From IMG/VR virus record IMGVR_UViG_3300010352_000823: a DNA stretch of 42,656 nucleotides. One strand, written 5' to 3'. Both the position numbers and the translations under genes were made by a program. Below the pieces are notes generated by a model. It had not been told where the DNA came from. It saw nothing but the letters and a program-made list of their open reading frames with translations, and searched no databases. Origin of the DNA: a virus. Of this stretch, positions 1-42,656 are shown one piece after another; position 1 is the stretch's first letter; each line of letters opens with the position of its first letter.

Positions 1-127
1 GCGCCCAGAAGTTTAACAATAGGCAATTGGAAAGGGATTGTCATCAATTCAAGCTGCTTGGTCCAGAGCGGATCAAGGCCAGATATTGGTGTTGTTATAT
101 TCTCGAATGTTTCTGTGTCTTTATCAA
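1..127. repeat. Terminal redundancy copy A, identical to 42530-42656; marks circular closure or an assembly overlap
   Basis: Direct comparison: the first 127 nt (gcgcccagaagtttaacaatagg...ctttatcaa) recur exactly as the last 127 nt of the window. Confidence 0.95.
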
Positions 128-1124
128 ATAAAGCAATACTGTTATTATCGCGGCCTTTGGCCAGGGCATTCAATCTGTTCTGGATAAATTTTGTTGCATT
201 GAATGAATTATCATCTGGTTTAAGATTTGTTCCAAAAACCAACAATGAATACTTTCTTATCAATTTGTTGATGGATTTTCTTGCGGATTCGAATCCATAG
301 GCATAATCAAACGCCAACTGAGCTGTTGGTATTCCAAGAAAATTATAAATTGGGGAATATATCTGCGGGCAATAATTCTCACGTAGACGCAAGAAACGGG
401 AAGCATGTATTTCTTTTCCCATCACGATATAATAGGTTGGTTCATAAAAATCGGCACGCGTTGGGGTTGTTGTATCATATCCCATCGAGGTAAAGTTCCA
501 AGGTTCGATAACTTTTAACCGATTTACTCTCATTCCTTTTAATTTAACCTTGGCGACTTCTTCGTTATTATCATCCCAAATAGGTGTTTTTAATTCTTCA
601 TCATTTGGAGCATTACCATTGGAATCAACAATCTCGACATAAATAAGACATCCGCCATAATATCCGGTTGCAATTTCGCCTTTCTTAAAAGTTTCACGGC
701 AATTAAGATTTTCCAATTTACGGGTAACAAATTCGCTTCTGTCTTTCTGGTCGTCTTTTAATGTATTTATTTTACACCAGTTTTTTGTCATATCATTGGC
801 GATTTTCTGAACGCCATTTCTAATAAGTGGATTCTGGGTCAAAGACATTAAAAAAGGATAACCTGGGAATTTTATACTTGCAGGGTCCATACCCGCAACG
901 CCAAACCCTGCAAAATATGCTGGGGCGTCATCTTTCAAAACAAGCTTATTATCGATTTTCTTATAATTATTGGAAATAAGTAAATCTCTTTGTTGTTCAA
1001 TGGCAATATCTAACGGGGTTTTGTTTTCTTCGAATATGTCGCCATTAGAATCGCTAATTGGATAAGATTTGAATACTTTATGTAAATAATTTACAAATCC
1101 GGTTTTCTTTTTTTTGTTTTCCAT
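1..1124 (-). CDS. Portal protein, N-terminal part; the gene continues across the circular junction into 42118-42529, giving about 511 aa in total
   Basis: ATG at 1124 with AAGGGA SD. The frame stays open to the window edge and is in frame with ORF 42118-42576 through the 127-bp repeat ((1124-47) is divisible by 3). Lies directly downstream of TerL; size and position are typical of a portal. Confidence 0.75.
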   Translation of the reverse strand, partial: MENKKKKTGFVNYLHKVFKSYPISDSNGDIFEENKTPLDIAIEQQRDLLISNNYKKIDNKLVLKDDAPAYFAGFGVAGMDPASIKFPGYPFLMSLTQNPLIRNGVQKIANDMTKNWCKINTLKDDQKDRSEFVTRKLENLNCRETFKKGEIATGYYGGCLIYVEIVDSNGNAPNDEELKTPIWDDNNEEVAKVKLKGMRVNRLKVIEPWNFTSMGYDTTTPTRADFYEPTYYIVMGKEIHASRFLRLRENYCPQIYSPIYNFLGIPTAQLAFDYAYGFESARKSINKLIRKYSLLVFGTNLKPDDNSFNATKFIQNRLNALAKGRDNNSIALFDKDTETFENITTPISGLDPLWTKQLELMTIPFQLPIVKLLG

Positions 1125-1169
1125 CGTAAAATCCCTTTTGGTGTATTGTATAAGTATTTTCTCAAAATG

Positions 1170-2459
1170 TCAAAGTAAGAAAGAGTCTGGTGATAAATCT
1201 GGCTGCAATGATATATTATCTTCGTCAATTTGTTCTCTAATGTTTGCGCTGGGCATATTTATAAACATTTTTCGAATATCTTTTTTATGAAGAGTTATAT
1301 CTTCCAAAGCATATCGAACAGAATCAACCCCGTGATCATCTTGATTTTTCCTAATTTCTGCTGTAAATTCCCCTGATCTTTTATCTTTCTCGTGTTCTAA
1401 TGTTGTGAACTCTCGATATAAATTCTTGCATTCTGGTGAAATATAAATAATATCAAATTCCTGTAATGTTGTATATCCGCCCTCGACCGAACCTTTTCCC
1501 TTTTGGCATGCAACCGCATTTATTCCATATTCATTGACATATTCCGCAATGGCCTCTGGTCGTGCATTATCACATACAACCTTGCGTTTTCCGACAATTT
1601 CTTTGACCAATGGTGCGGTTTGTTTATTAAGGGCATGGTGCATATATAGCTCATCATCAATATAAAGTAAGTTTTTCCCGTCTTTTTTTACAACATACGA
1701 ACCTGATAGAGCAAACGCATCCGCGGCAAATCCCCAGTCAATTCCAAATTTCTCAGGAACACTATGAATAATATCCTCTGGCGTTTCACCAATTTGGACA
1801 TTCTGGAACACAAGTCCCTCATGTGCGCCCCATTCACCAAGACCATATACACGCCACCAATTACTATTTCTATCATGTGCTTCGATTGATTGAATGGTAT
1901 TCTTTGATAAAAATGGATTATCCTTGTATGTTGAAACATCTTCATAAACAGAACCCTTGAATGCTGGATTTTCGAGAATTTTTGGTATTATCCAGAATTT
2001 AGCGGAGGGATTACAGTCTAAAAACACCAAACCAGATGTTCTAGCAATAAGCTGGTCCACAATTTCCCAAGATTGATAATTACACTCGTTTATGAACAAA
2101 TCATCAGATCTGACACCATGTGCTGTATCAATTTTATCAATGGAAACGAAGTTAATCTGACCACCACCTGGGAAAAACAAGATATGTTCGGTTGACCGAT
2201 ACCAAACTGACCATTCTATTCCAAATAGACGCGCAAGAATCTTTGAATCTCGTAAAACACCCATTGAAAGGTGTTTATAAGTCAAACCAATGACATTGAT
2301 GTAACGGTGGCTGTATAAAGCCCGTATAAACAATATGGACAGAATTGACCATGTTTTTGATGATGATGTTCCGCCGCGCGCAAAGATTATCCGCGCACCC
2401 ATTTGAATAGCGGCGACAATCCGGTCATATATTTTTGTAAATTTGATTCCATCATTCAT
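1170..2459 (-). CDS. terL: Terminase large subunit (Terminase_3 / PBSX-type)
   Basis: Walker A-like ARGGTSSSKT, Walker B plus catalytic Glu (DDLFINECN), RNaseH-like nuclease motif FGIDWGF. 429 aa, adjacent to the portal. Confidence 0.9.
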   Translation of the reverse strand: MNDGIKFTKIYDRIVAAIQMGARIIFARGGTSSSKTWSILSILFIRALYSHRYINVIGLTYKHLSMGVLRDSKILARLFGIEWSVWYRSTEHILFFPGGGQINFVSIDKIDTAHGVRSDDLFINECNYQSWEIVDQLIARTSGLVFLDCNPSAKFWIIPKILENPAFKGSVYEDVSTYKDNPFLSKNTIQSIEAHDRNSNWWRVYGLGEWGAHEGLVFQNVQIGETPEDIIHSVPEKFGIDWGFAADAFALSGSYVVKKDGKNLLYIDDELYMHHALNKQTAPLVKEIVGKRKVVCDNARPEAIAEYVNEYGINAVACQKGKGSVEGGYTTLQEFDIIYISPECKNLYREFTTLEHEKDKRSGEFTAEIRKNQDDHGVDSVRYALEDITLHKKDIRKMFINMPSANIREQIDEDNISLQPDLSPDSFLL

Positions 2460-2773
2460 ATTTTTCTTATAATTATTTTATGTTCTGGCATTTTGTTATG
2501 AACTTTTACAACAATCTGATCGACAACCAGTGATGTTGTATCCCGCAATGCAACAAATAACCGCATTTGTTCCATAAGAACATCCAAGAACTTATGCGTA
2601 AATTCCCATTTTAATGCCTCATTTCTTGTATAGATATTAAATTCAAGTCCTATCGGACCATGGTTAATATCTTTTTCCATTTTTCGAGCAACCTGCTGAC
2701 AAGCGACTATAAACTCTTCTTGGGTTATTCTTGACGACAAATCAAGACTTCTAAGTTTTATTTCGGCAGCCAT
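2456..2773 (-). CDS. Hypothetical protein between the TerS candidate and TerL
   Basis: 105-aa ORF with a 4-nt overlap with the terL start; co-oriented and tightly packed. Confidence 0.6.
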   Translation of the reverse strand: MAAEIKLRSLDLSSRITQEEFIVACQQVARKMEKDINHGPIGLEFNIYTRNEALKWEFTHKFLDVLMEQMRLFVALRDTTSLVVDQIVVKVHNKMPEHKIIIRKI

Positions 2774-2790
2774 TTCTCTCTCTTTGGTAA

Positions 2791-3195
2791 TTATTTCGGT
2801 AAATCAATGACTTTTTGGATAGAATTTGCGGTTTTATTATCAGCAACCACAATGGAAATTCCAGCAGGCGCATGAATTTCTTCACTTCCACCCATAATTT
2901 CAATTAACTTTGCAGTTGCCTTAGGATTATTTCTTGAATGATTTCTCATCATAACCGCTGCTTCGATATATCCATCAATTTCAGTTTTTGATAGTTGAGG
3001 AAATTTCCCACGAATCATTTTTGTATCTTCATCATTGGCTTTCATAGACATAATCAAGTCCATAGCCTCTTTCATTGCGTTTTTTGTTTTAATAGCGGCG
3101 TTGGCGGAAATCGCACCTTTTCTATCAGATTCTTTTGTGCGTTTTTCCATTATCTTGCCTTTATTAGCTAAAAATTCTTTTGTTTGTCTTCCCAT
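2791..3195 (-). CDS. Putative terminase small subunit
   Basis: 134-aa basic N-terminus, located upstream of terL, GAGGGTG SD 7 nt before the ATG. No family motif recognised, so the function is positional inference. Confidence 0.35.
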   Translation of the reverse strand: MGRQTKEFLANKGKIMEKRTKESDRKGAISANAAIKTKNAMKEAMDLIMSMKANDEDTKMIRGKFPQLSKTEIDGYIEAAVMMRNHSRNNPKATAKLIEIMGGSEEIHAPAGISIVVADNKTANSIQKVIDLPK

Positions 3196-3198
3196 TTA

Positions 3199-3222
3199 TT
3201 CACCCTCGCGTTCACCCTCGCG
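3199..3222. repeat. Perfect tandem duplication of the 12-mer ttcaccctcgcg (x2) in the MTase/TerS intergenic spacer
   Basis: Read directly. On the mRNA strand this is cgcgagggtgaa x2, so the SD-like GAGGGTG is duplicated. Confidence 0.9.
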
Positions 3223-3226
3223 TCCA

Positions 3227-4432
3227 TTATTTTTTGAATAAAGAGCCATCGGATTCTCTTTTTGCTTGTTTACCAGTGAATTTTTCCCATCTTTTGATAA
3301 TAACATCACAATACTTTGGGTCAAGTTCCATTGTATAGCATTTACGGTTTAATTGTTCACAGGCGATGATTGTTGTTCCTGAACCACCGAATAGGTCAAG
3401 GACGGTATTATTTTCAAGAGAGCTATTTTTAATTTGATAAGCAAATAGCTCAATAGGTTTCATAGTAGGATGTTCTTTATTAGCAGATGGTTTATTGAAT
3501 TCAAGAACAGTTGTTTGTTTTCTATCCGAATTCCAAATATGTGAAGCACCGTCTTTCCAACCGTATAGACATGGTTCGTGTTTCCATTGGTAGTCTTGAC
3601 GACCCATCACCATACTATTTTTTACCCAAATCAAACATTCACGAATTTTCCAACTAGTATTTTTACATGCAGAACGGAAATTGTAACCTTCTGAATCAGC
3701 ATGCCATATGTAAAATACTGCTCCATCCCGCATAAAAGCATTTGCACAAGTAAATGAATCTATTAGAAATTTCATAAAATTATCATCAGACATAGAATCA
3801 TTTTGAATTTTTAATTTATCTTTTGTTTTCCCTTCGTATTCAACGTTATATGGCGGGTCGGTAATAAATAAATCCATTTTAGTATTATTTGATAATTTTT
3901 CTACATCATCAATAATTGTTGCATCCCCACACATCAATCGGTGATTTCCGAGTATCCAAACTTCACCTAATCGACAAATTGGTTTATTTGTATCGTCTAT
4001 ATCTGGACATTCTACTTCTTCAATTTCTTTTTCACTTTCAATTCTTTTGAAATCAATGCCAAAATCATCAAGCTTGATTGGATCGAAATTCAATGAAAGT
4101 AATTTCATATCCCATTTTCCGCCTTGGGTATTCATTCCAAGAAGAACATTTTCCTCTTCATCTTTGGTCAAATCACGGGTTGCAACTAATACTTCAACCT
4201 CAGTATCTGGTTCAAATTGTTCCAAAAGCACTTCATATCGCGCGTGGCCAGATAAAATCATATTTTGATTATTTATAACAATTCTATCAATGTATCCATT
4301 GCGTTTCAATGATTCCCGAACGCCTTTTAATGTTTCTTTTGTGATTTCGCGTGGATTGTTTGGATTTTTGACCAAATCAGATAATTTTCTGATTTCAAAT
4401 TTCCACAAAGATTGATCAATTGTTTTTTTCAT
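3227..4432 (-). CDS. DNA methyltransferase (beta-class N6-adenine/N4-cytosine type) with an N-terminal ParB/Srx-like nuclease domain
   Basis: N-terminus has NPNNPREI and SGHARY (ParB-like). Motif IV is ITDPPYNVEYEG, followed by motif I LDLFGGSGTT; the IV-to-I order is beta class. Confidence 0.85.
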   Translation of the reverse strand: MKKTIDQSLWKFEIRKLSDLVKNPNNPREITKETLKGVRESLKRNGYIDRIVINNQNMILSGHARYEVLLEQFEPDTEVEVLVATRDLTKDEEENVLLGMNTQGGKWDMKLLSLNFDPIKLDDFGIDFKRIESEKEIEEVECPDIDDTNKPICRLGEVWILGNHRLMCGDATIIDDVEKLSNNTKMDLFITDPPYNVEYEGKTKDKLKIQNDSMSDDNFMKFLIDSFTCANAFMRDGAVFYIWHADSEGYNFRSACKNTSWKIRECLIWVKNSMVMGRQDYQWKHEPCLYGWKDGASHIWNSDRKQTTVLEFNKPSANKEHPTMKPIELFAYQIKNSSLENNTVLDLFGGSGTTIIACEQLNRKCYTMELDPKYCDVIIKRWEKFTGKQAKRESDGSLFKK

Positions 4433-4441
4433 TATTTACTC

Positions 4442-5182
4442 CTATTTTTCATATTTGCATTTCTCTGGGAATAAATTATTTAAGAATTTATTCAGTTTTG
4501 GCTTTCTTGGATTACCAATATAGTTATCAAATACAGAAATCCAATCGGTGGTAAATTCATTCGGATCGCCAGATCTTATTTTAACATCATCAGATTGTTT
4601 ATCAAACGGTAAGCCCGCTGCATTTCCATACAAGCTTCTTTTTAGAACTATGTCATGTGAATTGATATAATTTATTACGCGTATATCATTGAAAATAGTG
4701 TTGAATTTACTTCTGTTTATTATAATTGGAAAATGTTGCTCATAATTATATGGAACATTTCGGCCAGAAATTTCTTTTATCAAAGGAAGACAATCTTCAA
4801 ATGTCTTGGCGTATTTTGAATAAACGCCAAATTTTCTGTATTCTTTTATCTGTTCTTCGAGAGTATTCTTAACTTTATTCAACGACTCATTCCAATCTTG
4901 AATTGGTCGGATTAGAATAAAATCATCATTCATAAGAATAAAATCATCAGATATCTTTGGGATGTTATATGCAGCCATAAGGTTCATAGTCGTGTTTCTA
5001 TTCTTGGATACTGCCGAATTTTGGGATGTTGGATAATATAAAACATCATCACTTACCCACCTTGGCTTATATCCAACAATATGTATTTTATCAAATTCTG
5101 GTGCGTTTTTGGCAATAGAGCGAAGACTATACCGTAAATCTTCATTTTGATCGCCGTTGCGCACCATATAAACAATATCCAT
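4442..5182 (-). CDS. Stealth-family protein (putative sugar-1-phosphate transferase)
   Basis: DIVYMVRNGD (CR1-like), EDLRYSLRSIAKNAPEFDKIHIVGYKPRW (CR2 hallmark ELRYSLRS), FILMNDDFILIRP, EQHFPIIINR (CR3-like HxP). Confidence 0.65.
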   Translation of the reverse strand: MDIVYMVRNGDQNEDLRYSLRSIAKNAPEFDKIHIVGYKPRWVSDDVLYYPTSQNSAVSKNRNTTMNLMAAYNIPKISDDFILMNDDFILIRPIQDWNESLNKVKNTLEEQIKEYRKFGVYSKYAKTFEDCLPLIKEISGRNVPYNYEQHFPIIINRSKFNTIFNDIRVINYINSHDIVLKRSLYGNAAGLPFDKQSDDVKIRSGDPNEFTTDWISVFDNYIGNPRKPKLNKFLNNLFPEKCKYEK

Positions 5183-5185
5183 AGC

Positions 5186-6094
5186 TTATTCCAGTATATC
5201 TTTTAATTGTTTTTCTAAATATGGTAAGATTTCGTGAACATCAACCGTTTTGATAATTGATTTGCTTATTCCATCGATACAATCCTCAATCAATGGTGAA
5301 TATGTGCAAATTGGACTTGACGCTGCAAAATTATGAGCTTTATGTAATTCAAACTCTTCATTGTTTGTGATAATCCCACCATTCTTTTGTGCGCAGATCA
5401 TTGTTTTAATACCGAGCGCGGTCACTTCAAGAAAACACCGACCCACCCCAACACCATATTGATAATGCGATAATATCTCAAATATATTATCACGATTCAG
5501 TTTAATTCTATTGTTGAACTTATTTTTGGATATTTCGTCAAATTGCCAACCTTTTCGAATGAATGTGCTTTTTACTTTGCCAAACATTGCGTCTTTACCG
5601 AGATATTTATTGCCGAACCAAATCACGCGTTTACCATAATACTTTTGAAATTTACCCTCAAATTTATCAATGTCCGATACAACAATAGCCATCGGGAGGT
5701 GAATTGCATCAATGCCCATTGATATAATTTTTTCGTATAAATCCAGACGCGCTGTGATATAAATAACTTTTTTCTTATAATTTTTTATAAATTCTTCAAT
5801 TCTTGGGATTTCGCGGTCGATGTTTTCATGCAAATATGATATTATCAAATCTGTTTTTTTGGGAATTATTTCATAATTATTTGAACCAACGGTTGTTATT
5901 ATGATATTTTTATATTTTTTTTGATTGGCCAGCAAGTCGAGGATAATTGGAATATGATACTTTACAATATCAATCGAATAAGTATAAGCACCATTTGTCT
6001 TGTTTTTTGCTGCATGCACAGATTGGTATGAATCTGCCCAGACGGGATGAGTATTGTGATCAAAAAGTGTTATTGTGATATTTTTTTTACCCAT
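5186..6094 (-). CDS. Putative GT-B-like glycosyltransferase partner of the Stealth gene (function uncertain)
   Basis: 302-aa ORF with GAGAGGA SD. C-terminal GVGVGRCFLEVTALGIKTMIC resembles the GT1/GT4 nucleotide-sugar binding segment. Separated from the Stealth start by 3 nt. Confidence 0.35.
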   Translation of the reverse strand: MGKKNITITLFDHNTHPVWADSYQSVHAAKNKTNGAYTYSIDIVKYHIPIILDLLANQKKYKNIIITTVGSNNYEIIPKKTDLIISYLHENIDREIPRIEEFIKNYKKKVIYITARLDLYEKIISMGIDAIHLPMAIVVSDIDKFEGKFQKYYGKRVIWFGNKYLGKDAMFGKVKSTFIRKGWQFDEISKNKFNNRIKLNRDNIFEILSHYQYGVGVGRCFLEVTALGIKTMICAQKNGGIITNNEEFELHKAHNFAASSPICTYSPLIEDCIDGISKSIIKTVDVHEILPYLEKQLKDILE

Positions 6095-6137
6095 TTTAAT
6101 CCTCTCTTGAAAATAATACTCCTATAAAAATAATATG

Positions 6138-6428
6138 TCAAGAAACATTCTCACGAGTTTTACCAAAAACAACCAGCCAAAATTCTGCTTTTATTTTGTT
6201 AATTTCTTCTTCGGGCATTGCATAACCATTCCGTTGATAAAAAGCTATTTTAATATCTTTTTCTTCATTTTGTGCATAGCCACAGTATTTATAAACATTT
6301 ATAATATCGACATGGCGACAAATATGCCCAGGAAATAATTTTTTTGCCAGTGTATATTGCTTTTCTTTATCGTGAAGTATGTTGATGTCTTTTTTCAGAT
6401 ATTTATCAATCTTTTTTGCGTCTGCCAT
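6138..6428 (-). CDS. Hypothetical protein
   Basis: 96-aa ORF; start follows the upstream stop by 2 nt; GGGGAA SD. Confidence 0.6.
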   Translation of the reverse strand: MADAKKIDKYLKKDINILHDKEKQYTLAKKLFPGHICRHVDIINVYKYCGYAQNEEKDIKIAFYQRNGYAMPEEEINKIKAEFWLVVFGKTRENVS

Positions 6429-6430
6429 CG

Positions 6431-7303
6431 TTATTTCCCCAATGCTTGTTTCTTTTTGATAGAGTTACGCATAACATAGATTGTTTGCATAGTGCATCCT
6501 AAATCTTCTGATTGTTTTCTTGTGTCGCCAGGATATTTCTTTTCAAGTTCCAAAAGTTCATTTTCGCGGGGACTTAATTTTATATTTTTTGTTTGACTGG
6601 ACTTTGCTGGAAAATACTCACCAGGTTGATACGATTTTGGCTTTGGCGTTTCGATTTCTGTTTTTTTTAATTTTTCAATCTTATCCACTATTTTTTTATC
6701 TTCTTTGATTGCTGTGTCAAAAACTTCTTCAATTATTCCATTTGTTTTACATGTGGCTTTATTTACAGGCAATGGGTTACAGTTTGAATCTATAAAATGA
6801 ACATTTGTAAAGTATTCTGTTTTGTTATCCTTTGCAATAAAATGAGTGCATACGGGATCATAACTTACAATATACGAATCTTTTGGAATTTTGTGATCCA
6901 TTTTTATTTGATTGAATTTATCAAAAGCTTGACTTATTTTTATTCTATGTTGTTTTTCTTCTTCTGATAATTCATTTTTTATTGGGTTTTCAATTTTAAC
7001 TTTCTGATCTGGAATATCAACCGGTTCTAATTCAACAGCAACGACATCTTTCTTTTCTGATGATTCGGAATCATAAATTACCATCCGGTCAACAATACTT
7101 GATTTGCAAATATACTGACCGGTGAACATCTGATTATCGTTGACGGTCATTGCAAGACATATTTGTTTTTCACTTTCAAATACCACAAAACCTGTGGTTA
7201 AGTGAACAGTTTCGGGTATATCTTTAAGTTTGTTGATTTCGTGCCACTTATCGTTATCAAACATGATGCTATTATCTACCCATGCAATTTTCTCGATTTT
7301 CAT
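6431..7303 (-). CDS. Putative transcriptional regulator with a C-terminal LuxR/sigma70-region-4-type HTH
   Basis: GGAGG SD. C-terminus LSPRENELLELEKKYPGDTRKQSEDLGCTMQTIYVMRNSIKKK matches the LSxRExxVL...TV helix-turn-helix pattern. Confidence 0.45.
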   Translation of the reverse strand: MKIEKIAWVDNSIMFDNDKWHEINKLKDIPETVHLTTGFVVFESEKQICLAMTVNDNQMFTGQYICKSSIVDRMVIYDSESSEKKDVVAVELEPVDIPDQKVKIENPIKNELSEEEKQHRIKISQAFDKFNQIKMDHKIPKDSYIVSYDPVCTHFIAKDNKTEYFTNVHFIDSNCNPLPVNKATCKTNGIIEEVFDTAIKEDKKIVDKIEKLKKTEIETPKPKSYQPGEYFPAKSSQTKNIKLSPRENELLELEKKYPGDTRKQSEDLGCTMQTIYVMRNSIKKKQALGK

Positions 7304-7538
7304 TTTTTCCTCCAGTTTTATTATCTATCTCTTCGACAATGCGATTATACCACCATTCATTGATAGGTTGCAAGCTTTTTATGTTATTTTTTTCAAGATA
7401 TTCTGATGGTGATAAATTACCCATAATCGGGTCATTTTTAAGTCTTCGCGCAGCCGCGGTGTATATTGTATCCAAATCGTTAAACCAAGTGAATTTTAAT
7501 AATTGTCCAGAAAAAGTTCGTAATATACCATATTCCAT
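7272..7538 (-). CDS. Hypothetical protein, first ORF after the 300-bp non-coding region
   Basis: 88-aa ORF with protein-like composition, but no recognisable SD upstream of the ATG. Confidence 0.5.
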   Translation of the reverse strand: MEYGILRTFSGQLLKFTWFNDLDTIYTAAARRLKNDPIMGNLSPSEYLEKNNIKSLQPINEWWYNRIVEEIDNKTGGKNENRENCMGR

Positions 7539-7597
7539 TTTAATTTATGCCAGATACGCTCTGGCAGGCGTCTTGCATAATCCGACTTTTACATCAG

Positions 7598-7621
7598 AAT
7601 CTTTGGTAGGAAATCTTTGGT
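7598..7621. repeat. Two copies of aatctttggt spaced 14 bp apart (7598-7607 and 7612-7621)
   Basis: Read directly in the non-coding region. Confidence 0.85.
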
Positions 7622-7691
7622 CGCGTTACACCTTTCGGAGGGCAGGTAATTAAACCTACTTGCGATACCAAACGCTCTTTCCCATAATTTT

Positions 7692-7720
7692 ATTTTACTT
7701 ATCATCTATTAAATAATCAA
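7692..7720 (-). promoter_or_regulatory. Candidate sigma70-type promoter TTGATT-N17-TAAAAT, firing toward 7538
   Basis: Hexamers read on the minus strand (-35 at 7720-7715, -10 at 7697-7692). Would give a leader of about 145 nt. Confidence 0.35.
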
Positions 7721-7838
7721 CCATAATTTTTTGCCCAAATCACACACAATATATTCATTTCTATACTAGAATCCTTGAATATAGCAACTTAAATTATAAT
7801 GTTTATAATATAAAAAATATAACAAAATAAAAATCTTT

Positions 7839-8021
7839 TCATCTTATTTTTTCTTTTTGAATTGTATAATTTTTTAATCCTATATTTTCGGCAAATATAC
7901 CCGCCAACCTTTCTGTGTCAAAATTCTTTGATTTTTTATCAGAATCTGTAAATACAAAACTCTTATCAATCAATGATATTGCGTATTTGAAATACAAACT
8001 ATTTTTAACAATATGATACAT
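7839..8021 (-). CDS. Hypothetical protein
   Basis: 60-aa ORF; GAGGATAA SD formed by the end of the upstream gene. Confidence 0.5.
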   Translation of the reverse strand: MYHIVKNSLYFKYAISLIDKSFVFTDSDKKSKNFDTERLAGIFAENIGLKNYTIQKEKIR

Positions 8022-8023
8022 TT

Positions 8024-8239
8024 TTATCCTCGTTTATTTTCGTTTCTAGTTCTGTATATTTCCATTTGCCATTCATGAACATATACCCATTTTTTTATTT
8101 CATACATTTTGTGTTTTTCACCATGGCTTTCTTCAATGTGGCCATCTTTGAAAATTCCAAATCTTGGATTACCTTCGTGCAAATGAAAAATAACCTGTGC
8201 TTTTTCATTTGGAATTTGTGTAGGATTATTCCAGTTCAT
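8024..8239 (-). CDS. Hypothetical protein
   Basis: 71-aa ORF preceded by the conserved junction AAGGATAACTAAAATG. Confidence 0.6.
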   Translation of the reverse strand: MNWNNPTQIPNEKAQVIFHLHEGNPRFGIFKDGHIEESHGEKHKMYEIKKWVYVHEWQMEIYRTRNENKRG

Positions 8240-8240
8240 T

Positions 8241-8429
8241 TTAGTTATCCTTACAAGTTTTATATATTTGTTTTTTAATTACTTCACAATTTGTATCAAC
8301 AGTTATATTGTCCATTCCACGCATACCTATCTTACAAAAATCTTTTCCTATCGCAGGATGTTTATCTGCAAGGAAAACAATCAGATTTGCGTTTATGTAA
8401 TAGTCGTTAATTGGAATTAAGCATATCAT
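8241..8429 (-). CDS. Hypothetical protein (start refined to the internal ATG)
   Basis: ATG at 8429 is preceded by the same AAGGATAACTAAAATG junction. The longer ORF-track start at 8459 would overlap the upstream gene. Confidence 0.55.
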   Translation of the reverse strand: MICLIPINDYYINANLIVFLADKHPAIGKDFCKIGMRGMDNITVDTNCEVIKKQIYKTCKDN

Positions 8430-8430
8430 T

Positions 8431-9039
8431 TTAGTTATCCTTATTTGGATTAAGTTCATCTATTTCTGATTGTGTTAAGGGTGTAAAGTTTTGAAAACTA
8501 AAACCATTTTTACTATTATATCTTTCTATGTTTCTATCATTTATTTTATAAAGTATGCCCAATACATTTTTGTTATTTTCATAATCCCAAAACCAGCCCA
8601 ACTTTCCAATATACTTACTCATATCTACTGAACGGGTTATTTCTTTTATGGCATTTATGTAAGTCCAAGAAAAATCATCATAGACCAGTCTGTCGTCCAT
8701 AATAATTTTTACTACTGCCGCATATCTCGCGCCATCAACACTAACAACTGATATTTTATCGCCAGATTTTAATTCTTTTACTGTCAGTTGTAATTTGAAA
8801 TTGTCGACAATAATATCTTTAACTTCTTCCACATCATCTTCCATAAAAAACTCTGATGCAGGGATTATTTCTTTCATTTCTTTTGGTTCTGGTTTTATTA
8901 TAATCGAATAGCAACAACTAGGAATTAAAATTCTTTCTATATTCATAAACTTACAAACTTTATCGGCTTCTTCCTGTGAATTACAGCGAATAGCTATTTT
9001 TTTATCAATAAGTTCCTGTAAGGTATATTTTGTTTTCAT
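8431..9039 (-). CDS. Hypothetical protein; its N-terminal ~35 aa are paralogous to the N-terminus of the 15891-16361 product
   Basis: 202-aa ORF. KTKYTLQELIDKKIAIRCNSQEEADKVCKFMNI compared with TKYTREFLAENKIFIKCDTEDEASAVCTKLNI. Confidence 0.65.
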   Translation of the reverse strand: MKTKYTLQELIDKKIAIRCNSQEEADKVCKFMNIERILIPSCCYSIIIKPEPKEMKEIIPASEFFMEDDVEEVKDIIVDNFKLQLTVKELKSGDKISVVSVDGARYAAVVKIIMDDRLVYDDFSWTYINAIKEITRSVDMSKYIGKLGWFWDYENNKNVLGILYKINDRNIERYNSKNGFSFQNFTPLTQSEIDELNPNKDN

Positions 9040-9437
9040 TTTAGTTTCCTTTCTATTTGTTCTTTTAATTCATAAAATCTTTTATCAGCACCATTATGAG
9101 AATGACATTTTGCGCATAATGGAATAAGATTCGTTTGATCTGTCCGCCTTGATGGGTTCTGACTTCTAGTTTGTTGCCAATGATGGACTTGTATATTTTC
9201 TACACTTCCACAAAGAAAACAAACTTTACCCCATTTATCAAAACATATTTTTCTTGTTAACAACCATATCTTTTTCCAATTTTCTGATATTTTACGAATT
9301 GGTTTGACATTTTCTTTTATCCTTATACTTGTTCCTGGCCAGTATTTAACACCTGCCTTTGGCTTAAATGGCTTCAATGGCGTTCGTTTCATTTGTATTC
9401 TCGATTGGTAACAACGGTATAAAATTCGGGACACCAT
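9036..9437 (-). CDS. HNH endonuclease; the start may be the internal ATG at 9392
   Basis: CFLCGS...IQVHHW...NLIPLCAKCHSH. The N-terminus MKRTPLKPFKPK beginning at 9392 is typical for this type. Confidence 0.7.
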   Translation of the reverse strand: MVSRILYRCYQSRIQMKRTPLKPFKPKAGVKYWPGTSIRIKENVKPIRKISENWKKIWLLTRKICFDKWGKVCFLCGSVENIQVHHWQQTRSQNPSRRTDQTNLIPLCAKCHSHNGADKRFYELKEQIERKLK

Positions 9438-9558
9438 CCCAAAATTTCAAATAACATTCATAGGAATCAAAATTAACAATATGTGGCCTATTATTTTTTA
9501 TCACTCGAATGAACTTATTTTGTTGATTTATTATTTTCCCGCATTGTTCACATACCAT
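9364..9558 (-). CDS. Small zinc-ribbon-like protein
   Basis: 64-aa ORF with CEQCGK ... FDSYECYLKF (Cys pair plus a Cys-containing tail). Confidence 0.5.
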   Translation of the reverse strand: MVCEQCGKIINQQNKFIRVIKNNRPHIVNFDSYECYLKFWDGVPNFIPLLPIENTNETNAIEAI

Positions 9559-9567
9559 TTTATCCCC

Positions 9568-10065
9568 CTAAAATAAGTTTTGTTGCTTACCTGTTGCAAA
9601 TTGTGCTTGCGCACGCCATTCTTGCTTATACTGGACACAATCTTTTATATCATCGATTGATACCATTTCATTACTGAATCTTATAACTTTGGCTTTCTTT
9701 GTCCAGACAAATTTTGGAACTTTTCTTTGGCCGGTCATAAATTCAAATCCGCGCAATGTCATAAACCAATCACCACTATCGTCATCGGCCGGCATTGCAA
9801 GCCCAAAATAACGAAGTTTTTGGAAATTCGTGTATTCGCTCTTATTTTCAAGAAGTTTTTGTAGATTTGCGCGCCGACCAGTTGCTTGAAACAAATGACT
9901 TAATCCACGAATCATTATTGTTGTTAGAGAATGTTTATATTCAACAGGCATTTTTTGTTGACAAATAGGACAATCATCAAATTCATATCCAAGATCTTTT
10001 AATTGTTCATACGAATCTTTGATGGTTTCTATTAAATCTTTTACAAGTATATTTTCGTGTTCCAT
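9568..10065 (-). CDS. Hypothetical protein
   Basis: 165-aa ORF with GGAGG-like SD (ctggaggaaaaaatgg); contains CPIC. Confidence 0.65.
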   Translation of the reverse strand: MEHENILVKDLIETIKDSYEQLKDLGYEFDDCPICQQKMPVEYKHSLTTIMIRGLSHLFQATGRRANLQKLLENKSEYTNFQKLRYFGLAMPADDDSGDWFMTLRGFEFMTGQRKVPKFVWTKKAKVIRFSNEMVSIDDIKDCVQYKQEWRAQAQFATGKQQNLF

Positions 10066-10092
10066 TTTTTCCTCCAGTTTTATTTTATAGAA

Positions 10093-10335
10093 TTATTCTT
10101 TATCGTCATCATGTTTAATTTTCAAAATATCATCAACAACTTTTATCAATTCTTTTTCGGATTCGGATAACTTTAATTCTGTTCTTTGTGATATTTTACC
10201 AAAATAATGTCGATCTGTTAAATATGTATGAAGTATTCTATATGCTTTTGACAGGGCGATATTGTTATTTTTACAAACAAATTTTACTTTTTGTAATACT
10301 TCTAATAATACTCTTTCGTTCTTTTTTATTTTCAT
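10093..10335 (-). CDS. Hypothetical protein, first gene of the leftward arm
   Basis: 80-aa ORF with AAAGGAAAAAACA SD, directly downstream of a consensus promoter. Confidence 0.65.
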   Translation of the reverse strand: MKIKKNERVLLEVLQKVKFVCKNNNIALSKAYRILHTYLTDRHYFGKISQRTELKLSESEKELIKVVDDILKIKHDDDKE

Positions 10336-10358
10336 TGTTTTTTCCTTTTTATAACCAA

Positions 10359-10386
10359 ATTATAGCAATAAAAAATAAAAAGTCAA
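10359..10386 (-). promoter_or_regulatory. Leftward promoter TTGACT-N16-TATAAT
   Basis: Hexamers read on the minus strand (-35 at 10386-10381, -10 at 10364-10359), about 25 nt upstream of the first leftward ATG. Confidence 0.65.
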
Positions 10387-10411
10387 ATCTTTTTTTGAAA
10401 AAAATTATTAT

Positions 10412-10552
10412 TTGCCAAATTCTGCAAAGTGTCGATATTTGCCATTATGCGCCGTATATGCGCCATCAAATAGCCAAATGTGCGCGCATTTTTGGCGTTT
10501 TTATTCTAATAATTCTTTGATTATAGCCAATTATTTATAACCATAAGGTTAT
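10412..10552. promoter_or_regulatory. Repeat-rich core of the control region (candidate operators, iterons or origin)
   Basis: T[TA]GCCA[AT][AT]T x4 (10412, 10439, 10471, 10524). ATGCGCC x2 spaced 11 bp (10447, 10458). Hairpin gccaaa/tttggc followed by a T-run (10473-10505). Palindrome ATAACC-ATAA-GGTTAT (10537-10552). Confidence 0.45.
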
Positions 10553-10645
10553 GTAATTTATGTATTTATAAAATATATATTAAAAAAACAGAAGATATAT
10601 AAAATAGAAAAATAAAAATAAAATAAAAAAAATCAAAAAATAAAT

Positions 10646-10674
10646 TTGCAATTCGATTTTTTTTATGTAATAAT
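10646..10674 (+). promoter_or_regulatory. Rightward promoter TTGCAA-N17-AATAAT
   Basis: Hexamers read on the plus strand, about 25 nt upstream of the AAAGGAG SD and the ATG at 10698. Confidence 0.55.
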
Positions 10675-10697
10675 GTGTTCATAGAAAGGAGCAAACA

Positions 10698-10886
10698 ATG
10701 AAACAATTATCAATAATTTTATTAACCACAATCTGTATTTGGATTATAATTCCAAAAGATAAAACCCCGCAACCAACAAAAAACGATTGCATTGCATACT
10801 GGACACAAAGAACATCATCTTGGAATAACAAACCCAGCGCAGAAACAATACAATTTGATTCAAATTTTTGTGGGGATGTTAAATAA
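10698..10886 (+). CDS. Small membrane or secreted protein
   Basis: AAAGGAGCAAACA-ATG; N-terminal hydrophobic segment LSIILLTTICIWIII; stop overlaps the helicase start. Confidence 0.65.
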   Translation: MKQLSIILLTTICIWIIIPKDKTPQPTKNDCIAYWTQRTSSWNNKPSAETIQFDSNFCGDVK

Positions 10887-12349
10887 TGTTCAAACTTCGT
10901 AAATATCAAGAAGACGCAGTAAAATTCTGCACAAAGAAACTGGCCAATGATAAAAATTCATTGTTGGTGGCCGCGACTGGTGCAGGAAAAACAATAATGT
11001 TATCTGCTGTTGCGCGTTGGATTGCGAATAATTCAAAAGGTAAAATTTATGTTATTGTTGGTCGGGATAAGATTAACCAGCAAAACATAGATAAATTTCG
11101 TCAGGTAGTTCCTGAATATGCTGCGTCTGAGTATTCCGGTAGAATGAAGTCAATGCATGGTCGAGTTGTATTTATGACGGTTCAAACCGCAATAAATCAC
11201 TTTGAAAAATTACCAAAACCAGTGGCAATAATATACGATGAAGTGCAGCATTCTCGCGCAAAATCCTATGAAGAACTAACCGCGTATTGGAATCCGGAAT
11301 TTTTATTTGGTGCAACCGCAACCCCAATTCGAGGTGATAAAAAGACACTTGGAACATTATTTGATAATTTTTATCAGATATCGGCGCGCGAATTGATTGC
11401 TATGAATTATCTATCAAAACCAGAATTTCATAATTTTAATTCTCTTTGGGATATTCCAGACGGTCTTTTTGGTGATTTGTTGTTGAAATACATTGAAAAT
11501 TTGAAAAAAGATTTGAAAAAGTCTTTTGAAGAACTGGAACGATTACCTGGAAAATCAATCATTTTCTGCAGAAACCACAGCGTTGCAATCCATGTAAAAG
11601 AAACTTTGCAGGAAATGGGTGAATCTGTATCGTATATAAAATCTGGTGGTTATGATAACGATGAGGAAATGGACAGATTTATCAAAGGTAAAACTCAGTG
11701 GTTGGTCAATGTTGATATTGCAACCGAGGGATTTGATGATCCGTATATTATGAATGTGTTTAATTTATGCATCGATGGGTCGCGCAGCCGTTGGGTTCAA
11801 AAAGTTGGGCGTGGCTTGCGACCACATCAGAATAAAACTGTTTGTCGGATATTTGATTGCGGCGGCAATATAGAAAACTATGGGGATTTGGATTTTACCG
11901 AAGTATTGCCAAAAGCAGCAGAAACAAGGAATGGTAAATTTATTATCTTAGATGACCCATTTGCAGATGAATCTGAAAAGAAAGACGATAATGAGGAACA
12001 AAAACCAGAATTACAGGATATACCAGAATCCTGTTTCAAATACGGTCAAGAAATTTCACCGTATGCGGCCCCAGATGGTTGGTTTTCTTTTTACGATTTG
12101 GAATATGGCGTGGTTTATATTCGAAATGATGGTAAGCTTGCAAGATACAATGGTGTTGAAATTAAAATTTACGAAGAATCTGATATAGAAATTGATAACA
12201 TTGACTTTGGTATAAAACCAGAATCCGATGATATAAACAACTGGCAATTAAGAAAAATAACCGATATTCCAAGCTTTGGAATGACAAAAAACCAAGCTGA
12301 CGCCGTGTTATCTTGGAAATTATGGAAAAAGAAAACCACCCGCCAATGA
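10886..12349 (+). CDS. SF2 (DEAD/DExH-box, ResIII-like) DNA helicase
   Basis: Motif I AATGAGKT, motif II YDEVQH, motif III GATATP, motif VI QKVGRGLR. Confidence 0.9.
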   Translation: MFKLRKYQEDAVKFCTKKLANDKNSLLVAATGAGKTIMLSAVARWIANNSKGKIYVIVGRDKINQQNIDKFRQVVPEYAASEYSGRMKSMHGRVVFMTVQTAINHFEKLPKPVAIIYDEVQHSRAKSYEELTAYWNPEFLFGATATPIRGDKKTLGTLFDNFYQISARELIAMNYLSKPEFHNFNSLWDIPDGLFGDLLLKYIENLKKDLKKSFEELERLPGKSIIFCRNHSVAIHVKETLQEMGESVSYIKSGGYDNDEEMDRFIKGKTQWLVNVDIATEGFDDPYIMNVFNLCIDGSRSRWVQKVGRGLRPHQNKTVCRIFDCGGNIENYGDLDFTEVLPKAAETRNGKFIILDDPFADESEKKDDNEEQKPELQDIPESCFKYGQEISPYAAPDGWFSFYDLEYGVVYIRNDGKLARYNGVEIKIYEESDIEIDNIDFGIKPESDDINNWQLRKITDIPSFGMTKNQADAVLSWKLWKKKTTRQ

Positions 12350-12378
12350 TTTGACGGGTGTTGAAAAGGAGCTATCAA

Positions 12379-12639
12379 ATGAAAATCCATACGGAAAAAT
12401 TATTTAATAACTTAACCAAAGTATATGACTTTCAATTAGCATTGTCAATTAAAAAAATAAATCAAGAATCCTGCATTGTTGATAGAAATTCTTGTATTAT
12501 ATTTCCCGAAACCCAATCAATTATAGAATTGTTCGAAATATATGGAACAGGACCGTATTGTATATGCGGATCGCGTGTTATAGGGTTTTATATGGGAAGT
12601 CTATATGATTCTTGGAATAGTAATAACCTGACTAATTAA
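12379..12639 (+). CDS. Hypothetical protein (start refined)
   Basis: AAAAGGAGCTATCAA-ATG at 12379; the ORF-track start at 12358 is a GTG with no SD. Confidence 0.6.
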   Translation: MKIHTEKLFNNLTKVYDFQLALSIKKINQESCIVDRNSCIIFPETQSIIELFEIYGTGPYCICGSRVIGFYMGSLYDSWNSNNLTN

Positions 12640-12769
12640 AACTGGAGGTTTATATATTTATAATAAAGATGGAACTTTAATATAAAAACTTAGTCAGGTC
12701 GTTTGAATTATAGATAAAATCAAATTGTATGTCAAGGTATTAAACAAACAATTTATTTATCAGATTCAT

Positions 12770-12797
12770 TTGACAAATGATTTTTTTAATTTATGGT
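12770..12797 (+). promoter_or_regulatory. Promoter TTGACA-N16-TATGGT
   Basis: Read directly; 24 nt upstream of the ATG at 12821. Confidence 0.5.
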
Positions 12798-12820
12798 ATT
12801 TCGGAAGGAAAGGAGCTGAA

Positions 12821-13456
12821 ATGGGAATACGATTTTTAATGTTGGATAATGCGGTTTTAGAAAAACTTGGGCGAAAGATAGACGCACGCCGATTTCGCAA
12901 GATTATATTCAAGGCCAGTGATTATACGACACTATGTCCCGAAGATGAGGCACGCGGGCGCGCAATGTTCAAACCTCGCGATGCAATAGAACAAGAATTT
13001 TGGAATCTTATCTGTGATGAGATAAAAATAACAGCGACAAGATATATGAAATTAAAAGAAGATGGAAAACTCGGTGGCCGGCCAAAAAAACCAGAAAACT
13101 CGAATTGTTCCAAAAATGCACAAATCGAGAAATCTGCAGAAAAGACGACTATTAAGGAAAATCGAATAGTCGCAACCCCAGAAAAAAAAGTCAATGATTT
13201 ATTAAACAAGTTTTCAATCAATCATAATGCCAGAAAAGCAGATTTACACACGGTTCAAATAACACCAGATTTTGATTTAACAAGATTAAATGACCCAATC
13301 GGCGAAGCTATGCGCATGCGATACCCGCCGAACAAGTCCGATTTATTATACAGATTATCCAAATGGTTAAAATCCCCAAATAATTCGTTTGTTGGAACTC
13401 GTGTCGATTCGGTTTGGTTATCAAGACAAGCTGATAATTTTTTCAACAAAAAATAA
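12821..13456 (+). CDS. Hypothetical protein, possibly DNA-binding or replication-associated (start refined)
   Basis: GGAAAGGAGCTGAA-ATG at 12821. Basic central segment KLGGRPKKPEN. The functional guess is weak. Confidence 0.6.
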   Translation: MGIRFLMLDNAVLEKLGRKIDARRFRKIIFKASDYTTLCPEDEARGRAMFKPRDAIEQEFWNLICDEIKITATRYMKLKEDGKLGGRPKKPENSNCSKNAQIEKSAEKTTIKENRIVATPEKKVNDLLNKFSINHNARKADLHTVQITPDFDLTRLNDPIGEAMRMRYPPNKSDLLYRLSKWLKSPNNSFVGTRVDSVWLSRQADNFFNKK

Positions 13457-13506
13457 AAATGGCGGATTACTGGGATTTTCTATCATAACTTTTTTATATT
13501 TTTTGC

Positions 13507-13535
13507 TTGATTTTATATTTTATTTATCATATAAT
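13507..13535 (+). promoter_or_regulatory. Promoter TTGATT-N17-TATAAT
   Basis: Read directly; perfect -10 hexamer, 30 nt upstream of the ATG at 13565. Confidence 0.65.
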
Positions 13536-13564
13536 ATAGATGAATAAAACTGGAGGATATAAAA

Positions 13565-13786
13565 ATGGAACAAGAAAATATGAATCGCGGAATTGCGTTG
13601 ATCGAAATTGATGCGGTGGCTGAAACAAAATACTGGATGAATTGCCGTCCTTATTCTAACATCAGAGAAATTTATAAAAATGCAAGACATTTTTGTAGAT
13701 ACTATTTTTGCAAGACAGAAGACGGATGCAGATACCGCCCGACAACAGTAAATAATATGTTTTCAAGATTAACCCAAGGAGCTTAA
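13565..13786 (+). CDS. Hypothetical protein
   Basis: 73-aa ORF with CTGGAGG SD. Confidence 0.65.
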   Translation: MEQENMNRGIALIEIDAVAETKYWMNCRPYSNIREIYKNARHFCRYYFCKTEDGCRYRPTTVNNMFSRLTQGA

Positions 13787-13787
13787 A

Positions 13788-14930
13788 ATGGCAGCAGGTT
13801 TAATAACGATTGATTCAATTCAAAAGGGATTGTCCACCGAAACAGGTGTCAATTTCAAACCATCAGATTTTTTCTTATCAAAAATAATGGATGGGTTCTC
13901 AGCAAATGCCCGTCATTTGCAAACAGAAACCCAACAAAAGAATGCAATATATGCTTTGGCTAATTCAGTTGCAAAATTTGCAGCTGCTCAGGTTGATTTC
14001 AAAACAGATTATGATTGCCTTGATATTGTATTCCGTGGCGGAATACCTTGTATCAGCATGCAAACTCGTCTTGTTCCAAGATTGCTAGCACGGCGCGGAT
14101 ATATTTATACTGACTTCTTTGCAGCTATTGCCCCGGGGTCAGCTGCAAAATTTACAGAAGTAATTGCGGGCGGGAGGCGTGTAGTTATATTTTCGGATGA
14201 TTCAAAACAACAACCAACGATAAATATAGCCAATATATTAAATGGTAATATCGATCATCTTGCTATCCGTGTTTCGATTGGAAAAGACGCAAATTCATTG
14301 ATTGACTTTGCTGGGGTTATTCCAGTGGATGAGATTATTGCGGCCGCGAATGCCTCAGAGAAAGGAATTTATCAGATTGAAAGATATCTGGATGATAATA
14401 AAAAATGGAAACGGCGCATTAAAACAGATGCCAATGGGAATAAATTGTTAAATACTGTTGAATGCCCATGGACACAATATACCAGTGAAATGGTCAAAAA
14501 GGTATGTGTTCGCAGATTACAGAAAGTAATAATTGAAACTTTCCCAGAAATTGCAGATGTTCAGGGATTGACAGAAGAGGGTATGGATGCAGATACAGCA
14601 CCTATCAAAGTTGAGGAAATTAAACCGATTGAAGAAATTTCACCAGAAGAATATGAAACCAACATTGATTTTGAAAAGCCAAGCGAATCACAAACAAAAG
14701 ATATGGTTGCGGCGCATGAAACATATAAAAAGCTTCCAGAACAAATTATCGATGATCTGGAAAAGATAAAAGCTGATTTTCCAGAACCGTTGACCCAAGA
14801 AACCATGGATGAGAATCGTGAAAATATAATTGCGAAACATTTTGTAACACTTGCGCTTTTTAGAAAATATCCGTCATTACATAAAAAACGGCCAGATTTG
14901 TTTGAAACATTCAAATGGTTGATTGCATAA
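13788..14930 (+). CDS. Putative single-strand annealing protein (RecT-like)
   Basis: 380-aa ORF with AAGGAG SD, immediately upstream of the YqaJ-type exonuclease. Segment ISMQTRLVPRLLARRGYI resembles the RecT core; acidic C-terminal tail. Confidence 0.5.
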   Translation: MAAGLITIDSIQKGLSTETGVNFKPSDFFLSKIMDGFSANARHLQTETQQKNAIYALANSVAKFAAAQVDFKTDYDCLDIVFRGGIPCISMQTRLVPRLLARRGYIYTDFFAAIAPGSAAKFTEVIAGGRRVVIFSDDSKQQPTINIANILNGNIDHLAIRVSIGKDANSLIDFAGVIPVDEIIAAANASEKGIYQIERYLDDNKKWKRRIKTDANGNKLLNTVECPWTQYTSEMVKKVCVRRLQKVIIETFPEIADVQGLTEEGMDADTAPIKVEEIKPIEEISPEEYETNIDFEKPSESQTKDMVAAHETYKKLPEQIIDDLEKIKADFPEPLTQETMDENRENIIAKHFVTLALFRKYPSLHKKRPDLFETFKWLIA

Positions 14931-14940
14931 GGAGGCAATT

Positions 14941-15891
14941 ATGAAAAAAATCAATGTAAAACAGCGTTCCTTGGGTTGGTATAATCTGCGCGCAACGCGT
15001 ATAGGCGCAAGCGAAGCATGGGGTATTTTGCGTTATTATGCGACCGAACAAGAACTTTTGAATGTCGGAATCGATCCATTGGAAGCAAAACAGGAAGTTC
15101 CATATTCAACATCGTATCGGTTGTATAAGAAAATGATTGGCACACCAGAAGATAGTAAAATAAGTATTTACGATGCTCAATTTGGCGAGGCTATGGAATT
15201 TTGGGTCAAATCAAAATTTACCAGCAAGCCATCGTCAAATGTCTACATTGATAAAAATAATATCGTTTCTTTGGATATTGCTGGTGGTTCTGGTGCGCCA
15301 TGGGTTGCACCAATCATTGAAATCAAGACGCGCCGTGAAATTGCCGACAAGCCACTTTTATCATGGCGGATTCAAATGTCATTACAATGTCGCGCAGAGG
15401 GTAGCAGTGAATGCGGTCTTTTACAGATAGCTTTATTTGGATTTGATGAAGTTTTGCGCGGGCGCGTTGGATTTGCCTATGAAAAACTAAATCACAAGAA
15501 ATTCTTGGAATTTATGGAAAATCTGGAAAAAGAAATTGTATTTGACTTATATCAGCGCGATGATAGATTGTTGGCCTTGTATGATGTCTGCATGGAACGA
15601 TTCTTAAAAGATGTAAGTGATAAGAACCCACCAATACCAGTTATTGCAGAAGAACCAACAACCGCTGCTATCGGTGAATTGATTGGAAGTTATACCGGTC
15701 AAACCGAATACAATTTGAAGCGGTATTTGAAACTTAAACGATTGGGAAATCTTATCAAGGATGAACTTGATAAAGAAAAACAGTCAATTTTTGTTAAATG
15801 TATCAACACAATGTCTATATCTGTGTTTGATGAATTTGGCAATAGTGGAAAATTTAACGCACGGTCATTTTTAACCAAGGAGGCAAAATAA
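14941..15891 (+). CDS. YqaJ/lambda-Exo-like PD-(D/E)XK exonuclease
   Basis: TAAGGAGG SD. N-terminus QRSLGWYNLRATRIGASEAWGIL matches the YqaJ pattern (SxEWxxxRxGxITAS). IIEIKT is an ExK motif. Confidence 0.7.
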   Translation: MKKINVKQRSLGWYNLRATRIGASEAWGILRYYATEQELLNVGIDPLEAKQEVPYSTSYRLYKKMIGTPEDSKISIYDAQFGEAMEFWVKSKFTSKPSSNVYIDKNNIVSLDIAGGSGAPWVAPIIEIKTRREIADKPLLSWRIQMSLQCRAEGSSECGLLQIALFGFDEVLRGRVGFAYEKLNHKKFLEFMENLEKEIVFDLYQRDDRLLALYDVCMERFLKDVSDKNPPIPVIAEEPTTAAIGELIGSYTGQTEYNLKRYLKLKRLGNLIKDELDKEKQSIFVKCINTMSISVFDEFGNSGKFNARSFLTKEAK

Positions 15892-16361
15892 TGACAAAAT
15901 ATACAAGAGAATTTTTGGCAGAAAATAAAATTTTTATAAAATGCGATACCGAAGATGAGGCCAGTGCTGTATGCACAAAGTTAAATATAAAAAATCTCGA
16001 CAATAGATGGAGCGAAAAAGAAAAATATCTACGCGTTTATAAATATGATGATATTGGTGATACTTTTTATTCAATGGATATTAGAGGTAGCGGAATATAT
16101 GCCCATGATGTTTTGAATGATTATGAAACACCAGAACCAGAAAAAGTATCAATTCGTGCAGAGGGCGAATCTGATGAAGAAGTAAGGAACAAAGTAATAC
16201 ATCAATCTGGTATTCCTGCCCATGCATTATGTTATTTTAAGGACGGCGATCAATGGTGTTGTGTTTTCGGTGATTTTATAAATCTACAAGAAAGCCCGGC
16301 TGGATTTGGCAATACCCAATCAGATGCTTTGGTAGATTTGACAATACAATGGCAGAAATAA
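15891..16361 (+). CDS. Hypothetical protein; N-terminus paralogous to the 8431-9039 product
   Basis: AAGGAGG SD; ATG overlaps the upstream stop (TAATG). Confidence 0.65.
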   Translation: MTKYTREFLAENKIFIKCDTEDEASAVCTKLNIKNLDNRWSEKEKYLRVYKYDDIGDTFYSMDIRGSGIYAHDVLNDYETPEPEKVSIRAEGESDEEVRNKVIHQSGIPAHALCYFKDGDQWCCVFGDFINLQESPAGFGNTQSDALVDLTIQWQK

Positions 16362-16382
16362 AGAACAAAATGGCTGACTGAT

Positions 16383-16961
16383 ATGCTCGACATAAAATTT
16401 TCTTCGGCAAATCAAATAAATCAGGTCTACGATGCTGTTCTTGACGCATGGGAAAAATCCCCCATAATGCCAAAAACAGGTATCAAACAACCAATTTATA
16501 TCAAAATAATGGATGGAAAACAGTATAAGACGAATAAACAGAATGCTCTTTTCCATTCATTACTTGAAATTTTCTGGTCATCGGGACTGGCAAGTTTTGA
16601 TTCGCCGATGGAATTACGCAGATATTACAAGGAAATTGCTGGTCTGGTAAAACGGGAAAGTATCGAAGTAAAGCGTCAATTACAGATAACTAAGTTTGAA
16701 AAAGAAATGTTACACGAATGTTTGAAAAGACTGAACTTTTCATATCTCGGCCGGCAATCGATTTATACCGCTCTGCGTGGTGTAAATAAAACAGAAATGA
16801 TACACGAAATATCATGGGCAGACGCATCCAAAAAAGGTGCAAAGATAGCCCTTGATTGTTTAATAAAAGATATGTGCCAAGCCGGTGTCAATGGTGCAAA
16901 GTTTGACGCAATAATGCAAGAAATAACAAAAGGGATTTGGAATGAAAATGACTTGGGATGA
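16383..16961 (+). CDS. Possible NinB/Orf-like recombination mediator
   Basis: QPIYIKIMDGKQYKTNKQNALFHSLLEIF parallels lambda NinB KPIVVTIQERNRSLDQNRKLWACLGDV. Confidence 0.4.
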   Translation: MLDIKFSSANQINQVYDAVLDAWEKSPIMPKTGIKQPIYIKIMDGKQYKTNKQNALFHSLLEIFWSSGLASFDSPMELRRYYKEIAGLVKRESIEVKRQLQITKFEKEMLHECLKRLNFSYLGRQSIYTALRGVNKTEMIHEISWADASKKGAKIALDCLIKDMCQAGVNGAKFDAIMQEITKGIWNENDLG

Positions 16962-17130
16962 ATTAGAAAAATTTGCACAGTCTAAACAACTAACAGTCGA
17001 TGTTGGGGCAGAAAAAGTATATTATATCTGGTCCGAAAAGGGTGATTGGCATATAAGGTTATGTTGTAATGATTCAAACTATATAGAAAAATTATATAAA
17101 ATTATAACCGCACTAACAGAAAAGGAATAA
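16942..17130 (+). CDS. Hypothetical protein
   Basis: 62-aa ORF ending ...TEKE-TAA, where AAGGAATAA doubles as the SD for the next ORF. Confidence 0.55.
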   Translation: MKMTWDELEKFAQSKQLTVDVGAEKVYYIWSEKGDWHIRLCCNDSNYIEKLYKIITALTEKE

Positions 17131-17133
17131 GAT

Positions 17134-17205
17134 ATGAATAACGAAATAAAACCACCATATCAAATAAGAAAAGACTTAAATGGTAGAAAACAAAAGGACT
17201 TATAA
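17134..17205 (+). CDS. Possible 23-aa micro-ORF (MNNEIKPPYQIRKDLNGRKQKDL)
   Basis: AAAGGAATAAGAT-ATG upstream and a TAATG overlap with the next ORF. Below the ORF-track size cutoff. Confidence 0.3.
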   Translation: MNNEIKPPYQIRKDLNGRKQKDL

Positions 17206-17507
17206 TGAATAATGAATTGGCAGTAGGTTATTCGTTTTTATCGGTTGAAACAAAAAGACAGATTCGTGCTGATTATTGGGGAAATATCTTAACTTATTTT
17301 GGTGCAGTTGAAATCGAAAAAGATGTTTATAGACTTGGAAGATATACATATTGGGCAAACAAAGCAAGTTGTAAATGTGATGATGAACCATCAAAAACTG
17401 GTATTCATTGGGGTTTGTGGCGACAAGGTAAATTTGATTTAATGCCAGCAGGTAAATGTAAAACTTGTTGGAGAAAAGCTTATCGTAAATACTGTAAACT
17501 ATGGTGA
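17205..17507 (+). CDS. Hypothetical Cys-rich protein
   Basis: 100-aa ORF coupled to the upstream ORF. The antisense 107-aa ORF has no SD. Confidence 0.6.
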   Translation: MNNELAVGYSFLSVETKRQIRADYWGNILTYFGAVEIEKDVYRLGRYTYWANKASCKCDDEPSKTGIHWGLWRQGKFDLMPAGKCKTCWRKAYRKYCKLW

Positions 17508-17543
17508 AGGATAACCCGCACAACTACTGAAAAGGAATAAGAT

Positions 17544-17942
17544 ATGAATAATGATAGATTTAAGTTTCGTGGTAGGCTTTGTCATAATAACGAATGGGTT
17601 TATGGAAATCTTATTATAGCAAATGATGGACAACCTTATATTTTGCCACAGGACATAATACAACCAGATGGGCATCATTTAATGATTGATTCTGATAATG
17701 CTTTTTGGGTTAAACCAGAAACAATTGGTCAATGCACAGGCTTAAAAGATAAAAACGGAAAGTTGATATATGAAGGGGATATTTGTTTATTTAATCGTCC
17801 TGGTTATAACCAAGACAAAGGAACTATTATTTTTAATAAGAAAAAAGCGTGTTTTGAATTTAACCAACATTGGAACGGTAATGTAAAATTAGCTGGTAAA
17901 AATATTGAAATCATCGGCAACATCCACGAAGCAAAGGAATAA
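17544..17942 (+). CDS. YopX-family protein
   Basis: FKFRG...ETIGQCTGLKDKNGKLIYEGDI is the YopX signature. Confidence 0.8.
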   Translation: MNNDRFKFRGRLCHNNEWVYGNLIIANDGQPYILPQDIIQPDGHHLMIDSDNAFWVKPETIGQCTGLKDKNGKLIYEGDICLFNRPGYNQDKGTIIFNKKKACFEFNQHWNGNVKLAGKNIEIIGNIHEAKE

Positions 17943-17946
17943 CACT

Positions 17947-18132
17947 ATGCCAGATATAACAATGTGTAAAAATGAATCTTGTCCATTAAAAATAAACTGT
18001 TATCGCTATATGGCAAAGCCAAATCCAGATAGACAAACATATGCTGATTTTGCATATACCATATTGCCTGATAGTATGGTGATTTGTGATAATCAAATGA
18101 AGCGCAAACCAGTCTTTGAAGCAAAGGAGTAA
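17947..18132 (+). CDS. Small Cys-rich protein (start refined)
   Basis: AAAGGAATAACACT-ATG; MPDITMCKNESCPLKINCYRY. Confidence 0.6.
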   Translation: MPDITMCKNESCPLKINCYRYMAKPNPDRQTYADFAYTILPDSMVICDNQMKRKPVFEAKE

Positions 18133-18136
18133 TAGA

Positions 18137-18394
18137 ATGAAAGATATGATAATTGAAATTAAAAAGACATCTATACGTTTGCCAGACAATATGTTTATAG
18201 ATACTTGTAAATTTTATAATGCCAAAATTCATAAAACTATATCTAATGAGTTTTGGAAAATAGAAGGTAAAGATTTAGATATTACATATATCCTAGGTGA
18301 AGCAGGACTACCAAATGGAGTTATACTTGGAAGAGATTTTAGAATAATTGATAGTGAATATATGAATAAAAAGAATAAAAATCATTATAAATAA
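18137..18394 (+). CDS. Hypothetical protein (start refined)
   Basis: AAAGGAGTAATAGA-ATG at 18137. Confidence 0.6.
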   Translation: MKDMIIEIKKTSIRLPDNMFIDTCKFYNAKIHKTISNEFWKIEGKDLDITYILGEAGLPNGVILGRDFRIIDSEYMNKKNKNHYK

Positions 18395-18433
18395 AAGAAC
18401 AACAGAACCTATTTAACTAAAAGGATTAGAGAT

Positions 18434-19108
18434 ATGAAACGAAAGGCCTTAATTTTATTTGCTGGAATTGGTGGATTTTGTCAGGATATTGATTGGACTG
18501 ATTGGGAAGTTACTGCCGTTGAATTTGATTCAGATATAGCAAAATGTTATCAAGACAGATTTCCAGCACATAAAGTTATTGTCGCAGACGCAATGACATA
18601 TATGTTAGACCATTATAAGGAATTTGATTTTATACAGACAAGCCCACCTTGTCAATCTCACTCACGATTAAGATATGGACTTGGTGTTTGTGGTGGTAAA
18701 TGCAAACCTGTATATTGTGACCCTATGCTTTGGCAATCTTTAATATTCCTTGAAACAGAATATCTACGTTGTCGGCCAGACGGTATATATCTTTGTGAAA
18801 ATGTGCAACCATATTATGATTCATTTATTAGATTTTTATCGAACAGACGTTTAACAATTGGAAGACACTTAGTCTGGACAAATGCAGAATTGTTAATATT
18901 TGACCCAAAACAAGCACCAAATACAAAAGGATTTTCTACCAAGTCAAAAACAGGGCGTATTCGAGGTATGAATCTTGAAAATATGAAAGAGCAAACTGGT
19001 ATTGATTTGTCTGCATACCCAAAAATTAAAAACAAACGACAAGTTTTACGGAATATGTTTGAACCAGAACTTGGTAAATTTATATTTGACGCAATTTATA
19101 ATAAATAA
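18434..19108 (+). CDS. Short DNA (cytosine-5)-methyltransferase-like protein
   Basis: Motif I LILFAGIGG, motif IV TSPPCQSHS, motif VI LCENV. Only 224 aa. Confidence 0.7.
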   Translation: MKRKALILFAGIGGFCQDIDWTDWEVTAVEFDSDIAKCYQDRFPAHKVIVADAMTYMLDHYKEFDFIQTSPPCQSHSRLRYGLGVCGGKCKPVYCDPMLWQSLIFLETEYLRCRPDGIYLCENVQPYYDSFIRFLSNRRLTIGRHLVWTNAELLIFDPKQAPNTKGFSTKSKTGRIRGMNLENMKEQTGIDLSAYPKIKNKRQVLRNMFEPELGKFIFDAIYNK

Positions 19109-19122
19109 AAAAAGGAATCAAA

Positions 19123-19428
19123 ATGAAAACAAATATTTGGAAAGATAATAAGACTTTGCCGGAGTTTGGTAGAGATGTTTTATTAAAGTTAAAATCAGAT
19201 TCTGGTTTTTATTATATTGTTTCAGATTTTGGTAATTTTAAGGTGTTCAATCCTATTGAATGGTGTTATCTTGACGACCTGCTAGCACAGTCCAGTAAGG
19301 TAGGAAGACTTGAAAAAGCTTTGGATATTGCAAAAGGATTTATAAACTATTGTGCTGATATGCGTGATATGGAATCTGCGAAGAAAATACGAGAAGAAAT
19401 AACCCAAGCCCTAGATAAAAAGGAATGA
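19123..19428 (+). CDS. Hypothetical protein (N-terminus DUF551-like)
   Basis: 101-aa ORF with AAAGGAATCAAA SD; NIWKDNKTLPEFGRDVLL. Confidence 0.6.
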   Translation: MKTNIWKDNKTLPEFGRDVLLKLKSDSGFYYIVSDFGNFKVFNPIEWCYLDDLLAQSSKVGRLEKALDIAKGFINYCADMRDMESAKKIREEITQALDKKE

Positions 19429-19430
19429 TC

Positions 19431-19913
19431 ATGAATAAATACTATGAAAAACATCGTGAAGTTATTTTACAACGCCGCCGCGATAGTCGCAGATTAAAAA
19501 CTGCATTTGAACCAAACAAACCATCTGGTCCAGAATACTGGTTAATTCCGGAATTTATTTATAATCCATTAAATCAAAAATATAAATTTGATTTTGATCC
19601 ATGCCCATATCCAAAACCAGCAGGATATAATTCATTATCCAGTGAAGTAAAATGGGGTAAAATGAATTGGGTTAATCCACCTTTCAAATTGCGTGATGCA
19701 CCTTATGGCGGGATAGCAAAGTTTGTTGATCGTGCGATTTTGGAAAAGAAAAAAGGAAACAAAAGTGTTTTTATCTTGCCATGCTCTGTTGGAATTGGTA
19801 AGTTAATTGCTGCGGGGGGGACAGTTATATCTGCGCAGCAGGTTAATTTCTTGGAAAAAAATACCAAGAAACCATCGCCAGCCAAATACTGGCAACTAAT
19901 CATAGAACTATAA
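19431..19913 (+). CDS. Small amino-DNA-methyltransferase (phage Dam-like, NPPF motif)
   Basis: FDFDPCPYPKPAGYN...KWGKMNWVNPPF fits the phage N6-adenine MTase pattern (DxDPC...W...NPP[YF]). Start moved to the ATG with proper SD spacing. Confidence 0.55.
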   Translation: MNKYYEKHREVILQRRRDSRRLKTAFEPNKPSGPEYWLIPEFIYNPLNQKYKFDFDPCPYPKPAGYNSLSSEVKWGKMNWVNPPFKLRDAPYGGIAKFVDRAILEKKKGNKSVFILPCSVGIGKLIAAGGTVISAQQVNFLEKNTKKPSPAKYWQLIIEL

Positions 19914-19927
19914 AAAGGAGTGAAACT

Positions 19928-20179
19928 ATGAAAGGACAAGAAAACCATGGTGCAATAGACGCGAGCCAGTTAGTTACCATAATTGAACGCGTAGAAAAAT
20001 TACAGGCGGACCAGGCTTCAATTACAGCCGATATTGCCGAGATATTTAGTGAAGCAAAATCGGCCGGATTTGATCCAAAGTATATCAAACAAATCATCAA
20101 ACTTCGTGCAAAAGACCCAGATGAACTTGACGAAGAGGATGAACTTCTCAAAATGTATAGATCTGCGGTTGGAATATAG
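19928..20179 (+). CDS. gapR: GapR-like nucleoid-associated protein (DUF2312)
   Basis: QLVTIIERVEKLQADQASITADIAEIFSEAKSAGFDPKYIKQIIKLRAKDPDELDEEDELLKMYRSAVG aligns along its length with Caulobacter GapR ([50 protein letters not shown]...). Confidence 0.85.
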   Translation: MKGQENHGAIDASQLVTIIERVEKLQADQASITADIAEIFSEAKSAGFDPKYIKQIIKLRAKDPDELDEEDELLKMYRSAVGI

Positions 20180-20188
20180 GAGGTTAAA

Positions 20189-20359
20189 ATGACAATACAT
20201 GCTCCTCAAATTGTGTATATAGTTATATTTATTATAAATATAATTATATCAGCAGCACGTGATGGGCAACCAAAAACAGGAAACCACAAATTCTCGATTG
20301 AATTTGTAGGACTTTTACTTGGATTTGGATTGCTTTACTGGGGCGGATTCTTTGGTTAA
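20189..20359 (+). CDS. Small two-TM membrane protein (56 aa, missing from the ORF track)
   Basis: TAGGAGGTTAAA-ATG. MTIHAPQIVYIVIFIINIIISAARDGQPKTGNHKFSIEFVGLLLGFGLLYWGGFFG. Confidence 0.6.
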   Translation: MTIHAPQIVYIVIFIINIIISAARDGQPKTGNHKFSIEFVGLLLGFGLLYWGGFFG

Positions 20360-20383
20360 ACAATAATACAGAAGAGAAAAAAA

Positions 20384-20596
20384 ATGTTTACACTTTCGGA
20401 TGTCAAAAATCGGTTGGAAAGGATTGGATTAAAATTCGACCCGAAAAATTATCGTATTAAAACTGTATCTGATTCAGACGAATCAGCATTAAAATATAAA
20501 GTTCAAGGACTTTGTATGAAAGGCTGGGTTTTAATTGATAAAGAACCAACCAAATCTAATAATGTTTATTCACAAAAAATAGCTAAAAGAGGTTAA
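20384..20596 (+). CDS. Hypothetical protein
   Basis: 70-aa ORF with GAAGAGAAAAAAA upstream. Confidence 0.55.
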   Translation: MFTLSDVKNRLERIGLKFDPKNYRIKTVSDSDESALKYKVQGLCMKGWVLIDKEPTKSNNVYSQKIAKRG

Positions 20597-20599
20597 AAA

Positions 20600-20824
20600 A
20601 TGGAAAAAGAAGAAACAAGCACTGGAACAATAACAATCACTATCAATCGCATTGGTAATGAATCATCGTTTTCAATGAATGTTGATAATATCTTGTTAAT
20701 TGATTTGATTGAATCTGCTCGACTTTTACTTAATGCATATTCAGAAAATGTGCATAAAAAGGAAGAAGATTCAAAGCCAGAATCATTACCGGCTGGTCCA
20801 GAAGAAAAAGAGCTAAGAGAATAA
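20600..20824 (+). CDS. Hypothetical acidic protein, last gene of the rightward arm
   Basis: 74-aa ORF with AGAGG SD, followed by a terminator. Confidence 0.6.
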   Translation: MEKEETSTGTITITINRIGNESSFSMNVDNILLIDLIESARLLLNAYSENVHKKEEDSKPESLPAGPEEKELRE

Positions 20825-20825
20825 T

Positions 20826-20860
20826 CAAAAACCCGCTTTTTACGCGGGTTTTATTTTTTA
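20826..20860. terminator. Bidirectional rho-independent terminator at the convergence of the two arms
   Basis: Stem acccgc/gcgggt (20831-36 and 20844-49) with a 7-nt loop, flanked by an A-run and a T-run, so both strands see a U-tail. Confidence 0.8.
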
Positions 20861-20906
20861 TGGGACAAATCTATCATTTTATTAAAATAACGCACAGAAA
20901 CTCAAA

Positions 20907-21485
20907 TTATGCGATTTTATCCGCATATTCTTTCAAATCCTGTAATCTTTTAGTCCAACCCTCACCAAATCTTTCCCATCCTGGCCTTGTTTTATAGTAT
21001 TCAAGTCTACTTACCAGTAATAAATCCGGATTCAAATCACAATCACGAACTGCTTTTACGGTCTGTGGACCGATAATACCATCTGGTTTACATCCGGCCC
21101 ATGATTGTAATATCTGTTTTCCTCTAATGGCTGGCATATTAACAACAGAATCGAATAAATAGATATCAATCGGACTGTTGAAAATATAACATCTGTGAGC
21201 TTCCCAGTATTCGTGTTGATAAATTTCGACTATTTCAGCCATTATATCGGCACGATTTTTTACAAATTCGGTTATTTCACGACTTAATGCAGAAGAACCG
21301 TAGACATTTCCTTTTTCTGTTCGTATTGGAAATTTCATATCAATTTCACGCCACAACATCATTTTTGGATGATTGACCCTACTTATTCCAAGGATTGTTT
21401 CACCGCCAGTATCTGACGCAATATAATTATATCCACCCTCAGCCTGGAATATCCATTTGAGGCACAAATCAAATCTTTTTGTCAT
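20907..21485 (-). CDS. Endolysin: GH108 N-acetylmuramidase with C-terminal PG_binding_3 domain
   Basis: LKWIFQAEGGYNYIASDTGGETILGIS (GH108 EGGY...D.GG.T..GI) and DGIIGPQTVKAV ... SRLEYY (PG_binding_3). Confidence 0.85.
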   Translation of the reverse strand: MTKRFDLCLKWIFQAEGGYNYIASDTGGETILGISRVNHPKMMLWREIDMKFPIRTEKGNVYGSSALSREITEFVKNRADIMAEIVEIYQHEYWEAHRCYIFNSPIDIYLFDSVVNMPAIRGKQILQSWAGCKPDGIIGPQTVKAVRDCDLNPDLLLVSRLEYYKTRPGWERFGEGWTKRLQDLKEYADKIA

Positions 21486-21741
21486 TTAATTCTCTCAGTT
21501 TTATACATTCTTGTTCATATTTATACCAATCCCGCAATTCATCAGATTGCATGGCATTGATAGTTTTTTCGTGAAAATACAATGGTTCACAATAATAATT
21601 ATTCTGCACGCTTGCGGTTTTTGAGCAACCAGTTACGAAGAGTAACGGTATCAGTATCCATAACTTGTTGTGTAATGTTTTGCGTAATCGTTTGGATAGT
21701 GTGATTTGCTTGTTGCTGTGCTTGCGAGTGTGACAATTCAC
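21469..21741 (-). CDS. Putative o-spanin (outer-membrane lipoprotein) overlapping the i-spanin gene; start codon uncertain (GTG 21741 proposed)
   Basis: Alternate frame of the i-spanin gene encodes KRLRKTLHNKLWILIPLLFVTGC-SKT (basic n-region, hydrophobic core, lipobox VTGC). There is no ATG between the upstream hydrophobic artefact and the lipobox. Confidence 0.45.
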   Translation of the reverse strand: MNCHTRKHSNKQITLSKRLRKTLHNKLWILIPLLFVTGCSKTASVQNNYYCEPLYFHEKTINAMQSDELRDWYKYEQECIKLRELNDKKI

Positions 21742-21844
21742 AATCCTTTTGCCCAGCTCTATAAATGCTGCGAACACCCAAATACCCAAGAAACAAAACA
21801 GAACCGATACAAACACCCCAAATAATCCATTTAACATTTTTCAT
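21599..21844 (-). CDS. Putative i-spanin (N-terminal TM plus coiled region)
   Basis: GGTGAGGGGG-ATG. MKNVKWIIWGVCIGSVLFLGYLGV TM segment followed by a Q-rich helical segment. Confidence 0.55.
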   Translation of the reverse strand: MKNVKWIIWGVCIGSVLFLGYLGVRSIYRAGQKDCELSHSQAQQQANHTIQTITQNITQQVMDTDTVTLRNWLLKNRKRAE

Positions 21845-21859
21845 CCCCCTCACCTTTTT

Positions 21860-21885
21860 TAGAATAAAAGCCCATTGCTGGGCTT
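21860..21885 (-). terminator. Hairpin aagccca-gcaa-tgggctt followed by TTATTCT on the minus strand
   Basis: 7-bp stem (21868-74 and 21879-85) with a 4-nt loop, immediately after the stop of the 59-aa ORF. Confidence 0.55.
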
Positions 21886-21889
21886 GATT

Positions 21890-22069
21890 TTATTTACAAA
21901 CACAAACAAGTTGATTTTTATGTGTCATGTTATACTTTGTAATGAACTCATTACAATGTGTTTTTGTTAAACCACCATCAGCTTCGGTGCGTGCGCCCCC
22001 ATGCCATGGGGTTAATTGCTGCACTGGTTGTCCAGCAATAGTAACAATAACTGCCAATTCACAAAACAT
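21890..22069 (-). CDS. Small Cys-containing protein of unknown function (59 aa, missing from the ORF track)
   Basis: AGGAGTGAAAA-ATG. MFCELAVIVTIAGQPVQQLTPWHGGARTEADGGLTKTHCNEFITKYNMTHKNQLVCVCK. Locally GC-rich. Confidence 0.55.
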   Translation of the reverse strand: MFCELAVIVTIAGQPVQQLTPWHGGARTEADGGLTKTHCNEFITKYNMTHKNQLVCVCK

Positions 22070-22100
22070 TTTTCACTCCTATTTTATGCATTACGGTTGC

Positions 22101-22128
22101 ATTATTACCGGATAGAATATACTATCAA
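22101..22128 (-). promoter_or_regulatory. Candidate promoter TTGATA-N16-AATAAT for the 59-aa ORF
   Basis: -35 at 22128-22123 (overlaps the stop of the upstream gene), -10 at 22106-22101. Confidence 0.4.
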
Positions 22129-22595
22129 TCTTTTATACAGAGATTATATTCTCTGCGTCTTCGATTTGTTAATTTCTCTTCGCTGTTTTTTATGCTATCA
22201 TATTTCAAAATTAAATTGCAATCAATTTTTCCATCAATCATAAATTTTTGTAATCCACCAATCCCAGAACCATAAATCAATGACGCCATTAAGATATAAT
22301 GGATAGTTGAGGTATTTTCTGGAATATAACGGAATACATTTTTTTGATTATAATTATGAAAAGCAATCTCGGCCAACATTTTTGAGGTATGCGCGCCTGG
22401 GTGGCTGGGTGTTGAATATCCTATACGCCAAACTCCATCCCCCTCTTTTTTTGCATGCCAAAGAAAACCCTCTTCGGATTTTATGAATTTGCTCGCGATT
22501 TGTTGTTTTTGAAAAGTTTCTGGTTTAATCCTAGCAGGGTGATCTTCACAGCCGATTAAGGCCAAAGATGCCAAAACCAGTATTATTCTTAAAAT
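22125..22595 (-). CDS. GH24 (T4-lysozyme-like) muramidase homolog with a lipoprotein signal; proposed non-canonical ATT start
   Basis: SEEGFLWHAKKEGDGVWRIGYS parallels T4L [21 protein letters not shown]. The frame is open upstream of the ORF-track TTG and encodes (I)LRIILVLASLALIGC, with lipobox LIGC. Confidence 0.55.
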   Translation of the reverse strand: MLRIILVLASLALIGCEDHPARIKPETFQKQQIASKFIKSEEGFLWHAKKEGDGVWRIGYSTPSHPGAHTSKMLAEIAFHNYNQKNVFRYIPENTSTIHYILMASLIYGSGIGGLQKFMIDGKIDCNLILKYDSIKNSEEKLTNRRRREYNLCIKD

Positions 22596-22621
22596 ATCTC
22601 AAACTCTCGGTTATGTTAACT

Positions 22622-22879
22622 TTATTGACATTCTTTTACAGAATCATCATTAGTTTCTGTAACTTCCCATCCATTACCCTTGAATTTTAACACAAATTTT
22701 TTCAAAATCCACTTAATTCCATCAGAAACTTTTTGATAAAATACACCGGCCAGGATTCCAGCAATTAAACCCAAATAAATCCAGTAATTAAACTCTTTTT
22801 TTGATAATATACAAAGAATCAATCCTGCCATAAATCCAACAATAAGAATAACTTGCAAAATTCTATCAATTATATTCAT
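22622..22879 (-). CDS. Putative class II holin
   Basis: 85 aa with two TM segments (ILQVILIVGFMAGLILCIL and YWIYLGLIAGILAGVFY) and a charged C-terminus, directly upstream of a muramidase gene. Confidence 0.55.
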   Translation of the reverse strand: MNIIDRILQVILIVGFMAGLILCILSKKEFNYWIYLGLIAGILAGVFYQKVSDGIKWILKKFVLKFKGNGWEVTETNDDSVKECQ

Positions 22880-23166
22880 CTTTTTCTTCCTTTTTTTGTT
22901 TTAATTTCACAATGTTTTTCAACCCAATTTTTATGAATACCGTCAAGATAAGAATTTCCACCCATCGCTTTATATTCATCATACAGACCTTGAATATAAA
23001 TAGTTTGTGTAGGGTCAATATGCACAATCATCATATATTCTGTGCGTTTCTGACTTAATTTTGAATCTTTTATTTCTGATTCAAGCTTGGCGAATCTTTG
23101 ATCGTTTCTCTGCCAACGCAAAAAATATCCTTTAATAAAATTAAAGGCATCAATAAATTTCATCAT
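22876..23166 (-). CDS. Hypothetical protein
   Basis: 96-aa ORF with a 4-nt overlap with the holin start. Confidence 0.6.
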   Translation of the reverse strand: MMKFIDAFNFIKGYFLRWQRNDQRFAKLESEIKDSKLSQKRTEYMMIVHIDPTQTIYIQGLYDEYKAMGGNSYLDGIHKNWVEKHCEIKTKKGRKR

Positions 23167-23177
23167 TCTACACTCTC

Positions 23178-23531
23178 TTATCTGCTTTTTACACAGTATT
23201 CTTCAAATTTTCTCGCGACACAATGTTCGCAAGGGTTAATTTTATAAGTTTTCCAATTTTCCAACGCGTCTTTTAAGAATCGTCTGTTGCTATATTTCAT
23301 ACGATAATGTTTTATAGCATATAAAGTCAATTCGTATTTTCTATCTTCCCATTCACAAGGTCTAAGATTACCTTTAACATTATTCAAAATCTTACAGGCA
23401 ATAACTATATTTTCTCTTATATTATAAATCCTAGGAGGCAATAAACTTTTTGGATAATAATGTTCCACAGATTTTTTTCCATCTGGTATTTCAAGCCCCG
23501 ATAAAAAACATTTTTCTATCTCTTCTTGCAT
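23178..23531 (-). CDS. HNH endonuclease
   Basis: CFLSG...SVEHYYPKS...NIVIACKILNNVKGN plus C-terminal CEHC. Confidence 0.65.
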   Translation of the reverse strand: MQEEIEKCFLSGLEIPDGKKSVEHYYPKSLLPPRIYNIRENIVIACKILNNVKGNLRPCEWEDRKYELTLYAIKHYRMKYSNRRFLKDALENWKTYKINPCEHCVARKFEEYCVKSR

Positions 23532-23534
23532 TTA

Positions 23535-24785
23535 TTACCTCCATGTTGATGGAACACTTGCATAGTCGGACATCAAAGTGCAATTTGTAAATGGTTTATT
23601 ACCTGAATTTGGTGTATATGCGGTGAACTTTTCCCAAAGCTTTGTTGTGCTAGAACTACTTAGTGTCGGTGACGAAGATGTAAGTTTTACACAACCTTTG
23701 AATAAATTATCAAGCATTGTTGCAGCATTGTAATTATTCATACCATCTAAATTCCACATTCCGCTATCAACGGTTTCCAACGCTAAACAATTATAGAATA
23801 TACCATTCAAACAACTTGTAGCTGGATTTCCAGTAAATGCGCCAAATACACCTGCTGGAACAGATTTGATAGCTTTACAATTACTAAAAGTCTGATAAAA
23901 AGTAGAAGATTGTAATAACCCATTTATTCCACTAAACAATCCTGCTGGAACTGCTTCTAGACTTCCGCATGAAGAAAATGTGCTTTGGAATAGATTCATT
24001 TTTGGAACTCCGACAATAGTTGAAAATAGATCTGCAGGTATAGATTTTAATGAACCGCATGTTAAAAATGCATTAGCAAAAGCATAATTTTCTGGTTGTC
24101 CACTTATACTCTTAAATAAGTTTCCTGAAACACTTTCTAATCCACTTGCAGCAAATGCAAGATAGAACAAATGATCTTTTGGTAATCCAACAACGGGTGA
24201 GAATATGTTCTCATCCAATGATTTTAATGCGCTACAACCTTGAAATACTGATTGAAACATACTATTAGAAGTTGTGCTTATATTTGCAAAAAGATATTTA
24301 TCAACATACGACAAACCAGTGCAACCCTTAAACAACGAGTTAAACATATTTTCCGGATATACATCATCAATCATTGGGAATATAGTCCCTAAACTACCCC
24401 ATGCACTTTTTATAACTGGATTAGTATTGTGAGAAAATGCTATACATCCGTTTACTGTATTATACCCAGTTGCAGTTCCGGTAATTGTTACATAATAATT
24501 TCCTTGAAAATCATAAGTATGACTATATAAAGTATTTGTTGTATTTGTTTTTGTGATGGTATCAACATTACCATCACCCCAATCAATAGAAAAATCTCCA
24601 CTTGCCGATATATAAAAAGCAAAAGTCGAGGCATTAAGAATAGTCAGGCGAACTCCTGATGATATATATGAGTCTTCAAACATTTTATGCCCATTCTGAT
24701 AGGCGTTTATATTTAGTCCATTACAAGCCCATCCAGGTATTTGATGACCATCACTATACATTATGCGTTTTATTGCGCCAACCAT
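23535..24785 (-). CDS. Distal tail fibre / receptor-binding protein with a PKD-like domain and BspA-type leucine-rich repeats
   Basis: FSIDWGDGNVDT...YSHTYDFQGNYYVTITG (PKD signature). Then about 8 repeats of roughly 24 aa of the form F..[FA]..C..L.S[VI]...LF. Confidence 0.65.
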   Translation of the reverse strand: MVGAIKRIMYSDGHQIPGWACNGLNINAYQNGHKMFEDSYISSGVRLTILNASTFAFYISASGDFSIDWGDGNVDTITKTNTTNTLYSHTYDFQGNYYVTITGTATGYNTVNGCIAFSHNTNPVIKSAWGSLGTIFPMIDDVYPENMFNSLFKGCTGLSYVDKYLFANISTTSNSMFQSVFQGCSALKSLDENIFSPVVGLPKDHLFYLAFAASGLESVSGNLFKSISGQPENYAFANAFLTCGSLKSIPADLFSTIVGVPKMNLFQSTFSSCGSLEAVPAGLFSGINGLLQSSTFYQTFSNCKAIKSVPAGVFGAFTGNPATSCLNGIFYNCLALETVDSGMWNLDGMNNYNAATMLDNLFKGCVKLTSSSPTLSSSSTTKLWEKFTAYTPNSGNKPFTNCTLMSDYASVPSTWR

Positions 24786-24800
24786 GATATATTCCTTTAA

Positions 24801-25154
24801 TTAAACATACCAATAAACAATATAATCTGGCCCATATTCCTGTGATAAACTCAATGCCTCGGCTGCAGAATTAGCTAAAACAAAGTTTTTGTAATCAACA
24901 ATGCCTGCTAAACCTGTATCAGGATCAACATTTAATGACCCGGATTCATCACTTGATAAGATACCACCGACATCAGTGCTGGTTGCAATAGGAATAGATG
25001 TAATTCCACCACCACCTATAATACGGATTGCTTTATTTCCGTTATCATCAATTCCTATAACATCTTTTGCACCAGTATCTGGTGTGGTTTGAGTTACAGA
25101 AACTGTTCTTACGGCTTTTTCGCCTTCATCGTTTGTTGTATAAATATCACCCAT
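24801..25154 (-). CDS. Short tail-fibre-like protein (start refined)
   Basis: AAAAAGGATAATAAA-ATG at 25154. IPIATSTDVGGILSSDESGSLNVDPDTG is a fibre-like motif. Confidence 0.55.
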   Translation of the reverse strand: MGDIYTTNDEGEKAVRTVSVTQTTPDTGAKDVIGIDDNGNKAIRIIGGGGITSIPIATSTDVGGILSSDESGSLNVDPDTGLAGIVDYKNFVLANSAAEALSLSQEYGPDYIVYWYV

Positions 25155-25168
25155 TTTATTATCCTTTT

Positions 25169-26584
25169 TTATGCTGCCATACCTTTTATTTCGTATGACC
25201 ATTTGAATCCAGTATCATTTCGAAGAACATTCAATTTTGAAACTGTGGAATTATCTTTTACAGCAATAATGCGACCAGTCGATGATGATGCAATAGCCTG
25301 AACATTTGCCATTAAAACATTATCAACATCTGCCATTGTAACAATAAGTATAACAGTATCGACAGCGTTTATATAAGCACCTTGTTCAACAAATCCAGAT
25401 TTCCATTTACGATACCAACCTTTTGTATAGTTTGTTCCAGATAATCCTGTGGCTTGTTCAACAATATAATCAATCATTGGTGTCGCGCCACCTTGCCCAG
25501 TTATTCCATTCAAGGCAGCAACATCTGATAAAACCCCAGCTGCTGTGATTTGATTTGCTTCTTCTGGATTTATTTCTGCACCAATATAGAACATTACGCG
25601 CATTTGAACTTGGTCATTACGAACTCTGGTCGTTGAATCACGGCCGTATGCAGCATTTGATCTACTAGCATCAAATGTAAATCTACCAACATCAATAACA
25701 TTTCCACCTTCTAAGCCATGATTACCTATTTGTGTGCAAACAACAGCTCCATTTGACCATGTATGTGTATATAATTTTTCTGCACCAGCACCAGAATCTG
25801 TTGTTATATTTGGTGCAGCATTTTCAAGGACTGTCCCAAGATTTGTTGATAACCCAGCCGCTGTCATCGTATAACCACGCGGTATATTTGGCGCGATTAC
25901 AATATCATTATCTGGATCATATCCCCAGAATGAAACAGCATTATCAGGATTTGCTGCGTATGCTGCGTCCCATGCCGTAATTGTATCATAGGGTAAAATC
26001 CCACCAACAATCGAATCAACCAAGTTTGAATAATTTGTAGAAGCATTATTTAACTGTTGCCGGCCGTTATCACCCCAGATATATGAAGAACTTGGCAATG
26101 ATTTGAATAATCCAAAAAGTATTTGACCTGTTTGTAATGCCGGTGTGGCCAAAACTGATAAATTATACGGTATAATACCAATTTGTGTCCAGGAAGTTCC
26201 GATATAAGACGGGTCTGAGGTAAAATCATCTGTATTGTTACTTTTTGTTGATTTTAATATCAACCAAGACGAATTTGCAACATCATTGTAATATAAAACA
26301 GAATCCGAAGAATATCCGGTCATTGGTGCAACTGTCATTCTGCTATCAAATGTTGGTAATGTAAACTGACCGTCTTGTAACCCAACAGCGAACTTTGATA
26401 ATAATTGCAACGCGGAATTTAATGTTTGACGATCTTGTGGTAATCCTCCCTCAGATTTATCTTTTGCGGTATCTGGGGCAATTCCATCATAATAATTAAA
26501 TTCATTACCGACACTGGCGGTTGCTGGAACATCAGCCAAATCACCACTGTTTGCAAATTTTCCTTTTATGAATGGTCTTGTCAT
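25169..26584 (-). CDS. Tail fibre protein
   Basis: 471 aa. N-terminus FANSGDLADVPATASVGNEFNYYDGI...GGLPQDRQTLNSALQ is typical of a myophage fibre N-domain. Downstream of the baseplate J and DUF2612-like genes. Confidence 0.7.
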   Translation of the reverse strand: MTRPFIKGKFANSGDLADVPATASVGNEFNYYDGIAPDTAKDKSEGGLPQDRQTLNSALQLLSKFAVGLQDGQFTLPTFDSRMTVAPMTGYSSDSVLYYNDVANSSWLILKSTKSNNTDDFTSDPSYIGTSWTQIGIIPYNLSVLATPALQTGQILFGLFKSLPSSSYIWGDNGRQQLNNASTNYSNLVDSIVGGILPYDTITAWDAAYAANPDNAVSFWGYDPDNDIVIAPNIPRGYTMTAAGLSTNLGTVLENAAPNITTDSGAGAEKLYTHTWSNGAVVCTQIGNHGLEGGNVIDVGRFTFDASRSNAAYGRDSTTRVRNDQVQMRVMFYIGAEINPEEANQITAAGVLSDVAALNGITGQGGATPMIDYIVEQATGLSGTNYTKGWYRKWKSGFVEQGAYINAVDTVILIVTMADVDNVLMANVQAIASSSTGRIIAVKDNSTVSKLNVLRNDTGFKWSYEIKGMAA

Positions 26585-26603
26585 CGTTATTTTCCTTTCT
26601 TAA

Positions 26604-26631
26604 ATTATAACATTGTGCCTAAAATTGTCAA
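26604..26631 (-). promoter_or_regulatory. Consensus promoter TTGACA-N16-TATAAT upstream of the tail-fibre genes
   Basis: Read on the minus strand (-35 at 26631-26626, -10 at 26609-26604), followed by AAGAAAGGAAAATAACG-ATG. Confidence 0.6.
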
Positions 26632-26640
26632 TTTTGTCGT

Positions 26641-27231
26641 CTATACATTCTCTTGATACCGAAATTCATACCCACTCAGGACGCTAAAAAGATTATTTTG
26701 AAGCATTATTTTTTCTTCATTTGATAATTCAAATGCAAATTTCCAAGTAATAATAAATGAATCGATCTCAGAAACATCAACCCAACAATTACCACGACCG
26801 AAAAACATCTTATTTATCATTTTGTTCATCATACCGATACTTGGGACTGTTGTTGCTTTCATGGCCTGAACATACATTAAATTTGTTAATTGTGTTCTTG
26901 ATAAATTTATATATTGCTTTGCTCTTGCGATTTTTATGTTAAATGTTCCACCATCTTCTGTTGGTGTTTCAAACCCATATCCATCATCGGTATTATATAA
27001 AAAGTCATGGTCAACCATCAAAGGAATCAACAACATTGGGCTTGTTACATTCCATCTTTCTGCAAGTTTTTTTAATATATAAAGTTGACAGTTAAGATGG
27101 TCCATAAGATTAGTTTCCAACCAATCTGGATCAAGAGATATTGCGTCAGAAAATGATGACATGAGGGATTTTAGAATTGCAGAATCAGCATATTGTGATA
27201 ATACAACTTCCTCATAATTCAATTTTTCCAT
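26641..27231 (-). CDS. Baseplate/tail protein (DUF2612-like)
   Basis: Start ATG is 1 nt after the baseplate J stop. VLSQYADSAILKSLMSSF resembles the DUF2612 N-terminus. Position is between J and the fibre. Confidence 0.5.
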   Translation of the reverse strand: MEKLNYEEVVLSQYADSAILKSLMSSFSDAISLDPDWLETNLMDHLNCQLYILKKLAERWNVTSPMLLIPLMVDHDFLYNTDDGYGFETPTEDGGTFNIKIARAKQYINLSRTQLTNLMYVQAMKATTVPSIGMMNKMINKMFFGRGNCWVDVSEIDSFIITWKFAFELSNEEKIMLQNNLFSVLSGYEFRYQENV

Positions 27232-27232
27232 A

Positions 27233-28432
27233 TTAGCTCTCTTCGTTAACATTTACCGTTACTGTTCCAAATGAAGAATACTTATCAATGTCATACTGAA
27301 CAGAATCTGACCATGTGCTGCCACCATCGATTGATAATTGAACCGAAACTTGATTTACACCAGATATTGTGGCAATTTCACTTTGAAATGATGTCCCATA
27401 GTATTTTGTATACATTCGCTCAGGTTTTGCATTAAAAATAGATAAACATAATTCCTGTACCTGAGAAATAATATCAGATGGAACATTCGGTGAATCTGTT
27501 ATTGTAACATCAATGTCCAAAGTTTGTTCTGATGGGCGCAAGAATTTTATTGCATATGTTTGACCATTCAAGGATTCATAATAATTAACAGTTTGATTAC
27601 CTTGCATTGTTGCGAGGCTTTTTTTATCGTAAATTGCTTTTCCGATTGTTGAATTATCACCACCAAGAACAGATATTACAAACGAATGTGGGTTAATTGT
27701 ATAAGAATATGGTGTTTTTGATGTTCCCAAAGGATTTTCGTCACCAACCGCATAAATAACATCATCGATATTATTCCAAATATAACTTGCCATTGCTGCG
27801 GCTGTTCCAACTCCATTTTGTGTTACAGATGTATTATAACGGATTCTCAAAGAAGTATCAGATTCTTCGGCCGAACCTGTAATTACGGGATAAGGTGTTG
27901 TTATGCTTTCCCATCCAGTTTGGATTGTATAAATTGAAAAAGTCCCAACGGATGTAATAAAACCATCAACGGATTCAAATAAAGCGTCAACATATCCAGA
28001 ATTTGCAATAGTATAATCCTGGGTTGCAACAAACAAATTACCAGCAGAATCTTGAATTTTGCTTGGATCTGAGTTTAATTTACCATAAATTGTTGTTCCA
28101 GACGCGCCAAAGCACCGGACCGTTATCTGGGTTACAACGGCAGGTTTTCTTGATATTCCTATAATATCACACAATTTATCAAGAGAAAACCCATCACATG
28201 TGCGCGGGGATATTTGATTTATAACCCATAACATCATTTGATTGACATTATTTATCTGTGAGGCCTCATTTGTGATTAACTGGCCATTTGGTGTTGCAGA
28301 ATCTGTATTTAATACACCCAAAGAAGAATAGGCTACCTTCCAAGCCTGTTCCCTAGATAATCTTAATGTTGATTCGTCATCAAGTGTTACACCTGTTGCC
28401 GTTATACTAAATCCCAACATCGACAGCTCCAT
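27233..28432 (-). CDS. Baseplate J-like protein
   Basis: 399 aa in the canonical position after the gp25-like gene; composition and length fit the J/gp47 family. Confidence 0.65.
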   Translation of the reverse strand: MELSMLGFSITATGVTLDDESTLRLSREQAWKVAYSSLGVLNTDSATPNGQLITNEASQINNVNQMMLWVINQISPRTCDGFSLDKLCDIIGISRKPAVVTQITVRCFGASGTTIYGKLNSDPSKIQDSAGNLFVATQDYTIANSGYVDALFESVDGFITSVGTFSIYTIQTGWESITTPYPVITGSAEESDTSLRIRYNTSVTQNGVGTAAAMASYIWNNIDDVIYAVGDENPLGTSKTPYSYTINPHSFVISVLGGDNSTIGKAIYDKKSLATMQGNQTVNYYESLNGQTYAIKFLRPSEQTLDIDVTITDSPNVPSDIISQVQELCLSIFNAKPERMYTKYYGTSFQSEIATISGVNQVSVQLSIDGGSTWSDSVQYDIDKYSSFGTVTVNVNEES

Positions 28433-28739
28433 TTATTTGTATTGTTCCGGTTAACTTTCTATTAACCATTTTCATTGATTTTACATTAAACTTTGTAACC
28501 CTAGAATCCCGAAAAGCTTCAATTTTCATATATTCGGTTAATTGAGAAAAACTTATTTTTAATGTTCCAAGATAATATGGTATTCCAACCCCGTCATCTG
28601 TCCAATCTTCACCGATAAATACTCGAACTTTACATGCAACAGCCTGGGCTAATTCAAGGTCATCTTTTACCAGGCGTGGGTTTCCATCGCCAGCCAAATA
28701 AGTGTCCCATGTAGTATTATCTAATGCCCATTGTATCAT
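28407..28739 (-). CDS. Baseplate wedge protein (gp25/W-like)
   Basis: 110 aa, located between the spike and J genes. Confidence 0.5.
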   Translation of the reverse strand: MIQWALDNTTWDTYLAGDGNPRLVKDDLELAQAVACKVRVFIGEDWTDDGVGIPYYLGTLKISFSQLTEYMKIEAFRDSRVTKFNVKSMKMVNRKLTGTIQINGAVDVGI

Positions 28740-28742
28740 TTT

Positions 28743-29387
28743 TTAGCTCACTATTAACCCATTAACCACTGAATGGGTTATACCAGATAAATCCTGAAAT
28801 GTCAAAGTCGCGCCCCCAGATATAAAATTTAGAGGTGCGGGTATTGTTAAATTTGCGGTTACATTTATGTTTTTTGCTTTGATGTCTTCAATTACTTCCA
28901 TATTACCAGTATGTGTCCATTCGCCTTTTGAAATAATTTCACTTGAAATTTTAACAAAAACATCTGGCATTGCATAAAATACAGAATTTAATATAACTCC
29001 CGAAGTCTGAGGACATACTCCTCGGCTTTTTAATGCACCATCCTCACCATTTACAAGTTGTTGGGTGGATTCACGATCGAAGAAACCAACGATGACAATA
29101 TCCCCGACTTTTCTATCAATTATGAATCCACCGTTACCACCCATCTCTTGTGCGTCAAATATCTCATAAAATTGATCTGCCGGCATTTGTGAGCCATCGG
29201 TTGACGCTCGGGAAACCAATGCTTGAACATGATATTGTTTTTTATCAGAATCAACAATATCCAAAATTTTACAAAGCTTTATTGTATTTATTTTTGCAAA
29301 TTCGTTACGGATCAAAGAAAGTATTCTTTGTTGTTGCGTTTGATTGCGTAAAACACCATCCAAAACTTTATTTTGATTCTGCTGCAT
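28743..29387 (-). CDS. Baseplate spike / assembly protein V-like
   Basis: 214 aa; OB-fold-like GDIVIVGFFD segment; position. Confidence 0.5.
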   Translation of the reverse strand: MQQNQNKVLDGVLRNQTQQQRILSLIRNEFAKINTIKLCKILDIVDSDKKQYHVQALVSRASTDGSQMPADQFYEIFDAQEMGGNGGFIIDRKVGDIVIVGFFDRESTQQLVNGEDGALKSRGVCPQTSGVILNSVFYAMPDVFVKISSEIISKGEWTHTGNMEVIEDIKAKNINVTANLTIPAPLNFISGGATLTFQDLSGITHSVVNGLIVS

Positions 29388-30351
29388 ATCTTACCGCCTC
29401 GCCATCTGCTTCCCATTTTCCATCTTTTGTTGAAATGAATCCTTTTAATTTACTGATTGAATATCTTCTTGATAATCCAGGGACTGTTGTTTTTATATCA
29501 ATCATATCACAAATCTGCATTTTTGGATTAAATTCACATTTGAATTGAATCCCATTGTCTGTTGCATTTGGATAACCAAATAAATTTTTGTTTTCGGCCG
29601 ACAAATACCAACACTTTACATCACTTTCGGCTGGTATTATTGCACCAACTGGAAAATAATACAAATCTTTTCCTTTTGTATTTTTATTTTCACGCAAAAC
29701 ATATTGGATTCCAAACTCATTACAAAAATCATTTAAGATTTCCATAGGTGAACCATATAAATACAATCTTTTTGGCAATGGGTCAGATGTTCTGCGGGAT
29801 AACAAACCATATCCCTCGGATTGATATTCGTGACCGGCTGCACGCTCGTCTTCAAAAACATCACGACCTTTATTAAACCCGCATATTTGCATAGCAATAT
29901 AACCTAATGCGTCATGAATACTCTTCGAACTATAAGCATAAGGCAAAGGCGGATACAACCTTTGCATAATCGGGGAAGTTCTATTTTTAACGCCATTTGG
30001 TTCAAGAAAACAATCTATATCCAATGAAAGATTTGGAAATTCTGTATAATTTGGAACACTGTGAATAATTTCGCCTGTAAATAAGATTGAATCATTTACA
30101 AATAACTGAATTGTATTACCGATATAAACACTTCCTTGAAGACTTACTATCGCACATTTGTTCATTGTATCCTCAGAAAGTCCAAATATACGAATGCGCG
30201 CGCGCCCATCCCCCATTCCCAGCATTTCAATCTGAGCTTCTATAAATAATTGAGCTTTTGCATTTGGATCTTTATTTATATCAAAAGTGCGTGTGAAATT
30301 GTCTTTCACAATAGTTATTGTTGCAGAAAGTCTTTTTTCACCAAATTCCAT
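29368..30351 (-). CDS. Baseplate hub protein (Mu gp44 / P2 gpD-like)
   Basis: 327 aa; function assigned by synteny only. Confidence 0.45.
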   Translation of the reverse strand: MEFGEKRLSATITIVKDNFTRTFDINKDPNAKAQLFIEAQIEMLGMGDGRARIRIFGLSEDTMNKCAIVSLQGSVYIGNTIQLFVNDSILFTGEIIHSVPNYTEFPNLSLDIDCFLEPNGVKNRTSPIMQRLYPPLPYAYSSKSIHDALGYIAMQICGFNKGRDVFEDERAAGHEYQSEGYGLLSRRTSDPLPKRLYLYGSPMEILNDFCNEFGIQYVLRENKNTKGKDLYYFPVGAIIPAESDVKCWYLSAENKNLFGYPNATDNGIQFKCEFNPKMQICDMIDIKTTVPGLSRRYSISKLKGFISTKDGKWEADGEAVRYAAESK

Positions 30352-30353
30352 TT

Positions 30354-30656
30354 TTAATACTCATACATAAACAAATATCTATCGTTATATTCCCTAAAAT
30401 CCGGATCTTGTTCACCATTCAAATCCATAAAATAAAGATATTCTTGGGCAAATGTCCATCTTTCAAGGGATAATTTTGTTCTATCATGCAATTCATATCC
30501 GGCAACACAAAGGTTTCCATCGATTGTAATATCGATAAAAGTTTGCGATTGAACCTGATATAAATGAATCACAGCGGTTTTACCAGAATTTTCAAGATAA
30601 ATATCAAATATCTGGTTTGGATAATTTTGTTGAAGAGTTATTTTATATGTCATCAT
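30354..30656 (-). CDS. Tail/baseplate-associated hypothetical protein
   Basis: 100-aa ORF packed between baseplate genes. Confidence 0.55.
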   Translation of the reverse strand: MMTYKITLQQNYPNQIFDIYLENSGKTAVIHLYQVQSQTFIDITIDGNLCVAGYELHDRTKLSLERWTFAQEYLYFMDLNGEQDPDFREYNDRYLFMYEY

Positions 30657-31303
30657 GTCGTTACCGTATTTGTCGTCAATGTGGCTTTATTAACCTGGGT
30701 CATTGGGACTGATCCATTATCTTTTGCTGGGGCGGATGATGATGACCTTACCTTACCAGATTCTGTAACTTTGCCACTTTGAATTTCTTTGATTTTCAAT
30801 TTCATTAAAATCATATTGTTGTATTTATCTTTATAATGGGAATATCCACTTGCATAAACTGTGCAATTAACATAAGTCTTGAATGGAGTTATTATATCAA
30901 CTAAATCCAAACCATCACGATATTTATTTATATTGTCGATAAAATTTTCCATTGCATAATTAAAATTCATTCCATTTTTAACAAGAACCACTTCATATTC
31001 TGATGGCTTTATTACTTTCATTGCTGATATAAATCCACCGTTTTCCAAAGGATAATCTGTTACTTGGTTTTCCTTATTAAAATCGAAACTTACAAAAGAA
31101 TCAAACTCTGCAATAACATTGCTGAGAGGTTCTGGATTTATAGGATTTATATCATCCCAAGTATAATCCGATATTTTTTTTGAATCTTTCTTTTTGGTTC
31201 TTTCGATTGTCCATTTACCAAAAACTTGATTGGATGTTATATCACCCAACACATCGCGAAAGTTACTCGGGGAAAATGCTGAACCAAGAGAAGTAAAAGA
31301 CAT
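30653..31303 (-). CDS. Tail/baseplate-associated protein downstream of the tape measure
   Basis: 216-aa ORF; ATG overlaps the TMP stop. Confidence 0.55.
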   Translation of the reverse strand: MSFTSLGSAFSPSNFRDVLGDITSNQVFGKWTIERTKKKDSKKISDYTWDDINPINPEPLSNVIAEFDSFVSFDFNKENQVTDYPLENGGFISAMKVIKPSEYEVVLVKNGMNFNYAMENFIDNINKYRDGLDLVDIITPFKTYVNCTVYASGYSHYKDKYNNMILMKLKIKEIQSGKVTESGKVRSSSSAPAKDNGSVPMTQVNKATLTTNTVTT

Positions 31304-32547
31304 TAGAATGACCCTCCCTTATTACCTATAACTGCCAATTCATCAGAGAACCCAATGGCAATTTCACGGGCATTTGTTGCCTTTGTATTTATATTAACAG
31401 TTCCAACCTTTGTGGTTGATGTTTGATAAGTATTACCCGCATTATTAACCGCGTTGGATGTATTTCTTGACCCTGGCATAGTTCTATTTATATTCTGCCA
31501 CATTTTTGAACCTTTGGCCGGATCATAATCTGCCGATGGTTTTGTCCAATCACCTGAGAAAAAATCGCTATTTTTATCAAATATACCTATAAATTCACCG
31601 AATTTCTTTACTGCATACATAATGGCAAGTATTCCTGCAACAATCGGGGCCAGAACTGCAACAATCGGGGCCAGAGCGGTCCATAAAGTCGCTCCCAGCG
31701 CAAGTATAGGCGCAATCGCAGCTTTTGCCGCTGTGATAAGTCCACCAACAATTAAAAGTATTAACCCGCCGAGCATTGCATAAACTGCAGGCTTATATTG
31801 TAATAGAACACCAAACGCTTCGGCCAATCCTTTTATAACTGGAATTGCATACTCGGCTATTTTTTGAGCGAGTGCAACCCATAATTGTTTCAAATCCGCC
31901 ATGGTTTGTTGTAATTCTCTATTCTTTTCTATATCTTTCTGTTTTAAGGAGGCAAGTTGCTTATATTTACCCATAAATCCGTCAACATTACCACCCATTC
32001 GCTTCATCATATAATACTCTTCATCACTGAATCCGAGTTGATGTGCAAAATCCAATCCTGTTCTTGTATCGAGGTTTACTATTTTTTTTGCAAAATCTGC
32101 GTATATATCCGCGCCTTTGCGTAACTGACCGTTATTATCACGAACTGCTATTCCGAGTCGATGTAATGGGACCAGCATTTGGTCAAATCCGGTTGTTCTT
32201 ACTCTCCCCATGGCATCATCGATACCTTTTATAGAATTTATTACACCATTTCCACTAATTCCCATACTTTCTGCTGCGAGTTTCCATGCTTGCAACATTT
32301 GTATATTTTCGCCAGTTGTGGTTGATAAAACATCTAATTGTTGGGCGTTGGTTGAAAAAGTGTTTAATGTTGCTCTAAGACCTAAAACTGCACCGGTGGC
32401 CAGCGCAATACTTTTTATAGAATCAACCATATCGTTGATGGATTTTGTGGCTTCTTTTGTGCCAGATTTAACATCATTGATACCCTGTTTGAATAATAGG
32501 GTTTTCAATGCTATTAAAATACTCCATTTATCTACTGTTTCCGGCAT
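31303..32547 (-). CDS. Tail tape measure protein
   Basis: 414 aa, helical N-half, long hydrophobic Ala/Ile/Leu-rich block (AVYAMLGGLILLIVGGLITAAKAAIAPILALGATLW...). Follows the frameshifted chaperone pair. Confidence 0.75.
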   Translation of the reverse strand: MPETVDKWSILIALKTLLFKQGINDVKSGTKEATKSINDMVDSIKSIALATGAVLGLRATLNTFSTNAQQLDVLSTTTGENIQMLQAWKLAAESMGISGNGVINSIKGIDDAMGRVRTTGFDQMLVPLHRLGIAVRDNNGQLRKGADIYADFAKKIVNLDTRTGLDFAHQLGFSDEEYYMMKRMGGNVDGFMGKYKQLASLKQKDIEKNRELQQTMADLKQLWVALAQKIAEYAIPVIKGLAEAFGVLLQYKPAVYAMLGGLILLIVGGLITAAKAAIAPILALGATLWTALAPIVAVLAPIVAGILAIMYAVKKFGEFIGIFDKNSDFFSGDWTKPSADYDPAKGSKMWQNINRTMPGSRNTSNAVNNAGNTYQTSTTKVGTVNINTKATNAREIAIGFSDELAVIGNKGGSF

Positions 32548-33189
32548 CCTGCGCGCTCTCTATATTTGCGGACGATACACTACATATTTCTGACATAATA
32601 TAGACATCGCCCATTGTGTATTTTGTTTCCAATTCATAAAGGGTTGCTAACTTTTCCCCTATGATTTGAGCAAAAAGCGGACAAATACTTTTTGTTTTAT
32701 AAACTACTTCCCTTTTTGGGTTAGGCAATTCTATGAATTGCCTTTCGTAAAAAAATGCCGAAATACTTCCAATAATTTTGTTCTGAGAAAATGTAATGTT
32801 TTGATTGATTTTATATCAGAATCTATATCGAGTTTTCTATATTCGCCTCTTGCTTGATCAAATATCTCGAATAAACTTAATTCATTGTTTAGAAAATCAA
32901 TCGTATCGATATTTGTTAGCAATGAAAACTCCGGCATACTCATCAAAAGATTCATTGCATCATAATTACTGTTACCATCGGCAATGGCTTGAATTTCTTC
33001 CAGTTTATCTTTTGGAATATCTGTGGTGAATCTTGACATTCTAAGAGCAAATCTTTCGGCGGCAACAGCAGAAAATTCTTTATATCTGAATGTTTTACCC
33101 TCATCTTCGCCGAAGTCTAATATATGTTCTTGTCCGTCTATTGTTTCATTGATATTTTTTAATTTGAAAGTATTATTATCGTCAATCAT
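32528..33189 (-). CDS. Tail assembly chaperone, -1 frameshift fusion product (about 220 aa)
   Basis: mRNA reads CAU UUU UUU ACG. A -1 slip gives UAC GAA AGG CAA UUC AUA GAA UUG CCU..., which is exactly the frame of ORF 32528-32728. Confidence 0.65.
32731..33189 (-). CDS. Tail assembly chaperone (zero-frame product)
   Basis: 152 aa between the tube and tape measure genes; a slippery heptamer lies 6 codons before the stop. Confidence 0.7.
   Translation of the reverse strand: MIDDNNTFKLKNINETIDGQEHILDFGEDEGKTFRYKEFSAVAAERFALRMSRFTTDIPKDKLEEIQAIADGNSNYDAMNLLMSMPEFSLLTNIDTIDFLNNELSLFEIFDQARGEYRKLDIDSDIKSIKTLHFLRTKLLEVFRHFFTKGNS
32749..32755 (-). promoter_or_regulatory. Slippery heptanucleotide U UUU UUU (programmed -1 ribosomal frameshift site)
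   Basis: Seven A on the plus strand equals seven U in the mRNA, in X_XXY_YYZ register relative to the zero frame. Confidence 0.65.
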
Positions 33190-33221
33190 AGCAAACTCCT
33201 TTATTTTTGCTAAATTTGGGC

Positions 33222-33285
33222 GGGGAATGAGTAAAGGAGTGAAAATTTACTAACTTGGCCAGCAAACTAACAACCCTCATTCCCC
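33222..33285 (-). promoter_or_regulatory. Long-range perfect 10-bp inverted repeat (ggggaatgag / ctcattcccc, 44-nt loop) between the tube and chaperone genes
   Basis: Read directly. No U-tail, so it is not a classical terminator. Confidence 0.5.
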
Positions 33286-33291
33286 ATAAAC

Positions 33292-33726
33292 TTAAATTGG
33301 CATTGGTATTACTTCATCAAAAGTAAATACGACTTCGACTGGTTCAAGCTTCTTTGCTGCGCTTGGGACCTGAGGCATTCCACACAATGCACCATTCAAG
33401 AATATGAATTTTTTACCAATACTCGGCAATATCATTGTCAGAGTTTTAATTGGCAATGGCGATCTTGCAAGTTTTTGAGCTTGGTTAATCAAATCAAGTT
33501 TTGACAATGTTGGCGAAGCTGATTGAAATGTAAATTTTATATCATTTATCTGTGGGACAAATGCCATAACAAGTTTTCCATCTGCGCTACGCTCGCGTTC
33601 AATATATTCTTGGACTTCCATTGCCCATTTACGGTCAGTTGCATAACCCTCAAAATTAACTGTCCCGACACTCGTCAAGGCAGATACAGAGCTATTTGCC
33701 GAAGTTATATTATATACTTTGCTCAT
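33292..33726 (-). CDS. Tail tube protein
   Basis: 144 aa, immediately downstream of the sheath gene. Confidence 0.7.
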   Translation of the reverse strand: MSKVYNITSANSSVSALTSVGTVNFEGYATDRKWAMEVQEYIERERSADGKLVMAFVPQINDIKFTFQSASPTLSKLDLINQAQKLARSPLPIKTLTMILPSIGKKFIFLNGALCGMPQVPSAAKKLEPVEVVFTFDEVIPMPI

Positions 33727-33739
33727 AATTTATCCTTTA

Positions 33740-35251
33740 TTATAAAATTGCATTGCTGATTACATCGATTGTCTGGATTACTCCGCCATCCATGTAATAG
33801 AATTTGATTATCGGTGAACCACGATCTGCACGAACAGATGCAGATGGGTCGGTGATATAGGTATAATATCCAGCAGAATACAAAGCGTCACTTATATCAA
33901 AACCAATGTCGGCCATTAACTGAGCTTTCTGACTTTCGGATAATGTTACACCCTTTGTTGCGACACCATTATAAACCGCTGCATTTGCCGCTTGGGAAAT
34001 CGCAGAGTCAATCATTCCATAACCTTGCTGTGAATATGGGAATGCTTTTACTGTATCAATCAAATCCGCACAATTTACTTGTATGTTATCATTTAACCAT
34101 ACATGGCCCTGCAATGCATCAAACCATTTATATTTACCAGTTATTGCGCCTTTTTGAAACCAACGGAATGTATTTCCTGCTGTTGCAAAATCTGCATAAC
34201 AAGAATATCCTTTTGCGGCCAAGACATCATAATCAATCGAATTATCAACTGTTATTGCAAGCCCTGTTTGATGTTTTCCAGCCAAAGAGTAACGACCGTT
34301 TAATTCTTCACGATTTACGCATGCGCCACAAGACAAAGCAAATACTGCATGGTCAATTATTCCATAAATCGGTAACGATGACGCATATCCGGCAGCGACT
34401 GCTCTTGAAGCAAAATCTGCTTCACTTGAACCAGAAATCGCAGCACCGTCCATATCATATTCTGCATAAATAAATCTTGCACCACTGTATTTACCAGAGT
34501 TCCAAGCAGAAAATTCCAATCTGTCATCAATTTCTGGTTGCCAATCTGTGGTGAATGAATACCAGTTTTCTGTTTTAAGACAGATATTGTCCATAATATC
34601 AGCGATAGTTTTTGTTCCAGTAAATGGATCAGATATTGTTGCACCGGCCGCAGCGGTCAATCCAAGAATTGTTGCCAATTCTGTTCCAGACGCGCCAGAT
34701 TCTGTTGTTAAAACAGCATATCCCAGCGCAACAGTTGCATTACCAGTAATTTTGAATGCCTTACGAATTAAATCATAAGTTACAGTGTATCCAGAATGAA
34801 CCGCAGCGATTGCTGTTTGTAATTTAGAAGCAACAGTTGTGTATGATTCAGAACCGGATAAATCGATTCCATCGATAAAGCTTTCCTCACCATTAACGAC
34901 CAATGTTACATAACCATTTGTAATTGTTGCAAATTGTGCGACTGTTTCTGTTAATGCTGCACCGCGTAACCATGCATTTGAATTTCCGGTAATATAACTT
35001 GAAATCAATAATTCTTTTGGAACTTTTGTTTTATTATCTGGACCATTAAAATAAATCTCAGAAGCGTTTACCAAAGGGCTTGTTGGACCAAAGAAAGCTT
35101 CAACGGCATCTGCGCTCGCAAATGTATAAACTTTTCCGTAAGGAAGAGAAGTATCTTGTGTAAGCAATAATCCACTTTCATTGTATCCACTTCCTGTTGA
35201 TTCAATCAAAGTTGGAATTACATTGACAATTCTATTCATATTTACAGGCAT
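33740..35251 (-). CDS. Contractile tail sheath protein
   Basis: 503 aa, in the order sheath, tube, chaperones, tape measure. The N-terminus resembles DUF3383-type sheath proteins. Confidence 0.7.
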   Translation of the reverse strand: MPVNMNRIVNVIPTLIESTGSGYNESGLLLTQDTSLPYGKVYTFASADAVEAFFGPTSPLVNASEIYFNGPDNKTKVPKELLISSYITGNSNAWLRGAALTETVAQFATITNGYVTLVVNGEESFIDGIDLSGSESYTTVASKLQTAIAAVHSGYTVTYDLIRKAFKITGNATVALGYAVLTTESGASGTELATILGLTAAAGATISDPFTGTKTIADIMDNICLKTENWYSFTTDWQPEIDDRLEFSAWNSGKYSGARFIYAEYDMDGAAISGSSEADFASRAVAAGYASSLPIYGIIDHAVFALSCGACVNREELNGRYSLAGKHQTGLAITVDNSIDYDVLAAKGYSCYADFATAGNTFRWFQKGAITGKYKWFDALQGHVWLNDNIQVNCADLIDTVKAFPYSQQGYGMIDSAISQAANAAVYNGVATKGVTLSESQKAQLMADIGFDISDALYSAGYYTYITDPSASVRADRGSPIIKFYYMDGGVIQTIDVISNAIL

Positions 35252-35264
35252 ATTTTATCCTTTT

Positions 35265-35816
35265 TTATTGTATATTTTGAACTCTTTTTACTTCCGGCTC
35301 TATTTCCTGCGAGAAGTCTGTTGTCTTCGTTGTTGTCGGGTTAAAATTAACTATACAATCAATCTTAAACCTATCATAATCCATTGCATCTTGACCGATA
35401 AAAGGCAACTGCATTGGCTCACTTGATTCTACTGGTATTATATCGTTATTTTTGAAAATGTCAAAATTGACGGGGTCTTCGAACGCAACACCAGCTTCTG
35501 TCGCCATATCAAAAGAATTTGGACCATAAAAATCAAGGCTTATACGGACCGAAGATATTCGTTTTTGTGTATGGGTATATTTACGCTTTGTTGGGTCTGA
35601 ATCATTAACAAATGAATCTTCAATTATGTTTGTGCTATCAGATTCATTGTCGTGAATTGACACTATTACGCAAGGTGGATTTATTTCGCCAGCGTTTTGA
35701 TTTACGCGCCATATATTATCATCTGTGAAATCTCCATCACCCAATGTTTTTAAGAACGCAATAAAAGCTTTATAAATTTTATCCATTATTGTAAAACTCC
35801 AAGAACGCAACACCAA
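35265..35816 (-). CDS. Neck / tail-terminator-type structural protein
   Basis: 183-aa ORF directly upstream of the sheath; positional assignment. Confidence 0.45.
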   Translation of the reverse strand: MVLRSWSFTIMDKIYKAFIAFLKTLGDGDFTDDNIWRVNQNAGEINPPCVIVSIHDNESDSTNIIEDSFVNDSDPTKRKYTHTQKRISSVRISLDFYGPNSFDMATEAGVAFEDPVNFDIFKNNDIIPVESSEPMQLPFIGQDAMDYDRFKIDCIVNFNPTTTKTTDFSQEIEPEVKRVQNIQ

Positions 35817-36172
35817 GCGGTCATATCATCGCTTTCGTCTGTAAATGTCCAATCTTCTAATAACTGTTCTATTTTATAACTTTCTGTATCAGAAACTTTT
35901 ATAACATCATATCCACGATGGATTGCGATTGTCCCAGAAAGGGATGTTAAATATATTTTTCTATATGTTTTGGATTGGTCAATTCCATCAAGATGCTGCA
36001 ATCTATCGGCTGTTATTGCTTGGTCATTTATAAGAACCGAAGAATCAACATAAAAATGAGTAACCTTGCCGGAATCATCTTTTGACCCAGCATTCCAACT
36101 TTTGAGCGTTGCAGATCTGTCAGGATGGACATTTTGCAAAGCTTCCGTAGCAATCTTGAATATATCAATCAA
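35786..36172 (-). CDS. Head-tail connector / tail completion protein
   Basis: 128-aa ORF in the connector block. Confidence 0.45.
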   Translation of the reverse strand: MIDIFKIATEALQNVHPDRSATLKSWNAGSKDDSGKVTHFYVDSSVLINDQAITADRLQHLDGIDQSKTYRKIYLTSLSGTIAIHRGYDVIKVSDTESYKIEQLLEDWTFTDESDDMTAWCCVLGVLQ

Positions 36173-36644
36173 TTTTAACTACCTTTGAAGTTATCGACTT
36201 ATACAGATTTCCCGTATCTATCAACGGTGAATCTTTTCCTTTTTTAGCAATCGTTGCCGGTGCATTTCGCGGGGTAATATCTCTTATTGCTAATTTCTGA
36301 TCTGCTGCCGCTTTCATACCAACAACCGAAAATACCGTTTTTGGATTTATACCATTTCTAATAGCTTTTATAATTATCTTTTTGTATTTTTCTTTATTTT
36401 TCTTAAATGCTATACCCTGATAATCCCGCGCAGGAATTATAACACTTCTTGACCGGCCAGCTTTTATTGTTCCATTTGCCATAATTGCTGCAATCTCTGC
36501 CGCGCCCAATTTTGAAGTTTTACCATCCTTTGAAACACCCTTACTATTTTTCAAAACACCAACCTCAGAGCCTTTTTTTGACATAGCCATAATTTGTTCG
36601 GCTCTTTTGTTAATGTTTTTCAAAGATAAAACAATATCAGACAT
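36165..36644 (-). CDS. Head-tail joining protein (HK97 gp10-like)
   Basis: IAAIMANGTIKAGRSRSVIIPARDY resembles the gp10-family hEfGT...pRPF segment. Confidence 0.45.
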   Translation of the reverse strand: MSDIVLSLKNINKRAEQIMAMSKKGSEVGVLKNSKGVSKDGKTSKLGAAEIAAIMANGTIKAGRSRSVIIPARDYQGIAFKKNKEKYKKIIIKAIRNGINPKTVFSVVGMKAAADQKLAIRDITPRNAPATIAKKGKDSPLIDTGNLYKSITSKVVKID

Positions 36645-37026
36645 CTACAATATCTTCCGGTGTATCGCCATTGATAAATCCGCCACCGCGTGCATACGGA
36701 CGCAACATCATCAACGCTGTTGTTCCATAATTATTGCGACCCCACCATGTATTTGCAATAGGTGGAATAGAAAACGATACTGATGTGCTACCTTTTGCAG
36801 CAGATGAAACAATTCCAACAGTGTTCGGATCTTTGGTCAACGACAAAAGATAAGCAAGAACATTATAGGTTATCATCTTAAATCTTGAATCAGTTTCTGT
36901 TGTTGGGACATAGGAATTTACAATAGATTGTGCAAATTCCAATTCAAAATTAAATAAATCACCCCCAACCGATGAAAATTGGGGATAGATTTTTAGAAAA
37001 TCAACTTTATTAAATATGTATGCCAT
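36637..37026 (-). CDS. Head-tail connector protein (DUF4054-like)
   Basis: N-terminus FLKIYPQFSSV...ELEFAQSIVN resembles the DUF4054 start. Confidence 0.45.
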   Translation of the reverse strand: MAYIFNKVDFLKIYPQFSSVGGDLFNFELEFAQSIVNSYVPTTETDSRFKMITYNVLAYLLSLTKDPNTVGIVSSAAKGSTSVSFSIPPIANTWWGRNNYGTTALMMLRPYARGGGFINGDTPEDIVDV

Positions 37027-37029
37027 TTT

Positions 37030-37638
37030 TTAATCATCTTGTGAACTTGCTTTTACCCCAGTTGCACTTTCAATTTCTTTTTCTGTTAACTGTTCATAAG
37101 GACTTGGACCACGCTTGTTCAAAATAGAATTTAACTGTTCGTCAGTTAAAGTTGCAGAACTGTGGAAGAATACAAACAATCCTTTCAACCATTTTGCGCT
37201 TGCATGTTGTTCTTTAATGCAATTTTTAACAGAATTTGTAACTTTTGTTACAGAATAAGAATTTGGATTTAATTGGATATTCATAAATCCATTTGAAACT
37301 TTCAAACTATTTGCCGATTTCAAATGTAATGTCTGAGATTTTTTATTATCATCCAGATATTGGATTCTTATACCACCATGGATACAGCAGAAAGCATAGC
37401 AAGTTCCGTTTGGATCTTCCTTTGTTGTAACTTTTGTTTTTTCTTTTGGGGTTTCTGGTGTATTAACAGAATCATTCTTTGGTGTATTTTCGGACAAGGC
37501 CGCAACCTTTTCTTTAATTTCCAATTCGATTGATTCTTTTTCAGATTTATCAGCTGCACTGTATTTTTCCAACAATGCGTTAATTTCTTCATTACCCAGC
37601 TTTTCGGCTTCGATAACAAATTTCTTTTTTGCTGCCAT
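37030..37638 (-). CDS. Hypothetical virion-module protein with a Lys/Glu-rich N-terminus
   Basis: 202-aa ORF with AAAAGGAGTGAAAT SD. Confidence 0.6.
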   Translation of the reverse strand: MAAKKKFVIEAEKLGNEEINALLEKYSAADKSEKESIELEIKEKVAALSENTPKNDSVNTPETPKEKTKVTTKEDPNGTCYAFCCIHGGIRIQYLDDNKKSQTLHLKSANSLKVSNGFMNIQLNPNSYSVTKVTNSVKNCIKEQHASAKWLKGLFVFFHSSATLTDEQLNSILNKRGPSPYEQLTEKEIESATGVKASSQDD

Positions 37639-37668
37639 ATTTCACTCCTTTTGTTAATTAGGCATAAT

Positions 37669-37689
37669 TGGGCGGATTTTCACCGCCCA
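37669..37689 (-). promoter_or_regulatory. GC-rich hairpin tgggcgg-N7-ccgccca just after the major capsid gene
   Basis: 7-bp stem read directly; no U-tail. Confidence 0.5.
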
Positions 37690-37699
37690 TATTAGTTGA

Positions 37700-38752
37700 T
37701 TAAGATTCAGAATCTGGATTCAACATGTGTGCTATCGCAAAAGGATAGTAAACGCGTAATCCTGCGGTTCCAGCAAAGTATTTTTGCTTTTGAGAACTCA
37801 GACCTTGAACTATTTTACCAACACGCAACTGGCAATTAGTTACATTCTCGCAGGTCTTCTGACCATTAACTTCTTCTACTTTTACATAGATTTCAGTTCC
37901 GGCAGCAGTTTCACATTCTGGAATCATAACTGTATCCAATTTTGGATAACTTCTTTTCAGCATGTCCAAAACAGATTCAGAAGCGATTGCCAGAGGATTG
38001 CTGCGATTAGACATAATTGCAGAAACCATTTTTGGCGAAGATGCCAATTTGAACGAAGAAGTTGCGTCAACATGACCACCGGAATTGTTAATAATTTCCA
38101 GGATAATGCGATTCAAGTTCTTATACATATCGATTGCATTTTGCAGATACAAATCGCTATTTGAATCCGAGTCAGGATCTGGTGTCAGAGCCGAACTTAT
38201 AAATGGATTTGTTAACAAACCATAAATGTTCAATCCTGCTACACCATACAACTGGAAACGATTTGCAGCTCTTGCAATTTGTGTTGCAGCACTGCGTTGT
38301 TTCTGTTCGATGCGGTTAATTTTTGCCAATGAATTGATTTCATTTTCCAATTCACCATACTGAACAACAGTTTGATACAGATAAAAATCGTTTTTTATCC
38401 AAACATTGTTTGCGTCAGACAGACCAGCTTCAGAATAATCCGAATATGGTGCAATATGACCAACCAATTCTTCCTGACGGTATTTATCAGTTGTCATTCC
38501 CCATGTTCCGATGAGAACTGCTTCACCAGCAAATGCAACCATTCCTGTGACGGTATGCAAAACTTCAATAACTTTGTTGCTGAAGTTTGTCAGCAATTCG
38601 GCAGGGACGCCAGCATTGCTAACGGTAATCGTGGTTGGAACATCATCAATTAAATTGATTGAATCATCATCATTCAATTCCCATGCTTTTGGAACTGCGA
38701 CAATTTCGCCGGAAATTCCATTTTTCAATAATGCTTTTGTCATTTTATTCAT
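37700..38752 (-). CDS. Major capsid protein
   Basis: 350 aa, downstream of the protease/scaffold and a small capsid-associated gene. DUF2184-like by recollection; followed by a stabilising hairpin. Confidence 0.7.
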   Translation of the reverse strand: MNKMTKALLKNGISGEIVAVPKAWELNDDDSINLIDDVPTTITVSNAGVPAELLTNFSNKVIEVLHTVTGMVAFAGEAVLIGTWGMTTDKYRQEELVGHIAPYSDYSEAGLSDANNVWIKNDFYLYQTVVQYGELENEINSLAKINRIEQKQRSAATQIARAANRFQLYGVAGLNIYGLLTNPFISSALTPDPDSDSNSDLYLQNAIDMYKNLNRIILEIINNSGGHVDATSSFKLASSPKMVSAIMSNRSNPLAIASESVLDMLKRSYPKLDTVMIPECETAAGTEIYVKVEEVNGQKTCENVTNCQLRVGKIVQGLSSQKQKYFAGTAGLRVYYPFAIAHMLNPDSES

Positions 38753-38767
38753 TTTTTATTGCCTTTT

Positions 38768-39301
38768 TTATAGATTGCTGATTTCGACCCAAGCTTTGGT
38801 TACTTCAGATCCCGATGATACATCCAAGGCACTTGTTACTGTTTTGACAACAAAATCAGTTTCAATAGCACCAGAGATTGTTGCACCAGCAGCACCAAAT
38901 TGAACAGAACCATCTGCCAAAGTTGCGAATACTTTCTGACCAACTGTTGGGGTTGTTGCGGATAAAACATAACGAGCTGTTTTTTCCAAACCTAAGATTA
39001 CCTGACCAGCAGGAACAGTCAAAGTATCTGTTGCTGTTGAAGCCAAAGCGTATGTTGGTTGATAACCTGCAAATCCAGCAGGCAAACCAGAACCAGTTCC
39101 ATCAGCCCAGCCCTGATCTTGAATTTCATTGCTTGCGCCGGATGGTGCGGTTGTTGCCCAAAAGAACCCACCAATCAAAACAGGTTTTGACGCTGTTGGG
39201 GAAACTTTATAAGTTGGATGCGTAAATACTTCCGGATCGGATAGATTTGATCTTCCACCGTGAATCGCAAAACTTGGAACTTGATATACTTTTGTTTGCA
39301 T
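38768..39301 (-). CDS. Capsid-associated protein (decoration or auxiliary; uncertain)
   Basis: 177-aa Gly/Ala/Thr-rich ORF between the scaffold/protease and the MCP. Confidence 0.4.
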   Translation of the reverse strand: MQTKVYQVPSFAIHGGRSNLSDPEVFTHPTYKVSPTASKPVLIGGFFWATTAPSGASNEIQDQGWADGTGSGLPAGFAGYQPTYALASTATDTLTVPAGQVILGLEKTARYVLSATTPTVGQKVFATLADGSVQFGAAGATISGAIETDFVVKTVTSALDVSSGSEVTKAWVEISNL

Positions 39302-39323
39302 TTTGTTTTCCTTTCTTTTTTTG

Positions 39324-40961
39324 TTATTTTTTCAAGAAACTCATAACCCTTGTGTAAGATTTATTCAATCCATCATCGGTTACAGTTGTTTTCTTTTCGT
39401 TAATTTTGTTGCCTTTCATTGCCGCTGCTGTCTTAAATGCGACTTTCAAGTCATCATCTTTCATATCTTTGGTATCAACACCCAAGATTTTGCAGCCTGC
39501 TTTATAAATATCGGCAACACTGGCAGAATCACCAACATTTATTTTTCCGACACAATCAGTTACTTCCGACTGTGCTTTTTTTAATTCAGCGAATTTCTTT
39601 GCAACCGCAGCTTCAATTTTTGCATCCAATTCACCATCGGCATCTTCGGTTTCTTTCTTTTCTAATTCTTCTTCTTTTTTCGGGGCGACTTCTGGCTCTT
39701 TTTTTGGCTCTTCTTCATCACCCTCAGCAACTTCTTCTTTTTCTTCTTTTGCGGTGGCTTTTTCAACCATGGCATCTTCCGATTTTACATCTTCAAGAAT
39801 AGGATTGATTGCATTCATAGCTTTTTCAATTTCCTCATCACCAAAACCAGCTTCCTGCAATGCGGCACGGACGCGAGAGGCATAATCAGCGTCTTTCATA
39901 TCTTTTTCAACTTTCTCGATATCTTCGTCTTTTATGCCGTGTTTTTTCATAATGGCCTTGAATAAATTAAATTTCATTTCTGAATCCTTTATTTTTGTTG
40001 TTGTTTTTATATTAACATTTTTTCCAGAATTGTCAAATTTGGCAAAATCTTCATCGTCACCTAATGGAATTTCATAGTATTTCCACCATTTGTTTGATGG
40101 AAAATTCCTGTATATTTCCATATCTAATTCTTTATTGCTCTTTGCTATTTCTAAAAAATCTTTTTTGTTTAATCCATATTTCTTGGATATTTCTTTTAAG
40201 GATGTTGAACTGATATTTTTCCCCATCCTTTTTATAATATCACTTGCGGCAGATATACTAGCATCTTTATCTTTTTTTCTTTGTTTCGTATAATCGTGGT
40301 TTTCCGATTCTTTATGTTCTGGTTCGTTATTTGAGTTTTTTGATAAAAATCTTGATGTTCCTGATGTAAATTGCCCATTATTATCTCGCGGATGTTCTGA
40401 TTCAACAAAATCTTCGTCAGTAATCGTTGCGGTTTTGACGCGTGGATTGTTTGTTAATTTCAAGTGATTTGGGATAATTTTTGTTATTTTAACATCATAA
40501 GGTTCGCCCCATGGCGTTGTTCCTGGAGTAAAATCTAAAACAGAATCATATCCAACAGAAAAAGCATTCAAATCTTTTTTATTTATAGCGTCAATGTATG
40601 GAGTTGATTTTATAACAACATTCCCGCGAATGACTGTTTGATTGTTTTCTTTTGAAGTTTCAGCCGCGCCGATACTTCCAATACTTCTGATATGATTGTC
40701 AGGATTATCCATCTCGTGTTTATCGCTTACATCGATATTTGTAAATTCGTTAACTGTATCTTCAAGAGCTTCAGGCGATCGGTAAACGCTATAAACATCA
40801 GATGACTTTAACCCATGTGAACCATCTGGATCTAATTCTGAACCAAGATATTTATTTACAGTTTCGCGGGTGAGTTCAACGCCATCAATTCTAAGCCAAC
40901 CATTATTGTCAGTCCATACTTTTTGAGCTTGGTCACGAATAGGTGTATAATTTTTTAACAT
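39324..40961 (-). CDS. Prohead protease/scaffold-type protein (DUF2213-like N-domain plus EK-rich C-terminal region)
   Basis: 545 aa. N-domain ...VYSVYRSPEALEDTVNEF...NAFSVGYD. C-terminal EEKEEVAEGDEEEPKKEPEVAPKKEEELEKKE is low-complexity and scaffold-like. Confidence 0.5.
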   Translation of the reverse strand: MLKNYTPIRDQAQKVWTDNNGWLRIDGVELTRETVNKYLGSELDPDGSHGLKSSDVYSVYRSPEALEDTVNEFTNIDVSDKHEMDNPDNHIRSIGSIGAAETSKENNQTVIRGNVVIKSTPYIDAINKKDLNAFSVGYDSVLDFTPGTTPWGEPYDVKITKIIPNHLKLTNNPRVKTATITDEDFVESEHPRDNNGQFTSGTSRFLSKNSNNEPEHKESENHDYTKQRKKDKDASISAASDIIKRMGKNISSTSLKEISKKYGLNKKDFLEIAKSNKELDMEIYRNFPSNKWWKYYEIPLGDDEDFAKFDNSGKNVNIKTTTKIKDSEMKFNLFKAIMKKHGIKDEDIEKVEKDMKDADYASRVRAALQEAGFGDEEIEKAMNAINPILEDVKSEDAMVEKATAKEEKEEVAEGDEEEPKKEPEVAPKKEEELEKKETEDADGELDAKIEAAVAKKFAELKKAQSEVTDCVGKINVGDSASVADIYKAGCKILGVDTKDMKDDDLKVAFKTAAAMKGNKINEKKTTVTDDGLNKSYTRVMSFLKK

Positions 40962-40968
40962 AAAATCC

Positions 40969-41289
40969 TCATTGATGTGTTACAGAAACATTATATTTTC
41001 TAAAATACGCACAAATTCCCTGTTTTGAACACTTTTGTATTTCATAAAAATGGTCACTATTGTCTACATTATGCATATCTCCATCCATAATATAACAGTT
41101 TATGACAAACATTGTAGAACCAAAGTCACCATATTTATCAATCGCATCGCATTTCATATCTTTCTTGATAAAATTCTCAGCCTGTTGAATTGTATCATAC
41201 GACCGTTTATTCCCAACGACTTTGAAAGTATCTGCATATGCGTGCATATTTATTATTATAAAAAAAACTAAAAATGTCAATTTTCTCAT
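40969..41289 (-). CDS. Small secreted Cys-containing protein (moron inside the head module)
   Basis: ATGA overlap with the MuF stop. MRKLTFLVFFIIINMHAYA-DTFKV is a Sec signal peptide; the mature part has 4 Cys. Confidence 0.6.
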   Translation of the reverse strand: MRKLTFLVFFIIINMHAYADTFKVVGNKRSYDTIQQAENFIKKDMKCDAIDKYGDFGSTMFVINCYIMDGDMHNVDNSDHFYEIQKCSKQGICAYFRKYNVSVTHQ

Positions 41290-42131
41290 TTTGTTTCCAT
41301 CCATTCATCTGGTATTACAGGCGATTTGGTGCATGTGCAACCAGGTAATTCACCCGGGATAACATACTTTCCAACTTGTGAATCATACAAACCTTTATCA
41401 AGGTTATATTTTTTACCATCCATTTTCAAATGTGTTTGACGAGGTTTCTTATCACCATGTGAATGAATCCAGATACCCTCTTTTATTCCACAATTTTTCA
41501 TTTTGAATGTTGATAACTGTTCGGTTATCTTGCTACTCTGATCGATTGCAATAATTGCCGCACGGCGTTTTGTTATTCCATATCCATGGGAAAGCTCTTC
41601 AAATAATTCCTCTCGGCTAGAACCTGTCTGCATTGCGTTTGAAATCGCGCTGCTTGCCCGTCTTATATGTTCTTCGCCAATACTTCGTATCAACTGAGAA
41701 TTTTCAATAGCTGACGATTTTAAGAATGCACGCTCTTCCCGGGTTGCAGTGAATGTTATTGCAGGAATCATAACTTTTGCAGGTTTTCCATCTTTCCCGA
41801 TATATACTTTATTGCTTTGTGCAAGCTGGACAGTGGCTTTCTTAAATGATTTTTCCATCGAATTATTAACAAATTTGAGCTTTTTGTTAAAGAAATCCCC
41901 AGGAAGCTTATTCAAATCTGCACGAAACTTTGTATTCCTTTTTATCATTTCTTGGAATAATGATACAAAATCAAGTTCCGACTGGTCAGAATAATAGTTT
42001 TTATCCACAATATCTTTTATTTCGTTGTGATATTTTGTTATCAAATCTTGCAAACGGCGTTTGTATTCCGTCGTGAATGCAGGATTTTTTATTGGGATAT
42101 TAAAAGAATATACTGGTTTACTTTTTTTCAT
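41286..42131 (-). CDS. Head morphogenesis protein (Mu gpF / SPP1 gp7 family)
   Basis: C-terminal WIHSHGDKKPRQTHLKMDGKKY...PGELPGCTCT fits the MuF motif (H..l.G......P...pnCrC). Follows the portal. Confidence 0.8.
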   Translation of the reverse strand: MKKSKPVYSFNIPIKNPAFTTEYKRRLQDLITKYHNEIKDIVDKNYYSDQSELDFVSLFQEMIKRNTKFRADLNKLPGDFFNKKLKFVNNSMEKSFKKATVQLAQSNKVYIGKDGKPAKVMIPAITFTATREERAFLKSSAIENSQLIRSIGEEHIRRASSAISNAMQTGSSREELFEELSHGYGITKRRAAIIAIDQSSKITEQLSTFKMKNCGIKEGIWIHSHGDKKPRQTHLKMDGKKYNLDKGLYDSQVGKYVIPGELPGCTCTKSPVIPDEWMETK

Positions 42132-42656
42132 CTTCTTTCAATGGAGGTTCTAGGTCATCTTCGTCTGTATCATCAGGCTCTGGAACTTCTGGGACCAGGT
42201 CCGCATCTATTCCATTATAACCCGAAAATTCATCTTTTGATATTCTATTGCGAACCTCTTCGGCAGAGATGATATTACTCGACATCAAACTCGTATCAGC
42301 GTCAATCCGAATTTTACTCAATTCTGCAATTTCCTTATCTGTCATTGTTCTGATTGGATTCCAGCTTATAACAAAATTAACAGGTTCTTTCGATTCTTCT
42401 GGATTTGTATAATCAATCATTTTATTCAATTTTAACAATTCGGTTTCAAATACAGAAACTTGATTGGTTGAAATCGCATCGTAATAATTAGTTAATTCTG
42501 TATCCCCTGTGCTGAATCCTGATGGTGATGCGCCCAGAAGTTTAACAATAGGCAATTGGAAAGGGATTGTCATCAATTCAAGCTGCTTGGTCCAGAGCGG
42601 ATCAAGGCCAGATATTGGTGTTGTTATATTCTCGAATGTTTCTGTGTCTTTATCAA
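42118..42656 (-). CDS. Portal protein, C-terminal part (continuation of 1-1124 across the circular junction; 42530-42656 duplicates 1-127)
   Basis: Same frame as 1-1124 through the repeat; acidic C-terminal tail; stop at 42118. Confidence 0.75.
   Translation of the reverse strand, partial: DKDTETFENITTPISGLDPLWTKQLELMTIPFQLPIVKLLGASPSGFSTGDTELTNYYDAISTNQVSVFETELLKLNKMIDYTNPEESKEPVNFVISWNPIRTMTDKEIAELSKIRIDADTSLMSSNIISAEEVRNRISKDEFSGYNGIDADLVPEVPEPDDTDEDDLEPPLKEDEKK
42530..42656. repeat. Terminal redundancy copy B (identical to 1-127)
   Basis: Exact 127-nt identity with the window start. Confidence 0.95.

Follow-up and report, generated by a model that had tools for sequence, protein, structure and literature searches.

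The window, i.e., the whole 42,656-nt stretch of IMG/VR virus record IMGVR_UViG_3300010352_000823, derives from a gut-type tailed phage and carries a pair of small genes preceding its packaging genes. The features relevant to the analysis are:

1170..2459, minus strand: large terminase subunit (Pfam Terminase_3 and Terminase_3C; PHROG terminase large subunit)
3227..4432, minus strand: fusion of a ParB N-terminal domain with an N6-N4 DNA methyltransferase (Pfam N6_N4_Mtase, E=1.9e-26; PHROG 498, E=1.9e-140)
4442..5182, minus strand: mini-Stealth hexose-1-phosphate-transferase-like gene, 246 aa (Pfam Stealth_CR2, PHROG 7999, AF2/Foldseek)
5186..6094, minus strand: founding member of a putative GT-B-like family, 302 aa (AF2 and Foldseek)
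6113..6141, minus strand: sigma-70-like promoter match TTGACA-17-TATTAT (11/12, consensus match only)

The two ORFs of the pair lie 3 nt apart, as described in the first-pass annotation, and its account of the downstream genes was borne out as well: the ParB-N6/N4 methyltransferase follows 9 nt downstream of the Stealth-like gene, and the operon runs on into the large terminase, which marks the packaging/morphogenesis operon that the pair precedes. Among the loci examined, only the window has a ParB-methylase beside the pair; it is part of the same operon, yet no conserved partner of the Stealth/GT-B module. ORFs 6138..6428 and 6431..7303, formerly read as a late-type regulator, had no significant match in any library. 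The sigma-70-like match sits in the 43-nt gap directly upstream of the 302-aa ORF and is one of four 11/12 matches within positions 1..11500, all on the minus strand; it possibly marks the start of a transcription unit with the pair. A nucleotide search of the region against 50,697 GenBank phages gave no match, nor did tblastn with the 302-aa ORF, and the window phage is without a close sequenced relative.

The 246-aa ORF is confirmed as a real but minimal Stealth-type protein. Four Pfam models (PF17101, PF11380, PF17102, and PF17103, for CR1–CR4) represent the Stealth family, which was reportedly described by Sperisen and co-workers in 2005. CR2, the ~100-residue Stealth core with LRYSLRS and NDD motifs, matches residues 12–96 (PF11380, E=3.1e-11) with 43.9 bits against a Pfam gathering cut-off of 39.4 bits, and passes its cut-off in 54/54 aligned relatives. 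PHROG 7999 covers the full length of the protein (E=4.7e-46), and in the PDB it is matched by phmmer to the catalytic domain of GNPTAB (E=3.6e-4, improving to 7.7e-9 with a profile of the family, aligned residues 11–154). By Foldseek, the AF2 model (pLDDT 95.8) has the Stealth catalytic-domain fold, which is GT-A-like with a deep UDP-sugar cavity: the best match is CpsY (E=9e-10), followed by GNPTAB domains (4e-8), and the top 12 PDB matches are all CpsY or GNPTAB (E 9e-10 to 1e-6, TM 0.49–0.70), with GT8 and GT24 GT-A enzymes ranking after them. The CR2 match, the GNPTAB sequence match, the fold, and the conservation of catalytic residues together uphold the assignment to the Stealth family.

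Support for the individual conserved blocks is uneven. The peptides DIVYMVRNGD, EDLRYSLRSIAKNAPEFDKIHIVGYKPRW, FILMNDDFILIRP, and EQHFPIIINR, in which Stealth blocks had been recognized, are all present in the translation, but only CR2 passes as a Pfam domain. The CR1 model has no match at E<=1 in the 246-aa protein and none in the 54 relatives; the N-terminus reads MDIVYMV, with D2, V4, and Y5 nearly invariant, and its likeness to IDVVYTW-type CR1 is one seen by eye only. The CR3 model matches neither the protein nor its 54 aligned relatives. CR4 (PF17103) remains sub-threshold (E=0.063, 13.7 bits vs. a cut-off of 27.4), with weak matches in 9/54 relatives. In GNPTAB, N1151 of the CR4 CLND/CIND tetrapeptide coordinates Mg and the beta-phosphate; the likely counterpart here, W214-I-S216-V-F-D219-N, keeps the Asp and not the Asn, and F218 occupies the position of N1151. 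The protein has neither a TM segment nor spacer regions.

Seven residues of the 246-aa protein, N85, D86, D87, H150, P152, R182, and N187, are invariant in the family, and within CR2 the set L16, S19, R21, N85, D86, and D87 is invariant or nearly so. In the family-profile alignment H150-x-P152 falls on the AHMP motif of GNPTAB, within which His956 would lie. With His956 placed there, R986 and Q992 match the published numbering (PMC9388126). D407/D408, H956, R986, and Q992 are catalytic in GNPTAB (PMC9388126), and the invariant residues of the phage family appear to correspond to them. R182 lies 32 residues past H150, compared with a His-Arg spacing of 30 in GNPTAB; judged from spacing alone, it would be the counterpart of GNPTAB R986 and CpsY R419. 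By analogy with these enzymes, the 246-aa protein is predicted to use a UDP-sugar donor and to release UMP.

The neighboring 302-aa protein resembles GT-B glycosyltransferases weakly but consistently, as judged from its model and at TM values of about 0.4–0.55 only. The earlier GT-B-like call holds at the level of fold and by motif resemblance, but not as membership of a sequence-level family: the protein has no match in Pfam, PHROGs, NCBIfam, or, by phmmer, the PDB. The GT1/GT4-like segment GVGVGRCFLEVTALGIKTMIC is present, but at residues 214–234, which places it in the last third of the protein and not at its extreme C-terminus. The AF2 model (pLDDT 92.3) consists of alternating beta and alpha elements in two halves. 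Its Foldseek matches in the PDB include PimA, BshA, WsaF, SenB, and EXT (E 6e-4 to 6e-3, TM 0.37–0.48; 0.43–0.48 for the first four alone); the BFVD matches are viral GT-B proteins (E 1e-5 to 1e-3). Conserved motifs of the family are NGAxTYS, YLH, FGNxxxxK, and GxGRCxLExxALGxK, and the protein lacks a TM segment. A search of 1.84e9 proteins yields about 195 representatives of its family, which occurs almost exclusively on phage contigs and has one match among 185,579 bacterial and archaeal species genomes. On structural modeling, it appears to be a previously unrecognized GT-B-like family for which there is no Pfam model.

Several possible affiliations of the 302-aa family were considered and rejected. 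The 106 relatives gave a single marginal Glyco_transf_4 match (E=0.004) in place of membership in a known Pfam glycosyltransferase family, and the 106-sequence profile had no PDB match. Relationship to the CgeB-like glycosyltransferases that neighbor Stealth genes in marine phages received an hhalign probability of only 1.3%, and a 369-aa protein upstream of a jumbo-phage Stealth gene, tested as a divergent relative, is not a member.

The Stealth-like gene is common rather than rare in phages, occurring in 50 GenBank actinophage records and 284 IMG/VR stretches. Literature searches for a phage Stealth function gave nothing relevant and PHROG 7999 is labelled "unknown function", in keeping with the earlier statement that no such function is described. 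In about 10 of 14 independent lineages the Stealth-like gene and the 302-aa family gene are adjacent. They are direct neighbors in the window, L005/6, L011, L012, L013, L016, L020, and L021, and are split only by an FkbM methyltransferase gene in L008/9, L105, and L106. Five representative proteins are fusions of the two, in one domain order in P0145, P0153, P0167, and P0235 and in the opposite order in P0200. The two genes thus form a unit, adjacent in most lineages and fused in these representatives, as their pairing in the window had suggested, and are functionally linked. As the pair recurs across many phages and is sometimes fused, it probably builds a phosphate-linked sugar decoration.

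Every phage context of the module lies inside or beside head, tail, or packaging genes. The module is upstream of terS/terL/portal in the window and in L001, as is a lone Stealth gene in L025 and in Mycobacterium phage Fionnbharth (gp6). In the podovirus lineage it is flanked by the portal/scaffold region and the tail tubular genes. In L020 the major head protein and the portal lie on either side, and a collagen-repeat protein comes next; in L021 a minor tail protein and a Gly-rich protein precede it and a collagen-like protein comes after it; in L007 and L012 it is beside lysis genes. In jumbo phages the Stealth-like gene is immediately upstream of the tail sheath gene, and elsewhere it occurs in islands with GT4/CAP59, CgeB-like, and RXYLT1-like glycosyltransferases, FkbM methyltransferases, and P4H-like 2OG oxygenases. 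Frequent neighbors of the module are FkbM methyltransferases, other glycosyltransferases, P4H-like oxygenases, and collagen-like proteins. Lone Stealth-like genes are also found near dCMP deaminase, dUTPase, and ThyX genes in a jumbo phage and, in Gordonia phage BrutonGaster (homologue gp105), inside the replication module. A copy of the pair resides on a Clostridia chromosome between comEC and dnaJ, as a two-gene low-GC island among housekeeping genes with no phage genes near; it must act on a cellular substrate there. PADLOC defence models matched neither the phage pair nor the bacterial pair.

Very probably, the pair is a sugar-phosphate plus sugar transferase module. The two genes would encode a single enzymatic unit, active in the infected cell's cytoplasm, whose product is a glycan containing a phosphodiester. 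For donor and order of reactions we infer that the 246-aa enzyme would take UDP-hexose or UDP-HexNAc and place hexose-1-phosphate on an acceptor hydroxyl with release of UMP, by a mechanism like that of GNPTAB, in which a DD-held Mg2+, a His acting as base, and an Arg stabilizing the phosphate would participate. An NDP-sugar would supply a second sugar, to be attached by the 302-aa partner either ahead of the phosphosugar, thereby making the acceptor, or following it, capping or extending the product, and the FkbM-type methyltransferase of related phages probably methylates what the module makes. Three observations count against this reading: no CLND Asn is evident, the Pfam CR1 and CR3 models are without a match, and the GT-B TM scores are low.

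Because the module lies within or beside head, tail, and packaging genes and both proteins are soluble, expression would be late and the acceptor would most likely be structural proteins of the phage, i.e., virion phosphoglycosylation. We consider the virion a plausible, if tentative, target of the module. Glycosylation of virions by phage-encoded glycosyltransferases reportedly has a precedent in mycobacteriophages (Freeman et al. 2023, via PMC12363180). Counting against the virion are the gene position, which is only circumstantial for timing or target, the Clostridia chromosomal pair without phage genes nearby, and the window phage itself, in which collagen-like (GXY) repeats were sought and none found. 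The most specific version, a minimal phage phosphoglycosylation machine of a 25-kDa Stealth protein and a GT-B-like family, sometimes fused, that links sugar-1-phosphate glycans directly to virion proteins, is doubtful. To our knowledge, characterized Stealth enzymes act on glycans and not directly on proteins, save for protein-linked N-glycans, and protein phosphoglycosylation has so far been described mainly in protists and never in a virion. If this version is true, tailed phages of actinobacteria and Gram-negative bacteria as well as jumbo phages would have an anionic coat of glycans with effects on adsorption, stability, or immune recognition.

A close rival, possible but rather improbable in our estimation, is that the module transfers sugar-1-phosphate and sugar, on the cytoplasmic side, to the precursor of a host cell-surface polymer such as capsule, O-antigen, wall polysaccharide, or a teichoic-acid-like polymer, so that the altered surface blocks adsorption and provides receptor masking, superinfection exclusion, or avoidance of cell debris. 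Prophage-encoded TarP and Gtr operons are precedents for decoration of envelope glycans. The Clostridia two-gene island, where a cellular acceptor alone is available, and the location of the L007 and L012 modules by lysis genes, a typical moron position, point the same way, as does the fact that all characterized Stealth enzymes (capsule polymerases, CpsY, and GNPTAB) modify or polymerize glycans (PMC5974469, PMC10668966, PMC9388126). However, the 302-aa family is nearly absent from cellular genomes, with the single match given above, and hence the module is no typical lysogenic-conversion cassette. Both proteins lack a TM segment, no flippase or transporter partner accompanies them, and the annotated ORFs of the window include no integrase, several ORFs being unannotated. 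Further arguments against envelope decoration are the tight packing of the pair with methylase and terminase genes (3-nt and 9-nt gaps), the little time that late expression would leave to remodel a surface, and the morphogenetic nature of all phage contexts of the module. An unlikely alternative is that Stealth and GT-B activities alternate to make a poly(glycosyl-glycosyl-phosphate) chain, like the GT/TagF-like capsule polymerases, yielding a teichoic-acid-like product that is free or bound to a virion or cell component. Fusions in both orders mirror the bipartite poly(oligosaccharide phosphate) capsule polymerases, and Stealth capsule polymerases are processive hexose-1-phosphate polymerases (PMC5974469); yet the latter are described as single-domain, and the known bipartite enzymes use a TagF-like phosphotransferase domain (PMC5974469). 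Moreover, both phage proteins are far smaller than known polymerases and without TPR or oligomerization domains, and no lipid-primer or export genes are near the pair in phage.

DNA hypermodification, in which the GT-B-like and perhaps also the Stealth enzyme would glycosylate a modified base before packaging and, with the methyltransferase, help to evade restriction, had been raised in the first-pass annotation and is very unlikely. Its attraction is the location of the pair between regulators and the ParB-methyltransferase just upstream of the terminase, together with the lone Stealth-like genes near nucleotide-metabolism genes in a jumbo phage or in the BrutonGaster replication module. Phage GT-A and GT-B enzymes do glycosylate 5hmC, and ParB, methyltransferase, and terminase genes are among their neighbors (Pyle et al., bioRxiv 10.1101/2023.12.21.572611). 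The scanned ORFs of the window, however, encode no ThyS-like hydroxymethylase or TET/JBP 5mYOX by Pfam and PHROG, with several ORFs unannotated; those of the replication module (PHROG and Pfam) include a helicase, a C5-MT-like fragment, and a Dam-like methyltransferase. It is because no source of 5hmC or 5hmU was found that hypermodification is unlikely, and we know of no DNA modification that uses sugar-1-phosphate transfer. The top 50 Foldseek matches of the 302-aa model in the PDB do not include T4 beta-glucosyltransferase, to which the DNA-modifying GT-B enzymes are similar at E 1e-5 to 1e-7 (bioRxiv 10.1101/2023.12.21.572611). Instead of base-modification enzymes, the conserved neighbors are FkbM methyltransferases, several glycosyltransferases, P4H-like oxygenases, and collagen-like and structural proteins. 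Overall, gene context favors virion glycosylation or decoration of host glycans and disfavors DNA hypermodification.

The proposed sugar-1-phosphate transfer, with an obligatory GT-like partner in some lineages, gives testable chemistry to PHROG 7999, a family of hundreds of phage contigs and well-studied, cultivable actinophages that is annotated as hypothetical throughout. Among these actinophages are the Fionnbharth-like Cluster K phages, relatives of therapy candidates. Glycosylation of phage virions, which recent work found to blunt recognition by antibodies, would be extended by a novel linkage and to many further groups of phages if the module acts on the virion; were it to act on the host envelope, it would represent a new kind of phage-driven surface remodeling. 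With either target, a new GT-B-like family is defined, and the phage Stealth proteins would be the smallest known enzymes of the Stealth type, of interest for structural studies and for chemoenzymatic synthesis.

Among known systems, the 246-aa protein is closest to the Stealth hexose-1-phosphate transferases, i.e., CsaB/CsxA of N. meningitidis, CpsY of M. tuberculosis (PDB 8J2N), and animal GNPTAB (PDB 7S6N, 7S05), with which it shares CR2, the best fold match, the NDD metal/ribose motif, and, apparently, the HxP His base and phosphate-binding Arg at similar spacing. Unlike these, it has only 246 residues, with no spacers, N-terminal extension, or membrane anchor, its sugar-binding Glu (GNPTAB E389, CpsY E305) is apparently replaced by Asn (N67), and its gene is phage-encoded within morphogenesis operons. 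The 302-aa protein appears to share a predicted two-Rossmann fold with GT4-type GT-B enzymes (PimA, BshA, WsaF, and TarM) and with viral GT-B proteins, among them CgeB/YkvP-like proteins of giant viruses; by eye, its FGNxxxxK and GxGRCxLExxALG motifs are similar to the GRxxxxKG and E(x7)E regions of GT4, and it is likewise encoded near glycan-enzyme partner genes. In contrast to GT4-type enzymes, its N-terminal domain is small and it has no detectable sequence relation to them even with the 106-sequence profile. With T4 alpha/beta-GT and the 5mYOX- or ThyS-associated GT-A/GT-B enzymes of Pyle et al., it has in common a GT-B-like fold and the ParB/methyltransferase/terminase vicinity, but it differs from phage DNA glycosyltransferases in that no hydroxymethyl-pyrimidine pathway was found, T4 beta-GT is not among its 50 best structural matches, and the partner is a predicted sugar-phosphate transferase.

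Mycobacteriophages Che8, Corndog, and Myrna encode cytoplasmic glycosyltransferases with structural proteins as acceptors (Freeman et al. 2023, via PMC12363180), and a methyltransferase accompanies the glycosyltransferase genes in loci related to the window pair. Those virion glycosylation cassettes contain conventional glycosyltransferases, with no Stealth enzyme or phosphodiester reported. The bipartite polymerases CslB, Cps1B, and Cps7D differ from the pair in being TagF-like, larger than 800 aa, equipped with TPR domains, and located in capsule loci with export genes (PMC5974469). A Stealth domain in Cps1B/CslB was ruled out: their phosphotransferase domain is TagF-like (PMC5974469), and for this reason membership was rejected and the analogy alone kept. 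What the bipartite polymerases share with the pair is the logic of a glycosyltransferase working with a sugar- or polyol-phosphate transferase domain, in one polypeptide or in trans; trans-complementation between the domains of these polymerases is documented (Litschko et al. 2018, PMC5974469).

The first-pass annotation had described two adjacent genes in a block leading to terminase. Both ORFs lie where it placed them, separated by 3 nt, and all peptide blocks it quoted are present in their translations. The methyltransferase gene begins 9 nt downstream of the 246-aa ORF and is followed by two small ORFs and then terminase:
1170..2459, minus strand, large terminase (Pfam, PHROG)
3227..4432, minus strand, ParB-N/N6-N4 DNA methyltransferase fusion (Pfam, PHROG)
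4442..5182, minus strand, 246-aa Stealth-like protein
5186..6094, minus strand, 302-aa GT-B-like protein

Assignment of the 246-aa protein to Stealth is upheld by the Pfam Stealth_CR2 model (E = 3.1e-11; 43.9 bits vs. a gathering cut-off of 39.4), which was also matched by 54 of 54 aligned relatives. Of the remaining blocks, the CR1 and CR3 models gave no match and CR4 only a sub-threshold one (E = 0.063). The protein opens directly with a CR1-like MDIVYMV and lacks both spacer and transmembrane segments; judged from its sequence, the clade is a divergent, stripped-down form of Stealth. The GNPTAB catalytic domain was matched by the protein itself (phmmer against PDB, E = 3.6e-4) and by the family profile (E = 7.7e-9), in an alignment that reaches residue 154 and sets H150-x-P152 on the GNPTAB AHMP motif. 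The catalytic set of GNPTAB comprises D407/D408, H956, R986, N1151, E389 and Q992 (PMC9388126), with CpsY counterparts given in PMC10668966. N85, D86, D87, H150, P152, R182 and N187, invariant in the phage family, align with these positions or match them in spacing; the misfits are Asn67, apparently in place of the sugar-binding Glu, and the Asn of CLND, which has no clear counterpart. The 12 best PDB matches of the AlphaFold model (pLDDT 95.8) were all CpsY or GNPTAB, ranking above GT8 and GT24 GT-A enzymes. CR2, fold and catalytic residues thus place the protein in the Stealth superfamily as a distinct mini clade, and it is probably a hexose-1-phosphate transferase of Stealth type, predicted to be active. 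This family gave 581 matches in a word-indexed search and is represented in 284 IMG/VR stretches and 50 GenBank actinophage records.

The 302-aa protein had been called GT-B-like, a label that tentatively stands at the level of fold and fails at the level of sequence. No match was found in Pfam, PHROGs, NCBIfam, PDB (by sequence) or GenBank phages, and a 106-sequence family profile likewise gave no link to a known family. The AF2 model (pLDDT 92.3) yielded weak but consistent matches to PimA, BshA, WsaF, SenB and EXT1/2 (TM 0.37–0.48) and to numerous viral GT-B proteins, some of them CgeB/YkvP-like (E 1e-5 to 1e-3). By eye, the conserved FGNxxxxK and GxGRCxLExxALG motifs resemble the GRxxxxKG and E(x7)E regions of GT4. 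On sequence criteria the protein cannot be filed under any glycosyltransferase family. This is a small family: 195 representatives turned up among 1.84 billion proteins, and 185,579 species genomes, from which it is all but absent, gave a single match. In contigs L018/L019 (5257-7805) a member without a Stealth neighbour adjoins an Exostosin/GT47-like and RXYLT1-like glycosyltransferase, so potential partners of the family also include other glycosyltransferases.

Linkage was surveyed across loci carrying a relative of the 302-aa protein, and the proposed unit recurs. A Stealth-like gene adjoins that relative in the window and in L005/6, L011, L012, L013, L016, L020 and L021; in a podovirus lineage (L008/9, L105, L106) only an FkbM-type methyltransferase separates the two, and in L017 they lie 5 kb apart. 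Five representative proteins are fusions, in the order Stealth to GT-B-like in P0145, P0153, P0167 and P0235 and in the reverse order in P0200. That the domains are fused in either order argues strongly for cooperation between the two activities. Dependence is one-sided, as the far larger Stealth-like family usually lacks this partner.

Phage contexts of the pair are all morphogenetic. It lies upstream of terS, terL and portal in the window and L001, as does a lone Stealth gene in L025 and Mycobacterium phage Fionnbharth (gp6). The podovirus order is terL, portal, intervening ORFs, the pair with FkbM, a 336-aa ORF and a tail-tubular gene. In two otherwise different phage contigs the pair stands between major head protein and portal, with a collagen-repeat protein next (L020), or is preceded by genes for a minor tail protein and a Gly-rich protein and followed by one for a collagen-like protein (L021). 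These GXY-repeat proteins (L020 8983-9687; L021 8033-8707), encoded by the first or second gene after the pair, are related to each other and are candidate acceptors. In jumbo phages a tail sheath gene directly follows the Stealth-like gene. Exceptions are Gordonia phage BrutonGaster, with the gene in a replication module; one jumbo phage, near dCMP deaminase, dUTPase and ThyX; and L007 and L012, where the module lies beside lysis genes. About 20 marine-type contigs carry the Stealth-like gene inside islands of glycosyltransferases (GT4+CAP59, CgeB-like Glyco_trans_1_2, RXYLT1-like), FkbM methyltransferases and P4H-like 2OG-Fe(II) oxygenases. In many marine or freshwater-type phage contigs (IMG/VR; L053, L090, L071, L099, L042, L054; ~5001-5700) it is the sole plus-strand gene of a minus-strand island in which glycosyltransferases are joined by an FkbM methyltransferase and several 2OG-Fe(II) oxygenases; the divergent glycosyltransferase gene is just ~30-60 bp away, and this inverted arrangement is conserved. 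The sole copy on a bacterial chromosome, in Clostridia MAG INTA.CYC.159 (L005/L006 5092-6924; L022 identical), consists of divergent genes in a two-gene island of ~39% GC (flanks 44-51%) between comEC and dnaJ-guaA-guaB-dnaK. This chromosome was seen in dozens of samples, and the pair is apparently a domesticated or transferred copy.

Bases 1-127 of the window equal 42530-42656, a direct terminal repeat (assembler overlap), so the genome is taken to be complete at ~42,529 bp and either circular or terminally redundant; the break lies within a minus-strand ORF running off the window start (1..1124), probably the portal gene. Identical pair proteins are encoded on nine contigs, 20-50 kb in length and drawn from different samples. 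Major head protein, sheath, baseplate and tape measure genes mark the phage as a myovirus, and its terminase is nearest to those of gut phages of Parabacteroides and Phocaeicola (35-40% identity). The region 20907-21837 and 22125-22574 holds a GH108 endolysin with a PG_binding_3 domain, then a 122-aa spanin-like ORF with an N-terminal transmembrane segment and internal lipobox (LLFVTGC), and a further ORF beginning with a lipobox (LALIGC); together these suggest a Gram-negative host. At least three DNA methyltransferase-like genes (3227-4432, 18434-19108, 19425-19913), namely the ParB fusion, a short C5-cytosine methyltransferase-like ORF matching only the N-terminal part of its Pfam model and a weak Dam-like ORF, point to heavy investment in anti-restriction methylation. 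HNH-endonuclease-type Cys/His patterns (CxxC ... HH ... CxxCH) occur in two small ORFs, one among early minus-strand genes (9036-9437) and one between tail-fibre and lysis genes (23178-23531). The 290-aa ORF 6431-7303 upstream of the pair, previously read as a late-type regulator, had no Pfam or PHROG match; its C-terminus (…ELLELEKKYPGDTRKQSEDLGCTMQTIYVMRNSIKKK…) looks helix-turn-helix or sigma region-4-like by eye only. Only four 11/12 matches to the sigma-70 consensus occur in the first 11.5 kb, all on the coding strand:
10386-10359, minus strand, directly upstream of the first minus-strand ORF (10093..10335)
7921-7894, minus strand
6141-6113, minus strand, directly upstream of the 302-aa ORF, at the head of a gene block
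1173-1145, minus strand, directly upstream of the ORF after terminase, at the head of a gene block
This pattern may mirror genuine operon structure and a host whose promoters are of sigma-70 type.

On the best-supported reading, the pair is a module of two soluble enzymes that would use nucleotide sugars of the host to build a glycan containing a phosphodiester, one enzyme transferring hexose-1-phosphate and the other a glycosyl group, with O-methylation of the product in lineages carrying FkbM. As its target we tentatively infer virion structural proteins, favoured by the uniformly morphogenetic context, the adjoining collagen-like and Gly-rich proteins, the P4H-like oxygenases found in other loci and the fact that mycobacteriophages offer a precedent for virion glycosylation (Freeman et al. 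2023, as summarised in PMC12363180). Close behind ranks a possible though doubtful alternative, in which the pair would decorate a host envelope glycan: for the copy on the Clostridia chromosome the substrate must be a cellular one, and glycans are the substrates of all characterised Stealth enzymes.

Action as a polymerase, by analogy with GT/TagF-like capsule polymerases (PMC5974469), would be unlikely. Hypermodification of DNA, an idea prompted by the neighbouring ParB-methylase, is the least likely and quite improbable, because no 5hmC or 5hmU source was found among the window ORFs scanned with Pfam and PHROG, the 50 best PDB matches of the 302-aa model did not include T4 beta-GT, and the conserved neighbours of the module are not base-modification genes; moreover, among the loci examined the ParB-methylase adjoins the pair in the window genome only.

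Neither a pairing or fusion of Stealth with GT-B nor a phage Stealth protein was found described in the literature searched; PHROG 7999, to which the 246-aa protein belongs, is labelled 'unknown function' and the GenBank homologues are all 'hypothetical protein'. What makes the Stealth-like family of interest is its wide distribution, its presence in phages that can be cultivated and its openness to direct tests. The pair itself would belong among virus-encoded glycan-modifying modules.
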